Below the pieces are notes generated by a model. The model worked only from the letters and a program-made list of their open reading frames with translations, was not told where the DNA came from and made no database searches. From a virus (lineage: Duplodnaviria > Heunggongvirae > Uroviricota > Caudoviricetes), in the IMG/VR virus record IMGVR_UViG_3300028840_008157: a stretch of DNA of 64,000 nucleotides; one strand, 5' to 3'. The translations under genes and the position numbers were made by a program. Positions 1 through 64,000 of this stretch are shown one piece after another. The stretch's first letter is position 1, and every line of letters begins with the position of its first letter.

Positions 1-335
1 ACGTCCAGCTCGAACTGGGTCATTACGCCCCCGTTGAACCCGTACTCGACCGTCGGGCTACCGTCGTTCCCGTAGCGCAACATCGCGAGGGTCGTTTCCC
101 TCATGGCCCCCATCCACCTATGGTAAGAAGCGCCGACGTTGACGTTCCGGACGTTCCTGTACGCCGGACCGCAAAGATTTTGTATGTAGAAGAAGCGCCT
201 TCTCAACCCCCTCAACAGCGCGAGGGTTGATTCCTGGGTAGGGCTCATCCAACTGTCCCAATTGAAATGAACGGGCCGACGAGCGTTCCTCCACGACGGT
301 TCTCGTACATGTACATGGGGCAGCGGCTTCCTCAT
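1..335 (-). CDS. hypothetical protein, runs off the window edge
   Basis: ATG at 335 with GGAGG upstream; open frame MRKPLPHVHVREPSW...GVMTQFELD to position 1; not in ORF track. Confidence 0.6.
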   Translation of the reverse strand, partial: MRKPLPHVHVREPSWRNARRPVHFNWDSWMSPTQESTLALLRGLRRRFFYIQNLCGPAYRNVRNVNVGASYHRWMGAMRETTLAMLRYGNDGSPTVEYGFNGGVMTQFELD

Positions 336-447
336 TCTTCCTCCGTGGTCATTAAACCACGTGATCGGCGCCCGTCAAGCCAAAAGGAAGCCATCCGGGC
401 TCCGTCGTACATAGCCGGAGAGGTCTCGTTTCTCAAGGAGCCCGGAC

Positions 448-1689
448 ATGCCCAGGAATCCACGCGAATTCGGATTGATACCCAAGAGGCCGGAACCGAA
501 GCCCGTCGCTCCGGAGCCGTCGCTCCAGACGGACATCGAGGGCGTCGACGAGGACTTCCTCGCCGTCATCACGTCCCGCTTCGAGGGCATGGCCCTCGAG
601 GACGTCGTCGAGTTCCTCAAGAATCCGGACAACGAGAAGGTCAAGGAGGATATCGAGACCGCCATAAGGGCCAGGAAGAGGCTCAGGGAGATGGGAGACC
701 CCGAGGAAGCGGTGACCATCGTGAGCGAGGAGGAGGATCTTGACCCGTCGCTCCCGCTATCATCCCCCGCCACATCCGTTCACGACCTCGAAGAAATCCT
801 CGCTGAAGACCCAACCAAGGAATTCGTCGAATTCGACCCCGAAAAGGCCGAGGACGTCCGGGTCGAGTCGAAAGGCGAGGAACGCGGACGAGCCGAGATG
901 AAGCAGAAGTATCCTGGCGTCCCCAGCAAGTTCCAGCCTACGGAACGAGCGCTCGAGAGCCTCGGCTCGATGCTCAAGCAGGTCAAGACGGCCTCGGGAT
1001 GGAACACGCCGTTCATACCTGGTCGTTTTTTCGGATCCCCCGAGAATCTCGCCCGGGAGGCGATGGGCATCGTTTCCAAGATCGCATGGAAGAACATCCC
1101 GTTCGAGTACAGCCGCAAGCCCGGCAGGCAACCAAAGCCGGGTGACTTGGCAAACCGCTATTGCCCCAAGTGCAAGAAGACGACCAAGCACAAGCTCCTG
1201 GAGGGCGGCGGCGAGGAATGCGTGGAACTCCACGAGGAGCTCGAAAAGACCAAGCCCGAAAAGAAGTGGAAGGAGTCTCCTGAGGAACTCATAGAGCTCG
1301 GGAAGATGCTCTTGGGCGAGGGCGAACCCAAGAACGCGTCGTCCAAGGTCGTCGTCAAGGTATCCGGAGTCGAGGTCGCCACGGACAAGGTTCAGGCCAA
1401 GCTCCTTGACTTCAGGGACCAAATCAGGTCCCAAGGACGGGACTCGGCGGACTTCCTGAAGAGGAGAATGATCGACGGCCCGATGATGGACATCGAGAAG
1501 ATCATCGAGGAGGGAGACGTGGAGGGCATCGCCGCCCAATACTACCCGGGATGGACGACGGAGGACTTCCAGGCGTACCTAGAGGGACTTAGGAACTTGT
1601 CCGAAGAGATCGACCAGGCGCTCGCCAACCCGACGTCGGAATTCTTTACGACGGCTTCGCGCAACGTCGTCGTAAGAATGGGCTTCTAG
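448..1689 (+). CDS. hypothetical protein with a CxxC zinc-ribbon segment
   Basis: 413 aa, AAGGAG RBS, typical codon bias, YCPKCKKTTKH motif, VKTA motif. Confidence 0.8.
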   Translation: MPRNPREFGLIPKRPEPKPVAPEPSLQTDIEGVDEDFLAVITSRFEGMALEDVVEFLKNPDNEKVKEDIETAIRARKRLREMGDPEEAVTIVSEEEDLDPSLPLSSPATSVHDLEEILAEDPTKEFVEFDPEKAEDVRVESKGEERGRAEMKQKYPGVPSKFQPTERALESLGSMLKQVKTASGWNTPFIPGRFFGSPENLAREAMGIVSKIAWKNIPFEYSRKPGRQPKPGDLANRYCPKCKKTTKHKLLEGGGEECVELHEELEKTKPEKKWKESPEELIELGKMLLGEGEPKNASSKVVVKVSGVEVATDKVQAKLLDFRDQIRSQGRDSADFLKRRMIDGPMMDIEKIIEEGDVEGIAAQYYPGWTTEDFQAYLEGLRNLSEEIDQALANPTSEFFTTASRNVVVRMGF

Positions 1690-2018
1690 TCGCCCATTAT
1701 CGACATGAGCTCCTTCTTGGGTATCTCAGGTTTGAACTGTTCGAACTCGGCGACCTTCGATGGCTCTCTCGGGGGCAACTTGACGCGCCTCATCTTGGAA
1801 GCCTTCTTGATGACGCACTTGTCGCAGATGAACGCCTGCAAGTACTCGTCCCCGTCCTCGTCGTAAACGCGGCTACCGAAGTTTCCCGCCGAGTGAAAGA
1901 CGACCCCGTCGTACGCGATGTTCCACGAGTTGACGTGGTCAAGGGGGGGAGCCGCGCTGATCTTTCCGTCGCAGACGACGCATCGGACCGTCATCATTCG
2001 GTCCGTTTTCTTCGACAT
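1686..2018 (-). CDS. hypothetical Zn-binding protein
   Basis: CVVC...CDKC; start moved to MSKKTDR. Confidence 0.65.
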   Translation of the reverse strand: MSKKTDRMMTVRCVVCDGKISAAPPLDHVNSWNIAYDGVVFHSAGNFGSRVYDEDGDEYLQAFICDKCVIKKASKMRRVKLPPREPSKVAEFEQFKPEIPKKELMSIMGD

Positions 2019-2425
2019 TTCCCGTCTCCTATCGCGGCCAATTGATGCGCCAGGAAGCACGTCTCCTCGACGACGTCCATGAACGTCCAAGCGCGATCCC
2101 TTACGAACGGCGACGAGAGTCGCCCCCACGCGGACTTCATTTCCTCAACGTCCAACGGCTGCCCGAGCGCGTCCCCGGCATGGGCGCAGTCAAACCCGAA
2201 CCACGTGCCGTCCTCCGTCGTCCGGCTGAACGTCAGTCCTCCGTGGGCGTAGACGTCCTCGGCCTCGGTGGCCTCGTCGTAGCCCATCCCATGGAGGAGA
2301 TGATTGACGGGGACCTTCGCGTACCCGCAGAACGCCATGGGCCCCTGGAGGACGGCGCATTCGATGCCCTCGTGAACCCATCGGTGGAGGATTCTGTCCT
2401 CCGGTGGCCAAGTCGCCTCTTCCAT
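1994..2425 (-). CDS. conserved phage hypothetical protein
   Basis: CGYAKVP..H...HGGLTFS...WFGFDCAHAGD motif recurrent in phage proteins; start uncertain. Confidence 0.75.
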   Translation of the reverse strand: MEEATWPPEDRILHRWVHEGIECAVLQGPMAFCGYAKVPVNHLLHGMGYDEATEAEDVYAHGGLTFSRTTEDGTWFGFDCAHAGDALGQPLDVEEMKSAWGRLSSPFVRDRAWTFMDVVEETCFLAHQLAAIGDGKCRRKRTE

Positions 2426-2441
2426 GCACGTATTATTCCCC

Positions 2442-2470
2442 TTGACGTCCACGAAATCAAGTGTTATCCT
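2442..2470 (+). promoter_or_regulatory. sigma70-like promoter
   Basis: TTGACG-17 nt-TATCCT with extended TG, upstream of the 2488 gene. Confidence 0.55.
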
Positions 2471-2487
2471 GAGGTCGGAGGTGAAAC

Positions 2488-2955
2488 ATGGCCAAGAAAG
2501 GACCTGACCGGGTGGCGACGGCCAAGCTGCGCCAGATGGAGAAGGACAAGGCCAAGGAGTGGAAAACCCTCGTTTCCGACCACGATGACGGGGACTACGC
2601 GGAGGTTCTAGAAATCCTGCGTTTCAAGCTGGAGAGGGTTCGCGTCCACATCGCGACCCGCAAGTTGGTCAAGGACGCTTCCAGGATATCCAAGGAGATA
2701 AGGAAGGTGACCCACCTCCTCGACAAGGTCATCGCCGACCAGTACGAGGAGAGGAGATCGCGTCGGTTCTTCGCCAGGCATCGAATCCAGAGGAAGTTGG
2801 GCGTCGATTCCAAGGGCGTACTCCGGACTGGAGTCCCGGAGGACCTGAGGGGCGAATTCATGGCGGAGATGGAGGCGGCGTTCGACGAGCGCAAGGCCGA
2901 CCTGAAGCGCGCCTTCGACATGATGGCCGACAAAATATGGACGTGGTGGGAATGA
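2488..2955 (+). CDS. hypothetical protein
   Basis: 155 aa, GGAGGTG RBS. Confidence 0.8.
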   Translation: MAKKGPDRVATAKLRQMEKDKAKEWKTLVSDHDDGDYAEVLEILRFKLERVRVHIATRKLVKDASRISKEIRKVTHLLDKVIADQYEERRSRRFFARHRIQRKLGVDSKGVLRTGVPEDLRGEFMAEMEAAFDERKADLKRAFDMMADKIWTWWE

Positions 2956-3215
2956 TCATAGACGCCGCCATGGGATGGAACGCCGATCCGACGTTCGATT
3001 ATGGTCCCGTCGTAGTGATCGGCACGCAGACGTTGCGCCTCGGTCGAGACGCGGCGAAGATTCTGGAGCGATACATCTCCGTCGCCCTGGAACGCAGGTC
3101 GACGCTGCCGTTTGAAAGGTCGGACTTGCTAGAATGGCCTAACACGTGGAGGGAGCACGACCTGCTCCTGCGAAGACTCGAACTCTACGACCCCCATTGG
3201 CGGGTGCCCCGTTAG
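2952..3215 (+). CDS. hypothetical protein
   Basis: ATGA overlap with the upstream stop. Confidence 0.5.
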   Translation: MIIDAAMGWNADPTFDYGPVVVIGTQTLRLGRDAAKILERYISVALERRSTLPFERSDLLEWPNTWREHDLLLRRLELYDPHWRVPR

Positions 3216-3228
3216 CACAAAAAACGGA

Positions 3229-3552
3229 TTGACACATGACCTTCACGAGGTATCCTTTCTCGTGGAAGGAGGAAGCGTCATGATCGACGTCCCGTGGTTC
3301 GAGGACGACGTCACGTTCCATGACAAATACAAGGGCGCGTTGCAAGTCGAGACGGAAGAAGACGCGGAACGATACCTTGAGGGTTGCATAGAGCATCATC
3401 TTCGCGTCGACCCGGAATCGTCCGAGGAGGAGGCCAGGGAAAAGGTCCTGTCCAGTCTCGGCTACTACGCCGGTTATTGTGGCATGGAGGCCCGCGAGAA
3501 GGTCGAGCGGCTATTCGGCGCGATACATCCGGTTCTTCGGGAGCGTCCGTAA
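3229..3552 (+). CDS. hypothetical protein
   Basis: LGYYAGY...ERLFGAIHP; true start may be the RBS-preceded ATG near 3280. Confidence 0.7.
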   Translation: MTHDLHEVSFLVEGGSVMIDVPWFEDDVTFHDKYKGALQVETEEDAERYLEGCIEHHLRVDPESSEEEAREKVLSSLGYYAGYCGMEAREKVERLFGAIHPVLRERP

Positions 3553-3658
3553 TAAATGGACGCCGGAGGAAATTTTGAAGGCCGGAATGGAGATGGGTAG
3601 AAGGATGAGGGATCGAAGTGGCGGAGGGTTGAACTGACGTTTGCCTGGAGGGCGAAAC

Positions 3659-4057
3659 ATGAAGACGAAAGAGGTCGAGAAGGAGCTTCGTTCGATGGGA
3701 ATCCATCCCCTGACGGAGGACGGGAAGCGGTTCTACATGTCCGGGGACTCTCGAGTGTTGATCCAGGAAAGAGACGGCGACATCCTGTTGTCAAGCGTCG
3801 TTGGACTCCTGTCCGAGGTTCTGGAACAGAACATCCCGAACGCCCTGGTCGCGTTCCTCGACGCGAACCAGCACCTACAGCCGGCTTCGCTTGGAATAAT
3901 GGTCGAGAACAACGACATGGCGGTAAAGGCGATGGTCCTCATCGACAGGGTATCCGACAGGGGATCGTTGCAGAGGTCGTTGAACGCGCTGGAGATGGCG
4001 ATCCGCGCGTCGGCGGCCATCATGTCTCAGGCGGCCTCGGAGGTCGCCCTGGCCTAG
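3659..4057 (+). CDS. YbjN/T3SS-chaperone-like fold protein (tentative)
   Basis: GGAGG RBS; LVAFLDAN..LQPASLGI pattern followed by an amphipathic C-terminal helix. Confidence 0.5.
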   Translation: MKTKEVEKELRSMGIHPLTEDGKRFYMSGDSRVLIQERDGDILLSSVVGLLSEVLEQNIPNALVAFLDANQHLQPASLGIMVENNDMAVKAMVLIDRVSDRGSLQRSLNALEMAIRASAAIMSQAASEVALA

Positions 4058-4065
4058 CATCGCCC

Positions 4066-4118
4066 GGGGGCGGTCGGCGTTGCGCGAACTGGCGTCGCGC
4101 TTTCGTCGACCGACCCCC
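4066..4118. terminator. long GC-rich hairpin between convergent genes
   Basis: ggggcggtcggcg...cgtcgaccgacccc arms enclosing gcgcga/tcgcgc. Confidence 0.5.
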
Positions 4119-4128
4119 AAAATCATGG

Positions 4129-4371
4129 TCATTTATGAAGGCATCCATTGCTGGTGTCAATCATGTAGTCCGGGTCGATAGTCGTGTGGTTATGGCCATC
4201 GGTAAGCCTTCCCCTGTACTGCCCGCATCGGGAGCATTTCTCGATGGTGGCGCGTAGCACGAGGCCCTTCCTAACGTCTCCCGTCAGGCTGCTTATGGCG
4301 TTGCCCTTGCACAGAGATGACGAGGTAACCTCCCAGAGGTGGGCTCCGAAAAGGCATCTGAGTGGCTTCAT
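4129..4371 (-). CDS. small DUF1660-like phage protein
   Basis: LRCLFGAHLW...CSRCG motif. Confidence 0.6.
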   Translation of the reverse strand: MKPLRCLFGAHLWEVTSSSLCKGNAISSLTGDVRKGLVLRATIEKCSRCGQYRGRLTDGHNHTTIDPDYMIDTSNGCLHK

Positions 4372-4384
4372 CCCATCGCCCCTT

Positions 4385-4870
4385 TTAGGTCCCGTAAACT
4401 TCGAGTCTACGGAGGAACATCCTCGCCGACATGATGGGGAACGCGTTCATGTCCCCATGCAGCAGAAGGCTGGCGATTGCTGATCCTCTCTTGGCAGCCG
4501 CGTGGCAAATCTGGGCTTTGATGACGGGATGGGCGGCGTGAATTCGTTCCGGGTCGCTGGTGCAGATCACCCATCCCAACAGCAACCTCCTTGGATCGTG
4601 GGCCACCATGACGAAGGCTTCCTCGTCCTTGGCGAGGATTTCCCTCAGGACTTTCTTGATCCCCTCGACGAACTCATCGAACTCCTCCATGATGTCCTCT
4701 GGGACTGATCCGCGCCTGGAAATCTCCCGAACCTGACCGGATACCCAAGGTTCTGGCTTGGGAACCGGTCGCCTTGGCTGTGTCCCCCGTTTCTGGCTCG
4801 TCTCTTCTCCGGGTAGCGTTCCGGCGGCCATGGCGGCCGCGCCCCCGGCGATGAAGGTTCTACGATCCAT
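4385..4870 (-). CDS. hypothetical protein with twin-arginine-like N-terminus
   Basis: MDRRTFIAGGAAAMAAG. Confidence 0.7.
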   Translation of the reverse strand: MDRRTFIAGGAAAMAAGTLPGEETSQKRGTQPRRPVPKPEPWVSGQVREISRRGSVPEDIMEEFDEFVEGIKKVLREILAKDEEAFVMVAHDPRRLLLGWVICTSDPERIHAAHPVIKAQICHAAAKRGSAIASLLLHGDMNAFPIMSARMFLRRLEVYGT

Positions 4871-4871
4871 T

Positions 4872-5720
4872 TTACCTCTCTCCTTTCCCCGCTGGGTTAT
4901 CCATCCCGAGCGCCTGCCAGAACTCGTCGGCCGAGCTCTCGCGCCCGTTCATGTATTCCTCCATCTGCGTCTTCGTCTTGACCGGGACGTCGTCCATGTC
5001 GGGGACGCTCTCCATCAGGACGCCCTCGCAGGGTTCCATGACGAAGTCCATGTGTAGCAGCTCGGACATCGGCCTCAGCTTCTCGACCGACCCGTAATGA
5101 CAGGTGGCCGACCACGAGCATTCCATGGGGTTCGTCAGCTTGTTCCCGCATGGCATCTTCTCCACGTCGTACCTCGTCATCCATCCAACGGCCCATGACC
5201 GGCAGAGCTCGGAGTTGTAGACGAAGAAGACGAACCTGTCGGCGGACCCGGCGTCGGATTGCTTGACGATGACGCGGCGCGGGTTGAACTCGCCAAGCGT
5301 CCTTGTGATGACCATCACGTTCCCGAACTTGCGCCTGCCGCCCGATGGGCTGGCGTCCGGGGCGACGCGGTACAGCATCGACAGGCAGAGGTCGGCGGAG
5401 ATGGCCTTCATCTCGGTCTGGACGGACGTGTTCCTGAGCGTCGCCCTCGAGTGGGCGACCGATTCCATGAGCGTCCGGTCCATGGCGCGCCGGATGGCCG
5501 GAGGGGATGGTTCCGGGCCCTCCTTCGAGACGAGGCCACGCATGTAGCTGCGATGCTCCTCCGGCCATGACTTCTTGATGTCATCGATCTGGGACTGGAA
5601 GACCGAGTCGGCCTTGTACTTGAACGTCCCCTTCCGCAGGGAAGCCTCGAGGTTCTTCATGGCCTCCTCGGCCTGGTCCGCGTCCATGATGTGGGTTCCC
5701 TGCTTGTAGAAGTAGATCAT
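4872..5720 (-). CDS. hypothetical protein
   Basis: 282 aa, GGAGG RBS, operon packing. Confidence 0.75.
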   Translation of the reverse strand: MIYFYKQGTHIMDADQAEEAMKNLEASLRKGTFKYKADSVFQSQIDDIKKSWPEEHRSYMRGLVSKEGPEPSPPAIRRAMDRTLMESVAHSRATLRNTSVQTEMKAISADLCLSMLYRVAPDASPSGGRRKFGNVMVITRTLGEFNPRRVIVKQSDAGSADRFVFFVYNSELCRSWAVGWMTRYDVEKMPCGNKLTNPMECSWSATCHYGSVEKLRPMSELLHMDFVMEPCEGVLMESVPDMDDVPVKTKTQMEEYMNGRESSADEFWQALGMDNPAGKGER

Positions 5721-5920
5721 GTCGATCCTCCGCGAATGTTTGACTGATCTGAGACGTATGCCCCGATTCTATGGCCCGGAAAGCGCCCGTCGAAGTACGC
5801 GTCGATGACGGGCTCGAAACGACTGGGCGGGGATTCCTTTCCTCGAGTCTGCCAGTAGTGGACATCCTGCCACAGGGGTGTCTTCTCTATGATGAGTTGC
5901 TGGAAACGGATGGGCCGCAT
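5717..5920 (-). CDS. hypothetical protein
   Basis: 67 aa, ATGA-coupled to the downstream gene. Confidence 0.55.
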   Translation of the reverse strand: MRPIRFQQLIIEKTPLWQDVHYWQTRGKESPPSRFEPVIDAYFDGRFPGHRIGAYVSDQSNIRGGST

Positions 5921-5925
5921 TACGG

Positions 5926-6330
5926 TTACTTCCCCTGAGTCCCGCTACATGATACGGGCTTCATCGGCAAGTCAAGCGATTTCCCGGAAAGCGCCAGCGG
6001 AAGCTTGCGAAGCCGTCCCATCATTTCCTTCACTGGAAGGAAGGCAACCGCCGTCATCTCGTCGCCGATGTCGGGCTCGATGAACGTCGCGTACGGCGAC
6101 TCCGGGATCGTCTCCGACGTCCACCCGGAACACAGGTCGGCCCACCAGTAGAGATCGTCCTCGCCCTTTACCTCGAGGAGGACGATGGTCTTGTGGTGCT
6201 CGGCCCATTCGCGAACCTAAGGCTCGTGACCGTTGCGGAGCATGAACTCCGCAACGGCGTGACAAGCCTGCACGGCCCGCTGGGCCGGGGACAGGTCCGA
6301 CCTGACGAGGACGTACAGTTTCTCGTTCAT
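5926..6330 (-). CDS. Pth2-type peptidyl-tRNA hydrolase with in-frame amber (TAG) at codon 38
   Basis: Manual translation MNEKLYVLVRSDLSPAQRAVQACHAVAEFMLRNGHEP*VREWAEHHKTIVLLEV...FIEPDIGDEMTAVAF...RKLPL; TAG at 6217-6219; ATGA overlap with upstream gene; ends TAA 5926-5928; absent from ORF track. Confidence 0.85.
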
Positions 6331-6674
6331 GAGACCACCGCCATTCCGACGGCCCGGCAAGCCCTCGCGAGGGCGCGAAGTCTACGGAGCGCCCCGTAGG
6401 CGACGCGGCTGGGCCGCTTCGCGTGGTTCCGGAGCAACCCCTCGTCGATCATGGCTTTCACCTGTTCCTTGGTGATCTCCGCGATCTGGTCGGGGTCGTA
6501 GTCGAAGGCCTTCGCGATGGCTTTCTGGGTCAACAACACGGACGCCTTTCGCTTCAACCCGACGTACTCCTTCCACCTGGGGTGGCGGGGGTTGATGAAG
6601 CAGTCCTTCTTGAGCTTGAAGATCGCCATCGAGACGGCCTTCGTCTGCTGGGTGAGGCTGTTCTTGATCGTCAT
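6327..6674 (-). CDS. hypothetical basic protein coupled to the Pth gene
   Basis: 115 aa, AAGGAG RBS, TGA overlaps the Pth ATG. Confidence 0.75.
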   Translation of the reverse strand: MTIKNSLTQQTKAVSMAIFKLKKDCFINPRHPRWKEYVGLKRKASVLLTQKAIAKAFDYDPDQIAEITKEQVKAMIDEGLLRNHAKRPSRVAYGALRRLRALARACRAVGMAVVS

Positions 6675-6747
6675 CTTGTTTCTCCTTCGGTTCTAATAGG
6701 TCCATTTCGATGGACCCCGTTTCAGAAAATGGGGAAAAAGACGACGA

Positions 6748-6774
6748 TCATGGGCCTCGGATCATCTAGGTCAT
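6748..6774 (-). other. SD-led minigene ATG ACC TAG (readthrough product MTxMIRGP)
   Basis: AAGGAGG ending 7 nt before ATG 6774; TAG 6766-6768; TGA 6748-6750. Confidence 0.5.
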
Positions 6775-6776
6775 GG

Positions 6777-7094
6777 TCATTCCTCCTTTCTTTCCTTGAT
6801 CATCTCCAACGCGGTCTCCGCGGACACGTTCCAAAAGTCCATCGCGCCGCTGACCTCGTAGATTTTCTTGACGTGGACCTTCCATGGCCAAAACGGCGCT
6901 TCGCCGCCGCTATTGATTCCGGCGAGTATCCTGGCGTCGTCGTCCTTCTCGTCCTCGAGAAAGTCGATCAGCTCGTCGAGTGATTGGAAGTACTGCGAGT
7001 GGCGGGAGACTTTGTGGCGCGTACAACCGCAATTGCAGGATTCAACTTCGTTGTCTCGGTCATATACGAGGAGGTAGCCGGTTACCTATGTCAT
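6777..7094 (-). CDS. hypothetical protein with amber at codon 3
   Basis: ATG ACA TAG GTA ACC...; 105 codons MT*VTGYLLVYDRDNEVESCNCGC...ERKEE with phage-like codon usage; no other start until codon 85; absent from ORF track. Confidence 0.65.
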
Positions 7095-7101
7095 GTTATT
7101 T

Positions 7102-7177
7102 TGGCGCTTCCGATGGGAATCGAACCCATACGGCCGGGTTTAGAACCCGGTGCTCTGCCTAGTTGAGCTACGGAAGC
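7102..7177 (-). tRNA. amber suppressor tRNA (anticodon CUA), CCA encoded
   Basis: GCTTCCG TA GCTC AACTAGGCA GAGC A CCGGG TTCTAAA CCCGG CCGT ATGGG TTCGATT CCCAT CGGAAGC G CCA; all stems pair, 76 nt, discriminator G. Confidence 0.93.
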
Positions 7178-7197
7178 ACGTCCTCCTTTCGTTATTC

Positions 7198-7226
7198 ATC
7201 TTATACGCCAAAAATATACTTGTCAA
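7198..7226 (-). promoter_or_regulatory. sigma70-like promoter for the tRNA operon
   Basis: TTGACA-17 nt-TAAGAT, with the -10 about 20 nt upstream of the tRNA 5' end. Confidence 0.75.
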
Positions 7227-7686
7227 CCTTTTCGTTTGTTCCTTCCACAGAAGGTTTTTGTTTGCGAATCACAATTGGGACACAGAAAACGAAGGTTTAT
7301 AAGACGATGGTCGTTACGTATCCCATTAACGTGATCCAAACGAAGAACGAGCGACTTGCCTTCCCATACTGGTTGCAGGCCACATGTAGCGCATTCGTAT
7401 TTTAATAGTTTATCTCTGAAAATAACCCTTCGAACCGCGTCCGAGGGCCGCAAGGTCGCCGACTTCCCCGTCCCCGCTCCGGCGGACAAGCTCGCCTTCA
7501 AGGGCTGACCTTACGCCTGCCTGGTCCCCCACCCCCCGCACGGCGGAGGGCGACCTGGCGGGCATCCTGACGGTATCGATAATTGCTTCCGACGATGGCC
7601 CTATTAAGCAATCGTAGTGCATGGGCAATGGAAATGCTGTTCTTGATGGCCGAAATGAAAACGTCGTCTTCTTCCCATCGATTCAT
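7223..7686 (-). pseudogene. disrupted HNH homing endonuclease
   Basis: Low-GC N-term (FISAIKNSISIAHALRLL..GSNY) and C-term (CATC...LRLDHVNGIRNDHRLINLRFLCPNC) in different frames, separated by a GC-rich foreign segment ~7437-7571. Confidence 0.75.
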
Positions 7687-7768
7687 TTTTTATCCTTTCC
7701 TAACCCCCTTTAATCATACGGTTGTAGGTCAAAATCGAAAAGAAAACTCCTCCACGGGTAGGAAATCT

Positions 7769-7818
7769 TTGACAGTTGAGGTATAAGTAATCTTAGCGAC
7801 GTTGACAGTTGACTGTAA
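7769..7818 (+). promoter_or_regulatory. TTGACAGTTGA direct repeat and dyad upstream of the MerR gene
   Basis: Copies at 7769-7779 and 7802-7812; the second overlaps the dyad acag-ttga-ctgt. Confidence 0.45.
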
Positions 7819-7832
7819 ACATGAGGTGGACG

Positions 7833-10800
7833 ATGAACATCAAGGAAATGGCAGAACTGGCGACCACGATCATCGAGGAGAACATCGGACCGATCAACGT
7901 GGACGTCAGAACCATCAGGTATTACGAGACTTACGGGGTCATGGAGAAACCCCCCAAGAAGGGCCGCGAGAACGATTACGGGATCGAAAACCTCAAGCGC
8001 CTGGTGGCCATCAAGGCTCTCCAGTCAAGGGGCATCAGCCTTGGCCAGATCAAGAAAGAGAACGTAGATGTCGATGGCGTCCTGCGGAGCGTCGGGATCG
8101 ACCCGCTCGTCGTGGGTGCCTTCATCGAGAGGGAAATCGAAGAGTCTCGGGAGAAGCCCGAGAGGGAGGATGACATGAGCGTCAAGGGTCAAGCGGAACC
8201 GAAGAAGGAAAAGAAGAAGGAAAAGGAAGGGGGTTCTCCCTTGATCCTTCCGCCGGAGAAGGACGACAACAGCCTTTCCGTCGAGGTCACGAACCAGATG
8301 ACGTTCATGCCGATGAAGGACCGTCTCTTCGTCGGCTCATCGTTCGCGTTCGTCGACGGGCCGGACGACGAGATATCCAAGCTGATCTACGCCAAGCTAC
8401 ACGGGCAGCTCAAGAAATCCAAGAAGATGAAGCGCGCCGTCATACCCGTGTCCGGGGAGGTCGAGCTTTTGGGATGCGTCGTCAAGGGTGGCCGAGGGAA
8501 TAGAAACCAGCTCGGCGTCCTGGTCCCCGACAAGGACTCCTACAGGGAGGGCGACGACGTCGCCCGCGTACTCGTGTTCGAGCCCGAGAGCAAGGGCAAG
8601 TCCGTCCAGCTCGACGTCAAGCTCAACGGCGCGCCTCTCGACGTGATGAACGTCCCCATCGACGACAACGGCTGCGGCATCGCCCGCGTCCCCACGCTGG
8701 TCGCCGGGAAGTACGAGGTTCACGTGAATGGTAGCGGCGACTGCTCCTTCGAGGCCAGTCGTTACGAGCTCGACCCGCTGACCATCTCGGTTACGGCGTC
8801 CCGCAAGACCCCGGAGGGCATCGAGATCGACCTGTCTGCCGAGCGGTTCGGGAAGCCGATGAAGGGGAAGGCCGAGGTCAGGCTCATCGACGACGGAACC
8901 CCGATCTCCGAGCAGGTGGTCGAGTTCAAGGACGGCGTCGTGACGAGCAAGTGGGACGACCTCGGGGAGGGGAACGCCTCCGTCATGCTGACCCCCGCCG
9001 ACGACAAGTCGCTCATCGCGAGCGCGCCGATACTCGGCTCCAGGAGGGAGGAACGCGAGGACACGACCATCTCCCGCATGGGTCGCGTCATGACGGCGTC
9101 ACTGATGGCCTCGAAGGGCGCCCGTAAAGAGCGCGGCATCTACGTCTCGGAGGAATCCGTGACGAACGCGCCGATCTCGCTGGAGTCCGTCTTCTGCGAC
9201 AATGGAAAACTGAACCTCAAGTTTTCCGCCGACGCGTCCAAGGTGACGGTCGCGGTTTCCGACCCGTCCTCCGGTGAGATCGAGATCTACGACGTCGGCG
9301 ACGTCTCGAAGGGATCCAAGAGGTCGATCAAGGTCAACTCCGCGTTCGCCCTCGTCTCCGTCGGCGCGTTCGTCAAGGACAGGCCGTGGGAGGCCAACGC
9401 GACGGTGATCAACCCGTCGAGGGGCGAGTTCAAGCTGTCGATGCCTGGCGAGGGGTTGTTCGAGCCGGGTGACGAGATGGAGATCGACCTCACGTCCAAG
9501 GAGCCTTGCAGCGTGTTCCTCAAGGTCGTTGACACGCGCGTTAGGGCCATGTACGAGCCCGTGGTGGCCATCGCGTCCAAGGCCAAGTCCTGGTTCTCGA
9601 GGGAGATGCTCGGGCTGCTGACGGGAAACGCGTGGAAGCCCGTCATCGTTGACGGCATGTACCGATACATGAGGGGTTTCACGGGACCGACAGGTCCGAC
9701 GGGTTGGACGGGTTCCTCCGGCGCGAGCGGACACGGCTACCCGGGTGGCCGGCGGCGTCTGTCGCAGGCCAGGGTCATAAGCCGTCGAGGCGCGGTGCCC
9801 TACGACGACGCCATGACGAAGGGCGTTGCCGGATCTCAGGGTTCGTCCGGCGACCCGTCCTACCATGTAAGTTACCACGCGACGCCTGACTCGACCTTCC
9901 TCGGGACGGACGACCACAAGGTCTATGCGGCTTCGCTGGCCCCTCCGGCGGCGAACGCGATGGGCTCCGAGGAACTGACCTCCGGCGGGGGGATTTTCCT
10001 GTGTGACTCGATCAACGTCGAGATGCCAGAGGTCGCCGAGATGGAGTCGAGAAAGTCGGACGCGGACGTCGTCTTCTGCGACCTGCTCCGGGTGCCGAAG
10101 TCGGGGCGCAAGGTCAAGATCAAGCTGCCGGACAGGATCGCCTCGTACGACGTCAAGGCGTTCTTCGTCAGCGGCAACGATTGGTCCGAGGCGGAGGAGA
10201 AGGCCGTCGCCATCAAGCATCTCTACATCGAGCCAATGATCCCGGCCGTCGCGGTCCCAACGGACCAATGCCGCGCCGTGGTCGTCAACGGCAAGGACTG
10301 CGAGGCCATCGTCACGGTAAACGGCGAGAAGGTCGAGATCACGCGCTTCAAGACCCCCGACGGGGCTTCGGTCATGCTGACCTGGGCGGCCCTTCCCGGC
10401 GTTCACGAGGTCGCCGCGACCTACAAGGGACACTCCGACAGGGTGTCCAAGATCGTCGAGCCACCGGGCGAGGAGATCGTCCTGTCCCAGGAGACGCACG
10501 TCATGGCCAAGGGCGAGACGTACGAGCTCGAGGAGGACGCCCTGTCCGCGTACGTGATGCCGGGCCTCGAGGAGGAGCTGGAGACGGTCGTCCACGTGAC
10601 GGTCAACTACGAGCATTGCTGCTGCGAGCAGACGGCGGCCAAGATCGTCGCGGCCTGCGTGGCGGCGACGGTCGGCAACGACGGCGACAAGGCCAAGGCG
10701 TACAAGGCCATCGCCAACGGGCGCGCCCGGCTGAGGAGCCTCTACAACGGGGGCGCCTTCAACTACTATCCTGGGCACGGGGTCAACGCGTGGGCCTCCG

Positions 10801-11684
10801 ACCTGGCCGCGAGGCGCGTCGCCCAAGTCGACGTCAAGGATGCCCCGAAGGACGTCGCCGAGGCTCTCGACGACATCCGCAAGATGGGCGTCTCCGTCGT
10901 CGCCAGCGCCTCGTCCAGCTACCAGAGCGACCTGGAGGCCGCCTTCGCGAAGGGCGACTTCTCGTCCGTCTCGACGACCGACGCGATGACGGCGGCCTCG
11001 TCCGTCAAGGGCGGATCATCGATGGCCATCGCCGACGCCGCCTACGCGGCTTCGTGCCTGCTGCGATCCGGAAGGATCGCCCCGGGCATCCAGGTCGCCA
11101 ACGAGGTCGCCAAGGCCGTGGCCCCCGCGAAGGGGGGAGCCATGTACGGGACGAACGACATGCTCGGCTACCTGATGATGGTCATGTCCCTCTCCGATAC
11201 CGGCGTGATCCCCGCCTCGGGCGGCAAGGTCGTGGTCGACGGGGCGAAGAAGGACGTCGTCGACGCGACGAACGACCCGGCGACGAGGATCGAGGCGACG
11301 GACAATCCCGTGGCCATCCGTATCAACCGCGTCAAGAAGCTGCGGCTCGACGAGGAGACGTCGGAAGTACCGATCGAGGTCAAGCTCGTCGGGGCCAAGG
11401 GCAAGAAGGTGAAGGCCGGCCAGATGGCGCGGCTCGTCGTCCGGACGGACGGCTACAAGGCCGGGGACGTCGTGGTAGTCAGGCTTCCACAAGGACTCAG
11501 CCGGGTCGTCGGTGGAGGCAAGCAGAAGAAGTTCCAGGTCGACTTCGAGGGCAAAAACGAGGTTTCCATCGACCTCGTGGCCCATGAGGCGGCTGAGCAG
11601 CAGATGGGCGTAGTTGTCCGGAACATGTATGACTCGTCGAGGATCGGATCGGCGGGCTTGATCGACGTGAAGGTCGTCGCGTGA
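7833..11684 (+). CDS. MerR-HTH fused alpha-2-macroglobulin-like thioester protein
   Basis: MerR motif VRTIRYYETYG...Y...L..I..LQ.RG.SL.QI; MG2-like PDKDSYREGD; VFLKVVD; KLPDRIASYDVKA; thioester-type CCEQ at 10620-10631; TED-like GRARLRSLYNGGAFNYY; internal GGAGG-ATG at 8175; no signal peptide. Confidence 0.8.
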   Translation: MNIKEMAELATTIIEENIGPINVDVRTIRYYETYGVMEKPPKKGRENDYGIENLKRLVAIKALQSRGISLGQIKKENVDVDGVLRSVGIDPLVVGAFIEREIEESREKPEREDDMSVKGQAEPKKEKKKEKEGGSPLILPPEKDDNSLSVEVTNQMTFMPMKDRLFVGSSFAFVDGPDDEISKLIYAKLHGQLKKSKKMKRAVIPVSGEVELLGCVVKGGRGNRNQLGVLVPDKDSYREGDDVARVLVFEPESKGKSVQLDVKLNGAPLDVMNVPIDDNGCGIARVPTLVAGKYEVHVNGSGDCSFEASRYELDPLTISVTASRKTPEGIEIDLSAERFGKPMKGKAEVRLIDDGTPISEQVVEFKDGVVTSKWDDLGEGNASVMLTPADDKSLIASAPILGSRREEREDTTISRMGRVMTASLMASKGARKERGIYVSEESVTNAPISLESVFCDNGKLNLKFSADASKVTVAVSDPSSGEIEIYDVGDVSKGSKRSIKVNSAFALVSVGAFVKDRPWEANATVINPSRGEFKLSMPGEGLFEPGDEMEIDLTSKEPCSVFLKVVDTRVRAMYEPVVAIASKAKSWFSREMLGLLTGNAWKPVIVDGMYRYMRGFTGPTGPTGWTGSSGASGHGYPGGRRRLSQARVISRRGAVPYDDAMTKGVAGSQGSSGDPSYHVSYHATPDSTFLGTDDHKVYAASLAPPAANAMGSEELTSGGGIFLCDSINVEMPEVAEMESRKSDADVVFCDLLRVPKSGRKVKIKLPDRIASYDVKAFFVSGNDWSEAEEKAVAIKHLYIEPMIPAVAVPTDQCRAVVVNGKDCEAIVTVNGEKVEITRFKTPDGASVMLTWAALPGVHEVAATYKGHSDRVSKIVEPPGEEIVLSQETHVMAKGETYELEEDALSAYVMPGLEEELETVVHVTVNYEHCCCEQTAAKIVAACVAATVGNDGDKAKAYKAIANGRARLRSLYNGGAFNYYPGHGVNAWASDLAARRVAQVDVKDAPKDVAEALDDIRKMGVSVVASASSSYQSDLEAAFAKGDFSSVSTTDAMTAASSVKGGSSMAIADAAYAASCLLRSGRIAPGIQVANEVAKAVAPAKGGAMYGTNDMLGYLMMVMSLSDTGVIPASGGKVVVDGAKKDVVDATNDPATRIEATDNPVAIRINRVKKLRLDEETSEVPIEVKLVGAKGKKVKAGQMARLVVRTDGYKAGDVVVVRLPQGLSRVVGGGKQKKFQVDFEGKNEVSIDLVAHEAAEQQMGVVVRNMYDSSRIGSAGLIDVKVVA

Positions 11685-11687
11685 GGA

Positions 11688-11957
11688 GTGGCCATGAAGA
11701 AGATGCTTGGATCGAAGACGACGAAATGCCCCGAATGCGGATCAGACTGGGAGTACGATGTCAAGGGCAAGAAGTACTCCCGCCTGATCGGCATTGAGAA
11801 CCCAAACGTCTACGACGGGATATCGTGGTGGCGATGTCCTGACTGCGGGGCGACGTGGAGTCGCTGGAGCGGGGAACTGGAAGACCACAAGGAAAAAAAG
11901 GACTGGGTCGCGATCGCCCGCAAGGCGCGCAACAAGTGGCTTCGGGAGAACCCTTAG
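11688..11957 (+). CDS. small zinc-ribbon protein
   Basis: CPEC...YDGISWWRCPDC. Confidence 0.75.
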   Translation: MAMKKMLGSKTTKCPECGSDWEYDVKGKKYSRLIGIENPNVYDGISWWRCPDCGATWSRWSGELEDHKEKKDWVAIARKARNKWLRENP

Positions 11958-12226
11958 CGCCTCTTTTTCCTGGCCTTGTACTTGCCGATGCGCGGACGCG
12001 CCACCTTGGGATGCTTGCGATAGTGGGCGTCGTTGTAGAGGACGGACTGGACAAGCTGCGACAGGTATCCGCGCGTCCTGCCTCTAGGGACCTTGAAGAG
12101 GTTGTCCCTCTTGCCGCGTTCGGCGATCTCGCTGGGCCCGATGGGTTTCTTGGCCTTCCTGAGGATCCGTGCGGCGGTTCCGAGGATCGTCATGTTCGTC
12201 AGGACGGCGCTGCTCTTCTTTTTCAT
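11954..12226 (-). CDS. HARE-HTH-like winged-helix DNA-binding protein
   Basis: MTILGTAARILRKAKKPIGPSEI...GRT pattern; AGGAGG RBS. Confidence 0.65.
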   Translation of the reverse strand: MKKKSSAVLTNMTILGTAARILRKAKKPIGPSEIAERGKRDNLFKVPRGRTRGYLSQLVQSVLYNDAHYRKHPKVARPRIGKYKARKKRR

Positions 12227-12291
12227 CTCACTTTCCTCCTTTGGGGTATGATACGGCGTCCGGGGTGTTTTCGGGCCGTTCCCGTAACAGG

Positions 12292-12319
12292 TTGACGACA
12301 CATGATTTTGTGGTATCAT
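12292..12319 (+). promoter_or_regulatory. sigma70-like promoter
   Basis: TTGACG-16 nt-TATCAT with extended TG. Confidence 0.5.
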
Positions 12320-12335
12320 TCGTACGGAGGATTGC

Positions 12336-12896
12336 ATGAGGAAAAAGCTAGATCGCATCATCGTCATCGATGTTGAGTCGACCTGCTGGGATGACCGAGA
12401 GGAGGCCAAGAAGAATACCAGCGAGATCATCCAGATCGGCGTGGCCGCCCTGGACGTCAACACGCTGACCGTGCTCCAGAGGAGCGAGTACATGGTCAAG
12501 CCGGTCTTCTCGAAGGTCAGCGAGTTCTGCACGAAGCTGACCGGGATCACGCAGGAGGACGTCGACGAGGGCGTCGAATATCCGGAAGCCATCGCCGCGC
12601 TCGTCGAGGAGTACGAGGTCGAGCGCAGGCCGTGGGCCAGCTACGGGGATTATGACCGCAAGCAGTTCCTCCATAATTGCCGCCTTCGCAGCGTTCCATA
12701 CCCGTTCGGGGACCGGCACATCAACGTCAAGACGCTCGTTGCGTCTGCGATGGGATGGCCCAGGGAGGAGGGCATGGACGTCGCGATGAGTTTCATCGGC
12801 CTGGAGCTCAAGGGGGTTCATCACAGGGCCGGCGACGACGCGGCGAACGTCGCCAGCATCCTCGGGTTCGTCCTCCACGGGGTCAGGGAACCATGA
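12336..12896 (+). CDS. DEDDh 3'-5' exonuclease (ERI-1/KapD-like)
   Basis: IDVESTCW, EIIQIG, CTKLTGITQ, GDYD, HRAGDDA. Confidence 0.9.
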   Translation: MRKKLDRIIVIDVESTCWDDREEAKKNTSEIIQIGVAALDVNTLTVLQRSEYMVKPVFSKVSEFCTKLTGITQEDVDEGVEYPEAIAALVEEYEVERRPWASYGDYDRKQFLHNCRLRSVPYPFGDRHINVKTLVASAMGWPREEGMDVAMSFIGLELKGVHHRAGDDAANVASILGFVLHGVREP

Positions 12897-13084
12897 GGAA
12901 GGCGATTCGCAAGCGCGTCCCGATATTCCATCCCGTCGGGAGGTTCTTCTCCGCGTTCCCCTACGGGGTCAGGGTAAAGACGTTCACGGCGTTCTTCAGC
13001 GACAGGGAGGTTTTCCGGACGAGGAGGGTGATGTTCGCGGACGTCCAATCGCTGGATGAAAAGGAGAGGCCGACGCCACGATGA
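12893..13084 (+). CDS. hypothetical protein
   Basis: 63 aa, ATGA overlaps at both ends. Confidence 0.5.
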   Translation: MRKAIRKRVPIFHPVGRFFSAFPYGVRVKTFTAFFSDREVFRTRRVMFADVQSLDEKERPTPR

Positions 13085-13701
13085 AAAGCCCATTGGCCAA
13101 ACTATATGACGAGGTGGACAAGTTCGGATTTTCCAAGACCGCGAAGGAGCTTTGCGAAAAAGCCCTTTCGCTGGATGGGTTCGACGAGTATCCCGCCTCC
13201 CTCGACAAGCATCATTCGTTCGTTGGGGGGCTGGCCACGCATACGCTCGAGGCCCTCCGGGTCGCGAAGGCGCTCTGCAAGATAACGCCTGGCGCGTCGA
13301 GGGACGTCGTCGGTACGGCGGTCATATTCCACGACGTCGGAAAGTTGGAATGCTACGATCAAGTCCAGGAAGCCGGACCCGTCCGGGGATCGTTTTTCAG
13401 CGGCATTTACAAGAAGAACGAGCGCTACTTCGAATCCTACCACATCGTCATATCCTGGGAGATATTCAGGACCATGGTTTGCAAGTTCGTCTCGAGGCTA
13501 CCCGATGGTTTCGTCGAGCAGGTCAGTCATTGCATCCTGGCCCATCACAGGCTCAAGGAGAACGGAAGCCCGGTCAAGCCCGTGACCAAGGAGGCGTGGA
13601 TAACCCACGTGTCGGACTCCTCCAGCGTCACGATCATGTCCGACGAGTTCCCGTTGGCGAAGGATTACAAGGCTGGCGAGGTCACGTACCGGATACATTG
13701 A
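13081..13701 (+). CDS. HD-domain phosphohydrolase (YhaM-like)
   Basis: PAS..HHSFVGGLATHT, FHDVGK, HCILAHH, GSPVKP.T.EA. Confidence 0.85.
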   Translation: MKSPLAKLYDEVDKFGFSKTAKELCEKALSLDGFDEYPASLDKHHSFVGGLATHTLEALRVAKALCKITPGASRDVVGTAVIFHDVGKLECYDQVQEAGPVRGSFFSGIYKKNERYFESYHIVISWEIFRTMVCKFVSRLPDGFVEQVSHCILAHHRLKENGSPVKPVTKEAWITHVSDSSSVTIMSDEFPLAKDYKAGEVTYRIH

Positions 13702-13854
13702 CCATGGAATGCGTGGACTCTTACCATCGCTTACAGAGTTGGTATGCCATACGCATTGCCACCTCGAAAACTGTTAAATGGGACGTTCGTGAAAAGATTC
13801 TGTCCAGCATGAACGTTGACTTGAGGTTGATAACGCGCCCGTACGCGTCCCGGT

Positions 13855-14292
13855 TTACCGTTTTTTCTTCTTCCTCTTGGCCCGTACGGACCCCGTCTTC
13901 GCCCTGACGACCTTCTTCTCCACGAAGTCGTCGCCCCTCTCCATGTTGACGATCGCCTTCTCCTCCTTGGCGAACTTCCTCCTCCGGGCCCCGCTCGTGT
14001 TCCTCAGGACGACGCGGAACACGCATCTCTCCCCGAACTCGTACTGCTTCCCGATGGCCTCGTGCCCGTCGTAGCTGACGTTTACCACGAACACGTTCGG
14101 GTCCTTGATCTTTTGAAGGAGGCGCCCCACGGCCTGCGGGGGCGCATCACCGGGGTCGTATACCTCGACGACCTCCCCCATCCCCACCAGGGGCGTGTTG
14201 CATAGTAGCCGGTTGTGCTCGGTGTCGATGGACATCATCCGGAAAATGGGCTGCCTTTTCATATTCGCGTTCCTCGCCATACCTATATTCAA
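13855..14292 (-). CDS. hypothetical protein with basic C-terminus
   Basis: 145 aa ORF. Confidence 0.6.
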   Translation of the reverse strand: MNIGMARNANMKRQPIFRMMSIDTEHNRLLCNTPLVGMGEVVEVYDPGDAPPQAVGRLLQKIKDPNVFVVNVSYDGHEAIGKQYEFGERCVFRVVLRNTSGARRRKFAKEEKAIVNMERGDDFVEKKVVRAKTGSVRAKRKKKKR

Positions 14293-14382
14293 TATACACG
14301 ACGTGATGGCCTTTTTCGTGCCTCGGACGCACCATATGCCGTATCATTGGCTTCGAAGGACTATTTATTGTATGGAGGCGAG

Positions 14383-15252
14383 ATGCCTTATTCACCGGTT
14401 TGCGTCCTTTTCGGCGTTCATGGGGTCATCGGGCGTTCGATACACAAGAAGCTCTCGGAGCGCCTGCCCGACTACAAGATATTCGGTTTTGACCGGTCCA
14501 GGGTCGACGCCTCCTCCATGGATCAGGTATCATCCGTTATCAATTACGTTAACCCCGACTTGGTCATCAACTGCGTCGGCATGAGCGACCCCGAACGTTG
14601 CGAGAACGACGTCATGGCGGCTTTCAAGGCCAACGCCACGATCCCCGAGGTCATCGCCTCGTGCTGCTCCAACAAGAAATGCAAGTTCGTCCATTTCAGC
14701 TCGTACGCGGTCTTTCCCGGGCGCGATACTTCATATACGGAACGATCTCGACCGCGCCCGACGAGCGCCCTCGGAAGGTCGAAGTGGGACGGGGAAATTG
14801 CCGTCCAGAAGCTCTCCAAGGACCATCTGATCATCAGGCCCGGGTTCCTTCTGTCCCCCGACAAGAGGAATTGCCTGGCCGACTGGATATCGAGGGCGAA
14901 GCGCAACGGGAAGGTCATGGTCAGGGAGATGAAAGTCAGCCCGATCGACTCCGTCGACCTGGCGGAGGCGGTCATGGCCCTGATCGACGGGCACGCCAGC
15001 GGGTTGTTCCACGTTGCGAACCGCGGCGTCGCAGAGGTTCACCAGATCGCCGAGTCGGCCATCTCGATGGCCGGATTGAGGGCCAAGGTGGCGCAGACGC
15101 CCGACATCCTTAACTCGTGGTTCAAGTCGCCGACTCCTCGGACGGTAATCCTTTCCTCCTCGAAGTACGCGAAGACGACCGGCGGCAACATGAAGCCCTG
15201 GAACGATTCGCTTCGCCATTGCCTCTTCAGCATGAACAAGCCTAAGGAATGA
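14383..15252 (+). CDS. RmlD-like SDR (dTDP-4-dehydrorhamnose reductase family), degenerate active site
   Basis: GVHGVIG, PDLVINCVG, FVHFSS, LGRSK in place of YGxSK; GGAGG RBS before ATG 14383. Confidence 0.8.
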   Translation: MPYSPVCVLFGVHGVIGRSIHKKLSERLPDYKIFGFDRSRVDASSMDQVSSVINYVNPDLVINCVGMSDPERCENDVMAAFKANATIPEVIASCCSNKKCKFVHFSSYAVFPGRDTSYTERSRPRPTSALGRSKWDGEIAVQKLSKDHLIIRPGFLLSPDKRNCLADWISRAKRNGKVMVREMKVSPIDSVDLAEAVMALIDGHASGLFHVANRGVAEVHQIAESAISMAGLRAKVAQTPDILNSWFKSPTPRTVILSSSKYAKTTGGNMKPWNDSLRHCLFSMNKPKE

Positions 15253-15270
15253 GCGCGCCCGCGACAGAAT

Positions 15271-15519
15271 ATGACGGTGGAGGTGGCCATGACCATCGGA
15301 TCGCCGCGAGTCAATACCGGGTTGCCCATACCGGAGGAGGAGACGGAGCCCGTCGTGGACGAGAAGGACATCCCGACGCAGCGACCCTACCGGTTCAGCG
15401 GTTATCAAACGAACCAGACGCCGGATGGTATATCCCACGTCTACCGACACCAGTACCAGCCGTTGTGCTGGTCGCGCCGGGCGGCCTACGCCTACCGGTC
15501 GAAGCTCTGGAAACCCTGA
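15271..15519 (+). CDS. hypothetical protein
   Basis: 82 aa ORF directly upstream of the terminase. Confidence 0.55.
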   Translation: MTVEVAMTIGSPRVNTGLPIPEEETEPVVDEKDIPTQRPYRFSGYQTNQTPDGISHVYRHQYQPLCWSRRAAYAYRSKLWKP

Positions 15520-15569
15520 TCGCAGGTTCGCGCTCCTTTTCCACGGAACTATATTGAAAAGGGGGTATT

Positions 15570-17357
15570 ATGCCCAAAAAGAAGCGCGATCCTCTCATCT
15601 CGATGATCGACGACGTCTTGCAGGAGGGCCGTTCCGGAGGCCGCAAGATCGTCGACATCATAACCTTTTGCAACGACCCCGCTTACCTCAACTTCGGTGG
15701 ACAGAACCCGCCGATCGAGTTGTGGAAGATGCAGCAAATCGTGCTGAAGATGTTCTATCGGGGAACGAGGGGCAACGAGCACATCGAGCTGGACGAGGAG
15801 GAACTCGACGAGCTGCGGCGGATATGCAAGGAGGAGGACCTCGATTACGAGCCGGCCCGAGGCGGTTTCCAGCAGGTCATCGAGAAGTACTACCGCAGGA
15901 GCCCGATCCGGACCTTGCAGCTTGTCATGGGACGTCGCTCGTCGAAGACCTTCATGGTCAGCGTCATCGCGGCGTACGAGGCTTACAAGCTCCTCGAGCT
16001 CGGAAACCCGCAAAAGTTCTACAAGATGCCAGCCAACAAGCCCATCGCGATCGTCAACGTCGCCGTGTCGTCTGACCAGGCTTACGACCCGCTGTTCCTG
16101 GAGATCTTGTCAAGGATCACGAACAGCCCTTACTTCGCCGACAAGATCAGCCCGTCCAGCAAGAAGAGCGAGCTCTACCTCCTCACGGACGCGGACCGCG
16201 AGGAAATCGCGCGGCGCAGGGCCGAGGGGATCAACATCGAGCTCGAAGGCTCGGTCGTCCTGATATCCGGCCATAGCAACTCGAGGTCGATCCGAGGCAA
16301 GGCCACGATCGCGATCCTCTTCGACGAGTTCGCGCACTTCATAAACACGTCCGGTCGATCCTCGGGCGACGAGGTTTACTCGGCGCTCGCTCCTTCGACG
16401 CAGCAGTTCGGCAACGACGGCAAGCTCGTGTTGCTCAGCGACCCTAGGGAAAAGGCCGGGATCTTCTGGGCTCTGTTCGAGATGTCCCAGCAACGCGAGG
16501 AGAAGGAAGGCGGCGCGATAGTCTACCCACACGACAACATCCTCTCGTTGCAACTCCCGACGTGGGTCATGAACCCCGGCGAGAACTTTACGAGGGAGAA
16601 GTTGGAGCGCGAGGAGAGGCCGAAGGACCCGCTCGCTTTCCTGAACTCGTACGCCGCCCGGTTTACCGGCGAGATGGGCATGCAGATGTTCGACCGCGAG
16701 CGTCTCCAGGCTTGCGTGAACACGAACTACAAGGAGCCGATCCTCGGAGACCCGCGATACGCCTATTACGTCCATCTCGACCCGGCTACGACGTCGCACA
16801 ACTACGCGCTCGCCATGGTACACGCCATACACGTGAGGAATGATCGCTCCGAACACAGGACGAGGGTGATCGTCGACCTTATCAAGTCGTGGAAGCCATC
16901 GGGGGAGGGTCCCGTCGACATTACTCGCGTCGAGAAGTACATCATCGAGCTCGCGAAGAAGTTTCGCATCGTCCAGATTTCGTTCGACGCGTTCCAGTCC
17001 GCCCAGACGATCCAGCGACTCAGGGTTCTAGGGTTAAGGGCGATCGAGACGCCGTTCCTCCCTAGGTACACTTCGGAGATATACGGCGAGCTCCGGAACC
17101 TCGTCCACCAGGGAGACATAGTCCTCCCGATGGACGACCAGCTTGTCGGGGAGATGAGGGAACTCCTGTACAAGATCAAGGGCAAGAACCTCATCAAGCC
17201 CATGATCAACCCGAGATCGGAAATGTACGCGTCGGACGACTGCGTCGACGCGCTCGCCGGCGCGGCCTTCCAGGCCATGTACTCGAAGGTCAGGGCGGCC
17301 CTACCAAGGTCGGCCATCGCCTACACGCCGGTCGGCCCGTGGGCCGGCAGGAGGTAA
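15570..17357 (+). CDS. terL: terminase large subunit
   Basis: Walker A-like MGRRSSKT, Walker B ILFDEFAHF, RNase H-like YVHLDPA, FDAFQS, DDCVDA. Confidence 0.9.
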   Translation: MPKKKRDPLISMIDDVLQEGRSGGRKIVDIITFCNDPAYLNFGGQNPPIELWKMQQIVLKMFYRGTRGNEHIELDEEELDELRRICKEEDLDYEPARGGFQQVIEKYYRRSPIRTLQLVMGRRSSKTFMVSVIAAYEAYKLLELGNPQKFYKMPANKPIAIVNVAVSSDQAYDPLFLEILSRITNSPYFADKISPSSKKSELYLLTDADREEIARRRAEGINIELEGSVVLISGHSNSRSIRGKATIAILFDEFAHFINTSGRSSGDEVYSALAPSTQQFGNDGKLVLLSDPREKAGIFWALFEMSQQREEKEGGAIVYPHDNILSLQLPTWVMNPGENFTREKLEREERPKDPLAFLNSYAARFTGEMGMQMFDRERLQACVNTNYKEPILGDPRYAYYVHLDPATTSHNYALAMVHAIHVRNDRSEHRTRVIVDLIKSWKPSGEGPVDITRVEKYIIELAKKFRIVQISFDAFQSAQTIQRLRVLGLRAIETPFLPRYTSEIYGELRNLVHQGDIVLPMDDQLVGEMRELLYKIKGKNLIKPMINPRSEMYASDDCVDALAGAAFQAMYSKVRAALPRSAIAYTPVGPWAGRR

Positions 17358-17359
17358 CC

Positions 17360-19561
17360 ATGTTCAACTTGGCGCGGCGACGCGGCATCAAGCCAGGGGA
17401 GACCGAGAAGGAGAAGCTCCTCAAGGTCGTCCACAAGGAGAAGCTCAAGAACAGGAAGGCCAGCGTCGAGGACGATGCCGGGAACATCGCCCTGCTATGC
17501 GCCCAGACGGACCAGGATCCCGCCTCCATCATGGATGACGAGTACTGGACGTGGGTCAAGGAACACGACAAGGGATACTACAGGGACGTCGTCAAGAAGG
17601 CCAAGGTCATCGCCAGGCAAATGGAGCACGAGGCGGAAAACCCGTCGCCGAAGGCCAAGTACGTCCCGCCGGCACCCATCCCCAAGCAGAAGCCTGGCGG
17701 GGAGGGCGGCATGCCGGCGATGGCCTCGAGGCCCGTCATGTTCCTCAAGCGCAACGACGGACGCTATCGGCTGATGGGCACCTTGGCTGGAGACCTGCTG
17801 TCAGGCAAGCTTCCGCTCCTCGACGACGAGGGGAACGCCTTCTTCATGAAGGTCAAGGACGACGCCTCCGTGGACCGTTTCGGGCCGTCCGCCATAGAGG
17901 CGCTCAAGATACAGGAATCCCTCCCTGACGCCATGCGCTCGGCGGCCGTTCGATACCTTTCGTCCCTCGATCTCGCCGACGCCAGGCCGCTCGCCAGGTC
18001 GATCGTTACGCGTTACCTGAGGAAGAAGAAACTCGACATGCTCCCGTTATCCGTCGAGCTGAAAGGGGAGAGGTTCGCCTTCCTTTTGAGGCTCGGTCTC
18101 GAGCCGGAACCCGACGAGTGCCAGGCGCTCCGCGAGGAGATGGGAAGGGCGATCACGCCCGTCGTCTCCAGGCTCCGCGACGCGATGCTGATGGACGGCG
18201 TCGAGATCGAGGAGGTTCCGGCCCCGATGCCGTTGTTCACCCCGCAGGGAAAGAAGGCTTCGCAGGGCATGGAATTGCCGTTCGGCGACGCGTCGTCGTC
18301 TCCGTCGTCGCTCTCGGCCGATGACGTGGATGACTCGATCGACGTCCCGTCCCTGGTGATGACCATCTCGTCCCCGGACACGGACGACGAGACCCGCGAG
18401 TCCGCCACGAGAAGGCTCGTGGAGATCATTTGCAGGCTTCCCGCGATATACGAGAGGTACGAGTTATCCGAGGCCGACTTGAAGTCCATCGCCTCCGCTT
18501 GCGGGGCCAGCCCCGCCGTCGAGCGGCTCTCGTCGTTCGTCAGGCTCTTCCGGGCCGACGACGCCGAGCTCATGTCGTCCTACTCGGAATCCGAGGAGGA
18601 CCGCAGCCTCATCGCGTCCCTCGTCGGCAACCAGGGGCGCCGCAACATCATCGACGCCGTCCCGGAGATGTCGCGTCAGGGCGACGCGTTCGTCCCCGAG
18701 TTCCTGGAGGCCATCGACCCCGAGAAGGGGGCGTCGTTCATCGAGTCGCTCGTGATGCCCGGTGACGGCATGTTCGAATGCCCGGAGAAGATCATCTCCA
18801 GGAAGATCATCGAGTCCATCTGGAAGAACCCGCTGGGGACCATCGTCCCGAAGGCGCTGGACTCGTTCCCCATGGCCAGGGACTTCGCCATCCTGACTAT
18901 CTTCGTGGAGGACGGCGTTGGCGAGGCCATCAAGGCGATGGAGAAGATTCCGGGTTTTCAGGACGACAAGTCTTGGCACGGGACGCTCCTCGCGTCGGCG
19001 TGCGCCAAGACCGGCGACGAGAAGGCCATGAAGCTAGCCTACTTTATCACGGGGGCGACGCCATCCGACGTCATGGAGTTCGCGGGACGCAGGGCCGCCG
19101 CTTGGTACATGAGGGCGAACAGGATCGGCCCCGACGGGGATCCGATCCCGGAGGCGTCCGAGATTCTGTCTGCCCCGGAGGACCCGCTCCCGCTCGCCAA
19201 GTCGCTCAACGCCATGGGCGATCACCAGGCCATGCTGATCCTCCTCAGGGCGTGCGCCAGGAGGGCCAGGCGCGGGTTCGCCAAGGACATGTGGTACGCG
19301 GTCTCGTTCATGGCCGACGCTCTTCGGGCGTCCGGGCAAGGGGACGCGGCGGACAAGATACTTTCCACCATCGGGGTCAGGATAGACGACGACTCCGGGA
19401 CCATAAAGCGAGTCCCCAGGACGAGAAAGGTCGCGACGCGTTCCGGCGCCACGCTCGTCGGCAAGGACGGCGTTTACGTCCGAGACGGAGTGGCCTACGC
19501 GTGTGACGCGGAGACGGCCGCCTCCTTGGAGGACTTCGGCGTCGGCGAGGAGAAGATGTAG
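17360..19561 (+). CDS. large hypothetical protein, probably virion-associated
   Basis: Starts MFNLARRR after GGAGG; C-terminal ADALRASGQGDAADKIL motif. Confidence 0.8.
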   Translation: MFNLARRRGIKPGETEKEKLLKVVHKEKLKNRKASVEDDAGNIALLCAQTDQDPASIMDDEYWTWVKEHDKGYYRDVVKKAKVIARQMEHEAENPSPKAKYVPPAPIPKQKPGGEGGMPAMASRPVMFLKRNDGRYRLMGTLAGDLLSGKLPLLDDEGNAFFMKVKDDASVDRFGPSAIEALKIQESLPDAMRSAAVRYLSSLDLADARPLARSIVTRYLRKKKLDMLPLSVELKGERFAFLLRLGLEPEPDECQALREEMGRAITPVVSRLRDAMLMDGVEIEEVPAPMPLFTPQGKKASQGMELPFGDASSSPSSLSADDVDDSIDVPSLVMTISSPDTDDETRESATRRLVEIICRLPAIYERYELSEADLKSIASACGASPAVERLSSFVRLFRADDAELMSSYSESEEDRSLIASLVGNQGRRNIIDAVPEMSRQGDAFVPEFLEAIDPEKGASFIESLVMPGDGMFECPEKIISRKIIESIWKNPLGTIVPKALDSFPMARDFAILTIFVEDGVGEAIKAMEKIPGFQDDKSWHGTLLASACAKTGDEKAMKLAYFITGATPSDVMEFAGRRAAAWYMRANRIGPDGDPIPEASEILSAPEDPLPLAKSLNAMGDHQAMLILLRACARRARRGFAKDMWYAVSFMADALRASGQGDAADKILSTIGVRIDDDSGTIKRVPRTRKVATRSGATLVGKDGVYVRDGVAYACDAETAASLEDFGVGEEKM

Positions 19562-19633
19562 AAGGAGAATGGCATAAAGACACCCTGGCCGGAGAGGAAA
19601 CGAGACGCTGAGGGCAGGGAGTAAGGGGGCATC

Positions 19634-20881
19634 ATGTTCTTGTACAAGCACATGGACGGTCGCGTAGGGATCGGACCTGGTTCCTGGTTCGCCATCAAGG
19701 ACGCGCTCGGCAAGGACGAGGCCGGCGACCTGGTGGAGCGCTCCGAGGACAATATCCCGTGGAGATACGAGATCATCAGGATGGACGAGCCCGGCCTGGA
19801 GGCCATGACCTCCGTCAGGCAGTTGCCGTTAATCGTCGAGGGAGAAGAAATGGGAACGTTTCACGAGGTTACCCCGGAGGCTTCGGCCGCCTCCGTCAAG
19901 AGGACGATCATCGCGGCCGACGAGCACGTCGACAGCAGGCTGGAGGAAGACCGCTCCGAGCTTGGCGAGGAGCCGCCGGCCACCACGCTCGAGGACGCCG
20001 TCGCGGATGATCGGAAGGACAACGACGCGCAGGTCCATCAGCCGATCGAGAAGAACCTGCGCGACCAGAAGATGGACAGCCCCAACGCGGGCGCTCAAGG
20101 CATCATGGAGGCGCGCCTGAACCAGGCGAAGACGACTCCTTATCCGCACAGGAACGAGGAGGCTTGGGCTCGGACCGGCGACAAGCGCCAGATCAACGCG
20201 CTCCCCGAGGAACTCGGAAAGTCCAGCGAGGACGAGAAGCGCGAGCGATGGAACGTCGCCAACAAGAGCGGCCCGAAACGCATACTCGACGAGGACGTCG
20301 GGAAGCAGCTCTCGCTCCCCAAGACGACCATCGAGCAGAAGGTCGCGTTCAACCTGAAGGAAAAGCGACTCGCGTCCATCAAGCCTTACGAGCCGTACCT
20401 CGAGTACAGGGCGAGCAAGCGTGGCGGCTGGTCCGACAGGTTTGCCTCCATCCGCGAGATCGACGACGAGCTTCGAGAGATCATGTCCAAGAACGCCGTC
20501 TTGTCTGACGAGCAACGGGAGAAGATCGACGAGCTCAAGGAGAAAAAGGCCGAACTGGCCTGCCCTGGCGCCAAGATTCGCTCCCGTGGCAAGGGCCGTG
20601 GCAAGGGCCGTGGCAAGGGGAAGGGCCCCATAGGGGTTCCACTCGGCGAGAAGGTTCGCGAGCGACGGCACCTCTCTAGGAGCGCCATGGTCGGCGAGAA
20701 GAAGATGGACCATGCCGAGTACCAGAGGAAGCTCAAAGCCAAGTCCGACGAGGAACTCAAGTTCATCATCAAGGACGCGCGGGAAGCCATCGAGGCCAAC
20801 CCCGACAACCCGAACAACGGATACTACCAGGACGAGATAAGCTACGCGGGCATGGAACTCAGGCGCAGGGGAAAGGCTTGA
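19634..20881 (+). CDS. hypothetical protein with RGKG repeats and a fused small conserved phage domain
   Basis: (cgtggcaagggc)x3 near 20585-20620; C-terminal KDAREAIEANP..GYYQDEISY.GMELRRR. Confidence 0.8.
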   Translation: MFLYKHMDGRVGIGPGSWFAIKDALGKDEAGDLVERSEDNIPWRYEIIRMDEPGLEAMTSVRQLPLIVEGEEMGTFHEVTPEASAASVKRTIIAADEHVDSRLEEDRSELGEEPPATTLEDAVADDRKDNDAQVHQPIEKNLRDQKMDSPNAGAQGIMEARLNQAKTTPYPHRNEEAWARTGDKRQINALPEELGKSSEDEKRERWNVANKSGPKRILDEDVGKQLSLPKTTIEQKVAFNLKEKRLASIKPYEPYLEYRASKRGGWSDRFASIREIDDELREIMSKNAVLSDEQREKIDELKEKKAELACPGAKIRSRGKGRGKGRGKGKGPIGVPLGEKVRERRHLSRSAMVGEKKMDHAEYQRKLKAKSDEELKFIIKDAREAIEANPDNPNNGYYQDEISYAGMELRRRGKA

Positions 20882-21349
20882 ATGTTCAACCTCCGGCGCA
20901 TACGGGAGGCCGTCCACGGACGAGGCGACCTGTGGGTCGAGGTGGGGCCGTCCACGGCCCCATCCTCGTTCTCGTCACCGACGCCCATGAACTGGTCGCC
21001 GAACTACGGCGGCCGCTGGCGAACCAACATGCCCGGCTCGGGGGATCACCACATCAACGACGACTCGGACAAGCCGAAGAGCACGCGCGGGAAGCCGGAG
21101 GACTTCGACCCGGAGAACAAGAACAACCTGATCAATGACAAGTTGGAGGCCGGCCTGGAGAGGTGCGTCGTGACGTACTTCGCGAGGGACGGCGAGGATC
21201 CCGAGAGACAGGTCGAGCGGCTGGAGAAAGGGGGACTCAAGCCGAGGATCGAGGGGAACCAGATCGTCGTGGAGGTCGAGGGACTGCCCGCGGCGACGAG
21301 AGTGCAAGCGCTCCTTCCAGGAGCGGTGATAACGATCAAGACGAAGTGA
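20882..21349 (+). CDS. hypothetical protein
   Basis: MFNLRRIREA N-terminus; abuts the upstream stop. Confidence 0.75.
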   Translation: MFNLRRIREAVHGRGDLWVEVGPSTAPSSFSSPTPMNWSPNYGGRWRTNMPGSGDHHINDDSDKPKSTRGKPEDFDPENKNNLINDKLEAGLERCVVTYFARDGEDPERQVERLEKGGLKPRIEGNQIVVEVEGLPAATRVQALLPGAVITIKTK

Positions 21350-21362
21350 AAGGAGACTTGAG

Positions 21363-22214
21363 ATGATCGTTAAGAGCCTGATCGAGGATGACAGCAAGCT
21401 GACGTTGGATTGCGCGAAGGCGACCTTACACAAGGACAGCAAGGTCGAGATCGAGGACGTGTTCTATTGGAACCCGGAAGTCCAGGGCGCGATGAAGCTC
21501 GGCATGATCGAGGTCGTCGGGAAACCGCCCCCGAAGCCCAAGGATACCGACGACACCCCCGAGGAGAAGAAGATCAAGTACAGGAACGTCCACGACTCGA
21601 AGATATGCTTCGAGTGCATCAAGGACTACGCCGACCCGGGGCAGTTCATACACATCCCCGAGTCCAAGATATCCACCGAGCGCGAGATACAGAACGCGAT
21701 CGCGTGGGGCATGATCGAGCGGGCCGACGGGAAAAATACCCCCCAAGCCCCGAAGGCATCTAGGCAAGCCGTCAAGATCGACGAGTTCGACGCAGACGAT
21801 GCCAAGGACGAACTCGCCGGGCTCGTCAAGGAGCCCCTCCCGGAGGTCGAGTTGTCAGAGGCGGACAAGAAGATAGCCAAGTCGAGGTCCAAGAAGACCA
21901 AGGCCAAGAAGAAGGCGAAGTCCAAGGCCAAGAAGGACGCCAAGAAGTCCGACTTCAAGCCCAAGGCGATATCGTCTTCCGGCGTCGAGGATGGCGGCGA
22001 CGACCTCTATTCGGAGACGAAGGTCGTCGACCCGTCGGCCGAGCCGAAGAAGAAGGACGAGCCGCTCCCCGTCGATGCGGTCGAGGAGGATCCCGTCACT
22101 GGTATGCCCAGGAAATCCAAGAGCTTCGGGTTCATGGACGTCTTCGAGGGCGCGCAGATCGGGAAGAAGAAGGCGACGACCAAGGAATCGTCCGAGGACT
22201 CGGAGGGCTTCTAG
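21363..22214 (+). CDS. hypothetical Lys/Glu-rich protein
   Basis: 283 aa, AAGGAG RBS. Confidence 0.8.
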   Translation: MIVKSLIEDDSKLTLDCAKATLHKDSKVEIEDVFYWNPEVQGAMKLGMIEVVGKPPPKPKDTDDTPEEKKIKYRNVHDSKICFECIKDYADPGQFIHIPESKISTEREIQNAIAWGMIERADGKNTPQAPKASRQAVKIDEFDADDAKDELAGLVKEPLPEVELSEADKKIAKSRSKKTKAKKKAKSKAKKDAKKSDFKPKAISSSGVEDGGDDLYSETKVVDPSAEPKKKDEPLPVDAVEEDPVTGMPRKSKSFGFMDVFEGAQIGKKKATTKESSEDSEGF

Positions 22215-22882
22215 TGCATCTCAGACGTGCCGACCTTAACGGATGGCGTTACGCGACCAGGACGGCCGCTAGGGAATTCGTGCTCCCGCGAGCGAGGGAC
22301 GACGGGTCCCTCGGACTGGTCGGAGGAGAGGCACTACGCCTCGGCGCCGAGGGCCCATGTCGGGCGCGAAATGAATACGCCGACTTGGCGCTCCTCGACG
22401 CCGAAGGCGAAGGCATGCCGCTCGCCAGGATGGACTTCGCCGAAGGGGACATCCTCTGCGCGTACTTCCCCGCCAGCGGCCTTGTCATCCCGGGCAGGGC
22501 CGGGCGAACGACGCGCGGTTACGAGATGGAACCCGCGACGCGATGTCCTGGCGGCGAAAGGGCGTTCATCCTGACGGAACCCATGAACGCCCTCGTCACG
22601 GCGAGCTTGCCATCGTCGGGGGACAGGATACCGATCCTGCCGCGCCTCGGACTGACCTCGTGGCTCATGGCCTGCGGGTCGAGGGCGGCCGAGGACGCGA
22701 GGGAGTACGACGTCGATCACGGAGGCGAATTCTTCGTCATCCGTCGCCGCGGCGGCAGCCCCATCCTGAGGGGACGCTTCAAGGGCGGAGACAACGAGCA
22801 CGAGGACGTCTCCTGGAGGATCGCCACGTTGGGACTCGGGGGATTGATCGGCGACTACGATCTCGAACGGGAGGAAGAATGA
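22214..22882 (+). CDS. hypothetical protein
   Basis: 222 aa, GTG overlapping the upstream stop. Confidence 0.6.
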   Translation: MHLRRADLNGWRYATRTAAREFVLPRARDDGSLGLVGGEALRLGAEGPCRARNEYADLALLDAEGEGMPLARMDFAEGDILCAYFPASGLVIPGRAGRTTRGYEMEPATRCPGGERAFILTEPMNALVTASLPSSGDRIPILPRLGLTSWLMACGSRAAEDAREYDVDHGGEFFVIRRRGGSPILRGRFKGGDNEHEDVSWRIATLGLGGLIGDYDLEREEE

Positions 22883-23076
22883 GGCTATTCGTCAATCGAC
22901 CCGTCCGATGGAACGACGGTTCCCGTGACAGGACGGGGAAGGTCAAGCAGATACTCGGTGACCACGTCGTCATCAAGGCCGACTCCGGGGAGGAATACAT
23001 CGTCGCTCGGTCGTCCGTTGGAAAGCCGACGACGACCAGGAAAGCGATGACCATCATCGCGCCGGAAAGGAAATGA
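22879..23076 (+). CDS. small beta-barrel (SH3/Tudor-like) protein
   Basis: GGAGG RBS; VRWN.G...TGKVKQI.GDHVVIKAD.G.EY.V. Confidence 0.6.
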   Translation: MRLFVNRPVRWNDGSRDRTGKVKQILGDHVVIKADSGEEYIVARSSVGKPTTTRKAMTIIAPERK

Positions 23077-23079
23077 CGC

Positions 23080-24756
23080 ATGCCTCGCGAGAGCATGACC
23101 GTACTCGTCATCTCTTCCTCAGACGAATCCCGAGAGGCCGCCTACGTCGTCGTCAGCGGCCTGAAGGACAACGGTCATGACGGTCTCATCTGCTGCTCCC
23201 CTGAAGCCGAGACCAGGATCAAGCCCGACCTGAGGCTTGACGAGGAGACGAGCCTCGGCGGCGTCAGCGGCGTCGTCGTCCTTGACGACGGCGGAGACGC
23301 AGAAGCCTGCGCGAAGATCGTCTCGAGGGCCAACAAGGACGACCTCGTCGTGGGCGGCATCGGCCCAGGGTGCCTGATCATGGCGTCCTGCGGCATCCTG
23401 AAGGATCATTACGTTTGCGACGGCCTGCCCGAGGAGGCTTACAAGGGGAAGGGCGTCGAGAAGGTTGAATCCCCTTCCGTCCGCAGCGACACCGTCCTGA
23501 CCTGCTCCGACGTGAGGATGGCCGACGGGTTCCTGTCGCTCGTCATCGACGCGCTCGGAGGAAAGGCCAGGCGCGTGGTCACAGGTGACGACGCTCCGGT
23601 CACGGAGGCGAGCCTCCTCATCGTCGACGACACCTCGGCGTGGCCGGACTACTGGGGCGTCGCGAGGGAACTGGACAAGAAGGGGTGCCGGACGTTCATC
23701 GGGCGCTGGGAGGACGTCGACGTCGCTTCCGGGAGGGCCGGTTGCCTGTCGATGGGCCCAGACGGCGTCAAGACATGCATGACGGTCGGCATCCCCAAGA
23801 CGATATGGTTCAGGCAGCAGATGCCATTGCGCGACGCGGCCTGCGCCGTGTCCGAGCTGGAGTCGCTGGGATGCCGGAACGTCAACTCCTCGGAGTCCAT
23901 CAGGCTCGCCTCGGAGCCCCTTGACGAGCTGCTTGGCGGCGTCGTCGAGGTCGGGAAGCCCGACGAGCAGGGGTTCAAGGTGATCGCCAATCGTGGCGAA
24001 GACGGGTGGAAGGCCGAGGCGCTGGGTGACGTCCGCGAGGCCGTCGAGTCGGCATGCACCGCTTTCCAGTCATCCCTTGACGACCATGACGGCGCGAACA
24101 GCGTCAGCGTCCGGGTGACCCTCCGCGATGACCGCCCCACGATCAACGGCATCGACCCCCTGGATTCGGACATGGCCATCGACGCCCGCGGCGACGACCC
24201 CGTCACGCTCAGGGCCATCGTCGAGAGGGAGATGGCCCACGAGGGGATGTGGCTCCAGCCTGACGGCAGGCTGGCCATACTGGAGGACGGCCACTTCAAG
24301 AGGCTCCCCCCCGAGGAGGCTTTGCTCGACCTCAGGAAGAAGGTCCTGTCCGCCATCAGGAGGGAGATCGAGGAATCCCATCGGGGAAAGGAGGACGTCG
24401 CCATGAAGCGCGCGCGCAGGCTCTCGCGTCGCGCCAGGCACAGGTTCTTCCTCGCCTTCGAGCTGCTGGGCGCCAACGTGACGACGGCGTACGGCCTGTA
24501 CCCGTCCGGAGTCGCCGGACCGTGGGCTCACCTGGACATCCCGATGTTCGAGAGGGTCTTCCAGTGGCAGGAGGGCGACGACTGGCTGAAGGATCGGGAG
24601 AAGGCGATCAGCAAGTTGCCCAGGTACAACCCACAGTACGACTTGCACGGGTTCTACTTCAAGTGGATAGAGCCTAGGAACCTGGCGTACGCCTGGGAGA
24701 ATCGCTTCAACGAAGGGTCGTACCCGATGCGCAACGTACTCAACCTAAACAGGTAG
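23080..24756 (+). CDS. multidomain protein: degenerate DJ-1/PfpI-like plus RimK/ATP-grasp-like N-terminal segment
   Basis: IKPDL.L, VVGGIGPGCLIMA.CGIL, V.SD.VLT; IWFR...LESLG.R.VNSSESIRLA; ends TAG in frame with the next gene. Confidence 0.6.
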   Translation: MPRESMTVLVISSSDESREAAYVVVSGLKDNGHDGLICCSPEAETRIKPDLRLDEETSLGGVSGVVVLDDGGDAEACAKIVSRANKDDLVVGGIGPGCLIMASCGILKDHYVCDGLPEEAYKGKGVEKVESPSVRSDTVLTCSDVRMADGFLSLVIDALGGKARRVVTGDDAPVTEASLLIVDDTSAWPDYWGVARELDKKGCRTFIGRWEDVDVASGRAGCLSMGPDGVKTCMTVGIPKTIWFRQQMPLRDAACAVSELESLGCRNVNSSESIRLASEPLDELLGGVVEVGKPDEQGFKVIANRGEDGWKAEALGDVREAVESACTAFQSSLDDHDGANSVSVRVTLRDDRPTINGIDPLDSDMAIDARGDDPVTLRAIVEREMAHEGMWLQPDGRLAILEDGHFKRLPPEEALLDLRKKVLSAIRREIEESHRGKEDVAMKRARRLSRRARHRFFLAFELLGANVTTAYGLYPSGVAGPWAHLDIPMFERVFQWQEGDDWLKDREKAISKLPRYNPQYDLHGFYFKWIEPRNLAYAWENRFNEGSYPMRNVLNLNR

Positions 24757-24768
24757 CGGGTCATATAC

Positions 24769-27453
24769 ATGATCATCGTCAAGAAGGCAGCGGAAGAGTT
24801 CAAGCCCTTGCGACCGGTTCGCAGGCCGCAAGTCCCGGCGACGCCAACGCCCTTCGAGGAGGAGGAACCCGGCGTCCCGGAGGAATATACCGGACCGTTA
24901 TTGGCCCCGCGGCCGCAGGCCCTCGTCGAGCCAGAACCAGAGATCCCGGAGCCGGCCGAGCCGGAGCCGGAAATCCCGGAGCCGGCCGAAGAGGAACCGG
25001 AAATCCCGGAGCCGGCCGACGAGGAAGGCGTCATGAGGGACGAGCCCGAGCTGCCCCTCGTCGAGAACAAGCCGAAGGTCATCATCAAGTCCCCGACCAA
25101 GCCGGTTCCCTTGGGGACGCCATCTCAAGAGTGGGGATGGGAGAGGAATGATCCAGGAATCGGACAGTCGATGGACGAGGACGAGGAGGAGGAGGAGGAG
25201 TCCCTGACCGACGAGCCGATCGCGACCCCGACGGAGATCACGTCGGAGATGGACGCGATGGGGCTCCACTTGTCTCAGCTTCTCGGCCCGATGAACGAGA
25301 AGAAGGAAGAGGCGATGAGGGCGGGCGGCGACGAGGCGGTGTACGCCCTCTGGGACGACCCCGAGTTCGAGCAGGCGCAGGAACAGGCGAGGTCCCTCAT
25401 AGACAAGATCGTCAACTCCAAGATGGAATTCCAACAGCGGCCAGGCGAGAAGCCTAGGGAGCCCCAGACCGCCGAGGACTACGTCAGGGACAGGCACAGG
25501 TCGCTAATCTCGCTCAAGCAGTCGAAAGGAGTTCCCTCGGAGCAGTTGCAGGAGATACCAGAGGCCGACGACGCCCTGTACGACATGATCATGGCGTTCG
25601 CCGAGAGCGCCCACGAAAACCCCGGGGCGAAGAACAGCCTGACGGCCTACATCATCGCCAACTGGCGCCGGTTCATGGAACCCCCCAATCCGTTCTATCG
25701 CTTCATGAAGTACATCAAGAACCCGAGGACCACGGTCACAGAAGAGGTTCGCAACGAGGGGGCCGAGCGAGGCTGGTCGTGGCCCAGGCAAGTACTCGAG
25801 CAGTACAAGCACGACGCCTGGGGCGACCCGAGCAAGCCCTATTCCCCAGAGGCTATCGAGGAGCGCGTCAGGAAGGGCGCGGAGTGGTGGGAGAAGATGT
25901 ACGAGCGCATCCAGAAGTCGGGCAAGGTGCTTCCCGACTACATGGAGGAGGCGGACCCCATCAAGATCAACCTCAAGAAGATGCCAGATGGCCGTTTCAA
26001 GGGCGATACCGCCGCCATCCGCATCATGTCCGAGGTCTTCGACTTCACGGCGCAATACCACCCCGACCTGGCGGAGGCGCTCGGTCTGATCACGAGGACT
26101 CCGGCCACGCTGAAGAAATATCGTCAGGACGGCGAGTTCGGCATCGACCCGAACAAGGCATTGAATCCGGACGTCCTAGACTGGTGGAACGAGATGTACG
26201 GCAAGATCTCGTCCCGCGTCGAGGGATTGCCCCCCATGAGCCTTTCCCAAGCCTCATCGCGTCAGGACATCGCCGCGATGAAGAAGGCGTTCGACGACTT
26301 CGTCGGGCGATATCCCAAGGAGGCCATCAACCTTGGGATGGCCGACGCCGACGTCATAATCTCGCATCCCTACAAGAGGAAGGGAAGCAAGTATTACATG
26401 TCCGACGAGATCACGGACCCGATCAGGCGCCAGGTCAGCGAGAAGAAGGTCCAGGAAGCCATCGAGTCAGCAGGAAAGACCAAGTCCATGAACGCGGAGG
26501 ACCAGGAAGGAAGGAAAATCCAGGTATCCGAGGAGGACGTCAAGAAGGAGACCGGCGAGCTCGCCGGCCTCGCCGAGGACAAGAAGATCGTCAACCCGAT
26601 GACCATGTTCCGGAGGAAGTACAAGCCGCAAGCCTACGGACCGGACACGCGGAGAAGTCCCAAGAAGAAGTCACGCGAGGACAAGAACAAGACCACCGAG
26701 GCGGGCATACTCTCCGCCGTCTGGGGGCGGCAGGTCGCCCGTGAATTCATGATGGGGAAGGACCTCGAGCGGAGGGTCAAGGCGACGCTCGATCACCACG
26801 TCTCGGACGACGAGCTGCACAACATCATGCTAGAGCACGACATCTCCCGAGCCTACGGGCCGCTGATCGACCTCTACTTCAAGAGGAAGCCGGAGGCGAT
26901 GAAGATCCTAGGCGAGGCCGGTCGCAAGTGGGAGTCCATCAGGCCTTCGTTCTCGATCGGCGCCACGCCGGAGGCCATCGAGAGGGAGACGAAGCGACGC
27001 CAGGCGGCGCTCTCGATCATCGCCGATCACGTCACGACGCCGAAGAGCGTCGAGAGGGAGATCGCCAAGACCATCGCCGGGATGCCCCTCGAGCGTGGCG
27101 GCTCGGGCGGATTGTACAAGCCGGAGCACATGGTCAACAAGGAGCTCGGCGAAAAGAACGCGCTGGAGAACGTGGCCACGATGAACGCCCTGTTCGAGCG
27201 GCTCCGGTCCAAGTTCCAGGGGCGCGGAGAGTCCAGGGGGCACGCGCTGAAGAAGTTCAACGACGCGGTCCGAGAGGTGGTCGGCAGGATGATAGGCGCC
27301 CTCGCCAACGACGACACGTTCGCCAGGATCGAGCGCGACCTCAGGAGCAAGGGATTCAATCTGAGGGGCGGATCATGGAGGTCCGCGCTCATGTCGCACC
27401 TGCGCATCGTCCGGTTCGCCCTACGAGGGCTCATGATGGAGAAGGTGTCATGA
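24769..27453 (+). CDS. large hypothetical protein with Pro/Glu repeats
   Basis: 894 aa, strong codon bias. Confidence 0.8.
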   Translation: MIIVKKAAEEFKPLRPVRRPQVPATPTPFEEEEPGVPEEYTGPLLAPRPQALVEPEPEIPEPAEPEPEIPEPAEEEPEIPEPADEEGVMRDEPELPLVENKPKVIIKSPTKPVPLGTPSQEWGWERNDPGIGQSMDEDEEEEEESLTDEPIATPTEITSEMDAMGLHLSQLLGPMNEKKEEAMRAGGDEAVYALWDDPEFEQAQEQARSLIDKIVNSKMEFQQRPGEKPREPQTAEDYVRDRHRSLISLKQSKGVPSEQLQEIPEADDALYDMIMAFAESAHENPGAKNSLTAYIIANWRRFMEPPNPFYRFMKYIKNPRTTVTEEVRNEGAERGWSWPRQVLEQYKHDAWGDPSKPYSPEAIEERVRKGAEWWEKMYERIQKSGKVLPDYMEEADPIKINLKKMPDGRFKGDTAAIRIMSEVFDFTAQYHPDLAEALGLITRTPATLKKYRQDGEFGIDPNKALNPDVLDWWNEMYGKISSRVEGLPPMSLSQASSRQDIAAMKKAFDDFVGRYPKEAINLGMADADVIISHPYKRKGSKYYMSDEITDPIRRQVSEKKVQEAIESAGKTKSMNAEDQEGRKIQVSEEDVKKETGELAGLAEDKKIVNPMTMFRRKYKPQAYGPDTRRSPKKKSREDKNKTTEAGILSAVWGRQVAREFMMGKDLERRVKATLDHHVSDDELHNIMLEHDISRAYGPLIDLYFKRKPEAMKILGEAGRKWESIRPSFSIGATPEAIERETKRRQAALSIIADHVTTPKSVEREIAKTIAGMPLERGGSGGLYKPEHMVNKELGEKNALENVATMNALFERLRSKFQGRGESRGHALKKFNDAVREVVGRMIGALANDDTFARIERDLRSKGFNLRGGSWRSALMSHLRIVRFALRGLMMEKVS
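24928..25020 (+). repeat. 30-bp coding tandem repeat x3 (EPEPEIPEPA)
   Basis: EPEPEIPEPA EPEPEIPEPA EEEPEIPEPA. Confidence 0.85.
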
Positions 27454-27818
27454 TCGTCCTGGCCAACGTCGACAGGAGGAACGGGCTCGTCATCGAGTAC
27501 ATGGTCGACGAGTTGTTCGGCGGCGACGCCGCCAGGGGCTTCGTCGCGAGGATGCTCTGCAAGGGGCCCGAACTAACACCCGAGCGGATCGAGAACGTCA
27601 TGGAGGCGTCCAAGCGCAAGTTTCCGAAGAGGTACGAGATAAGCAGGCGCACCTCGTTGGCCCCCTTCGTGCTAGGCGTGAAGCAGGAGATCGAGTCGTT
27701 CCTGTCGGACCCGGAGAACGTGCGACGCATGTCCGAGGAGATCGGGTTGCCCGAGAAGGACGTCGCGGGAGAGGCCGTCAAGGTCGCGGCGGCCGTCAGG
27801 AGGAGACATGCCGATTAA
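27450..27818 (+). CDS. hypothetical protein
   Basis: MIVLANVDRRNG, ATGA overlap; C-terminal part of track ORF 26928..27818. Confidence 0.7.
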   Translation: MIVLANVDRRNGLVIEYMVDELFGGDAARGFVARMLCKGPELTPERIENVMEASKRKFPKRYEISRRTSLAPFVLGVKQEIESFLSDPENVRRMSEEIGLPEKDVAGEAVKVAAAVRRRHAD

Positions 27819-29178
27819 GAGGGTACGGGAGGAACGCGAGGGCGGCATGTTCGACTTCCTCATCAAGAGGCCGACGGGAAGGAGCCCTTTCCTGACGGAC
27901 GAGGAGGCGCGCGTCCTATACGACCTCTGGAAGACGTCCAAGCTGGGGGATCGCAGGTTCGTTCCGGGCCGATCAGAGATAAACTCTTTGAAGGCAAAGG
28001 GTTACCTTTCCGGGGCCATGGAGCTAGAGCTAACCCCGCGAGGGAAGAAGGTCATCGTCGAGATGGTGACCAACGAGCCGAGCGTCCTGGAGAAGTCCTC
28101 GGAGCCTCCCCCCTACAGCAAGATCAAGGCGGCCGCCAAGAAGCGGCCGCGCCAGTCCTTCCTCCAGAAGAAGGGATCCAAGGAGGAGCGAGCTTTCAAC
28201 CTCAGGAACACGCGCGAGGCCATGAAGAAGGAGGCCGGCGTCTGGGACATCATCTCGTCCCCCTTCCGCGACTGGTGGGCCAAGGCGAGGGGGCGCATGG
28301 GCGACTGGGGCTCCCAGATGGGAGCCACGACGGGACCCGAAAGGGAGCTTTGGAAGAAGGTCGAGCGAGAGAAGCAGATCGCGCAGCGTTACCTCGTCCA
28401 GATATGGAACTCGATGACGGACGCGGCGACCGGCGTGCAGGGCGCCGCGATCGCGAGGGCCGTCTCCACGTTGATGCCCGCGCTCGAGGAGTTCCGAAAC
28501 GTCATCGGGACCGTCGTCCCGATCATGCCGCCACCGCCCATCCCGGAGGCCGGAGAGGTCATCGACAAGAACCAATTCCAGCGATTCTACGACAGGCTGG
28601 ACCAGACGGTGAAACAGTGCTCCGGCCCCGTAGGATGGCAGAACGTCGTCCAATACGCGAGGAACAAGGAGCACGCCTCGATATCCCCCCTGGCGATGCC
28701 CAAGGGGGCCGAGGACCAGACGTTCGAGAACGAGTTCAAGAGGCTCGTCGCCGCCATCAACAGGCGCGTGACCGACGTCGGAGGCGGCGCGTCCGAGATC
28801 ATCCCCAAGGAGGTCGTTGACGACATACTGGACAACTACGACGGCATGAAGCTCGTCGACGCCATGACCGACCTCGTCATGAAGGCCAGGGGCATCGAAT
28901 TCGTGGACAACATGGCGAGCCGGATCACCTTCTTCATCATGGACAAGCTGAACCCGAAGTTGTCGGAATACAGGCGCCAACTAGCCGCGTGGCTCAGGTC
29001 ATCGGGAAGAGGCGGTCGAAGCGGCGCCTACGAGCTCAACAACTGGGACAAGTACATCGACCAGATCGAGAAGGACATCGCGGTCAACGTCAAGAACATC
29101 ATGCAGCAGAAGTTCACGCGATTGTTCGGCGGACAAGCCCCCGAGGCCGCTGGAACCCGACGGGAGATGGCTACGTAG
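27808..29178 (+). CDS. hypothetical protein with a winged-helix-like N-terminal part
   Basis: SLKAKGYL...ELTPRGKK; AFNLRN motif; start may be 27847. Confidence 0.75.
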   Translation: MPIKRVREEREGGMFDFLIKRPTGRSPFLTDEEARVLYDLWKTSKLGDRRFVPGRSEINSLKAKGYLSGAMELELTPRGKKVIVEMVTNEPSVLEKSSEPPPYSKIKAAAKKRPRQSFLQKKGSKEERAFNLRNTREAMKKEAGVWDIISSPFRDWWAKARGRMGDWGSQMGATTGPERELWKKVEREKQIAQRYLVQIWNSMTDAATGVQGAAIARAVSTLMPALEEFRNVIGTVVPIMPPPPIPEAGEVIDKNQFQRFYDRLDQTVKQCSGPVGWQNVVQYARNKEHASISPLAMPKGAEDQTFENEFKRLVAAINRRVTDVGGGASEIIPKEVVDDILDNYDGMKLVDAMTDLVMKARGIEFVDNMASRITFFIMDKLNPKLSEYRRQLAAWLRSSGRGGRSGAYELNNWDKYIDQIEKDIAVNVKNIMQQKFTRLFGGQAPEAAGTRREMAT

Positions 29179-29608
29179 GCCGTTTCCCCCTCTTCACTAT
29201 CTTCTTGGCCATGAAATCCACGGGAACCGAACTCGTCCTACAGGCCGCTTCCCGCGCCACTTCAGGAGAAGTCTCGGGCAGTTCCCCGTCGACGAGCGAC
29301 GCCAACTCTTGAAGCTCCTCGAGCGCCTCGTCGTCATCCAACGGCGCGATCGCCGGGGACTCGATCCAGGGCTCGTCCTTGTCCCAGTAGCTCGTGTCCG
29401 GGTCCTCTACCGGGAACTTGCCCTGGACCTTCCCGCAATCTAGGCAAACCTTGATCCCGATCCCATCGCCGTCCGATATGTTATCGACCCCCGGCGCGTA
29501 CCCGTGATAAGACTTTCCCTTATACTCGAAGAAATTACCGTCGCAAGCCTTGGAGTATCCGTCCAGGATTCGTTCACTCCCGCAACGATCACATTTATCC
29601 ATCACCAT
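29171..29608 (-). CDS. zinc-ribbon hypothetical protein
   Basis: CDRC...CLDCGKVQG.FP. Confidence 0.7.
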   Translation of the reverse strand: MVMDKCDRCGSERILDGYSKACDGNFFEYKGKSYHGYAPGVDNISDGDGIGIKVCLDCGKVQGKFPVEDPDTSYWDKDEPWIESPAIAPLDDDEALEELQELASLVDGELPETSPEVAREAACRTSSVPVDFMAKKIVKRGKRPT

Positions 29609-29613
29609 TTCTC

Positions 29614-29880
29614 CTACATGAACGCCGGTCCGTGCGACATGTTATGGTCCCGTTCCTTGGCACAGGACATCTTGCTTTGGTCGTCGCGCGCGCGCCGAAT
29701 ATCACGAATCTGGATATTGATCCAGTCCCTTACGGTCAGGATGTCGAGCATCCCATGGAGGAGGGCGACGTCAAGAACGCTGTCACGAACGTAAAGGGAC
29801 GACCTGAATGCGATCACGTCCTTCCTCGTCTCGAGGGGAACCTTGCGACCCAATTCCAGCAAGAGATGAGCCCGCTTCAT
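29614..29880 (-). CDS. hypothetical protein
   Basis: 88 aa, ATGA-coupled. Confidence 0.5.
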   Translation of the reverse strand: MKRAHLLLELGRKVPLETRKDVIAFRSSLYVRDSVLDVALLHGMLDILTVRDWINIQIRDIRRARDDQSKMSCAKERDHNMSHGPAFM

Positions 29881-30068
29881 GCCTCCTCCTCGTAGTTCAT
29901 GCCCAGGCGATCAAGCTCGTCGATGAGGTCCTCTCCCTCGTCATCCTCGATCTCGACGACTATCCCCCCGGACATCCTTATGACATTCTCCACCGATCCG
30001 CGCGTCTTGGCCCACCTCTGGAGGAAGTCGATCGCCTTGACGCGTCCGTTGAATATCGTGATCTCCAT
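29877..30068 (-). CDS. hypothetical protein
   Basis: 63 aa, operon packing. Confidence 0.6.
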   Translation of the reverse strand: MEITIFNGRVKAIDFLQRWAKTRGSVENVIRMSGGIVVEIEDDEGEDLIDELDRLGMNYEEEA

Positions 30069-30071
30069 TCG

Positions 30072-30380
30072 TCAGTCCTTTATCCTGGAGAGCCTCTCCA
30101 GCTCGGCGATGACGAGCGCCCCGGCGATGACGAGCTGCTTCTGCCTGTCGTGCTTGTCCCGCTTGTCCCAACCCTTGTCCCACGGCCACGCGTCGTGAAA
30201 CCCGTAGAAGTCGTTCCTGACCTTGACCGTGTAGACTTGCTCCGGGGCCGCGTAGCACGCGGCGGCCATGGCCAGCTCGCCCTTGTCGTGCAGGTCGTCG
30301 TGCTCCGGCGACCAGCCCTCGTACGATACCTGACGCTGGCGCTCCTTCTTGATCAGCTCGATGGCTTCGTCGACGTTCAT
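30072..30380 (-). CDS. conserved phage hypothetical protein
   Basis: ERQRQ..EGW..EHDD.H..GELA.AA.CYA...WPW...LV.AGAL..AE.ER. Confidence 0.85.
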   Translation of the reverse strand: MNVDEAIELIKKERQRQVSYEGWSPEHDDLHDKGELAMAAACYAAPEQVYTVKVRNDFYGFHDAWPWDKGWDKRDKHDRQKQLVIAGALVIAELERLSRIKD

Positions 30381-30440
30381 CGGTTACCTCCTGCCGCGAT
30401 GATACAAGGAGAGAGAGGGGGCCGTTCAGAAAACCATAAC

Positions 30441-30818
30441 ATGGGAGGTTCGACGACCTTGCCAAGGAAGATTCGTCTGATCAGCGTGGCGGAGACCCCC
30501 GAGGAACACGGGAAGGGGCTCATGTTCGTCCGCGACATGGAACCCGACACGGGCATGCTTTTCAAGTTCAAGCACCCGCGCGTCCTTAGTTTCTGGATGA
30601 AGAATACCTACGTCCCGCTGGACATCGCATTCGCGGACTCCGGCGGCAGGATCGTGAAGACCGAGACGATGATCCCGATGTCCCTACGGTCCGTCTCCAG
30701 CGGGAGGCCGTGCGTCATGGCCCTGGAGGTTCCCGCCGGGACGCTGCGAGGGGTCGAGGGATCGACCCTCTCCGTCGAAGGCGAATGGGCGATCATTGGA
30801 GATGATGACGATAGTTAG
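30441..30818 (+). CDS. DUF192 family protein
   Basis: VAETPEE..KGLMF, GMLF, FWMKNT.VPLDIAF, ALEV.AG. Confidence 0.88.
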   Translation: MGGSTTLPRKIRLISVAETPEEHGKGLMFVRDMEPDTGMLFKFKHPRVLSFWMKNTYVPLDIAFADSGGRIVKTETMIPMSLRSVSSGRPCVMALEVPAGTLRGVEGSTLSVEGEWAIIGDDDDS

Positions 30819-31305
30819 CAATACCCTCAGGACGGCGCAGCCCGCCGATCCGTTCTCCCGATTCGAGGAGGTCCCCGAGGGGGCCGAGCCGTGGTCGGAG
30901 AACCCGGGCGAGCCGACGCCGCCGGAATCGGCCCCCCCGCCGGAGGAGCCCGCGTTCAAGGTCGAGCCGGGTCCCGACGTCGAGCCGATGGACCCGGCGA
31001 TGATCGCCGAGGAGATACCGGAGCCGACGACGGACATCGACGAGATGAACGCCGACCCGACCGTCAGCAACGGCCAGAAGATATACGCGGCGATAACGCG
31101 GGGGATCGGCCTGAAGATAACGTACACGACGCTGCCAAGGGAAGACAACCCCGGCGGCAGTACAACCATTAGGGTGGTCGATCCATCCTTCGTTTACTGG
31201 GCCGGAACCAACCGGGACATCCTCGTCGCGTGGTGCCGCCTCAGGGACGACTGGCGCCAGTTCGCGGTCGAACAGATCGCGCCGGGCGCCGAGCTGACGA
31301 CGTAG
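30802..31305 (+). CDS. WYL-domain protein with acidic/Pro-rich N-terminus
   Basis: ITY...T.R.VDP...LVAWC.LR.D.RQF.VEQI; N-terminal LRTAQ. Confidence 0.7.
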   Translation: MMTIVSNTLRTAQPADPFSRFEEVPEGAEPWSENPGEPTPPESAPPPEEPAFKVEPGPDVEPMDPAMIAEEIPEPTTDIDEMNADPTVSNGQKIYAAITRGIGLKITYTTLPREDNPGGSTTIRVVDPSFVYWAGTNRDILVAWCRLRDDWRQFAVEQIAPGAELTT

Positions 31306-31315
31306 GGAGGCAGAG

Positions 31316-32479
31316 ATGGCTGAGAAAGAAAACCAGTGGGACCGCGTGATCCAGGCGATGCTCGACGTGGCCGACGTGGCCGACGAGCTCGGGTACTACG
31401 ACCAGGCGGACGTGATCGCCGGGTTGCTGCCCAAGGCCACGCTCGTCAGGACGGCCCAGTACGAGGGTCCCCAGAACTACTTCATCCTCAACCAGCGCGC
31501 CTTCGAGCGCGCGTGGCGGATCAAGCGCGAGAAGAAGGGGCTCTCGCAGCAGGTCCCGATGTCGCCCGAGGAGACGCCCGAGTTCTTCAACTCGGCGCAG
31601 GAGTGCTGGCTTGACGTCCTCGAGGAGTACCAGGACGCGTTGTTCGGCAAGGACGCCGAGATGCTCTCCAAGTACGCGGCCAAGGAGTGGAAGGCTCCCA
31701 CGACAAAACGCAAGTTGTCCACTAAAGCCGTCACCAGGAACAAGCACGGGGAGACCAACGAGTACGACGTGGAGATTCTGGAGGACGAGAGCGGCAAGGA
31801 GATACTCGCCATAACCGGTACGCCGGGGCAATGGTACGTCGACACGTTGAAGGGCGAGGACAAGTGGAGCAGCCACCAGGGCGCGATCCCCAGCTCCGTC
31901 GCCATCGACTTCGGGCAGAACTGGGTATGGACCAACGTCAAGGAAGTCCTCGAGGAGGTCGACTCGGAATCCAAGCCTGAACCCGGCGTCGAGACCGGGT
32001 CGCAGGGAGGCGGCGGAAGCGGCGCCATCATGTCAGGAAACATGACCGAGTTCCACAAGAAGATGGAGGCGGAGGCCAAGGCGCAGGGCGTTTCATACGG
32101 GGAGTACATCGCCAAGAAGTTCGGCCCGAAGGGCGTCGAGGCCGGTCGCGCCATCCTGGCCAAGACTTCAGAGAGGATTTCGGAGGGTTCTCCCCCGGGC
32201 GTGGCGTTCTACGAGGCCATGGATCATTTCTTGTCTGGTTCCATGGCCCGCGAGATCATCGCCACGGCCCTCGCGAGCGCCAAGAAGGTGGCCTTCTCGA
32301 TCGAGGAAGGCGAGGAGATCGACAGGGACGTAAAGATCGACGAGCTAGAGAAGATGTTCCAGGCTTTCGGGAGAGCCTTGTCGGTCCTGGAGGAGGAACT
32401 GGAAAATCTCAAGGTATGGAAGTCGGCGTTGCCCCGCGACGTCGACATCCCTAAACACATGAAACAACTGGAGGAATAA
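31316..32479 (+). CDS. hypothetical virion-associated protein
   Basis: ADVADELGYYDQADVI and VRTAQ motifs. Confidence 0.8.
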   Translation: MAEKENQWDRVIQAMLDVADVADELGYYDQADVIAGLLPKATLVRTAQYEGPQNYFILNQRAFERAWRIKREKKGLSQQVPMSPEETPEFFNSAQECWLDVLEEYQDALFGKDAEMLSKYAAKEWKAPTTKRKLSTKAVTRNKHGETNEYDVEILEDESGKEILAITGTPGQWYVDTLKGEDKWSSHQGAIPSSVAIDFGQNWVWTNVKEVLEEVDSESKPEPGVETGSQGGGGSGAIMSGNMTEFHKKMEAEAKAQGVSYGEYIAKKFGPKGVEAGRAILAKTSERISEGSPPGVAFYEAMDHFLSGSMAREIIATALASAKKVAFSIEEGEEIDRDVKIDELEKMFQAFGRALSVLEEELENLKVWKSALPRDVDIPKHMKQLEE

Positions 32480-32482
32480 GTC

Positions 32483-33217
32483 ATGAGAATCGCCTCGTGC
32501 AACAACAACTCGTTGGACAGGCTGATCCGCCGCGAGGCGGCCCTTGGCGACCTGGAGAAGGTCGTCGAGGCCGCTTCCTCCAACAACGATCCAGAGGACG
32601 TCTTGCCCGCTCTTCGCATGATCGTCTCCGCGAATCATGACGTCCTCGAGGAGATGGACCTCAAGGGAACCCTGTCCAGGCTCGCGGCCAAGGGGGTCAA
32701 GGTCGCGTGGGCCGAGGGATTCATGGGGGGCCTTGGCGGCGCGCTCGAGGGAATACAAAAGGGATGGCAATCTGGCGCGCAAGGGGCGAAGGTTCAGAAG
32801 GCCAAGCAGCAGGCCATCCAAGCCCTACAAAACCTCATGCAGGTCGATCCCGAGGCGCACAAGATCGTCGGCAACGTGATCACCCAATTGTCTCCCGCCG
32901 GCGCGGCCGACGCACAACAAGGACAGCAGCAACAGCAACAAAACCTGCAACAAATACCGCCTCAACAGGCGGCCCAGGAACTCGCCCAACAATCACAAGG
33001 TCCCCAGGGGATGCAGCCGCAGCGCATGCAACCGCAGAGAGCGGGCCAAGCCCAGGCGTCGCCGATGGCCGCGTTAAACAATCTCATGCGCCAGAACGCG
33101 GGCAACGAGTCCTTCAATAACGATTTGCAAGCCCTGATCCAGAAGTATAGCCCCCAACAAGCCCTTCCTGGGGCTGGCCCGGGAACTCCTGGCGTACGGG
33201 TGCCGGCCGGAAAGTAG
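32483..33217 (+). CDS. hypothetical Gln-rich protein
   Basis: Poly-Q and QP tract at about 32914-33050. Confidence 0.8.
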   Translation: MRIASCNNNSLDRLIRREAALGDLEKVVEAASSNNDPEDVLPALRMIVSANHDVLEEMDLKGTLSRLAAKGVKVAWAEGFMGGLGGALEGIQKGWQSGAQGAKVQKAKQQAIQALQNLMQVDPEAHKIVGNVITQLSPAGAADAQQGQQQQQQNLQQIPPQQAAQELAQQSQGPQGMQPQRMQPQRAGQAQASPMAALNNLMRQNAGNESFNNDLQALIQKYSPQQALPGAGPGTPGVRVPAGK

Positions 33218-33221
33218 TCCA

Positions 33222-34703
33222 ATGCTGATCGTCGCGCCGAACAAACCGAAGCAGGTCGTCGCGTGGCGGTGGCCATTCTCCCGCGAGAGCGAGTTCGAGG
33301 CCGCGGCCAAGCGACTGTCGAAGGAGAAGCTGGGCAAGCTCAGGTTCCTGGTCGACCAGTTCTCCAACGCCATCCTCCTGGGAGAGTTCACGCGGGCCAT
33401 CCCCGACGCGAAGACGCTGGATCGGGCCGTCGAGAGGTTCGAGGTCCTCGCCAACCCGATCGTCTCCGCCGCCATGTCGATGGAGGACGAGCTCGCGAAC
33501 CGCGGGATCAACGTCTCCTACAGGACCAAGGACCCGATGACCGGTAACGAGGCGCGCATCGACGAGCTATACATGTCGCTATTCAACCTCGTCAAGATGG
33601 CCAAGGCGTGGTGGGGGGACGAGGAGAAACGTCGCGGCATCCTGTCCGCGATGGTCGCGAGGATGACGTCCATACAAGATACCCTCGAGCGCGTGTCGGA
33701 GCCATATGCCAGTCCCCGCGCCATCAAGGAGATCGACAAGATACCCTACCGCGAGGACTCGGACTGGGGGGAGAAGATGCGGGATAAGGTCGAGACCGCC
33801 CCGCCGGAGGCCAAGCCCGAGACCCCCGCCCCCGCTCCGGAACCGGAAGCCCCATCACCCGCCGGTGACGTCCCGTATTTCGCCGGGACCGGAGACGAGG
33901 AGAAGAAGGGCCATCAGGCCAAGTCAAGAACCCAGTTAAGGGACGACGTCCTGGACGCCCTCAGGGCCAACCGAGACAAGCTTCCCGACGACCTGAAGGC
34001 GGGATTCCCAGGGTTAGTCCGTTTCTTCATGATGATGTCCAAGGTCAAGACGGCCGGCTTCCTGGAGAACGTCTACAACCAGCGCAAGGGCGACGTCTCC
34101 AGGCTGCTCCAGCGCTTTTACGGGGACGATTACGCTCGCGTCAAGGACTTCGAGCAAGCCGTCCTCTCCTGGCTCGAGCACGTTTGGAACGTGGAGGATT
34201 TCCCCGAGGTCGACCCCCAATCGCACGGCATCGAACCGTTCGATCACCTGATGGACGTCGCGAGGGAGATGACCGACAGGGGGGATTCGCACGAGGCCGT
34301 CGTCGACGAGATTTCAAGGCTGATGATGAAGATCACGGGAGGACGCGAGTTCAAGCTCAACGACCTGGTCAACAAGCGCCCCCACTTCTTCTCTTCCAAC
34401 CCGGAGTTCGCCGAGGCGGTCGAGAAGACGCGGAAGGAGATCAGGGGGACTCTATCGGCCCCCGCCGCCCCGGCCATACCGTCCCAGATCCCGAAGGCCA
34501 CCCCGAAAGCGCCAATCGTTCTGGAGCCCCCGGAAGAGGAGGTCGGCGTCCCGGAGGAATACACCGGCCCGATGCCCCCGGAACCCGCGCCTCCCCCGAG
34601 GAAGCCATCCGTGGAGGTACTGAAGCCGGGCGAAACCCCGAAGGCCGACACGCCTAGGTTCTTCAAGCCCCCAAGGAAACCGACGAGGAAGCAACGAACA
34701 TAA
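33222..34703 (+). CDS. hypothetical protein
   Basis: 493 aa; VKTA and GVPEEYTGP motifs. Confidence 0.8.
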   Translation: MLIVAPNKPKQVVAWRWPFSRESEFEAAAKRLSKEKLGKLRFLVDQFSNAILLGEFTRAIPDAKTLDRAVERFEVLANPIVSAAMSMEDELANRGINVSYRTKDPMTGNEARIDELYMSLFNLVKMAKAWWGDEEKRRGILSAMVARMTSIQDTLERVSEPYASPRAIKEIDKIPYREDSDWGEKMRDKVETAPPEAKPETPAPAPEPEAPSPAGDVPYFAGTGDEEKKGHQAKSRTQLRDDVLDALRANRDKLPDDLKAGFPGLVRFFMMMSKVKTAGFLENVYNQRKGDVSRLLQRFYGDDYARVKDFEQAVLSWLEHVWNVEDFPEVDPQSHGIEPFDHLMDVAREMTDRGDSHEAVVDEISRLMMKITGGREFKLNDLVNKRPHFFSSNPEFAEAVEKTRKEIRGTLSAPAAPAIPSQIPKATPKAPIVLEPPEEEVGVPEEYTGPMPPEPAPPPRKPSVEVLKPGETPKADTPRFFKPPRKPTRKQRT

Positions 34704-34834
34704 CCAAGGAGCCGTTCCGTAACGGGACGTGGACTGAAACGATTAGGAAGGAATAAGAAAGCCAGGATTCGTAGCAAGATCATGAGGACGTTAGTGGCCT
34801 CGTGGACAGCTACCCTCTATGGGAGGAAGTAAGG

Positions 34835-35884
34835 ATGAAATTCTTCAACTCGCGGATCGTGACCAAGACGGTCCAGCTCGCCGATGCCTTGAAGGCCGAG
34901 AAGAAGCCTGACAGGAAGCTCGATGAGGTCCTGGCCGACATCAAGTCCAAGGGCCAGGTCAAGACGGCTGGCTCCGAGGCGCAGGTCAAGACGGCCGAGA
35001 AGGCCGAGGACAATATCGTCAAGCTGGCGCGCGCGATGGTCGAGAACCCGACCAAGGAGAACATCGTCGCGTTCAGGAGCGAGTTGCCTCCGACTGGCCA
35101 GGCCGTCGCCCCGACCGACGTTTCCCCTGCCCAGGGTGCGCCAGGCGAAGTCGCCGTCGAAGAGGGGAAGGCGATTTCCGAGCTTCGCATCCTCTCGGCC
35201 AAGTCGGTCAACCCGGAAGTCAAGGCGATCCTTGACGATGCGATCTCTCGCTTGACCGACGTGCAGGTCAAGCCCGAGCAGGCCGGACGAGCCGTCGGCG
35301 AATGGTCCTCGGAGGGCGCGCCCGCCCAGGTCGGCGTCGGCGAAGCCCCCGCTCGAGCCTCTTCCGAAAAGGAAGTAAAGGAAGCCAAGGTCGAGGAACC
35401 CAAGGCCGAGAAGCAGGCCAAGAAGGAGCTGCCCCCAGAGTTCCTCGAGAACATCAAGGGCAAGAAGAAGGACGAAGGAAAGAAGGAGAAGGAGGAGGCC
35501 AAGTGCGCCGATAACGAGGCGAAGTGCGCCGAGTCAGCGCCGAAGACGCTGAAGATGGCCAAGTCCCTCGACTTCCGCCAGTGGGCCGCCGAGGACGTCG
35601 TGACGGCGTGGGGCCAGCACGGGTCGTTCGACAAGTGCGTGGCCAACGTCGATGGCCTCGTCAACGAGCCTAAGACGTACTGCAAGCTGCTCCAGGTCGC
35701 GAGCGGCAAGGCCGACGCCATCGTCAAGACGGCCGCCGCCAAGAAGACTGAGAAGAAGGCCGCCCCGAAGGGCGTCTTCAAGAAGCTCGCGAAGCTCAGC
35801 GACGACGAGCTCGCCTTCCTCAAGGAGTACTGGAGGAACCTCTACGGCGACGAGTACGTCGCCAGCATGACGAAGGACTACTAA
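34835..35884 (+). CDS. hypothetical charged virion/core-like protein
   Basis: GGAGG RBS; several VKTA motifs. Confidence 0.8.
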   Translation: MKFFNSRIVTKTVQLADALKAEKKPDRKLDEVLADIKSKGQVKTAGSEAQVKTAEKAEDNIVKLARAMVENPTKENIVAFRSELPPTGQAVAPTDVSPAQGAPGEVAVEEGKAISELRILSAKSVNPEVKAILDDAISRLTDVQVKPEQAGRAVGEWSSEGAPAQVGVGEAPARASSEKEVKEAKVEEPKAEKQAKKELPPEFLENIKGKKKDEGKKEKEEAKCADNEAKCAESAPKTLKMAKSLDFRQWAAEDVVTAWGQHGSFDKCVANVDGLVNEPKTYCKLLQVASGKADAIVKTAAAKKTEKKAAPKGVFKKLAKLSDDELAFLKEYWRNLYGDEYVASMTKDY

Positions 35885-36019
35885 CCTGGGGGCAGGAAAA
35901 TTCCGTCTCCATGGTAGATGAGCCGGGAGGCGCCACGGAGCCGGAGCGGGTTCCGTGGCGCCTTTCTTTAGGGGAACGAAGCGTCGCCCTAGCGCGAGGA
36001 TTGAAACAGGAGAACGAAG

Positions 36020-36421
36020 ATGTTCAACGCCAGGAAGCAACGCAAGATCGCGGCCGAGGACGCCCCAGTGGCGGCCAAGCCAGCGGTCAATCCAAACGCC
36101 GGCTTCATCGACCTGAAGAAGGTGCTCCAGCAGCTCCATGAGATCGCCCGAGACCCTACGGGCAAGGACGTCGAGGTCGATTCCAGCAGCAAGCAGGGCG
36201 TCCATACCTTCACCATCAAGGTCAAGCCGACCGAGATGATGCAGCGCGCCGAGGAGAACGGCGCGGTGGCCACCGAGGCCGTCGAGGCCCCCGTGTCCCC
36301 TCCGCCGGCGGAGGCGATGCCCGTCGCGTCGTCGAAGGGTAAGTTCATGAGGACGGCCGACGCCAAGGCGTCGAGCCTCTCTCGGTACCCCGAATCGTTC
36401 CTGAAGTCGATCGGTTTCTGA
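36020..36421 (+). CDS. hypothetical protein
   Basis: MFNARKQRKIAA N-terminus, AGGAG RBS. Confidence 0.75.
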   Translation: MFNARKQRKIAAEDAPVAAKPAVNPNAGFIDLKKVLQQLHEIARDPTGKDVEVDSSSKQGVHTFTIKVKPTEMMQRAEENGAVATEAVEAPVSPPPAEAMPVASSKGKFMRTADAKASSLSRYPESFLKSIGF

Positions 36422-36439
36422 ACAAAGGAGAGATGAAAC

Positions 36440-37444
36440 ATGAGGATTCAGTCGCGGAAGGAGGCGTTGTCGTGGGTCGACGCGCTCTCCGGCAAGAAGC
36501 CCATCGAGACGGTCCAGGACCAGATCGAGACGGCCGACGAGGCCGACCCGTCCAAGGCGCTCGAGATGACGTCGAGCATCCTGTTCGGCACGCCCATCCA
36601 GCAGGAGTCGTCCGAGCAGACCATCCGCAGGCACTCAGAGGAGGTTCGTCGACGCGAGGTCGCCAAGATCAACGAGGACCTGACCAACGACGTCAAGCTC
36701 AAGCTGTCTGACGCCGGCGTCGACCCCGTCGCCCTTGGCGTCGTCAAGTCCGAGGAGTGGGAGTCCATCTCCGACCCCGACAAGGCCGGAGAGATCGCCA
36801 AGATCGCGGCCCTCAAGCAGGAGAAGAAACTCTCCGAGGAGTGGCAGGCCGAGGGCATGAAGCCCGCGACCCCTGCCAAAATGTCCTTTGACGAGACCAC
36901 CAAGGGCGGACGCGTCATGTCGTCGGCGGCAGCCAACGAGGAGACGAGGGGAAGGCCGTCAAGCATCGGTGGTGACCCGTTCAAGCTCGACCAGATCGCC
37001 TCCGAGGCCAACGAACACGATGACGCCGTCAAGCGAAGCCGGGCTCGCCTGGACGCCGCCAAAGAGGCCAAGCGCAAGTCGATCGAGGAGAACCAGCCCC
37101 CGGAGGAGGCCGCGCTCAGGGAGGGTTCCATCCGAAGGTCCGGCGGCCACGACTCCGAGATGGGTCGTTACAAGGCGCCCGCCAACCAAGTCTCCATCCT
37201 CGACACGTACGGGGAGGGCAAGCTGCCTCCCGAGGAGCTCAAGAAAAGGATGGAGGACCTCTTCGCCTCGAAGGTCCCCGACGCCAAGTCACGGACCAAG
37301 AAGGCGCAGGAGGAGAGGCGAGAGGAGATCAAGCGGCCCAAGGAAGACGACAAGTCATGGGAGAAGGTTTCCAAGCCGACCTCAACCGCCGACCTACAGG
37401 AGAGGCTCGTGTCCTTGTGGCTACCCGAGGAACCTGGAAAATAA
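36440..37444 (+). CDS. hypothetical charged protein
   Basis: 334 aa, AAGGAG RBS. Confidence 0.8.
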   Translation: MRIQSRKEALSWVDALSGKKPIETVQDQIETADEADPSKALEMTSSILFGTPIQQESSEQTIRRHSEEVRRREVAKINEDLTNDVKLKLSDAGVDPVALGVVKSEEWESISDPDKAGEIAKIAALKQEKKLSEEWQAEGMKPATPAKMSFDETTKGGRVMSSAAANEETRGRPSSIGGDPFKLDQIASEANEHDDAVKRSRARLDAAKEAKRKSIEENQPPEEAALREGSIRRSGGHDSEMGRYKAPANQVSILDTYGEGKLPPEELKKRMEDLFASKVPDAKSRTKKAQEERREEIKRPKEDDKSWEKVSKPTSTADLQERLVSLWLPEEPGK

Positions 37445-39882
37445 GGCGGATCGCGCAGGATTCGCTTCCCGGTGATCCAGGGCCAGAGAGCCCGGAGCCC
37501 GGCGATCCCGACGTCCAGCCCGAGACGCCGATTCTCGACCCCATGGTCACCGCCGACCAGCTTGGTCGCATCGCCTACCTCAACTCCCTGTGGCGCGGGT
37601 ACCAGAACAAGGGGCTGGACTCCGTCGTCGTTGGGAACATCAAGAACCAGGTCGCCAGCAACCAGGGCATCAACGTCATGGCCGGCGACGAGATATCCCA
37701 GATGCTCATCGACGCCGGCGTGAACGCTCCCGGGGGAGACAACCCCAAGGACGCCATCCTCCCGGACAACATCGACACGGTCTTCGCGCAGCTCAAGTCC
37801 CAGTACGGGGAGGACAACCCCGAGATGGCGTCCAACATCGACGCGGCGCTCGAGAAGGCGCGCCAGGCGGCCTACAACCAGGACGCCTCGGGGAACTCCG
37901 TCCAGGCCGACTTCAGCACCTTGTTCGCCCAGGAGTTGCAGAAGGCTCGTGGCGGACGCCCCCTGGCATCAAGGTGGGGGCTCGTCAAGACCGCGCAGCC
38001 CGTCGACCCGCTCGTCATGGAGCCTTTCCAGTCCATCGACGACATGAAGGCCCGGTTGCTCGAGCTGGGGAGACCCCAGGAGGGCGAGGAGTCAGAGAAT
38101 GCCCTGCGACGGGTATACGAAAAGGTTTTGGCCATGGTTGGCCCCGAACATACAGATAGGGCAAAGGCGGCGGTGAAGGCCTTCTATCAATTCGGGAAGG
38201 TCGCCGATCTTTGGTCCTTGTTCCAGGAACTAGGGCTCGCCGCCCCCATCGACCAGGAGGTCATTGGCGAGATCATGGAAACAAACCCGGACCTCTTCAA
38301 GAAGGACGCGGCCAAGAAGGGCCTTTTCCTGCCCCCGCATGACGCGAGCCTTTACACGTTGCCCGAGGGCATGACGAAGACCGCCTCCGGCGGAGTCGGA
38401 GGCGCCGGCTCGGCTTACCCGGCCTACGAATTCGAGGGATCCAACCGCTATTGCCCCAAGCTCCGTAACGTCGTCAACACGTTCGTGTGCCGCTACCATT
38501 GCCTCGACGGACTCAAGATCGACGACGCCCAGGTCGTCTGCGGCGAGGCCATCTGGAGGCAGGTCGTCGCGGACAAGTTCTCCCGCGAGTACCGCAACAA
38601 GGACGGCGAATGGGTCGGGGGATACCTCAACAAGCGATTCGAGATTCATCGAGACGACGGCGGTCACCCCTACCAGCTCAAGCCCGGACGGCGGCACGCG
38701 CCCATCCACGAGGACGCCTGGTCGTACGAGAAGCGCATGCAGGAGATGCGCAAGAAGGAGGGCAAGAAACGCGGCTACGGCCCCGTGTCCGGAGAGGGCG
38801 AGAAGGAGAAGCTTTACAACTTCGACCAGTACGAGCTCATGGGCGGACCCGAGTCCAGCACGCTCGGCGCCAAGCCGCGCGACCCGCTCGCGAAGAACGC
38901 CTCGTGCGGCTCCTGCGGCCTGAAGACGGCGATACACGACCCGGATCATCCAGACATCGGGCATGATCCCCGCGAGGGGTACCGTGCCGAGGAGCTGTTC
39001 GAGGACCACGTCAGCCTTGGCAAGCCCCTGACCCAGGCCGAGGTCGACGAGATCATCCATACCGTCCGGACCGCCTCCGGGCCGCTCACGCTGGACGACT
39101 TCGAGGAGAAGAACGGGTTATTCTGGTTCAAGCAGCCCGAGTTCGACGAGGAGCCACCCCCGGCCGAGGCCGCCTCCAAGTGGTCCATCAAGGAGGCCAA
39201 GACGGAAAAGCGGGAGGGGGCGTTCAACCTTCGCCGTCTCGCCGTCGACAACGGCAACCCGCTCATGGACGGGATCGACATGGGACCGAAGGCCAAGGCG
39301 TGCGCCTCCTGCGGAAAGAAGTTCGCCCTGACCTACGCCGGAGCGTGCGACGTTTGCGGCTGCGGCCAACTCCTGACCAAGAGCGACGGCGACATCAAGT
39401 CCGAGACCCACGCCGTCGACAAGCCCGAGTTCTCGCTTGACATCAAGGCGTCCGATGATGACGTCGAGGTGCGTTACGCCAATGGCGTGTTCATGGCCTC
39501 CCAGGGCGCCAGGCGCGCTTACGGGGAGTCGGCCGCCGTGGCCGTGGAGAAGCTCGCCGCCGTCCCCGAGGACGTGTCCGTAGAGGAACTCGGCCAACAA
39601 CTGAAGAAGGATGAATCAGGCGGGGTTCCCGGCGAGGAGCCGGTCGTAACGGAGGCCGAGCCCCTGGAAACGGTCGACGCGACCCCCACGACGGAACAAA
39701 TACCGATGGGAGAGGCGCCGGAATCAGGAGAAAACCCGTTCGAGGCCATGGCCTCCGACGCGGAGCCCGCCCCGGACGCCTCCGAGCTTCAGGCGAATGC
39801 CGGGGAGCCCCTGGCGGAGGGCGACGACCCTCTCGAGCAAAAGGAAGACGAGGAGAATTACGACGAGCTGATGGGAATCTGA
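37417..39882 (+). CDS. large hypothetical protein with Cys-rich domain and Zn ribbon
   Basis: YCPK...CRYHCLDG...CGE; CASC...CDVC; several KTA/RIAQ motifs; GTG start inferred. Confidence 0.8.
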   Translation: MATRGTWKIRRIAQDSLPGDPGPESPEPGDPDVQPETPILDPMVTADQLGRIAYLNSLWRGYQNKGLDSVVVGNIKNQVASNQGINVMAGDEISQMLIDAGVNAPGGDNPKDAILPDNIDTVFAQLKSQYGEDNPEMASNIDAALEKARQAAYNQDASGNSVQADFSTLFAQELQKARGGRPLASRWGLVKTAQPVDPLVMEPFQSIDDMKARLLELGRPQEGEESENALRRVYEKVLAMVGPEHTDRAKAAVKAFYQFGKVADLWSLFQELGLAAPIDQEVIGEIMETNPDLFKKDAAKKGLFLPPHDASLYTLPEGMTKTASGGVGGAGSAYPAYEFEGSNRYCPKLRNVVNTFVCRYHCLDGLKIDDAQVVCGEAIWRQVVADKFSREYRNKDGEWVGGYLNKRFEIHRDDGGHPYQLKPGRRHAPIHEDAWSYEKRMQEMRKKEGKKRGYGPVSGEGEKEKLYNFDQYELMGGPESSTLGAKPRDPLAKNASCGSCGLKTAIHDPDHPDIGHDPREGYRAEELFEDHVSLGKPLTQAEVDEIIHTVRTASGPLTLDDFEEKNGLFWFKQPEFDEEPPPAEAASKWSIKEAKTEKREGAFNLRRLAVDNGNPLMDGIDMGPKAKACASCGKKFALTYAGACDVCGCGQLLTKSDGDIKSETHAVDKPEFSLDIKASDDDVEVRYANGVFMASQGARRAYGESAAVAVEKLAAVPEDVSVEELGQQLKKDESGGVPGEEPVVTEAEPLETVDATPTTEQIPMGEAPESGENPFEAMASDAEPAPDASELQANAGEPLAEGDDPLEQKEDEENYDELMGI

Positions 39883-39913
39883 TCGTCGTCCAGGAAGAAA
39901 GAGGAGCAGAGAA

Positions 39914-40855
39914 ATGGCTGACCGGATTCGCAAGATCAATAGCACGACCGGCGAGACCCACGCGCTGATCACGACCGACTCGCTCGCGTCGGGCGCGAGG
40001 ATCAACGGCATCGCGGTCTCGCCAAACGGGACCGTGTACGCGGCCGACTACGCCAATCACGTCGTCTACAAGATCTACGAGCAAGGCAGGATCTTGGGCG
40101 TCCTGGTCGGCGAGCTGACCACGAGCGGCGACACCGCGAGCAGCGGCATGTACGGCAGCGACGGGCTCGACGCCCGCCTCGACTCGCCATACAGGCTTTG
40201 CGTGGACGCCTCGGAGAACATCTGGGTTTCCGACCGGGCCAACCACAAGATCAAGCGGTTGAGCCCGAGCGGTCGCTGCCAAACGCTGGCCGGGACCGGC
40301 GTGGCGGGCAACGTCGTCGATGACGACGGCCTGACGTGCCAGTTCAACAACCCGACCGGGATAACCGTGGACAAGAGCGGCAACCTGTACGTCTGCGACC
40401 TGGGGAACTTCCGGATCAAGAAGGTATACCCGTCCGGCAAGACGGTCGTCCTGGCCGGAAGTACCACGGGGTTCGCTAACGGGAACGGGAACGACGTCAA
40501 GTTCGCGTCCTGCTACGGTCTCGACGTCGATCCCTCCGGGATCGTCTACGTGGCCGACTACGGGAACAACAGGATCCGGCGCCTCGACCAGGCCGGCAAC
40601 GTCGTGACCCTGGCGGGTTACAGCGCGGGGTTCGTCGATGGAAGCGGTAACGCGGCTCGGTTCAGCGGTCCGTCAGAGTTGGTCCTCGACCCGAGCGGAC
40701 GGTTCATGTTCGTCCTCGACTACTCCAACACGGCCATCCGTCGCGTCACGTCCAACGGGACGGTCACGACCTTCGCCAACTGGCCTGCGGCCACCGCGAA
40801 CGCCATGGCGATGGACAAGAGCGGGTTCTTGTACTACCTCGAGGACAATGTCTAA
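39914..40855 (+). CDS. NHL-repeat beta-propeller protein
   Basis: Repeats such as FNNPTGITVDKSGNLYVCDLGNFRIKK. Confidence 0.9.
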   Translation: MADRIRKINSTTGETHALITTDSLASGARINGIAVSPNGTVYAADYANHVVYKIYEQGRILGVLVGELTTSGDTASSGMYGSDGLDARLDSPYRLCVDASENIWVSDRANHKIKRLSPSGRCQTLAGTGVAGNVVDDDGLTCQFNNPTGITVDKSGNLYVCDLGNFRIKKVYPSGKTVVLAGSTTGFANGNGNDVKFASCYGLDVDPSGIVYVADYGNNRIRRLDQAGNVVTLAGYSAGFVDGSGNAARFSGPSELVLDPSGRFMFVLDYSNTAIRRVTSNGTVTTFANWPAATANAMAMDKSGFLYYLEDNV

Positions 40856-40866
40856 GAGGAGGACCG

Positions 40867-41076
40867 ATGCTTACTAAAATAGGGGTCGTGACCAACAGGG
40901 AGAAGAAGGCTGGACCAAACGTCCAGGACGCCCTCGAGGTCAAGGCTTCCAAGAAGTTCACCAAGAAGGTCACGTGCCCGTCCTGCGAGGCGGAGCTCGT
41001 CAAGGAATGCCCGAGCGAGGCCATGTGCGAGGTCTCGGTCCTGAAGTGCCCCCATTGCGGGGCCAGCGTAAGATAG
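40867..41076 (+). CDS. small zinc-ribbon protein
   Basis: CPSC...CPHC; GGAGG RBS. Confidence 0.7.
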   Translation: MLTKIGVVTNREKKAGPNVQDALEVKASKKFTKKVTCPSCEAELVKECPSEAMCEVSVLKCPHCGASVR

Positions 41077-41086
41077 GAGGCCCTCG

Positions 41087-41539
41087 ATGGCGGACAAGGT
41101 CAAGTGGCTCAGGCCGGTAAGCGCCGGGACGTCGACCGAGCCGGACATGCCCCAGAAGACCGTCGTCGCGAACTTCACGACCCTGAACAACGCCGCGGGG
41201 ATCGCCATCGACAACTCCCGCAACATCTTCGTGAGCGACTCCGCTCGTCACGTCATCCTCAAGTACAGGTTCGGCTCCAAGGACGCCCCCGCCGTCTACG
41301 CGGGAGCGTACGACCAGGCGGGACTGGTTGACGGACAGGCGACGGCCGCCCGGTTCGATTCCCCCGGAGCGATCGCCGTCGACCCCAGCGGGGTCCTTTG
41401 GGTCATCGACGTTGGCAACAATCGCATCCGCAGGATCGACGCGAACGCGAACGTGTGGACCGTGGCGGCCACGACCGCCGCCGCTGGCGACCCCATCGCC
41501 GTCGACACGAGCGGCAAGATATTCTTCGTGGAGACCTGA
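41087..41539 (+). CDS. short NHL-repeat protein (partial propeller)
   Basis: ARFDSPGAIAVDPSG.LWVIDVGNNRIRRI. Confidence 0.85.
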   Translation: MADKVKWLRPVSAGTSTEPDMPQKTVVANFTTLNNAAGIAIDNSRNIFVSDSARHVILKYRFGSKDAPAVYAGAYDQAGLVDGQATAARFDSPGAIAVDPSGVLWVIDVGNNRIRRIDANANVWTVAATTAAAGDPIAVDTSGKIFFVET

Positions 41540-41542
41540 TCA

Positions 41543-41803
41543 ATGTATAACCACCCATCTCTGCCCGGACGGTTCTTCAAGTCCCAGGGCGCCCTCCGAC
41601 AAGCCCTCGCCAAGAAGAAGGGTTCCGGCGGCGTTGCCGGGATGGCCAAGTCCATCAAGGGCGAGGAGCATCCCCACGCGGCCTGCATGGACAAGGTCAA
41701 GAGGCACAACATCGACGTCTCGGACCCGGAGGCTTTCTGCGCGGAGGCCGTCGACGTCGCGAAAGGAACTACCCATTGGAGGGGGAAGGACAAGGAGGAC
41801 TGA
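41543..41803 (+). CDS. hypothetical protein
   Basis: C....DPEAFCA...G.T.WRG. Confidence 0.7.
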   Translation: MYNHPSLPGRFFKSQGALRQALAKKKGSGGVAGMAKSIKGEEHPHAACMDKVKRHNIDVSDPEAFCAEAVDVAKGTTHWRGKDKED

Positions 41804-41845
41804 TGACCTCTCCGGGGCGAGCATGTCCCGAGGGGGACCGCGCGG

Positions 41846-41876
41846 ACGCCGCCCGGGAGATCTCGGGCGGCGTTTT
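41846..41876 (+). terminator. intrinsic terminator
   Basis: acgccgcccgg-gagatc-tcgggcggcgt followed by a short T run. Confidence 0.6.
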
Positions 41877-41993
41877 CCGTTCGAGTCGCGCCCCTTACGG
41901 TCGCGCGGATTGAAACGAGTAGGAAAACGCGCCGTATGATCTGAACGTGTAAGTATGGAAGTGTGAAGCCTTTTATAGGAGAGGGAATTGACC

Positions 41994-44900
41994 ATGAGGT
42001 TCATTGGAAACATCGAGTCCGCCATGGATGCGCTGAAGTCGTCCAAGACGGGCGCCCCGTCGGGAACCCCCCAACGCAACGTCGTCACGAACGCGCCGTT
42101 GCCTAACTCGGCGTTCGCCCAGAGCGCGGCGGCGTATACCCCTTCGCGGGTCAAGACGGCGCAGGTGTCCGGCAACGTCATCTACACGCAGCCTTCGTTC
42201 TTCAGCCCGCTGCACACGCCGCAGAACTGGCAAATCCCGACCAAGCGCCGCGAGGTATACCAGTGGTCGTTCGTAAACGGCGACAAATTGATGACCAATG
42301 ACGGAACTTACAAGTGCATTTCAAAAATAGTCGAAGGTGACAAGCTGGTTACCCATACGGGCGAAGTCCAGACGGTTGACAAGAGGACTTCCAGGATGGT
42401 GGATACGGACTTGTTCTCCGTATCTTACGACGGTCATTACCTTCGAACCAGGCTCACTCGAGGCCACAAGGTATACGTCCTCCGCAGGGAGGACGTCCTT
42501 TGCAAGTATAGCAACAGCGGTTGCAAGATGGCCTCTCGTTACTGCGATTCAAACAACCTGCATTACATGTGCCGAAGGACGAAGTGCAAACGACACGAGG
42601 AAAGAGAACTCGTTCCGGAACTGGTTCCCGTGGAGAACATCAAGGAGGGGGATTTCGTTTATACCCCGTCTATGATCTCCGACAAATCATCATCCAGCAT
42701 ACCTACCATTGATCATGCCAGGCTGCTCGGATACTACTGCGCCGAGGGATGCCTTTTGGGCAAGACGGGCGTATGCTTTACCTTTGGAATCCACGAGGAA
42801 ACATTCGCCAATGAAGTTGTAGCCTTGGCGACAAAATGCTTCGGAACCGAGGTCAGGAAAACAAGAATCGCAAAGCATCCCGAACGCGGAACGTGCGACG
42901 TATTCGTTAATTCGAACAGTCTGAACGCCTTTTGCCATGAGCATTGCGGGAGCATGGCGACCAAGAAGCGGCTTTCCGTCGGACTCATGACGTCAAGCCG
43001 CGAAATCCAATTGAACTTCCTCGCCTCTTATTGGAACGGGGATGGATGCCAGAGTTTTACGAAAGGAAATCATGGAAGGGTCGATTTCAGGACGTCGTCC
43101 ATGTTTCTCTCTGAACAAATCCAATCCCTCTTGTCCATGTGCGGATATCCGTCAAGGTGCAGTTTTTCGAGGACCAAGAACAACCACAAATCCATGGTCC
43201 ACAGGCAATCCAAGAAGCCGTTCTTCGATTGCTACACCGTATCTTTTGGGGCGAGCGCGGGAGGAGACTTCTTTGACCTGTGCGGTGCCGACGTTGGCTC
43301 CCAGAAGGGAAGGAAGTCAAGCGTCAGGCTCGTCTCCGGAATGTTACTGAGACGCGTCAAACGCGTTTCCTCGAAACCCTACAAGGGGAAGGTATACGAC
43401 GTTCGCGTCCCTGGGAACTACTCGGTCGTTTGCAACGGCATAGCCGTGGCCCAATGCCGCTACTACTACGAAAATGAACCCAAGGTCGCGTCGGCGATAG
43501 ACTTCTACAGCCACTTCGCCATCAACGGGTTCGAGACCCAATGCGAGCATCACGCGATCAAGCGGTTCTTCGACCAGCTCAACAAGAAGCTCAACCTGGA
43601 TTACTGGGCGAAGCTCATTTCCAAGGAGTACTACATGCTCGGGGACGTGTTTCCGTTCCTCGAGATCGAGTGCCAGAAGTGCCACGGGGGCGGCTTCACC
43701 GATAGCGGTAAGGTTTGCCGCCACCCCGGCGGATCGTTCAGGCGTCTCGTGGTCCTCAACCCGGACTGGATCGACGTCCAGACCAACGTCATGGTCGACG
43801 ACCCGATCATCACGCTGCTCCCGGACGACGAATTGAAGAAGATCGTCTGGCGCAAGCAGCCCAAGGCCATCTACGACAGGCTCCCGACGAACGTCCGGGC
43901 TCTGATCCTGGCCAACCGGCCGATCCCGCTGTCCAACGAATGCGTGTCGCACCTGCGGCACAACCCGTACCCCTACGGGACGTACGGCGTGTCGCTCCTG
44001 AGAAGGCTGTTCAAGACGCTCGCCTACAAGGACAAGCTGATGTCGGCGCAGTGGATCATCGCCGAGCGCATGATCCTGCCCGTCCGCGTCGTGAAGCTCG
44101 GCGACTCCGAGCGTCCCGCCGGGCCGGCCGACATCGCCGACGTCCAGAACCAGCTCGCGAACGTGGTGAACGACCCGAACCTGACGCTGGTGACCCACCA
44201 TGCGTTCAACTACGACTGGATCGGGACGAGCGGCAAGGTCCTCCAGCTCTCGAACGAGTACGAGCTGATCGACAAGGAAATCCTCCAGGGTCTCATGATC
44301 AACGAGGCATTGCTATCAGGAATGATGGGAAGTTATCAGTCAGCCGCCATCGGCGCCGAGGCCATGATCCAGCGGATGGAGTCGTGGAGGCTCGAGCTGG
44401 CCCGATGGATCGAGGATCGCATCTACAAGCCGGTCGCCCAGATGAAGGGCTTCGTGGACGAGGCCGCCACCAAGGAGGTAGGCGAGCCCGTTTGGATCTA
44501 CCCGAAGATCCAATGGAACGAGCTCAACATCCGCGACGACAGCCAGCAGAAGCAGTTGCTCAACTCGCTCTTCGACAAGGGTCTCCTATCGGGCCAGTCG
44601 TTGCTCGAGAAATACGGGCTCGACTACGACCACGAGATCGAGCGCCTGCGGTTCGAGTCCGCGACCCAGAAGCTCGCCGGGATGGCCGGCGCGGGCGGCG
44701 CGGGCGGCATGATCGGCGGCATGGGCGGCGGAGCTGGCGGGGGCATGGAGGGCTTGTTCGGCGGAGGCGGGGCGCCCGCTGGCGGACCGGAGATGGGCGG
44801 CGCCCCGGAGATGGGCGGCGCGGACATGGGAGGCGCCCCGGCGGCCCCGGCCGCGGCGGCCGGAGTAGGGGGCACGTCTGGCAAGATACTATCCAAGGGC

Positions 44901-45422
44901 CGCAAGCCCATGGGCCAGGTTCCGGACGAGGCCGACATCCAGCCGGTAACCGTGAGGCTGACGTCTCTCGAGTCGCTGATGTACAAGGAAATCTCCGCGA
45001 TGAAGCTGCCGTTCGCGGTCGGCGTCCAGCAGCAGATCGGCCCGTACGTGGCCGACTTCTGCATCCCGATGCTCAAGATGGACATCGAGGTCGACGGCGC
45101 GTACTGGCACAACCAGCCCGAGACCAAGGCGCACGACGAGATTCGGGACGACGAGATGTCACGGGCGGGCTGGACGATCCTAAGGTTCGGCGAGTCCGAA
45201 CTAAAGGAGCGGCTGCCAGAGGTTCGGAAGACTATATTGGCGTACGTCCACAAGAACTGGCGTCGCGCCATCGAGGAGCAGAAGCGCCAGACGAAGGCGT
45301 TCGACGAGGCGTCTCTGCGCATGACGAAGATATCGGGCGAGACGGAGGAGGTGTCGCCCGTCATCGAGCCGGAGGTCGACGGTGGCGATTCCGATCAAGG
45401 AACGGGGAATCCGGTGGGTTGA
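41994..45422 (+). CDS. portal protein with intein and C-terminal DUF559/Vsr-like nuclease domain
   Basis: Extein junction REVYQW/CRYYYENEP.V.SAID; HLRH.P.PY..YG.SLLRR; Gly/Met linker; YVADF...IEVDG.YWH...D..RD....GW.ILRF. Confidence 0.8.
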   Translation: MRFIGNIESAMDALKSSKTGAPSGTPQRNVVTNAPLPNSAFAQSAAAYTPSRVKTAQVSGNVIYTQPSFFSPLHTPQNWQIPTKRREVYQWSFVNGDKLMTNDGTYKCISKIVEGDKLVTHTGEVQTVDKRTSRMVDTDLFSVSYDGHYLRTRLTRGHKVYVLRREDVLCKYSNSGCKMASRYCDSNNLHYMCRRTKCKRHEERELVPELVPVENIKEGDFVYTPSMISDKSSSSIPTIDHARLLGYYCAEGCLLGKTGVCFTFGIHEETFANEVVALATKCFGTEVRKTRIAKHPERGTCDVFVNSNSLNAFCHEHCGSMATKKRLSVGLMTSSREIQLNFLASYWNGDGCQSFTKGNHGRVDFRTSSMFLSEQIQSLLSMCGYPSRCSFSRTKNNHKSMVHRQSKKPFFDCYTVSFGASAGGDFFDLCGADVGSQKGRKSSVRLVSGMLLRRVKRVSSKPYKGKVYDVRVPGNYSVVCNGIAVAQCRYYYENEPKVASAIDFYSHFAINGFETQCEHHAIKRFFDQLNKKLNLDYWAKLISKEYYMLGDVFPFLEIECQKCHGGGFTDSGKVCRHPGGSFRRLVVLNPDWIDVQTNVMVDDPIITLLPDDELKKIVWRKQPKAIYDRLPTNVRALILANRPIPLSNECVSHLRHNPYPYGTYGVSLLRRLFKTLAYKDKLMSAQWIIAERMILPVRVVKLGDSERPAGPADIADVQNQLANVVNDPNLTLVTHHAFNYDWIGTSGKVLQLSNEYELIDKEILQGLMINEALLSGMMGSYQSAAIGAEAMIQRMESWRLELARWIEDRIYKPVAQMKGFVDEAATKEVGEPVWIYPKIQWNELNIRDDSQQKQLLNSLFDKGLLSGQSLLEKYGLDYDHEIERLRFESATQKLAGMAGAGGAGGMIGGMGGGAGGGMEGLFGGGGAPAGGPEMGGAPEMGGADMGGAPAAPAAAAGVGGTSGKILSKGRKPMGQVPDEADIQPVTVRLTSLESLMYKEISAMKLPFAVGVQQQIGPYVADFCIPMLKMDIEVDGAYWHNQPETKAHDEIRDDEMSRAGWTILRFGESELKERLPEVRKTILAYVHKNWRRAIEEQKRQTKAFDEASLRMTKISGETEEVSPVIEPEVDGGDSDQGTGNPVG
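42267..43454 (+). mobile_element. 396-aa intein with LAGLIDADG homing endonuclease, atypical termini (Ser1, Ala-Gln C-terminus, Cys+1)
   Basis: SFVNGDKLMT.DG..K.I..I..GD.L.TH.G; block B LTRGHKV; LLGYYCAEG and FLASYWNGDG; Y.GKVYDVRVPGNYSVVCNGIAVAQ/C; lower GC than flanks. Confidence 0.9.
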
Positions 45423-48400
45423 GTCCTACAGCGGCGAGAAGTCTTCCCACCTCAAGGAGGAGATGGACTCCCAGATCGGGCCCGGCGCCTATTGCCGGTG
45501 GGAGGGCCATGACCCCACCACGGGCAACGACTACTACGTCGTGGTCTCTCCTGGATTCTCCAAGAAGCGCGGGTTTCACTTCTTCGCGGGCTTGAGAAAA
45601 ATGCCCGCCGACCACGGCGCGAGCGGGAAGAAGTTCACGACCCAACGCGAGGCCATGTCCCACGCCAGGGAGACGTGGCAAGTACCGCCTCCTCGCGACA
45701 AGCCCCCGACCATGCAGGGGTACCGGGTCGAGGACATACAGAACGCCCCGATCCTCCGCGAGATCCAGCACAAGAGCCACGCGTCTTCCGAGATGACGAT
45801 GGAGAAGCTGGCGTCCCTGGCGGGCTCCGCCTCCGAGCAGCCGCATTCCGAGAGGCGCATAGGCTCCAGGATCACGGCCGACATACTCTGCTACGCCTAC
45901 GCGGCAGCCCCCGTCATCGGGTTCCTCCCGGCGATGTTCTCGAGACCCCGTTTCACGGTCGTCGACGTCGTCAACGTCCCGGACAACCACAAGGTTTTCA
46001 ACGAGTTCACCGGTCGCGTTGAGAAAGTATCGAAGGGAAAGGCCACGATGGCCCCGGCCGTCGCGACCTACCAGCCCCCCGGCGCGGACGAGTTCCAGAA
46101 GGCCGTCTACGGAGACGGAGTCGACATCCAGAACGAGCTCGTCAAGGTGTCCAACAAGGGGCAGACGATATCGAGGGTCGACGCGTTCGGTGACGCGCCC
46201 GGCAAGAACTACAGGCAACTGACGTGGGACATGCTCCGGATGAGCCCCACGGTGAGCATCTCCGCCAGGGACTTCATGGCCAACAAGGCGCAATGGAACG
46301 GCCTATGGAACAGGCTCAGGTCCAAGTACGACACGAAGAGGCCGGCGAGCCTATATTGCAACCTGACCAAGCCCCAGCAGAGGAAGGGCGAGATCGCCGA
46401 CTTCGAGTGCCCGGACCAGAAGGAGCAGACGGGCCTCACGACGAAGCGGAAGGAAATCCGCCCCAACATGAGGGCCGAGATATACGACGACGTGATCCGC
46501 GAGATCAAGTCGACCTTCCCCAACGCCAACATCGTCCTGAAGGACGCGACGCAGGGAAGGCTCCAGTACGTCAGGGAGGCGGAGGGCGACGAGTTCAACT
46601 GGAAGGAGAACTTCGGCGAGGTCATAAAGGTCACCGGATCCACGCTCCTGAGGTACGACGACGCCGGGTTGCCCCTCTGCATCGTTCCAGACGAGCGTTC
46701 CTACACGAAGATGGAGCAGGACACGTCCAGGAAGAAGAGCGAGTACATCGTCAAGGACCCGGCCGCGATGGTCCTCCCATACGCGAGCAACGAGCTGGAG
46801 CAGCTCGGAATCCTGCACGAGTACATGACGTTACTGAACTCCAAGCCGGAAAATCCTGCCGCGGAAAAGACGTGGTCTATCGGTCTACCGAGGATGTTCG
46901 AGGCGTTGCAGATGCCGGACGAGGCGGCGTGCCTCGAGCTGCTCAACGACCCGCAGCATTCCGAGGAGTGGAAGTCGCAAGCCCTTGGATACGTAAAGTC
47001 CCTCGGCCTTTCCTATGGGCCCGTCCCCGTCATCAAGGACAGCCTCCTGGCGCGAGTCCGAGCCGAGATCGCGTCAATGATGGAGAACCACGTCAACAGC
47101 ATCATTGGGCTGAAGGAGACCGGAGAGCTATACGAGCCCGAGCACGGGACGGTCATGAAGCAAGGCCTCGACGAGATCGTCTCGGCACGAACCTCCGGAA
47201 ACGGGCTTAGGATGAAGAAAGCCGCCGATTCCATGAGACATTCCCTCATGGGCTTCAAGTGGCTTGCCGCCACCGGAAACGTTCCCCTGTCCAACGACCA
47301 GTTCGTGCATAGCTACACGGCGGCCCCCGAGCTGATAGACCATCAGCCCGACGACGTTTTTCACATGGACGAGATGGGCATCTCCCCGTGGGCGACCATG
47401 GATTCGCCGACCGAAAAGGACCTTCGTCACGTCTCGAAGTCCTACGCGTTGCCTTGCGAGGCCGAGTTCCCGTCCTATGACACGGGTACCGAGCACGTAC
47501 GCGTGGGCCGGTGGTACGACGTCGAGAAGGGCCAATGGCACTTCGGAAGGCTGCCCGAGAACGTTCGCCCCGTGCAAGGAGCGTCTACCGGCCTGAAAGG
47601 CCTCCCGGCCATCATCAGGAACACGAACATGATGTTATCCAGGCCAGACGGAAGCCCCATGCAGATCGACACGGCCGAGGGCCGAAGGTACAGGACGTCG
47701 GCGGGACCGGAGGGCCCGGAGGCCATCATCGAGGGACACTACGACGCACTGGTCGCCCCGGAATACGCTTCCACCAAGAGGTCCGACGCTCCGATGGTAG
47801 AGAAGTCCATCGAGCGCGACGGCTTCATCCTGATGTGCGTCCCCACGGGGGCCTACGAGGCCTCTGCGACGGGCAAAGGAACGGCGCTCAGGCAATACAA
47901 AGAGAGGAACGTCATCGGTGCCGACCCCAAGAGAAGTCCCTCCCAGTACGACGTGAAGGACGAGAACGGCAACGAGATCAACGTCGCCGACCGGGCATTC
48001 AAGGTCAAGGGCAAGAATAACCTGTACTTCGAGGACAACGAAGCCGCCTTCCTGGTCCTCGCCAAGATAATTGGCAGGGACCCGCGAGACCTCGGCCCGC
48101 TGACCGTCCTCAACATGGACGACCAACGGATCATCGACGCCCATGTCCGGCAGGGCGTATACTACGCCAACTGCGTGGACGAGTTCAGGAAGCAGAGGGA
48201 GACCAACGAAGCCCAGTTCTTCGACGAGGCGGGCAACCTGATGCCCATCGCCGATGACGCCAACAAGGAGACGAGGGCTTACTACAAGATGGTCGAGGAC
48301 GGCATGGCCTTCGAGGCCAACCTCGACGAGAAGATGTACGAGTACGGGTCCACGTGCCGGAAATGCAGCAAGAGCAAGTCCGAGAACGTCGCGCTGCCAA

Positions 48401-49131
48401 TCCGCCAAGCCTACAACGAGGCCGTCAAGGAGGCCCTTGAGGATCCCTCCTCCGTGTTCAAGCGGAACGTCCGCGAGCTCTTCGGGATAGCGTACCTCGA
48501 CGATGGAGAGGAGCAAATCGCCCGCGACGAGAAGGGCGACGCTTTCGTGTTCGGGTCCGTCGAGGACGCCGAGGCGCACCTGGAGGCGTTCCGGAGCGAG
48601 CTATCCGACAACCTCGGGAAGCAGGTCGACGAGGTATACGTCAGGTCCCTCGGCGAGTTCGTCCTTCCCTACGCGAAGCATCAAGATCCGGAAGCCCCGC
48701 ACGTCGTCAACCAGGTTCGCTTCGAGGAGCACGTCCAGAAGACATGGGGCCCCGGCGGTCGCGGGCTGGCCCCCGGCGAGGAACTGCCCGGCGTGGAGAA
48801 GCCAAGAACCGAGTGGACCGAGGAGGAGAAAAAGCGGTTCGAGCGTCCTCCTGACGTGCCGCTCCCTGGACCCGGCGTTCGCGTCGAAGACCTCGAGAAA
48901 ATCCCCAGGAAATACTGGGCCGAGCCCGAGCAGCCGGCTACGGAACCACAACCCCCACAACCCCAGCCTGAAACCAAACCCCAACCCTCGGGACCATCAG
49001 CTCTGCGACCCATCAAGTCGTCCGTCATCGAAAGGCTGATCGCGCTCGCCGACAAGCTCGACTCCTCCGGTCGGGACGGCGAGGCCGACGCCGTGGACCG
49101 GGTGTTGAGGGCGACATGTCGAAACCAGTAA
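45382..49131 (+). CDS. very large hypothetical virion-associated protein
   Basis: 1249 aa; C-terminal LIALADKLDSSGRDGEADAVDRVL. Confidence 0.8.
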   Translation: MAIPIKERGIRWVESYSGEKSSHLKEEMDSQIGPGAYCRWEGHDPTTGNDYYVVVSPGFSKKRGFHFFAGLRKMPADHGASGKKFTTQREAMSHARETWQVPPPRDKPPTMQGYRVEDIQNAPILREIQHKSHASSEMTMEKLASLAGSASEQPHSERRIGSRITADILCYAYAAAPVIGFLPAMFSRPRFTVVDVVNVPDNHKVFNEFTGRVEKVSKGKATMAPAVATYQPPGADEFQKAVYGDGVDIQNELVKVSNKGQTISRVDAFGDAPGKNYRQLTWDMLRMSPTVSISARDFMANKAQWNGLWNRLRSKYDTKRPASLYCNLTKPQQRKGEIADFECPDQKEQTGLTTKRKEIRPNMRAEIYDDVIREIKSTFPNANIVLKDATQGRLQYVREAEGDEFNWKENFGEVIKVTGSTLLRYDDAGLPLCIVPDERSYTKMEQDTSRKKSEYIVKDPAAMVLPYASNELEQLGILHEYMTLLNSKPENPAAEKTWSIGLPRMFEALQMPDEAACLELLNDPQHSEEWKSQALGYVKSLGLSYGPVPVIKDSLLARVRAEIASMMENHVNSIIGLKETGELYEPEHGTVMKQGLDEIVSARTSGNGLRMKKAADSMRHSLMGFKWLAATGNVPLSNDQFVHSYTAAPELIDHQPDDVFHMDEMGISPWATMDSPTEKDLRHVSKSYALPCEAEFPSYDTGTEHVRVGRWYDVEKGQWHFGRLPENVRPVQGASTGLKGLPAIIRNTNMMLSRPDGSPMQIDTAEGRRYRTSAGPEGPEAIIEGHYDALVAPEYASTKRSDAPMVEKSIERDGFILMCVPTGAYEASATGKGTALRQYKERNVIGADPKRSPSQYDVKDENGNEINVADRAFKVKGKNNLYFEDNEAAFLVLAKIIGRDPRDLGPLTVLNMDDQRIIDAHVRQGVYYANCVDEFRKQRETNEAQFFDEAGNLMPIADDANKETRAYYKMVEDGMAFEANLDEKMYEYGSTCRKCSKSKSENVALPIRQAYNEAVKEALEDPSSVFKRNVRELFGIAYLDDGEEQIARDEKGDAFVFGSVEDAEAHLEAFRSELSDNLGKQVDEVYVRSLGEFVLPYAKHQDPEAPHVVNQVRFEEHVQKTWGPGGRGLAPGEELPGVEKPRTEWTEEEKKRFERPPDVPLPGPGVRVEDLEKIPRKYWAEPEQPATEPQPPQPQPETKPQPSGPSALRPIKSSVIERLIALADKLDSSGRDGEADAVDRVLRATCRNQ

Positions 49132-49571
49132 CGAAATACGAACCTGGGATCCAGGACTGGGACGCGCCCCCCTCCTCGGACGGGGACATATGCAACGTCG
49201 GGTTCGAGTGCGCCAAGAAGCTCTCGGAGATGACAGAGGAGGAGAAGGACGAGCTCTACCGTAAACACGTGGAGCATTGCAAGACGGTCGTCAGCAAGGA
49301 CGTCGTGGAGCTAACCCCGACCCAGGTGTTCGAGGAGCCTCCCAAGAAGAAGAAACGTCAAAAGGCCAAGAACGCCGAGATGACGATGGGCGGGACCGTC
49401 GTCCCTGGCGAGGATTTCGACCTTCTGGTCTCGCTCGTCGGGGAGCAGGAAGCCGAGCGTCTCGCCGGTCCAAGGCCAAGGCCGGTCGACGACGGGGAGG
49501 TCGAGAGGAAGGAGATGGCGTCGAAGACGGCGGCGGAACGGAACGCGCTGGCTCGCTTCCGATCCATATAG
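49116..49571 (+). CDS. hypothetical protein
   Basis: 151 aa, overlaps the upstream stop. Confidence 0.7.
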   Translation: MSKPVTKYEPGIQDWDAPPSSDGDICNVGFECAKKLSEMTEEEKDELYRKHVEHCKTVVSKDVVELTPTQVFEEPPKKKKRQKAKNAEMTMGGTVVPGEDFDLLVSLVGEQEAERLAGPRPRPVDDGEVERKEMASKTAAERNALARFRSI

Positions 49572-49641
49572 CAGGGATCCGGGACGGAAAGTCCTAAGTT
49601 ATCTAAGTGGAAGGCCACGATATCAGAGGGTCGCTACCGGG

Positions 49642-52600
49642 ATGCTCTTAAAATACCACAAGCCAGTGCGCGGCAAGATCATGGCGATCCTCCAAGCGCC
49701 CGGGCAACACGTCGTCGAGGTCCCGAAACCCAGGGAAGAGCCCGTCGGCCATGAGGTGAAGTACGCCGACGCCGTCGGACGCGAGATCAAGCAGGTCCTC
49801 GCCAGGAAGTTCGTGGGAGAGATCAAGCGTCGCGCCGACGGGACCGTCGACCTCGTCGCCGAGATGGCGAAACACCCGGAGGCGCTCTGGGTCAGGGTCA
49901 AGGCCATCGAGGCCGACGTCCCAAACGACAACGGCGACCTCTTCTCCGAGGACGAGATCTCCAAGTCCTACCAGACGTTCGAAGGCGTCCCCGTCTTCAC
50001 GAACCACGAGAACAACAAGGTCGAGGCCGCCAAGGGCAAGGTCGTCATGGCGGAGTGGGTGCCGGACGAGAAGTCCGTGTACTGCACGATGTTCATCGAT
50101 CGGGAAGCCTTCCCGACCCTTTGCCGCGCCATCGAGGAAGGCTACATCACGGACGTGTCGATGGGCACCCAGGTCGACTACTCCACGTGTAGCATCTGCG
50201 AAAACAAGGCGATCACGGCGGCCGACTACTGCGACCACGTCAAGACGATGAAGGGCCGCACGATCAACGGCAAGCAGGTGTTCGAGCGAAACTACGGCCT
50301 GAAGTTCATCGAGATCAGCGTCGTCACGGACGGTGCCTGCAAGGATTGCACGATCCGCGACGTTCTCGACCCCGAGGATTTCGTGGAGCAGGCCGGCGAG
50401 CTACAGAAGGCCGCCGAGTCCATGGAGCGCGTCGTCAAGACCGGGGACCGCGTCGAGCAGGACGACCTCGGGTCGCTCCTGTCCGGCATGAAGGATTTGG
50501 CGTCCTCGGAGCTCATGACGAAGGTCGCCGGCCAGGATGAGATCTCCAAGCTCAACCAGGCCATGGACTTGGTCCAGGACGTCGCCCAGACGATGCTGAG
50601 CCAGCGCCAGTACATCGACCTGGAATTCCTCGAGGACGTCGTCAAGGTCCTCGCCGACTTGCAACACGTCAACGACGAGCTCGTCGACCAGGGCTACGGC
50701 CGCGTCGGCGAGCCGCAGCAGCCAGGCGTGCCGCCGATGCCGGAGGCCCCCGGAGCGCCACCGATGCCAGGGCAGGAATCCGCCCCGGCCGCGCCGAACG
50801 AAACAATGGTACCCGCCCCGGGAGGGGTCGGGAAAGTCACGGAGCCCGCCATGGCGTCGAACGACAAGGAGACGCGCCTCTCGTCGTCTATAAAGGATTT
50901 GCACGAGAAAGCGCAGAAAATTTACGAAGAGGCTAGGGCCGAAGCGAGCTCTCGCGTCGGCGGCAATGGAGGCCAAGAGCCAGTGAATACCACCGAAAAG
51001 CGACAGGAAACCGTCAAGAAGCTCGCGCACGTCTGGAAGAACCCCTGCGTCAGGGGATTCAAGGCCGAGTTCTCCGAGGGCCCGTTGAAGATCATCATCG
51101 GGGACGAGGAGGTCTATGGAATGCGAGGCGCGCAGAAGATCGCTTCCCTCAAGATCGCCGATCTTGAAGATGACATCCGCGACGTCATCGACAAGGACCC
51201 CAAGTTCGCCGGGGCCGAGATGTTGACGGCCCTGAAGAAGCTCGCCGAGTCCGCCCCGAGCAACACGGCCGAGCAGCAATCGGACACCATGGAGGCGCAA
51301 CTGGAGAGCCAGCGCGTCCCGCTGCATCCCCGGACCGACGAGATCCGCCAGTCGATCACCGAGGACCAGCTCAGGGAGAAGCAGCGCGGGTACGACAAGC
51401 ACGCCCGGGACAACGACCCCCGCGACGTCATAACGGAGGCCCAGCTCCCCGACGAGCGCCAGGACGCCCCTCGCGACGAGGTCATGGAAGGGCAGCTCCG
51501 CGACAAGGGCATCGAGGGCAACCAGACGCCGGCCGACAGGGATTCCTACGCCGCCGGCGTGACCGACCAGAAGCAACAGATCACCGAACGACAGATCAAC
51601 GACTGGCGGGAGTCCGACGAGGCTCACCGCCCGGAAACCATCACGGAAGACCAGCTCAAGAGCGATCAGGGCGAGCCGTGGGGACGCCGCATCGCGTCGA
51701 AGGAGGACGCGAGGAAGGCGCTCGCCGCGGGGATGCAGGCGTTCGTCAGGACGGCGAAAGCCACTGGGGCGACCCCAGCCGAGATCGTCTCCTCCGTTTC
51801 GGAGTTCGTCGCCTCGCCGCGTAACGCGGTCAAGGCGACCAACTTCATCGAGGCCTCGAAAGTGGGCCAAGATGGACGCGAGACGATGCTCCGCAGGGCT
51901 GCGTTCCACGGGACGCCCCGCGACTCGTCCAGGCTTTCCGTGCAAAACTACCTGCTCGGCAGTCTTTCCGACGTCGGCCTCCGCGGCGAGGTCGGGCTGA
52001 AGATCGCCGAGACGATCTCCTCCCAGAAGGACGCCCCCGACAAGATCGCCGAGGCGGTCAAGGCTTGGAAATCCTCCGAAGAGGCGAAGGACGAGCCCAA
52101 CGCGGCGGAGTTCCTCCGCGAGGCGCTCGCCGAGGACTCCGAGGAGGTCGTGAAGGTCATCCTGGCGTCAAGCGACGTGAAGGGCGAAGGCGAGAAGTGG
52201 GTCGAGTCGGCCTACGACGCCGCCACGAAGATCGCCGCCAACCAGGGGATCGAGGTCTCCAAGCGAGTACAAGTCCAGAAGAAGGCCGACGGAAGCGTCG
52301 AGGTCAACCTCATGGGCCGCAAGGCTTCCGGCGACAAGAAGGTCAAGGTCGCCGAGAAGAAAGAGGCGGACCTGAAGGAGCGCAAGGAAGCCCGGCGCAA
52401 GGTCGCCCAGATGCCCGCGGGCGGGATGCCCGCTGGCCCGGACCCCATGGGAGCCCCAGGCGGGACGACGATGCCGATGCCGCCCGCGGCTGGCGACCCG
52501 ACGGCCGCCCCCCCGGTTAGCGCGCTCGGCGAGCCGCCCGAGGCCGGCCTGGAAGAGGAGCCGATGGAGGGCGAGGCGCTTCCGCCAGGAAGCATTTGCC

Positions 52601-53208
52601 CGGCCTGTGGTTCCGACGACGTCGACATGAAGGGCGGCGACTTCAACTGCAACCAGTGCGGCTCGACCGGACACATCACGGTCAAGATCGACATGGACAC
52701 GTGGCCCGGGTCGATCGAGGAGAAGAACCCGGCCGAGAAGGCCGAGATGGAGGAGGAGGGGCTCGGCGAGGAAGGCGGGGAGATACCGCCGGCCGGGCTG
52801 CCCCCCGTCGGGATCGCCGCTTCGTACAAGGTGACCCCGGAGATGGTCAAGAAGGCCGGCAGCGAGAAGTCGCCGATCGGACGGTTCTGCCCGCATTGCG
52901 GGTCGAGCAAGGTCAAGTTGGCCGCGAAGGCCGGTTCCGGGAACGGCACGTGCGAGTCCTGCAAGGGCGCGTACGGGTTCGACACCTTCGTCCAGGAAGG
53001 GACCAACGACATCTGGGCGAGGATCGAGTGGCAGGACCGAGGCCGAAAGTCGCGGTTCGCCGCCAAGCCCAAGGCGTGCAACCCCAAGAAGGCGAAGCTC
53101 GAGGCGGCCCTCAAGTCGAAGGGACTCGTGAAAAAGTTCGCCAGCGCCGACGTCGCCGGGAAGGCGAAGATCATCGCCGACCTGCACGACGAGGGGGTCC
53201 TTGCCTGA
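49642..53208 (+). CDS. prohead protease fused to scaffold-like repeats and Zn ribbons
   Basis: N.NGD.F..E, TF.G.PVF.NH, VSMG, CSIC..A..YCDH, F.EIS.V..GA; (I/M)TExQL repeats; four CxxC pairs at the C-terminus. Confidence 0.75.
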   Translation: MLLKYHKPVRGKIMAILQAPGQHVVEVPKPREEPVGHEVKYADAVGREIKQVLARKFVGEIKRRADGTVDLVAEMAKHPEALWVRVKAIEADVPNDNGDLFSEDEISKSYQTFEGVPVFTNHENNKVEAAKGKVVMAEWVPDEKSVYCTMFIDREAFPTLCRAIEEGYITDVSMGTQVDYSTCSICENKAITAADYCDHVKTMKGRTINGKQVFERNYGLKFIEISVVTDGACKDCTIRDVLDPEDFVEQAGELQKAAESMERVVKTGDRVEQDDLGSLLSGMKDLASSELMTKVAGQDEISKLNQAMDLVQDVAQTMLSQRQYIDLEFLEDVVKVLADLQHVNDELVDQGYGRVGEPQQPGVPPMPEAPGAPPMPGQESAPAAPNETMVPAPGGVGKVTEPAMASNDKETRLSSSIKDLHEKAQKIYEEARAEASSRVGGNGGQEPVNTTEKRQETVKKLAHVWKNPCVRGFKAEFSEGPLKIIIGDEEVYGMRGAQKIASLKIADLEDDIRDVIDKDPKFAGAEMLTALKKLAESAPSNTAEQQSDTMEAQLESQRVPLHPRTDEIRQSITEDQLREKQRGYDKHARDNDPRDVITEAQLPDERQDAPRDEVMEGQLRDKGIEGNQTPADRDSYAAGVTDQKQQITERQINDWRESDEAHRPETITEDQLKSDQGEPWGRRIASKEDARKALAAGMQAFVRTAKATGATPAEIVSSVSEFVASPRNAVKATNFIEASKVGQDGRETMLRRAAFHGTPRDSSRLSVQNYLLGSLSDVGLRGEVGLKIAETISSQKDAPDKIAEAVKAWKSSEEAKDEPNAAEFLREALAEDSEEVVKVILASSDVKGEGEKWVESAYDAATKIAANQGIEVSKRVQVQKKADGSVEVNLMGRKASGDKKVKVAEKKEADLKERKEARRKVAQMPAGGMPAGPDPMGAPGGTTMPMPPAAGDPTAAPPVSALGEPPEAGLEEEPMEGEALPPGSICPACGSDDVDMKGGDFNCNQCGSTGHITVKIDMDTWPGSIEEKNPAEKAEMEEEGLGEEGGEIPPAGLPPVGIAASYKVTPEMVKKAGSEKSPIGRFCPHCGSSKVKLAAKAGSGNGTCESCKGAYGFDTFVQEGTNDIWARIEWQDRGRKSRFAAKPKACNPKKAKLEAALKSKGLVKKFASADVAGKAKIIADLHDEGVLA

Positions 53209-53266
53209 ACAAGGGCTGAAACAAGGAACGATAGATCGAAACGTAACACGTAAAGGAGATTGGGAG

Positions 53267-56158
53267 ATGCGGAAGAAGGCCGAGAAGACGCTCACGGACG
53301 GCGGCAAGTTCCCCATCGAGAGTTGCCGCGAGCGCATCGCGCGCCGATACGGCCAGGACGCCGTCGCGCTGAGCGGGCCCTGCGAGGGGACGTCGCTCGT
53401 GGATTGCGTCTGCCAACAGCTCGAGGACAGGTGGGACAAGGTCGGCCCGAGGCTCGCCGGAAGCGAGAAGAAGGCCGTCAAGGTCGCCATGCGCCTCGCG
53501 GAGAGCTACTCCGCCAAGGACGACACGGACGCCTGCGTCTCCGATCTCCAGAAGATCGGCTACGAGAAGACCGCCGCCGCCGGGATCGCCGACTACATGA
53601 AGGCTTTCGCGATGGATCGGGTCGCCCAGGACGAGCTCGACGAGATCGTCGGCGTCGTCTCCGAGGAAGACGAGCCCGAGGTCGGTGACGACATGGGGTT
53701 CGACGACATCGACGAGGAAGTCGGACCGCCCGTCGAGGAAGACGTCGTTCCCGAGGCCGAGGAGGAGGTCGAGGTCGACCTCGAGCCGGCCGAGGAACTA
53801 CCGGCCGAGCTACCGACCGTCGGGGGCGAGGAGACCGTGACGATCGAGCTCCCGCAGGAGGTCGCCGACGAGCTCATGGCCGCCATCTCCGGGGCCACCG
53901 AGGACGTCGATGTTGTCGACGATGACATCGTCGAGCTCGATACGGAAGAGGTTCCCGGGGAGCCCGTCGAGCTCCAGGAGCCAGGCGAGCAGGTCGTGAC
54001 CGGCGAGCCGGCCATCGAGGAAGCGGCCGCTGGCGGAGACGAGCACGACGAGGACGAGCCTCATTTCCCACACGAGACTCCCGAGGAGCATGAGGCCCAC
54101 GAGAAGGCCGAAACCCCCGAGGAGGAGAAGAAGGAGCACGAGTCCGGCGAGCCCGAGAGCGAGGAGTCCAAGGAACACGTCGAGGAGATGAAGGAGCGGG
54201 TCGAGGATAAAGGTGAGGACGAGGACGAGGACGAGAAGGAGGAGAAGGAGGCCGCGCTGATGCTTCGCGGCGGACGCCTTCGCCGAGTCGGCCAGACGAT
54301 CCTGCGTCTCGGGCCCGAGATGTCCCTTAACAATACCGACCAACAGGCCGGTGGCAAGCCCCTTGGAACCGCCAAGGAGAAGACCGTCGAGAAGCCGGAG
54401 CCGATCGCCGACGGGAACCTCGAGACCGAGGGTTACTCGGCTGGCGACAAGAAGTTCCAGGACGGAAGTACGATGGGCAAGGAACCCCCATTCGACCCGA
54501 AGACCGTTTCCAAGGAGGAGGTCAGCAAGGGCGACGCGAGCCTCATGGGCAAGGACGAGTCCGTCCCCCGTGGCGACCCGGACGTCCCGGCCGGCAGCTC
54601 CCCCTTGGGCCACGAGCCGTGGCAAGGAGGTGACGTGAGCACCAAGGGCACCGTGATCGCGACGTTCACCCCCAAGGGTCTCGTCGTCGAGACGCCGGAA
54701 GGCAAGAAGTTCCTGGCCAAGGCGGCCATGAAGCAGGTCACGCCGGAGCTCGTCGAGAGCGTCGGCAAGATCCCCTACGAGGGCGACGGCCGCAAGTTCG
54801 CCGCCACCGCCCTGAAGCTCATCCGCGAGTCCAAGTGCGTCTGCGAGGAGGGCGTGACGAAGACCGACACGTCCAAGCTCGAGGCGACGAACTTCACGAA
54901 CGACGCCAAGAAGAAGCCCGACGAGGGAGGCGCCGTCGCCGGGGAGAAGGGATCTCCCGCCCCGCAGGAGGAGGGCGTAACCAAGATCGACACCTCGAAG
55001 CTCGAGGCGACGAAGTTCACCAACGACGAGGAGAAGAAGGCCGAGGCCGAGAAGAACATCGCGACGCTCATCAAGCAGGCCAAGTACCTCAAGGACGTCG
55101 AGTGCAACGACGAGCTCCTCGGCATCTTCGCCAAGAACCTGAGGACGGCCTGGAGGGACGTCCCACAAGTCCAGTACGACCCCGAGGAAGAGGCGCGGTT
55201 GTCCTCCCCCATGGGTCCTCTCCCAGACGAGGTACCCGGCAGGAGGGATCTCGAGTCCGAGATCGACAGCATCAGCAGGCAGATCGGGCAGCTCCTCAAG
55301 AAAAAGGGCCCTCGCGGCATCATGGGACTCGCTGAGCTGAAGAAGATGCTCAGGGAGCTCCAGGAAAAGGAAGACTGGCCGCGCGAGGAGGAGGAAGACG
55401 AGTACTTCATGGGGCAGCAGATCGGAGCCAGCTCCGACAAGGCCGTCAAGACCGCCGAGGACAAGAAGGTCAAGGCTCCCGAGCCCGTCCAGGAGAACAT
55501 GGAGCCAGAGGGTTACACGGCCGGCGGCAAGAAGGTTCAGGACGGGAAGACCATGGGCAAGGAGCCCAAGTTCGACCCCCACGAGGTCTCGAAGGAGGAG
55601 GTCAGCGGCGGCGACTCAAGCCTGATGGGCAACGAGCAAAGGGACTTGGGTCCGAAGCCCGATTCCCCGAAGGACATGCCCGAGGTCCCGGCGGGAGCCG
55701 GCCAGATGGGGCATGAGACTTGGGACGGCGGCAACGTCGAGACCAAGGGAACCGTGATCGCGAGCGAGGAGATCATCAGGAAACGCGAGGCCGAGGCTCG
55801 GCAGAAGGCCGAGAACGAGGCCAAGGTCCGGGAGGCGCGCTTGGCCTCCGCGGCCGCCCTCGCAGCGGACATGCTAAGGCACGGCGAGATCGAGGAGAAG
55901 GAGTACAAGGACAAGGTCGACGAGCTCTCCAAGATGCCGGTGCCGGCGATACAGCAGCTCGCCCTGTCGGTGCGCCAGACGCGCCAGCGCATGGCGAGCA
56001 AGATGGCCGCCCAGGAGGAGAAGCCGTCGAAGACGGCTGGCCTGAGCGTCCCGATCATTCCTCAAAACGCGAACGAGGAGAAGTCGCTCGTCGAGCGGCT
56101 GATCCCCCAGTTCAAGCTGTCGAGACAACTAAACGCCCTGGATGACATGAAGAGCTAA
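53267..56158 (+). CDS. acidic scaffolding/core protein with internal duplications
   Basis: Very E/D-rich, coiled-coil C-terminus, upstream of decoration and MCP genes; duplicated ~95-aa and ~24-aa blocks. Confidence 0.7.
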   Translation: MRKKAEKTLTDGGKFPIESCRERIARRYGQDAVALSGPCEGTSLVDCVCQQLEDRWDKVGPRLAGSEKKAVKVAMRLAESYSAKDDTDACVSDLQKIGYEKTAAAGIADYMKAFAMDRVAQDELDEIVGVVSEEDEPEVGDDMGFDDIDEEVGPPVEEDVVPEAEEEVEVDLEPAEELPAELPTVGGEETVTIELPQEVADELMAAISGATEDVDVVDDDIVELDTEEVPGEPVELQEPGEQVVTGEPAIEEAAAGGDEHDEDEPHFPHETPEEHEAHEKAETPEEEKKEHESGEPESEESKEHVEEMKERVEDKGEDEDEDEKEEKEAALMLRGGRLRRVGQTILRLGPEMSLNNTDQQAGGKPLGTAKEKTVEKPEPIADGNLETEGYSAGDKKFQDGSTMGKEPPFDPKTVSKEEVSKGDASLMGKDESVPRGDPDVPAGSSPLGHEPWQGGDVSTKGTVIATFTPKGLVVETPEGKKFLAKAAMKQVTPELVESVGKIPYEGDGRKFAATALKLIRESKCVCEEGVTKTDTSKLEATNFTNDAKKKPDEGGAVAGEKGSPAPQEEGVTKIDTSKLEATKFTNDEEKKAEAEKNIATLIKQAKYLKDVECNDELLGIFAKNLRTAWRDVPQVQYDPEEEARLSSPMGPLPDEVPGRRDLESEIDSISRQIGQLLKKKGPRGIMGLAELKKMLRELQEKEDWPREEEEDEYFMGQQIGASSDKAVKTAEDKKVKAPEPVQENMEPEGYTAGGKKVQDGKTMGKEPKFDPHEVSKEEVSGGDSSLMGNEQRDLGPKPDSPKDMPEVPAGAGQMGHETWDGGNVETKGTVIASEEIIRKREAEARQKAENEAKVREARLASAAALAADMLRHGEIEEKEYKDKVDELSKMPVPAIQQLALSVRQTRQRMASKMAAQEEKPSKTAGLSVPIIPQNANEEKSLVERLIPQFKLSRQLNALDDMKS

Positions 56159-56251
56159 CGTGCCCTTGATGCAGGAACACGGCTGGCGGCCGGCGAAGAT
56201 AAAGGGTGGCTGACCGCCAAGGACGAAGACACAGGAGAGAGGAATACAAAA

Positions 56252-56767
56252 ATGGCCCTTATCGAGAAATACCATGTCGTGGCCGCGTTCTACCCGGTCA
56301 AGGCTGGCGAGGAAATCATCGAGGGCATGTGGGGCAAGCTCGACTCGAACGGAGAGCTGGTCCTTGCCACCGGTGCGAGCGGCGAGTACGCCATCGGCGT
56401 GTGCGGCGACACGAAGTCGACGAGCACGTCCGGCCTACCGTCCACGAACGCCTCCAGTCAGGGCGCGTTCGTCAACCGCGTCTCGGACATGTACGACGAG
56501 ACCAAGGCTTCCGGCAAGATGACGGTCTACATGAGCGGCGGCGAGTTCGCCACCAATCAGTACGAGACCGACGTCGGGTCGGCGGTCCCAAGCGATCCGC
56601 TGTACGTGAGCAGCAACGGCAAGCTCCAGGCCGCCGCTTCCACGTCCGCGCAGATCGTGGCTCGCCTGACGAAGGCGGCCGGCGCGTACGACTCCGGCGT
56701 TCCGGGGTTGGACGTCAACGGCAGCTTGACCCTCGGCAACTACTGCGAGTTCAAGCTGGTCCTCTAG
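56252..56767 (+). CDS. capsid decoration/cement protein
   Basis: SGKMTVY..GGEF.T.QY...PLYV..NGKL beta-rich pattern directly upstream of MCP; ends TAG TAG TGA. Confidence 0.7.
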   Translation: MALIEKYHVVAAFYPVKAGEEIIEGMWGKLDSNGELVLATGASGEYAIGVCGDTKSTSTSGLPSTNASSQGAFVNRVSDMYDETKASGKMTVYMSGGEFATNQYETDVGSAVPSDPLYVSSNGKLQAAASTSAQIVARLTKAAGAYDSGVPGLDVNGSLTLGNYCEFKLVL

Positions 56768-56781
56768 TAGTGACCAAATAG

Positions 56782-56802
56782 GGGGCCAGCCGTGCTGGCC
56801 CC
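56782..56802 (+). promoter_or_regulatory. GC hairpin in the MCP leader
   Basis: ggggccagc-cgt-gctggcccc, no U tract. Confidence 0.5.
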
Positions 56803-56865
56803 TCTCAAATAGGTTGGCCATCCGCCACGGAAAAACCGTACGGGGCCTATCAGAGAGGAAGAGCA

Positions 56866-57729
56866 ATGCTCAAGAATAACCAGAACGATCAGGAACGCGA
56901 GGCCGTTATCGCGCAAGCCCTCGAGACGGATGAGGGTCGCGTCGCTCTCGCGCAGGCCATGGTGGAGCCAATCCGCCGGGCCCTCGAGTACCAGGCCGTC
57001 GGGCGCAAGCTGCTCATGGTGGACGAGCTCCCTCAGGGTGCGCTCGCTCGCTACGAGCGTGACGTTCGCTCGGTCGCCCGCGTCATCTCCCGCAGGGGCG
57101 CGGTGCCGGACGAGATCCAAGAGGGCGAGGAAGTCCTCGTCCCGACGTTCGAGATCGCGACCAACCCGCAGGTTCGGTTGAGCGAGATCAAGGCTCGCCG
57201 GTTCTACATCGTGGACCGTGCGCAGATCAAGGCCAAGGAAGCGATCCAGAAGGAAGAGGATAGCAATATCTTCAACGCTCTGATCGCGTCCGTCAACGCC
57301 GCTCACACGGTCACGGCGACCGGTGGCGCGCTGACCCTGACGGCCCTGAACCAAGCGTTCGCGACGATCGAGGCGCACGACCTCACGGTCGCCAAGATCG
57401 TGATGCACGCCCAGCGGTACGCCGACGTTCGTAACTTCGGCAAGACCGTGTACGACGAGGCGACTCAGCGCGAGGTCTTGACCTCCGGCTTGTTCGGTCA
57501 CCTCTGGACCGCGGACATCCACGTCAGCTCCAGGATGCCCACGACCACCGTCCTCCTGACGGCGCCCGCCGATTACGTCGGCGCGTTCCCGATCCGGCAG
57601 GACATCACGGTTCTCCCCGCGGACGACCCGAAGAAGCTCCGCCTCGGCTGGGTCATCTACGAGGAGATCGGGATCGTGGTCATCAACGACTACGCGGTGG
57701 CCAAGATCACGGTGACCAGCGGCTCGTAA
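56866..57729 (+). CDS. major capsid protein (HK97 fold)
   Basis: GR.ALAQAM.EPIR..LEYQ.VGRK.L.VDELPQGA, VPTFEIA.NP, ED..IF, GW..YE.IG...N..AV; extreme codon bias; followed by a terminator. Confidence 0.88.
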   Translation: MLKNNQNDQEREAVIAQALETDEGRVALAQAMVEPIRRALEYQAVGRKLLMVDELPQGALARYERDVRSVARVISRRGAVPDEIQEGEEVLVPTFEIATNPQVRLSEIKARRFYIVDRAQIKAKEAIQKEEDSNIFNALIASVNAAHTVTATGGALTLTALNQAFATIEAHDLTVAKIVMHAQRYADVRNFGKTVYDEATQREVLTSGLFGHLWTADIHVSSRMPTTTVLLTAPADYVGAFPIRQDITVLPADDPKKLRLGWVIYEEIGIVVINDYAVAKITVTSGS

Positions 57730-57747
57730 TCCCAAATCAACACTCAC

Positions 57748-57776
57748 AAAGCCCTCGCCATGCGAGGGCTTTTTTA
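57748..57776 (+). terminator. intrinsic terminator after MCP
   Basis: aaagccctcgc-cat-gcgagggcttt plus T run. Confidence 0.9.
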
Positions 57777-57790
57777 TTGGAGGAGACGAC

Positions 57791-58519
57791 ATGATCGAGA
57801 AATTCGTACTGTTCGTCTGTCCTTCCCGCTCTGGACACAGCTTCATCGGATCCGCCATCGACGCGCATCCTAACGCCTGCGTCGGTCATGAGATGAACGT
57901 CATGAACAAGTTCATAAAAGGACGGTGGAAGGACAAGGATTCCATGTTCAGGGATATCTTTGATAAGACTCAGGTTTTTGATAAGAATGGTCGTCTAACG
58001 CCAAACCGTTTTGGGGACAAGCATGACCAGTCCATGCACGGACAGGTCAAGGGCGACATGTCCGGGCTCATTCTATTAGGCAACAAGAACGGCAAGATCG
58101 ACCTGGACATCGACGACTACATGGCTCACCTGGAGGAGTTCCGAAGGTTCATCGCCCCCGCCGAGGTTCGAGCCTTGTCGGTCCTCCGGAACCCCCTCGA
58201 CGCCTCCGGGAACCCCGACTGGTATTACACGACGCAGGAAAGGTACGACGAGCTCACGATACCGAAGATGGTCGTATGCTACGAGGACTTCGTGCGGGAT
58301 ACCCGCAACGAGATGGCGGCCATCGTGAGGTTCCTGGGGTTGCCGTTGGACGAGCTACACCTTGCCACGGTTGACGACAAGTCTTACAAGGAGCCCATCA
58401 GGTCGAGGCGCCGCATGCAGCACAACAAGAAGTACCGGGCCAAGAAGCCCCTCTTCAAGCAGGCATGCGTCGACTTGCCATTGTACAAGCGCTACGAGTC
58501 CGACCTGGGCGACGACTAG
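57791..58519 (+). CDS. sulfotransferase family protein
   Basis: 5'-PSB-like PSRSGHS...HPN, 3'-PB-like RNPLD, YEDFV.D...I..FLGL. Confidence 0.75.
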   Translation: MIEKFVLFVCPSRSGHSFIGSAIDAHPNACVGHEMNVMNKFIKGRWKDKDSMFRDIFDKTQVFDKNGRLTPNRFGDKHDQSMHGQVKGDMSGLILLGNKNGKIDLDIDDYMAHLEEFRRFIAPAEVRALSVLRNPLDASGNPDWYYTTQERYDELTIPKMVVCYEDFVRDTRNEMAAIVRFLGLPLDELHLATVDDKSYKEPIRSRRRMQHNKKYRAKKPLFKQACVDLPLYKRYESDLGDD

Positions 58520-59157
58520 ACGTACGACGACATCAGGAGGATCGCCTCCTCCGGGCTGGAGAATTTCTCGAACTCCTTGCCGTTATGGAAGTCGTTGATC
58601 CTGGGCCAGTCGTAGATGATGACCGGGACGCCAACGCTGTGACAAAGGTGGCTCAACCCCGAGTCGATGCCTATGAAGAAGGCCGCCTTGGAGGCGAGCG
58701 TCACGCATTCCTTCATGCTCATGGGCAAGCCCAGCCTGGCGTTCTTTCGTCTCGATATCCAGTCCATGATGGCGTCGTGTCGACTCGGCAGAAGGCACCT
58801 GATGCATTGCTCCGGTTGCTGGTTGTTGGAGAGTTGGTGAACGATGAGTTTGCCGTCGCCGTTCCATCGCGTCTTCGTGGGACGATAAGGATGCTTGAAA
58901 CACGTCACGTCCGGCGTGAAAACCGTCGCCCCCCTTTCGACGAGCTTGATCCTCGCCTCTCCCAAGTCCAGGACGGACATGATCTCCTCTAGCTTGCCCC
59001 CGACGAACATGGACTTGTGAAACGCGTCCCCTTCCCTTGGGCAAGCGCACGTCGACGACAGGACCTCCTTCCCTGAACGGATGGAGATGTCGCAGAGCAT
59101 GTTGACGAACGCCCAACAATCGCCCAAACATCGCGTGGGCGGCGCGTAGATGTCCAT
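58516..59157 (-). CDS. glycosyltransferase family 9-like protein
   Basis: AAFFIGIDSGLSHLCHSVGVPVII. Confidence 0.75.
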   Translation of the reverse strand: MDIYAPPTRCLGDCWAFVNMLCDISIRSGKEVLSSTCACPREGDAFHKSMFVGGKLEEIMSVLDLGEARIKLVERGATVFTPDVTCFKHPYRPTKTRWNGDGKLIVHQLSNNQQPEQCIRCLLPSRHDAIMDWISRRKNARLGLPMSMKECVTLASKAAFFIGIDSGLSHLCHSVGVPVIIYDWPRINDFHNGKEFEKFSSPEEAILLMSSYV

Positions 59158-59293
59158 CAGGCGAATCCCTTCATCGAATCCTGTCCCCCCCCATCCTCAT
59201 GAATCATAACGAGATGCGATTCCATTTTGGAATTACGAAGGAAGAACACGTGTTTCTCGTGGTAGCCGATGGTAGCAGGCGGAGGGGACGCCG

Positions 59294-60049
59294 ATGGCCT
59301 TGCGCTCGTTCGGATGCGAGCTGGAGTTCTGCTCCGACTGGGAGCGGACCAAGGACGCTCTCCATCAGGCCGTGGAAGATGTATACGGGCCCCATAAGCT
59401 GATGGTAAGGGAGGCTTGGTACCGGTCCATCAACAACCGTACCTGGCACATGAAGGAGGACGGCTCGACGACCGGAGAGATCGTGACGCCAGTCTCGACG
59501 GAGGATGACCTTGATCTCATATGCGAGGTCATCGGGCTCCTGAGGGCGTCGGGCGTCAAGGCCGGACGGAAGGACGGGTTTCACGTCCACGTGTGGGCGA
59601 GGGACCTCGACCCGAGGATGCTCGTGGCTTCGTGGGCCAGGATCGAGACGCAAGTCATGTCGGTTTTCCCTCGTCACCGCAGGTCGAACTACTATTGCGC
59701 GCCCATACGGGATTCGCGCTTCGAGTCCATGATGGAGTCGGCCAGAAAACACCACGCCGCGTTGTCCATGCGATTGAGGAAATTCCCCAAGTCGCCCAAG
59801 GAGCCACGGATGAAGCAGCGCGGGACCGTCGAGTTCCGCGTCGCGGAGGGGACGTTCGACCCGGTCCTGGTCAGGAATTGGATAAGGTTCTGCCTCCGGT
59901 TCGTCGAGGGGGCCAAGGATATCGACCCCTACGTGTTCATGACGGACAGGCCGTCCAAGCCGAACCTGAGGCAGCTCCTACGCGAGATCGGGATGGAATC
60001 CTCCTACGGGTTCTTCGATTCGAGGAGAAGGCGTTTCGCCCGCGTATAA
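59294..60049 (+). CDS. putative amidoligase (COOH-NH2 ligase type 2)
   Basis: FGCELEF, W...EDGS, EIVTP, GFHVHV, TVEFR. Confidence 0.85.
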   Translation: MALRSFGCELEFCSDWERTKDALHQAVEDVYGPHKLMVREAWYRSINNRTWHMKEDGSTTGEIVTPVSTEDDLDLICEVIGLLRASGVKAGRKDGFHVHVWARDLDPRMLVASWARIETQVMSVFPRHRRSNYYCAPIRDSRFESMMESARKHHAALSMRLRKFPKSPKEPRMKQRGTVEFRVAEGTFDPVLVRNWIRFCLRFVEGAKDIDPYVFMTDRPSKPNLRQLLREIGMESSYGFFDSRRRRFARV

Positions 60050-60081
60050 TCCCGAAGCCGGATGAACCGGGAGGACTACGC

Positions 60082-60981
60082 ATGAAGACGATCTTCGGGA
60101 AGGCGATCAAGAGCGTCTTGTCTGGATCTGCCTGTTTCGGCGTTTCCGGGCCCAAAGGATTCAGTGGTGATTCAGGCGTGAGCGCATATTCGTCCGCGCC
60201 CGGGTTTAGCGGGCGTAGCGGGCGTAGCGGGTTCAGCGGGTTCAGGTTCAGCGGGTTCAGTTCTTCAGGCAGCGGCGTCAGCGGCTTCAGCGGTTTCAGC
60301 GCATGTTCGGCGCCCATCGCCGGGTTCTCGGGGGTCGCGACCAACCTGGTCTATTTCATCGTGGACGAGCAGGAATGGACGGACGCCTACATGTTCGTCG
60401 CCGAGGATTACGCCCTCGAGGAGGTTGAAGAGGGGGAGGTCATCTGGTCCGTCGGGGGGCATTGGCAGTGGAGAGGAGGAGGAAGTCGTCGTCCCTCCTT
60501 ACCGAAGGGCAGGCTGAGCCTGGTGGCGAAGGCCGACGGGAAGGGTCGTTTCGTCCTTGGGGACGACGAAAAGGACGTGACGTCCATGGTAAACCAAAAG
60601 GGAGGTCGCATCGGCTGGTTCGACGTGGGCGATTGCGACAGCGCCGAGGTGATCATCATCTTGGGGAAGGGCGTCATCGGGACGCCCGACGAGCCACTCG
60701 TCGTCCCATCGTCATCGCAGTTCGTCAAGAAGGAAGACGGTTGGACCATAAAGGGTTACGTCGATACCGACATCGTGTTCGGGGAACAACACAAGCATCC
60801 CGTCGAACAGCAAGCCAGGCTAGAACACGACGCCACGTTCTCCGCCTTGGCCGCCGCCGAATGGTCGACGAGATGCGACTACGCGCCGTCCATCCCCGCC
60901 TACTGTAGTTGCCAAGCCTGCTTCGTGGCGAAAAAGTGGAAGGACCATTTCAATAAGGTCAAGTCCGAGCTCGTCGCTTGA
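60082..60981 (+). CDS. hypothetical protein with N-terminal SGFSG repeats
   Basis: GGAGG RBS before ATG 60082 (3' part of track ORF 59521); GFSG/SGxSG repeats at about 60120-60335. Confidence 0.7.
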   Translation: MKTIFGKAIKSVLSGSACFGVSGPKGFSGDSGVSAYSSAPGFSGRSGRSGFSGFRFSGFSSSGSGVSGFSGFSACSAPIAGFSGVATNLVYFIVDEQEWTDAYMFVAEDYALEEVEEGEVIWSVGGHWQWRGGGSRRPSLPKGRLSLVAKADGKGRFVLGDDEKDVTSMVNQKGGRIGWFDVGDCDSAEVIIILGKGVIGTPDEPLVVPSSSQFVKKEDGWTIKGYVDTDIVFGEQHKHPVEQQARLEHDATFSALAAAEWSTRCDYAPSIPAYCSCQACFVAKKWKDHFNKVKSELVA

Positions 60982-61630
60982 TGATCGCCGTGACGTGATC
61001 GGAACCCTCCTCGTATACCTGGCAGAACTCGGCGTTCTCCCCTATGAAGGCTGCCTGATTCGCGTCCATGTACTTCGAGTCGATCTTGCCGCTGGCCGCG
61101 AACCGCTTCAGGACGGGCAACGCGGCATCCTGGTGGCCAGCCGGGAGTCCCCATCCCCAGTTCGACGTGTGCAGGTCTTCGACGACGTACCATCCGCCTG
61201 GCTCGACCTTCGGGAAGAGGAAACCCAACGTGACCTGCTGGTGGATGACCTCGTGGCTTCCGTCGTCGATTATGATGTCGAAGTAGGTTCTCCCCGGCGA
61301 GACGCGTTCCAGCGCCTCCAGGAACCCCTTCTCGTCGTTCTGGTCGGCCTGGAACGTGATGATCCTGTCCTCGTTGAACAGGAACTTGTCGTTGATGTCG
61401 GCCCCGTAGATGACGGCGTTCGGGAAGTACTCCTGGAACATGCGCTGGGACGCCCCGTGGTTCATGGTCTTGCCTAGCCCGTCGTTGACGCCGATCTCGA
61501 GGAGGGCCGAGACGTCGGTTCTGGAATCCTCCCAGAAGTGCGCGTAGAAGTCGGCGAATCCGTGGTAACGATGCCCGTCGCTTCCCTTGTCGGTCCTGTA
61601 CTTGTTGGCCAGGTCGTTCAATAGGCTCAC
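60959..61630 (-). CDS. class I SAM-dependent O-methyltransferase (MycE/TylE-like)
   Basis: TDK...H, LLEIGV, GAS, FPNA.IYGADI, FDIIIDDGSH, PGG.YVVEDL; GTG start overlapping the upstream stop. Confidence 0.85.
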   Translation of the reverse strand: MSLLNDLANKYRTDKGSDGHRYHGFADFYAHFWEDSRTDVSALLEIGVNDGLGKTMNHGASQRMFQEYFPNAVIYGADINDKFLFNEDRIITFQADQNDEKGFLEALERVSPGRTYFDIIIDDGSHEVIHQQVTLGFLFPKVEPGGWYVVEDLHTSNWGWGLPAGHQDAALPVLKRFAASGKIDSKYMDANQAAFIGENAEFCQVYEEGSDHVTAIIKRRART

Positions 61631-62211
61631 GGGATGGATACCTTCTCGCTGCAAACCTGGTAGATGGTCGTCTTGATCGGTCCCGTGTAGCGTCTCAGCC
61701 GGACGCCAGCCTCGTCCAGCATTTCCAGGGCGCTCTCGACGGAATCCTTCCAGTCGTGCCTCCCGTACAGGTGGGACATCATCTCGTCGATGGGGTGATG
61801 ATGGATGACCTCGGATATGGCCCCGCATTGGATGATCCCGTGGGCGCACCCGGCGCAGGGAGCCCATTGCGTGTAGAGCCTGCAATTCCTGGCGCGCCAA
61901 CCCGACAGGATCGCGTTGTCGATGGCGTTCCTCTCGGCGTGTGCCGTATACCGGTACTTCGCCGGCCTCTTGTGGCGGGCGGGGACGTCGTCCTCGACGC
62001 CCCTTGGGAACCCGTTGAAGCCCGTCGAGATGATGCTCCGGCGCTCGTCAACGATGATTGCACCGACCTTGCTCGACGCGTCCTTGGACTTCATGGCCAC
62101 GAAGAAGGACATGCTCATGAAATACTCGTCCCACGAGTCGAATGACGCGTCCTTCAGCGTAGGAATCATCCCGTTCTCCTTGGGATGATTATACTGTCCC
62201 GGGTCGTCCAT
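61627..62211 (-). CDS. dCMP deaminase
   Basis: WDEYFM, SKD...VGA.IV, GFNG.PRG, HAE.NAI, PC..C. Confidence 0.92.
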   Translation of the reverse strand: MDDPGQYNHPKENGMIPTLKDASFDSWDEYFMSMSFFVAMKSKDASSKVGAIIVDERRSIISTGFNGFPRGVEDDVPARHKRPAKYRYTAHAERNAIDNAILSGWRARNCRLYTQWAPCAGCAHGIIQCGAISEVIHHHPIDEMMSHLYGRHDWKDSVESALEMLDEAGVRLRRYTGPIKTTIYQVCSEKVSIP

Positions 62212-62644
62212 CCTCGTTGCTGACGACGACGACCTTGCGATTCTTGAGCATCTCCCTTTCCACGGTACGCGGGTTAAGGCGCGTTATCTTTTTGATCGCC
62301 TCGTCCCTGTTTTTGCGGAACTTCTCGTTCAGCTTTCGGAGGGCCGGTTTCGTCGTAGGAGGGCTCGTGGATACGATCCGGTCGATAATTACCATCGTGT
62401 CGATGTCGCCGTGCTCTTCCTGCCGGCGTCGTACGTGGTCATCGCACCAATTATCGGACTCCTTGATGTCGAAGGCGTAGCCACGAAGCTGGACGGGGAG
62501 CGGACCGAAGTATGTCAGCTTCAGGTCCGACCTTTGACGATCCCCCTTCTTCTTCTCGATTTCGGCCCTCTTGTTCCTACGAGGCATCTTTTTTGTTACA
62601 AGTTCAGACAATTCCTCGAGTTCCGTCTTTTCTTCCGGGTCCAT
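62189..62644 (-). CDS. hypothetical basic protein
   Basis: AAGGAG RBS before MDPEEK. Confidence 0.7.
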   Translation of the reverse strand: MDPEEKTELEELSELVTKKMPRRNKRAEIEKKKGDRQRSDLKLTYFGPLPVQLRGYAFDIKESDNWCDDHVRRRQEEHGDIDTMVIIDRIVSTSPPTTKPALRKLNEKFRKNRDEAIKKITRLNPRTVEREMLKNRKVVVVSNEDGRPGTV

Positions 62645-62674
62645 TGTGAAAATTCTCCTTTCTGGGGCGCATTG

Positions 62675-62764
62675 TCGGGCCTTCGCGTTACCTGGTCTGG
62701 CGTCAGGCACGGCCAAATTGGACTTGATCGGGCCTTCGCGTTACCTGGTCTGGCGTCAGGCACG
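62675..62764. repeat. perfect 37-bp direct repeat x2 in a divergent intergenic region
   Basis: tcgggccttcgcgttacctggtctggcgtcaggcacg at 62675-62711 and 62728-62764. Confidence 0.9.
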
Positions 62765-62836
62765 CCCGATTCGCGGTTACAAGGACGGAGACATTAACCC
62801 TTTGAATATACGAATAAGGGTTAGAGGGGCCATTTC

Positions 62837-64000
62837 TTGCGGATAACCGCCAACAGCAAGCAGGGCGTGATCGAAGCCTTCCTCGTGGCGCTGGCCAACG
62901 CCGTGGTATCCGCCCTCGTGCGGGAATTCGGCATGGCGGAGGAGTTCGCCAGGCAGGTCGCCAGCGCGGCCGAGGGAAGCATCAACGTCGCCCGATGGAT
63001 GGCCAAGAACGGCGTCAACGAGTCCAACCTCGGCGAGATGACGGAAATCCTGAAGGAGTTCAACTCTCTGAAGCCGCGCCTGAAAGCCCGTGGCGCGACG
63101 ACCGACCTGATGAGCCTGGATTATGAAGGCTTGTTCTCCTTGGTCGAGAGCGGGCGCGACATGCCTCCGACCATATCGGAGATAAGAAAAAACCTACCTC
63201 GTGAGATCATAGGCATCGTAACATACGGCTTGGGGATCGCTCAGCGCCTTAACCCGCAGGTCGACATGAACGTCGCCAAACCGCTCGCCTTCCAATGGGT
63301 TCATCATCTCTTCGACGAGGCAGTTCGGAGACCGTGGCCCGGTCCGGATGAATGGGCCATAGAAAGACTTACGGAAGACAAGCGGGAGATAGCGGACGCG
63401 ATGGGCGAGTACTTCGCGTACGTCATGGGCAAACCAAGGGCACGGAATATCCTGGACTTCGATACTCATCCATCGTTGGCTCATTACGTGGATGGCCTGA
63501 TGACGCCGGAGCAGAGGCGTCTAAAGTACAGCATCGACGAGCCGAAGACCGATGTTGGCATGGAGATCATTGCCCTTCCCGATGGCTACCGAGCCATTCG
63601 CGTTACGAAATGGAGCGAAAGGTTCCGAGACGAACTCTGCAAGAGCGCGAGATGGTGCATCAGAAGCCCCGAGATGTTCGAGTCTTACAACATCAGCGAA
63701 CATACCCCGCTTTACCTTCTCCTCGAAGGGAACAGGCAGGTCGGCCTCCTGTCCCTAGCGTTGGGCGAGTTCAAGGACGTGATGGACGCCCCGATCGGCG
63801 AATCGAAAATGCTGAAGGAGGACGAACTCGACAAGATTTTCGACGTCGTCGAGAGCCTAGCAGACGTCGAAGGCGTGGACATGCCAGCCGGCGGGGATTT
63901 CCTGCCGTGGATGATCACGCGAGGCAAGATTCCACCAAGGGCGTTGTTGGACATGAAAGAGGAACTGGAAGAGCTCAAGTCCTGGGGAAGGGAGGAGGGA
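62837..64000 (+). CDS. hypothetical protein with PcfJ-like WC motif, runs off the window edge
   Basis: TTG after GAGGGG; open to window end; LCKSARWCI...FESY...PLYLL; not in ORF track. Confidence 0.7.
   Translation, partial: MRITANSKQGVIEAFLVALANAVVSALVREFGMAEEFARQVASAAEGSINVARWMAKNGVNESNLGEMTEILKEFNSLKPRLKARGATTDLMSLDYEGLFSLVESGRDMPPTISEIRKNLPREIIGIVTYGLGIAQRLNPQVDMNVAKPLAFQWVHHLFDEAVRRPWPGPDEWAIERLTEDKREIADAMGEYFAYVMGKPRARNILDFDTHPSLAHYVDGLMTPEQRRLKYSIDEPKTDVGMEIIALPDGYRAIRVTKWSERFRDELCKSARWCIRSPEMFESYNISEHTPLYLLLEGNRQVGLLSLALGEFKDVMDAPIGESKMLKEDELDKIFDVVESLADVEGVDMPAGGDFLPWMITRGKIPPRALLDMKEELEELKSWGREEG

Follow-up and report, generated by a model that had tools for sequence, protein, structure and literature searches.

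A group of small genes occupies positions 7226 to 5926 on the minus strand of the window, the whole stretch of 64,000 nucleotides that was analysed. The source record is a linear virus contig of 110,972 bases with a G+C content of 61%, which contains portal and capsid genes. A preliminary description of this DNA had listed a promoter-like site, a tRNA, a 105-codon frame (ORF105), an ATG-ACC-TAG element, a 115-residue gene and a Pth2-fold gene, and each of them was found at the position given there. The count of three TAG-gated frames in that description is right for ORF105, the element at 6774 and the Pth2-like gene, and does not extend to the 115-residue gene, which itself lacks a TAG.

The first element is a predicted sigma70-like promoter, TTGACA-17-TAAGAT (7198..7226, minus strand), which has 10 of 12 matches and lies within the 3′ end of a disrupted HNH gene. 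A stretch of 3.7 kb contains three such sites where shuffled sequence has a mean of 1.2, which makes the site weak evidence on its own. It is followed by a tRNA of 76 nucleotides (7102..7177, minus strand) with anticodon CUA, discriminator base G73 and an encoded CCA end. Both ARAGORN and Rfam call a complete CUA tRNA at 7177-7102, as had been claimed, and its score against Rfam RF00005 is 66.7 bits. At default ARAGORN settings, it is the sole tRNA in the 110,972 bases of the contig. The intact cloverleaf and the position of CUA in a seven-nucleotide loop, UUCUAAA, with U33 and A37, are the anatomy of an amber suppressor. The tRNA is predicted to be charged and to insert a residue at UAG, for which the retention of motifs 3′ of the TAG in split genes is indirect evidence. 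ARAGORN labels CUA tRNAs as tRNA-Pyl, the anatomy of which includes a 6-bp anticodon stem, a short D-loop without GG, and no T-psi-C. The label was rejected because the tRNA forms a canonical 7/4/5/5 cloverleaf with GG in the D-loop and UUCGA. The residue inserted at UAG is presumably glutamine or lysine, judging from the behaviour of U35 suppressors. The homologs allow no inference about this residue, since the alignment columns that contain TAG are variable.

ORF105 (6777..7094, minus strand) is a frame of 105 codons that begins M-T-[TAG], with the TAG at codon 3 (7088-7086) in the context TAG-GT. The part of the frame 3′ of the TAG has a phage codon score of +21 and a GC3 of 0.75, and the five other frames all score negative. 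The next in-frame start is located approximately 81 codons past the TAG. ORF105 is coding by its codon score, and the context of its TAG suggests that it is a gate, the first of the three. The homologs P0032 and P0034 are distant and back the frame only from about residue 19 onward; phmmer returned four matches, one of which is a repeat-like protein of 1267 residues. Other searches with ORF105 gave no match in one case, two spurious metagenome matches, and no usable match in the Atlas. The stop codon of ORF105 overlaps an in-frame ATG upstream in the frame of the leader peptide described below (ATGA, 6780-6777).

The 115-residue gene, ORF115 (6327..6674, minus strand), encodes a small basic helical protein, and its stop codon overlaps the start of the Pth2-like gene (ATGA). 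The protein belongs to a partner family, B′, that is common to the closest relatives of the locus (L001, L002, L004, L404 and L409). Neither Pfam nor PHROG contained a match to ORF115, the single-sequence locus search gave none, and homology to the commoner partner family B was not detected by HHalign (probability 0.2%) or by the Atlas search. In most loci, a gene for a small basic partner protein is located directly 5′ of the Pth2-like gene, and 55 of the best 80 loci fall into one partner cluster. The two genes are fused in at least five loci, among those listed.

The Pth2-fold gene (5926..6330, minus strand) contains the third gate, a TAG at codon 38 (6219-6217), also in the context TAG-GT. 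The gene product matches Pfam PF01981 with E=2.9e-6 and 27.9 bits, against a cut-off of 23. When the TAG is read as glutamine, residues 1-115 have a predicted fold with a pLDDT of 94.5. According to the predicted structure, the TAG is positioned at the start of the second helix, and termination there would lose three of the four strands. The best Foldseek match was 2zv3 (E=1.1e-6, TM 0.72), and the 13 matches at E<=0.001 were all led by Pth2 entries; a single-sequence locus search with the protein gave no match. All 12 internal stops found in Pth2-like genes are TAG, and they occupy 8 variable columns with this locus included. The preliminary description had called for dN/dS downstream of the TAG; as no close DNA relatives were found, motif retention was used in its place. 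Consensus residues 3′ of the TAG are kept at 0.82 in the 13 TAG-bearing genes versus 0.86 in the 61 TAG-free genes, and thus about equally well.

Residues V20, Q21, H24, E85 and T93 of the Pth2-like protein are invariant among 74 sequences. The catalytic triad of Pth2, as in the P. horikoshii enzyme, is Lys-Asp-Thr. The position of the canonical lysine, conserved throughout the five alignments shown with solved Pth2 enzymes, is occupied by glutamine in 43 and tyrosine in 31 of the 74 phage sequences. The position of the aspartate is glutamate in 74 of 74, and that of the threonine is glycine in 43, asparagine in 15 and aspartate in 10. The phage protein thus resembles archaeal and eukaryotic Pth2/Bit1 (PF01981) in its fold, in its R-x-D-L, Q-x-x-H-A and W motifs and in the acidic residue at the aspartate position, and differs from them in the replacement of the G-K lysine by Q or Y, in the change of the D-A-G-x-T of the solved enzymes to E-P-D-x-G, and in the presence of a partner gene. 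It may be akin to the PTRHD1-type subfamily. The portions of the literature consulted, including those of PMC3488237 and PMC13023423, did not confirm the Pth2 triad or an activity of PTRHD1. The designation as a Pth2-type hydrolase therefore stands as regards the fold, the profile and the motifs on both sides of the TAG, and falls short at the replaced canonical lysine. The product appears Pth2-like by its modelled fold, and is a putative canonical peptidyl-tRNA hydrolase only.

The phage uses the standard genetic code. The 97 genes that a rough gene caller found in the whole contig end in TGA (46), TAG (31) or TAA (20). Reading past the terminal TAGs gives extensions without coding score, unless the TAG is succeeded in frame by a second gene. 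The whole contig was scanned, outside called genes, for a TAG with 40 or more coding codons after it. Three candidates resulted, namely ORF105, the Pth2-like gene and a weak frame of 45 codons that has an ATG of its own. A separate scan for TAG leaders preceded by a Shine-Dalgarno (SD) sequence returned a single site, at 6774. Genome-wide recoding to code 15 is ruled out by the 31 genes ending in TAG and by the confinement of TAG gating to this operon, as the preliminary description had also concluded. No gated structural or lysis gene was found in the 111-kb contig, the completeness of which is estimated at about 67%.

Contigs of two sequencing runs (X1 and X2) match positions 4800-7493 with zero differences at approximately 28-30x; the two are probably a single data set that was deposited twice, from which the record itself may derive. 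Among the matches listed, the pieces from X3 and X4 do not cover the TAG positions, and no RNA data set carrying the locus is present. The TAG occupies an identical codon position in five relatives (L001, L002, L003, L404 and L409), and it is this conservation, not read support, that argues against an assembly error.

Leader peptide and predicted attenuator helix

The second gate is located in a leader of eight codons, M-T-[TAG]-M-I-R-G-P-TGA (6748..6774, minus strand; TAG at 6768-6766), with the SD sequence AAGGAGG upstream. A strong SD sequence precedes one of 13 ATG-NNN-TAG sites, the one at 6774, and none of the equivalent sites with TGA (0 of 35) or TAA (0 of 8). An ATG is positioned directly 3′ of the leader TAG, so re-initiation could bypass the second gate.

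Most relatives contain a short ORF of the form M-x-TAG-(V/I)-... 5′ of the partner gene, which ends in RGPP, KPP, RPP or a similar sequence. Leaders ending in RGPP were found in 25 of 51 relatives, and most of the others end in (R/K/H)x(0-1)PP; the leader studied here ends in RGP-stop, not RGPP. RGPP and RAPP are described in the consulted part of PMC12992588 as robust arrest motifs that are refractory to EF-P and cause strong arrest in several contexts. The motifs tested there stand in much longer peptides than these leaders of approximately 8-25 codons. Stalling at a C-terminal proline is the subject of the title of a reference cited in PMC12856214. The RGP-stop of the leader is a predicted pause site. 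The preliminary description had interpreted the element as a minigene of the lambda bar type, composed of a start, one sense codon and a stop, that causes drop-off. This interpretation was not supported, because the frame has a conserved continuation past the TAG to RGP or PP and is followed by a helix that occludes the ribosome-binding site (RBS).

The predicted attenuator helix (6665..6750, minus strand) is formed by pairing of 6750-6734 with the SD sequence and AUG of ORF115, and contains an inner hairpin, 6716-6699. The fold of 6790-6660 has an energy of -39.9 kcal/mol and a z-score of -2.89, and was reached by none of 200 shuffles. The ribosome was assumed to cover 15 nt on the 5′ side and 12 nt on the 3′ side of the A-site codon. 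On this basis, 19.8 kcal/mol are needed to open the RBS with the ribosome at the TAG, and 3.5-3.7 kcal/mol with the ribosome at the Pro codon or UGA. This drop of 16.1 kcal/mol is larger than those of all 40 shuffles, the maximum of which was 9.2. A next start could be defined in 47 homologs; their median opening cost decreases from 9.2 to 3.9, and the drop exceeds 2 kcal/mol in 41. The homologous leaders exceed their own shuffle mean in 45 of the 47 cases and the maximum of six shuffles in 39. A structure that occludes the RBS and is opened by a ribosome at the motif is thus a result of computation only. We consider it probable that the leader and helix constitute a translational attenuator.

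The first proline codon is CCT in 22 of the 25 RGPP leaders, and Pro-Pro is mostly encoded by CCT-CCN, which is also an anti-SD sequence. Part of the conservation of the proline codons in relatives may reflect pairing of RNA. At the locus studied here, the proline codon is outside the helix, which favours a role at the level of the peptide.

Distribution of the module and pairing of gates with anticodons

Alignment searches identified 104 confirmed viral loci with the Pth2-like gene, the best 80 of which were used for counting. A stop-reading tRNA is located within 4 kb of the gene in 74 of the best 80 loci, with anticodon CUA in 59, UUCA in an eight-base loop in 13, UCA in one and UUA in one. 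Of the remaining six, two have a weaker UUCA-like loop and one has an odd tRNA. The next commonest anticodon near the gene occurs in 9 of 80 loci. The dCMP-deaminase gene from the same stretch, used as a control, had a stop-reading tRNA at 1 of 75 loci, and that locus itself holds the module. The reverse test used the first 80 of 119 tRNA pattern matches, seven of which were neither CUA nor Arg-UCU. The Pth2-like gene was found within 4 kb of 9 of 34 CUA tRNAs, one of the nine having been seen already, versus 0 of 39 Arg-UCU tRNAs; the other 25 viral CUA tRNAs had no Pth2-like gene within 4 kb. The module thereby provides concrete targets for roughly a quarter of the viral CUA tRNAs in this blind sample, and it likely explains many puzzling suppressor tRNAs of phages.

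The co-occurrence of TAG with the CUA tRNA in homologous loci, which had been proposed as a check, is borne out across phages. The operon is almost restricted to phage-like contigs, with 15 loci found in 185,579 GTDB genomes, and 13 of the 15 have a stop-reading tRNA. The Pth2-like gene is carried by 206 mycobacteriophage records; in Catera and Myrna, a CUA tRNA is located 250 and 130 nt downstream of it, respectively. Cultured mycobacteriophage carriers make the module directly testable. The gene family is also present in Lak records. In PBECO4, Aeh1 and KpS8, a distant sister family is present without a neighbouring tRNA, and the CUA pattern was not matched there.

The stop codons of the gates match the anticodons of the tRNAs. 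Gates were counted for 73 non-identical genes, with a leader pattern that was chosen after the leaders had been seen. Among 56 CUA loci, 50 have some TAG gate (TAG leader 38, internal TAG 11, N-terminal TAG 12), none has a TGAA leader, and six have no gate under the fixed search. Of ten UUCA loci, none has a TAG leader and nine have a TGAA leader, the RGPP of which is read after a +1 step; the tenth locus is truncated. Single pairs are UCA with TGA in L062 and UUA with TAA in L406 and Lak-A1. In two sets of control windows, the TAG leader pattern occurred in 4 of 1306 and 8 of 1163, and the TGAA pattern in 2 of 1306 and 2 of 1163. The leader pattern recurred in loci that were found later (L198, L201, L309, L335, L404, L405 and L406). 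The context TAG-RT is present at 46 of 61 gates versus 3 of 31 true TAG terminators of this genome. The Fisher p value for the match of gate and anticodon, 7e-10, overstates the case, since the loci are related. A tree of 23 rows requires five switches between CUA and UUCA; one-switch trees appeared in 0 of 200 bootstraps, but the AU test did not reject a single clade (p-AU 0.057).

A blind scan for UUCA tRNAs returned mostly Glu tRNAs or non-tRNAs. The Pth2-like gene was present in 3 of 80 loci, all with TGAA leaders, and one of the three is on a contig that had already been seen. Three tRNAs with a clear eight-base loop lacked the gene within 4 kb.

It could be argued that there is no regulation, and that the phage keeps a leaky suppressor for another reason, with the TAGs being tolerated nonsense or the short ORF a bar minigene. 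The internal TAGs are indeed in variable columns, and bar minigenes cause peptidyl-tRNA drop-off, as described in the consulted part of PMC8012679. However, the TAGs occur in this operon only, share a context that is rare among true terminators, and precede both an arrest motif that is conserved and a helix that occludes the RBS. Furthermore, the gates change with the anticodon, including the four-base step. This covariation largely refutes the explanation, which we regard as highly improbable. The phage tRNA very likely gates this operon, and the local self-contained circuit of the preliminary description, in which the CUA tRNA acts on the operon and not on the genome, is upheld.

The order of elements in L404 is the same as in the locus studied here: tRNA, gated ORF, gated leader, partner gene and gated hydrolase gene. 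The three serial gates in both loci would suit a timing or positive-feedback switch, the products of which raise charging or maturation of the suppressor, so that readthrough sets in late and steeply during infection; such a switch would be a precursor of full recoding. Recoded phages have been proposed to gain suppressor tRNAs first, for timing (10.1101/2021.08.26.457843, in the part consulted), and the presence of the gene family in Lak records fits with this. Nevertheless, the 111-kb contig (about 67% complete) contains no gated structural or lysis gene, and a hydrolase fold does not point to charging. Moreover, the TAG-recoded Lak-A1 gates its module with TAA and a UUA tRNA, which sets the module apart from recoding. 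A timing switch is therefore improbable.

The discriminator base of 64 CUA tRNAs from the loci is G in 20, A in 20, U in 19 and C in 5, and the acceptor stems vary freely. Since acceptor identity is variable, the circuit does not seem to sense one particular amino acid. The variation also bears on a negative-feedback homeostat, in which the suppressor tRNA itself is deacylated or inactivated by the Pth2-like protein and its partner; readthrough would thereby be capped and genes ended by TAG spared. Such a role would agree with production of the protein only under suppression, with altered active-site residues that could mean a changed substrate, and with the number of genes ended by TAG, 31 of 97. 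Nevertheless, the acceptor ends offer the enzyme no common identity element. In addition, ORF105 is the sole other gated frame, which would leave the tRNA with little purpose beyond its own inactivation. We consider the homeostat unlikely.

Proposed mechanism and relation to known systems

Based on the features of the locus and its relatives, we lean towards an account in which the tRNA, the leader and the Pth2-like gene form a suppressor-gated attenuator that switches on a tRNA-ester-hydrolysing operon only if the phage tRNA prevails over the host release factor at UAG. As the first gene of the operon, the tRNA would be transcribed and processed, and a host synthetase would charge it; the identity of the amino acid seems not to matter. 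Termination at the UAG in codon 3 of the leader, which is present in the sequence, would leave the helix over the SD sequence and AUG of ORF115 closed. A ribosome that reads through the UAG is predicted to pause at R-G-P-UGA, where it would mask the 5′ arm of the helix and so expose the start site. The 115-residue protein would then be made, and the Pth2-like gene would be translated by coupling at ATGA, with further readthrough at codon 38 needed to complete the fold. ORF105 may act as a third gate upstream, and output should rise steeply with suppression. The least certain step concerns the signal, which may be the ratio of charged suppressor to release-factor activity, with back-up release of peptides from tRNA as the function of the product.

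The tRNA acceptors vary, the columns that contain TAG are tolerant, and three stop codons are used; the constant is therefore the competition between tRNA and release factor. This constancy favours a gauge of termination capacity that induces back-up peptide release. We tentatively advance, as a possibility for which the odds are somewhat below even, that a private stop-reading tRNA gauges the termination capacity of the host and induces a two-protein, release-factor-independent release of peptides, and that this arrangement is widespread and has been re-keyed to UAG, UGA, UAA and UGAA.

The preliminary description suggested a sensor of tRNA attack, which is doubtful, as destruction of the tRNA would turn the operon off, not on. 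More generally, the operon could sense a host anti-translation defence, such as a tRNA nuclease or deacylase or an attack on release factors or ribosomes, and respond with a counter-defence pair. A small phage operon of translation-related parts that is almost confined to phage-like contigs would be in keeping with this role, and an attack on release factors would be expected to raise readthrough. However, loss of the tRNA would give a response of the wrong sign for a sensor of tRNA attack, and we give a defence sensor little credence.

SecM-secA, MifM-yidC2 and ApcA/ApdA/ApdP are arrest-peptide attenuators, and the ermC leader is a further one. The suppressor-gated attenuator resembles this class in its upstream ORF, which ends in RGPP in 25 of 51 relatives and in RGP-stop here, and in a stall that is predicted to open an RBS helix (PMC12992588, in the part consulted). 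Secretion force or a drug is the input in these systems, whereas here it would be a stop codon read by a tRNA from the same operon. The word "phage" does not occur in the consulted part of PMC12992588. A self-encoded stop-reading tRNA would be a new input to attenuation by ribosome stalling. The module is real and conserved, and appears to be an unpublished variant of leader-peptide attenuation with this new input. No description of the module or its four-base variant was found in the literature searched, which comprised main texts and few subscription papers.

Similarly to recoded phages (code 15; crAss-like and Lak phages), in which a phage CUA tRNA permits genes containing TAG (10.1101/2021.08.26.457843, in the part consulted), the tRNA would make TAG-containing frames readable. 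In contrast to them, TAG is still a normal stop, and three frames of the tRNA's own operon are the targets instead of structural or lysis genes. The consulted part of the recoding survey 10.1101/2021.08.26.457843 does not contain the word "hydrolase". The module would offer phages a route to keep a suppressor before genome recoding. Xanthomonas phage XacN1, which uses the standard code, encodes CUA tRNAs and a peptidyl-tRNA hydrolase, and its authors found no target for the tRNAs (PMC5852040, in the part consulted). In comparison with XacN1, considered here by its description, the module supplies targets of a kind that gene callers miss, namely TAGs at codons 2 and 3 and tiny leaders. It is a common phage operon that has been missed or truncated by gene callers.

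The RF2 gene, prfB, is autoregulated by a +1 frameshift at an internal UGA. The module and prfB are alike in that termination versus continued translation at an internal stop controls a translation-related gene, and the UUCA variant also takes a +1 step at Leu/Phe-UGA. The module differs from prfB in using a dedicated tRNA instead of SD-assisted slippage, and in controlling an operon through a leader.

In 13 of the best 80 relatives, although not in the locus studied here, the eight-base loop and four-base codon are like those of quadruplet suppressors (sufA/sufD and engineered qtRNAs). The consulted part of PMC9094753 names individual natural frameshift suppressors and notes that natural quadruplet codes are absent. 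The quadruplet suppressors described there are individual or engineered ones, whereas the eight-base loop of the relatives varies together with a natural UGAA target that is conserved. If the module is a gauge of termination capacity, decoding of UGAA would be a natural case of programmed quadruplet decoding with a regulatory role. The UUCA/UGAA pairs of relatives would be natural orthogonal four-base decoders, useful for expansion of the genetic code. At TGAA, both four-base pairing by the UUCA tRNA and a slip with reading of GAA fit the data.

Surroundings of the suppressor tRNA gene

The CUA tRNA of the window is preceded on the minus strand by a broken HNH endonuclease gene (7686-7223; PHROG 10822, E=1e-26), the 3' end of which contains the predicted tRNA promoter. 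The endonuclease gene is interrupted by a GC-rich segment of ~125 bp (7563-7439). The segment is a repeat node of higher depth, common to other contigs of the sample, and may represent either a true insertion or an assembly join. Three copies of the repeat GAAAGGAGGA are present in the contig. Two of them are located on the minus strand at positions 7190, immediately upstream of the tRNA, and 6790, immediately upstream of the stop-gated leader. The tRNA and the neighboring ORF105 may thus represent an insertion that separated the promoter/Shine-Dalgarno region from the leader.

Variants of the stop codon and tRNA pair

Related loci with Pth2-like genes contain other pairs of gate and tRNA. L008, L016, L028, L031, L045, L046, L056, L059, L065, L068, L309, and L335 encode tRNAs in which the anticodon loop has eight bases (UUCA). 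In these loci, except for L008, which is truncated, the RGPP end is reached only via a four-base step at Leu/Phe-TGAA in every leader inside its locus. The leaders of L070 (CUA, TAG) and L046 (UUCA, TGAA) are clearly homologous. An ochre version, in which a TAA-gated leader terminating in RGSP or RGPP accompanies a UUA tRNA, is present in the TAG-recoded phage Lak-A1 (L086, 2239-2520) and in a MAG contig (L406).

The mycobacteriophages Catera (L081) and Myrna (L082) contain the sequence ATG/GTG-TAG-GTG just before position 3001, immediately 5' of the annotated Pth start. It is positioned 6-7 nt past a TACxGT box, itself preceded at 18-19 nt by TTGACA, and may constitute a leaderless start followed by a gate at codon 2. 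Alternatively, the annotated GTG could be the true start of Pth. The CUA tRNAs of Catera and Myrna are labeled in RefSeq as Arg and Ser.

Fusions of the Pth2-like domain

Partner family B, the small protein usually encoded before the Pth2-like gene, matches no Pfam or PHROG family, and is fused with the Pth2-like domain into one protein in L032, L035, L051, L075, and L078. An HD-domain-like reading frame starting with M-K/T-TAG is present in RAS14 (L085, 2449) and L026. In RAS14, this frame and the Pth2-like domain form a fusion, and the CUA tRNA is encoded at a distant place in the genome.

Other genes of the window

Two long plus-strand genes (23080-27453) share a frame and are separated by TAG and four codons. 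Their readthrough fusion is possible; however, the TAG-CG context and the second gene's own ATG speak against it. The plus strand also encodes a 1287-residue protein (7809-11684) with an N-terminal MerR helix-turn-helix and alpha-2-macroglobulin-like and Ig-like parts. The Mu-like portal gene (41988-45422, plus strand), with weak matches to Hint, LAGLIDADG, and DUF559, probably bears an intein.

Follow-up and report, generated by a model that had tools for sequence, protein, structure and literature searches.

A MerR–alpha-2-macroglobulin fusion protein of a phage-G-like jumbo phage carries a capsid peptide in its bait region: a candidate covalent trap

The 64,000-nucleotide stretch of viral DNA analyzed here (the window) carries, on the plus strand at 7833–11684, a gene that fuses a MerR-type helix-turn-helix (HTH) to an alpha-2-macroglobulin (A2M). 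Its product is 1283 amino acids long when read from the ATG at 7833, in a frame that opens at 7809, and has an N-terminal Pfam MerR_1 match (PF13411; 7896–8057, +; E 1.3e-8, above the cut-off) as well as a Pfam A2M match. Two copies of TTGACAGTTGA lie upstream of the gene (7769–7819, +), and a CCEQ motif, putatively an active thioester, is encoded at 10620–10631 (+). The predicted disordered bait (9651–10040, +; model residues 468–597, pLDDT<50), hypervariable across the family, contains a spacer-like stretch of Gly-x-Ser/Thr repeats (9675–9728, +); the in-frame peptide ARVISRRGAVP (9768–9800, +), a re-coded, exact copy of residues 71–81 of the phage's own major capsid protein (MCP); and a weak GroES-mobile-loop-like motif (9969–10001, +) that fails the regular expression used for our motif counts.

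The source peptide is encoded in-frame at 57076–57108 (+), within an MCP gene (56866–57729, +) whose product matches 6WKK (E 2e-98) and the PHROG major head protein and is a close relative of phage G gp27, with full-length homology and 55% identity. Together with related records that reach 460–550 kb, this identity points to a phage-G-like jumbo phage. In the MCP model, pLDDT falls below 50 at residues 76–80, and the copied segment precedes a long helix (118–142) in a region of low confidence. The E-loop position suggested for residues 71–81 in the earlier note fits the HK97 topology and is possible, the model being unreliable at 71–81. The portal gene (41988–45422, +; PHROG portal, E 1e-43) contains an intein-like insert bearing a LAGLIDADG domain and, at the C-terminus, a nuclease-like DUF559 domain, and the gene at 49642–53208 (+) encodes a protein with an N-terminal head-maturation-protease match (phrog_18299, E 7e-18).

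We modeled the A2M body with AlphaFold2 from a 25-sequence alignment, taking the residues encoded from 8250 on and leaving out the HTH. The model (pLDDT 77) has the architecture of the A2M superfamily, namely tandem MG domains, a helical TED, a CUB, and a C-terminal MG domain. VIA-align matched it to A2ML1 and CD109 with Z about 20 (up to 20.2, rmsd 6.2, 455 aligned) and to bacterial A2Ms with Z 17–18, including Z 18 for E. coli A2M 4rtd; the best 50 rows were all A2M, complement, or TEP entries. Similarity to A2M clusters in the ESM Atlas was 0.92–0.95, and these clusters, together with the structure matches, support the A2M identity first proposed from the sequence. The CCEQ motif is invariant in 25/25 fused proteins and in the 25/25 unfused proteins aligned. 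The TED is predicted to be short, about 210 residues, which counts against a trapping function.

The phage protein shares with E. coli ECAM (4rtd, 4ziq) and Salmonella SaA2M (4u48) the MG-domain/TED fold, at Z 17–18, together with a CxEQ motif and a bait that forms a disordered part of an MG domain (PMC4498604). Whereas ECAM and SaA2M are membrane-anchored, periplasmic, and equipped with broad baits, the phage protein is shorter, begins with a MerR HTH in place of an ECAM-type lipoprotein signal, and carries copies of virion peptides in its bait; a crude pattern found no lipobox in the first 40 amino acids of any of the 25 fused proteins. A literature search, run mostly at abstract level and without most subscription journals, showed no phage A2M among the papers listed, and the best 50 matches in a viral structure library included one A2M-named giant-virus protein and no phage protein so named.

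Both reading frames were checked, and the exact 11-residue MCP copy reported in the earlier note lies in the A2M-like protein at the coordinates given above. It falls in the sole long segment of the AlphaFold2 model with pLDDT<50, in agreement with the bait position claimed for it, and homologues have their Pfam A2M_BRD match on one side of this region and their A2M match on the other; model and homologue matches agree on a disordered bait that splits an MG domain in two. The two coding copies differ at 9/33 nucleotides and in 6/11 codons, every difference being silent; from the codon usage of 18 long window genes, 6.6 codons would be expected to differ once silent sites are saturated. None of 200,000 sets of nine random nucleotide changes was entirely silent, a figure that is biased if taken alone, the segment having been chosen for its identity. 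Since silent sites are saturated and all 11 residues are unchanged, the copy is old in DNA and exact in protein, and the peptide has been retained at the protein level, as first suspected. Shared 11-mers, a chance expectation that the earlier note had proposed to compute, amount to 2.4e-5 per proteome (103 crudely called proteins, 31,869 amino acids, 111-kb record). One further gene pair among the 103 proteins has an 11-mer in common, and there it belongs to a longer duplicated stretch common to both genes; an 8-mer common to the gene at 23080–24756 was taken as chance. The exact peptide occurs in 15 of the 120 closest MCPs and in none of 80 more distant IMG/VR relatives. These 80 loci suggested that Arg72 is unique to the window MCP, an idea that was dropped because the closest MCPs often carry Arg72. 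We conclude that the capsid peptide in the bait is genuine and selected, and that the protein carrying it truly belongs to the A2M family, here met in a new setting.

The nearest relatives of the phage protein (about 30% identity) belong to bacterial merR-A2M operons, which have the same CCEQ, often a merR directly upstream, and a similar operator. The 80 nearest loci are patchily distributed over Myxococcota, Acidobacteriota, Gemmatimonadota, Obscuribacterales, Thiotrichaceae, Chloroflexota, and others, and a separate merR gene lies near the A2M gene in 16 of them, often abutting the A2M start. Unlike in the phage, merR is separate in these operons and the baits are Pro/Ala/acid-rich; 67 full-length proteins from such loci gave no MCP or portal profile match, and the GroES-like regular expression matched 1/67, counting matches anywhere in the protein. 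A tree built from non-bait sequence groups the 25 fused proteins in a single clade, separate from the 14 bacterial relatives included (SH-aLRT 100); this and the other trees are quick searches with SH-aLRT only.

The second TTGACAGTTGA copy (7802–7819) is a near-palindrome that resembles the promoter/operator upstream of bacterial merR-A2M operons, where the pattern TTGACAGT-N4-ACTG is exact at 8 of the 11 merR-A2M loci inspected; the exact pattern also occurs in 4 other of 224 loci. The operator-type pattern, with a 2-nt centre, is present once in the 64-kb window, just upstream of the fusion gene (shuffle mean 0.01); a search of the plus strand there gave no clean sigma-70 promoter. Both MerR-family traits sought by sequence, an N-terminal winged HTH and an operator-like palindrome at the promoter, are present. 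The phage gene is best read as a fused bacterial merR-A2M operon that has kept a variant of its operator, and given this ancestry a role of the HTH beyond autoregulation would be unnecessary. Upstream of merR at the bacterial loci L165, L171, L172, L174, L192, L193, L196, L205, L212, L218, and L221, the conserved palindromic operator overlaps a near-consensus sigma-70 -35 box. The merR-A2M operon spans several phyla, and we found no earlier description of it with its palindromic operator.

Foreign peptides were sought in the baits of 25 full-length MerR-fused relatives, a sample that omits six partial proteins (<900 aa) and two near-duplicates of the relative P0004, and in the baits of 126 unfused relatives. 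A recognizable foreign peptide, derived from MCP or portal or resembling the GroES mobile loop, is present in 15/25 fused baits and absent from 10/25; at the thresholds below, none of these motifs was found in the 126 unfused baits. The MCP profile scored at least 5 bits in 4/25 fused baits, 0/126 unfused baits, 0/25 non-bait remainders, and 1/2500 shuffles. The portal profile reached at least 8 bits in 3/25, 0/126, 0/25, and 1/2500, respectively, and at a threshold of at least 5 bits 5/126 unfused baits also score, via the Gly/Pro-rich portal tail. The GroES-like motif (EVKTSGGI-type), whose pattern was written after the baits had been seen, was matched by 9/25 fused baits, 0/126 unfused baits, 0/25 non-bait remainders, and 0/2500 shuffles. 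The earlier note held that its reading would fail if homologous A2Ms lacked any MCP-matching peptide; because MCP-like peptides do sit in homologous baits, that main objection falls away. Its proposal of a capsid decoy thus gains from these peptides, and it proves too narrow, as portal and GroES-like peptides are found in baits too.

Individual baits illustrate both retention and turnover. In the relatives P0002 and P0003 (51–56% overall identity), the MCP peptide is kept at a similar place amid flanks that cannot be aligned, the copy in P0004 (93% identical to P0003) has decayed, and P0005 is without it. Other MCP segments are present elsewhere, with residues 58–83 in P0022, 10–49 in P0028, and 27–43 in P0002, the last at 4.9 bits and marginally below threshold. 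A portal N-terminal segment is found in P0002 and P0003, and more weakly in P0004 and P0005, and P0035 has a 40-aa portal segment from further along (29.8 bits); the captured segments are 26–43 aa long in some relatives. In the window protein, the slot at 9969–10001 corresponds to one that in relatives is occupied either by an unmistakable GroES-like motif or by a portal peptide. Gly-x-Ser/Thr repeats occur in 7/25 fused baits versus 1/126 unfused baits, and similar repeats are present in other proteins of these phages; the window ORF at 59521–60981 has Gly-Phe-Ser-type repeats resembling those of some baits. Bait variation is fast, with 17/181 bait columns variable in the P0041 cluster versus 13/1147 elsewhere.

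GroES binds GroEL through its mobile loop. When a profile of the ten GroES-like stretches was compared with the PDB, 7/7 matches at E<=10 were GroES/Cpn10 (best E 0.004); the Pfam Cpn10 match was weak (E 0.13, 1/10 stretches), and PHROGs gave no match to the motif. The motif recurs across deep branches of the fused tree. A phage-encoded GroES as its source was not found in 5 near-complete relatives, nor did a motif search of related phage DNA and of 111 kb of the phage's own 547-kb contig find a GroES.

We also performed an unselected search of the baits against 2,497 phage ORFs, a database that over-represents the MCP neighbourhood, after adding P0005 and P0023 back to give 27 fused baits. 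At E<0.01, matches were obtained for 6/27 fused baits, 2/126 unfused baits, both acidic and of low complexity, and 6/540 shuffles. A peptide of the decoration protein is a weak match in fused baits. The enrichment for head genes is confounded, both by this bias of the database and because only conserved source genes are recognizable without the cognate genomes. Some relatives have larger additions. The unfused A2M P0016 has an apparent whole domain, PF05157, inserted in its bait, as do the unfused P0056, P0057, and P0059, whose bait-inserted domains are by eye presumably MshEN-like, and the fused P0027 and P0037 have a T5orf172/MUG113 domain between the HTH and the A2M body.

A single clade of MCP carriers was rejected by the AU test (p 1.2e-6; p 1.4e-3 for carriers of the 71–81 segment), with groups labelled before the tree was built and the test chosen after it had been seen. 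The peptides must therefore have been gained repeatedly, swapped between baits, or lost many times. The earlier note proposed testing whether bait peptides co-vary with the cognate MCP. MCP-like peptides do recur in homologues, but in the probable cognate pair formed by the P0024 bait and the MCP P0226, NRRGMVP faces SRRGGVP with 5/7 residues identical, which leaves it unproven that a bait strictly follows the MCP of its own phage. For the P0004 bait and the MCP P0214, an apparent co-variation is not attributable to one genome and was set aside. The window protein is phage-borne, P0024 is probably so, and the remaining fused proteins are assumed to be. The fusion gene is present in 0/50 MCP-related records, including 0/7 that are at least 90% complete, in a search that recovers the copy in its own genome; it is accessory among related phages. 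No second complete genome with both A2M and MCP genes was found, no locus could be confirmed when IMG/VR was scanned with A2M queries, and a metagenome scan gave one 1.2-kb fragment without the bait. A GTDB scan with the fused alignment and a search of cultured phages returned no match, and a further homologue search added nothing.

Copies of head-protein segments also occur outside A2Ms. Related jumbo phages without an A2M keep stand-alone MCP and portal fragments. Within the window, a small 161-aa ORF on the minus strand (4385–4870) begins with a TAT-like segment and contains remnants resembling MCP residues 72–86 and 248–266, ordered as in the MCP, at weak significance (hhalign E 2e-4, probability 45%); it is a possible stand-alone decoy. 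In the related genomes G006 (193588–193998 and 77507–78124) and G013 (508424–508639 and 32746–33564), ORFs with stand-alone MCP fragments or degenerate paralogues cover MCP residues 9–78, 47–104 plus 243–273, 7–38, and 16–42. A portal fragment (profile positions 305–354) occurs in small ORFs of G013 (300804–301220) and L028/L029 (13146–13454).

Several known systems suggest how such a protein could work. Cutting of its disordered bait springs an A2M, which then binds the protease via the CxEQ thioester (PMC4498604). The engineered 'tabula rasa' human A2M has a Gly-Ser bait that does nothing by itself, and selectivity is set by the substrate inserted into it (PMC8267569); the phage bait similarly combines a spacer-like Gly-x-Ser/Thr stretch with an inserted peptide, but the engineered trap is man-made, human, and extracellular, whereas the phage design is natural. 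Capsid proteins trigger several defenses, among them CapRel and Thoeris (PMC13728456), and in the Lit/Gol pair of e14 and T4 a short capsid peptide licenses the protease Lit to cut a host protein (PMC3014915). These, however, are host systems, no Lit homologue was identified here, and the MCP considered here is of the phage-G type, not T4 gp23. Ocr and nucleotide sponges divert immunity by mimicry (PMC12409349); they act non-covalently, mimicking DNA or binding signals, whereas the phage A2M is a candidate covalent trap with virion peptides.

We put at about even the prospect that the phage A2M is a lure-and-trap counter-defense against a putative host protease tied to head-protein sensing. 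In such a mechanism, the protein would act in the cytoplasm with an active thioester, against a protease whose existence and identity we postulate. Head-protein segments in the bait would recruit or activate a host immune protease or sensor-protease, the long captured segments (26–43 aa) serving as binding lures and neighbouring basic or acidic residues as cut sites; the flexible bait flanks would then be cut, and the thioester would capture the protease covalently. The GroES-like loop may stand in for a host substrate, the role that EF-Tu has in Lit/Gol, or may be a GroEL docking site. Because bait side chains are dispensable for A2M function and the peptide is exact while silent sites are saturated, the copy is best explained by what the peptide attracts. 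The fold, the CCEQ, the bait position, the old copy kept as protein, the repeated peptides, and the bacterial operon origin all support a trap; the decay or swapping of bait peptides (P0004 degraded, P0005 without, 10/25 unrecognized) counts against it, as do the 5/7 match in the P0024/P0226 pair, the accessory nature of the gene, and the confounded enrichment for head genes. Our literature search, with most subscription journals outside it, found no defense protease that cuts capsid or GroES. A broader proposal, which we advance tentatively and hold to be somewhat doubtful, is that in phage-G-like jumbo phages the bait of a bacterial A2M became an evolvable cassette into which immune-sensed head epitopes and a protease-attacked chaperone loop were repeatedly copied, yielding a covalent trap that can be programmed against defense proteases.

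Bait peptides could instead be binding decoys or address labels, and not cut sites: displayed on the A2M body, they would titrate sensors of capsid or portal, or attach the protein to GroEL or procapsids, with no need for protease trapping. The captured segments exceed what a cleavage site needs, related phages without A2M keep stand-alone MCP and portal fragments, and the GroES mobile loop binds GroEL, all of which would suit a decoy; yet the invariant CCEQ in 25/25 fused proteins speaks against it, and a 1,280-aa scaffold is costly where small ORFs could provide the display, so that we consider this reading unlikely.

Also unlikely in our judgment, though a live alternative, is a trap for a head-maturation protease: the A2M might time or quench the phage's own enzyme, or might be aimed at the enzyme of a rival jumbo phage, with a bait that copies the head-protein substrates of the protease. 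Head proteins are indeed the source of the recognized phage-derived peptides, namely MCP, portal, and, weakly matched, the decoration protein, and the window has a head-protease-like gene at 49642–53208. Moreover, prohead proteases have been linked to CBASS activation (PMC13728456), so quenching one could pay. Against this, the commonest bait motif is GroES-like (9/25) and GroES was not found in the 5 near-complete related phages, no obvious cleavage motif is common to the bait peptides, the solved phage G gp27 chain, 280 aa long and alignable from its third residue, shows no trace of processing at the N-terminus, and most relatives are without the gene.

A protease-sensing transcription switch, in which bait cleavage would alter binding of the MerR HTH to the operator and so read out proteolysis, not inhibit it, would account for the HTH fused in 25/25 proteins and for the operator-like palindrome just upstream. 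We regard it as very unlikely, since merR and operator were inherited from a bacterial operon with a separate merR gene (16/80 loci), simple autoregulation accounts for the operator, and, the operator pattern occurring once in the 64-kb window, no regulon is seen there. Neutral capture, the bait being a tolerant linker that gathers functionless fragments of abundant genes by recombination, would fit the tolerance of A2M for full bait replacement (PMC8267569), the fast variation of baits in the P0041 cluster, the decay of copies, and the other MCP fragments in these phages, but is highly improbable given a window copy identical in protein despite saturated silent sites, a peptide that persists in P0002 and P0003 amid unalignable flanks, and a GroES-like motif that recurs across deep branches.

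If the lure-and-trap reading is true, it represents a counter-defense principle that we did not find in the literature, a suicide trap lured by the virus's own immune-triggering epitopes; in the decoy and anti-defense literature that our search covered, including PMC12409349 and PMC12484599, we found no covalent protease trap baited with virion peptides. The baits would then be a readable record of the phage epitopes and host substrates used by unknown protease-based defenses, and the bait catalogue (MCP 10–49 and 58–83, two portal segments, and the GroES loop) would predict which epitopes are sensed. As a thioester trap marks its attacker covalently, one pull-down could identify capsid- or portal-sensing proteases. 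The phage A2M would likewise be the natural counterpart of engineered bait-swapped A2M inhibitors.

Minor observations were made at other loci. L223 (3595–5148, −) encodes a 518-aa squalene-hopene-cyclase-repeat protein in the phage genome, which may hint at the host. At L224 (6624–10955), NikA-like and ResIII helicase-like genes have a duplicated stretch in common at the protein level, and the larger of the two has an internal DNA repeat.
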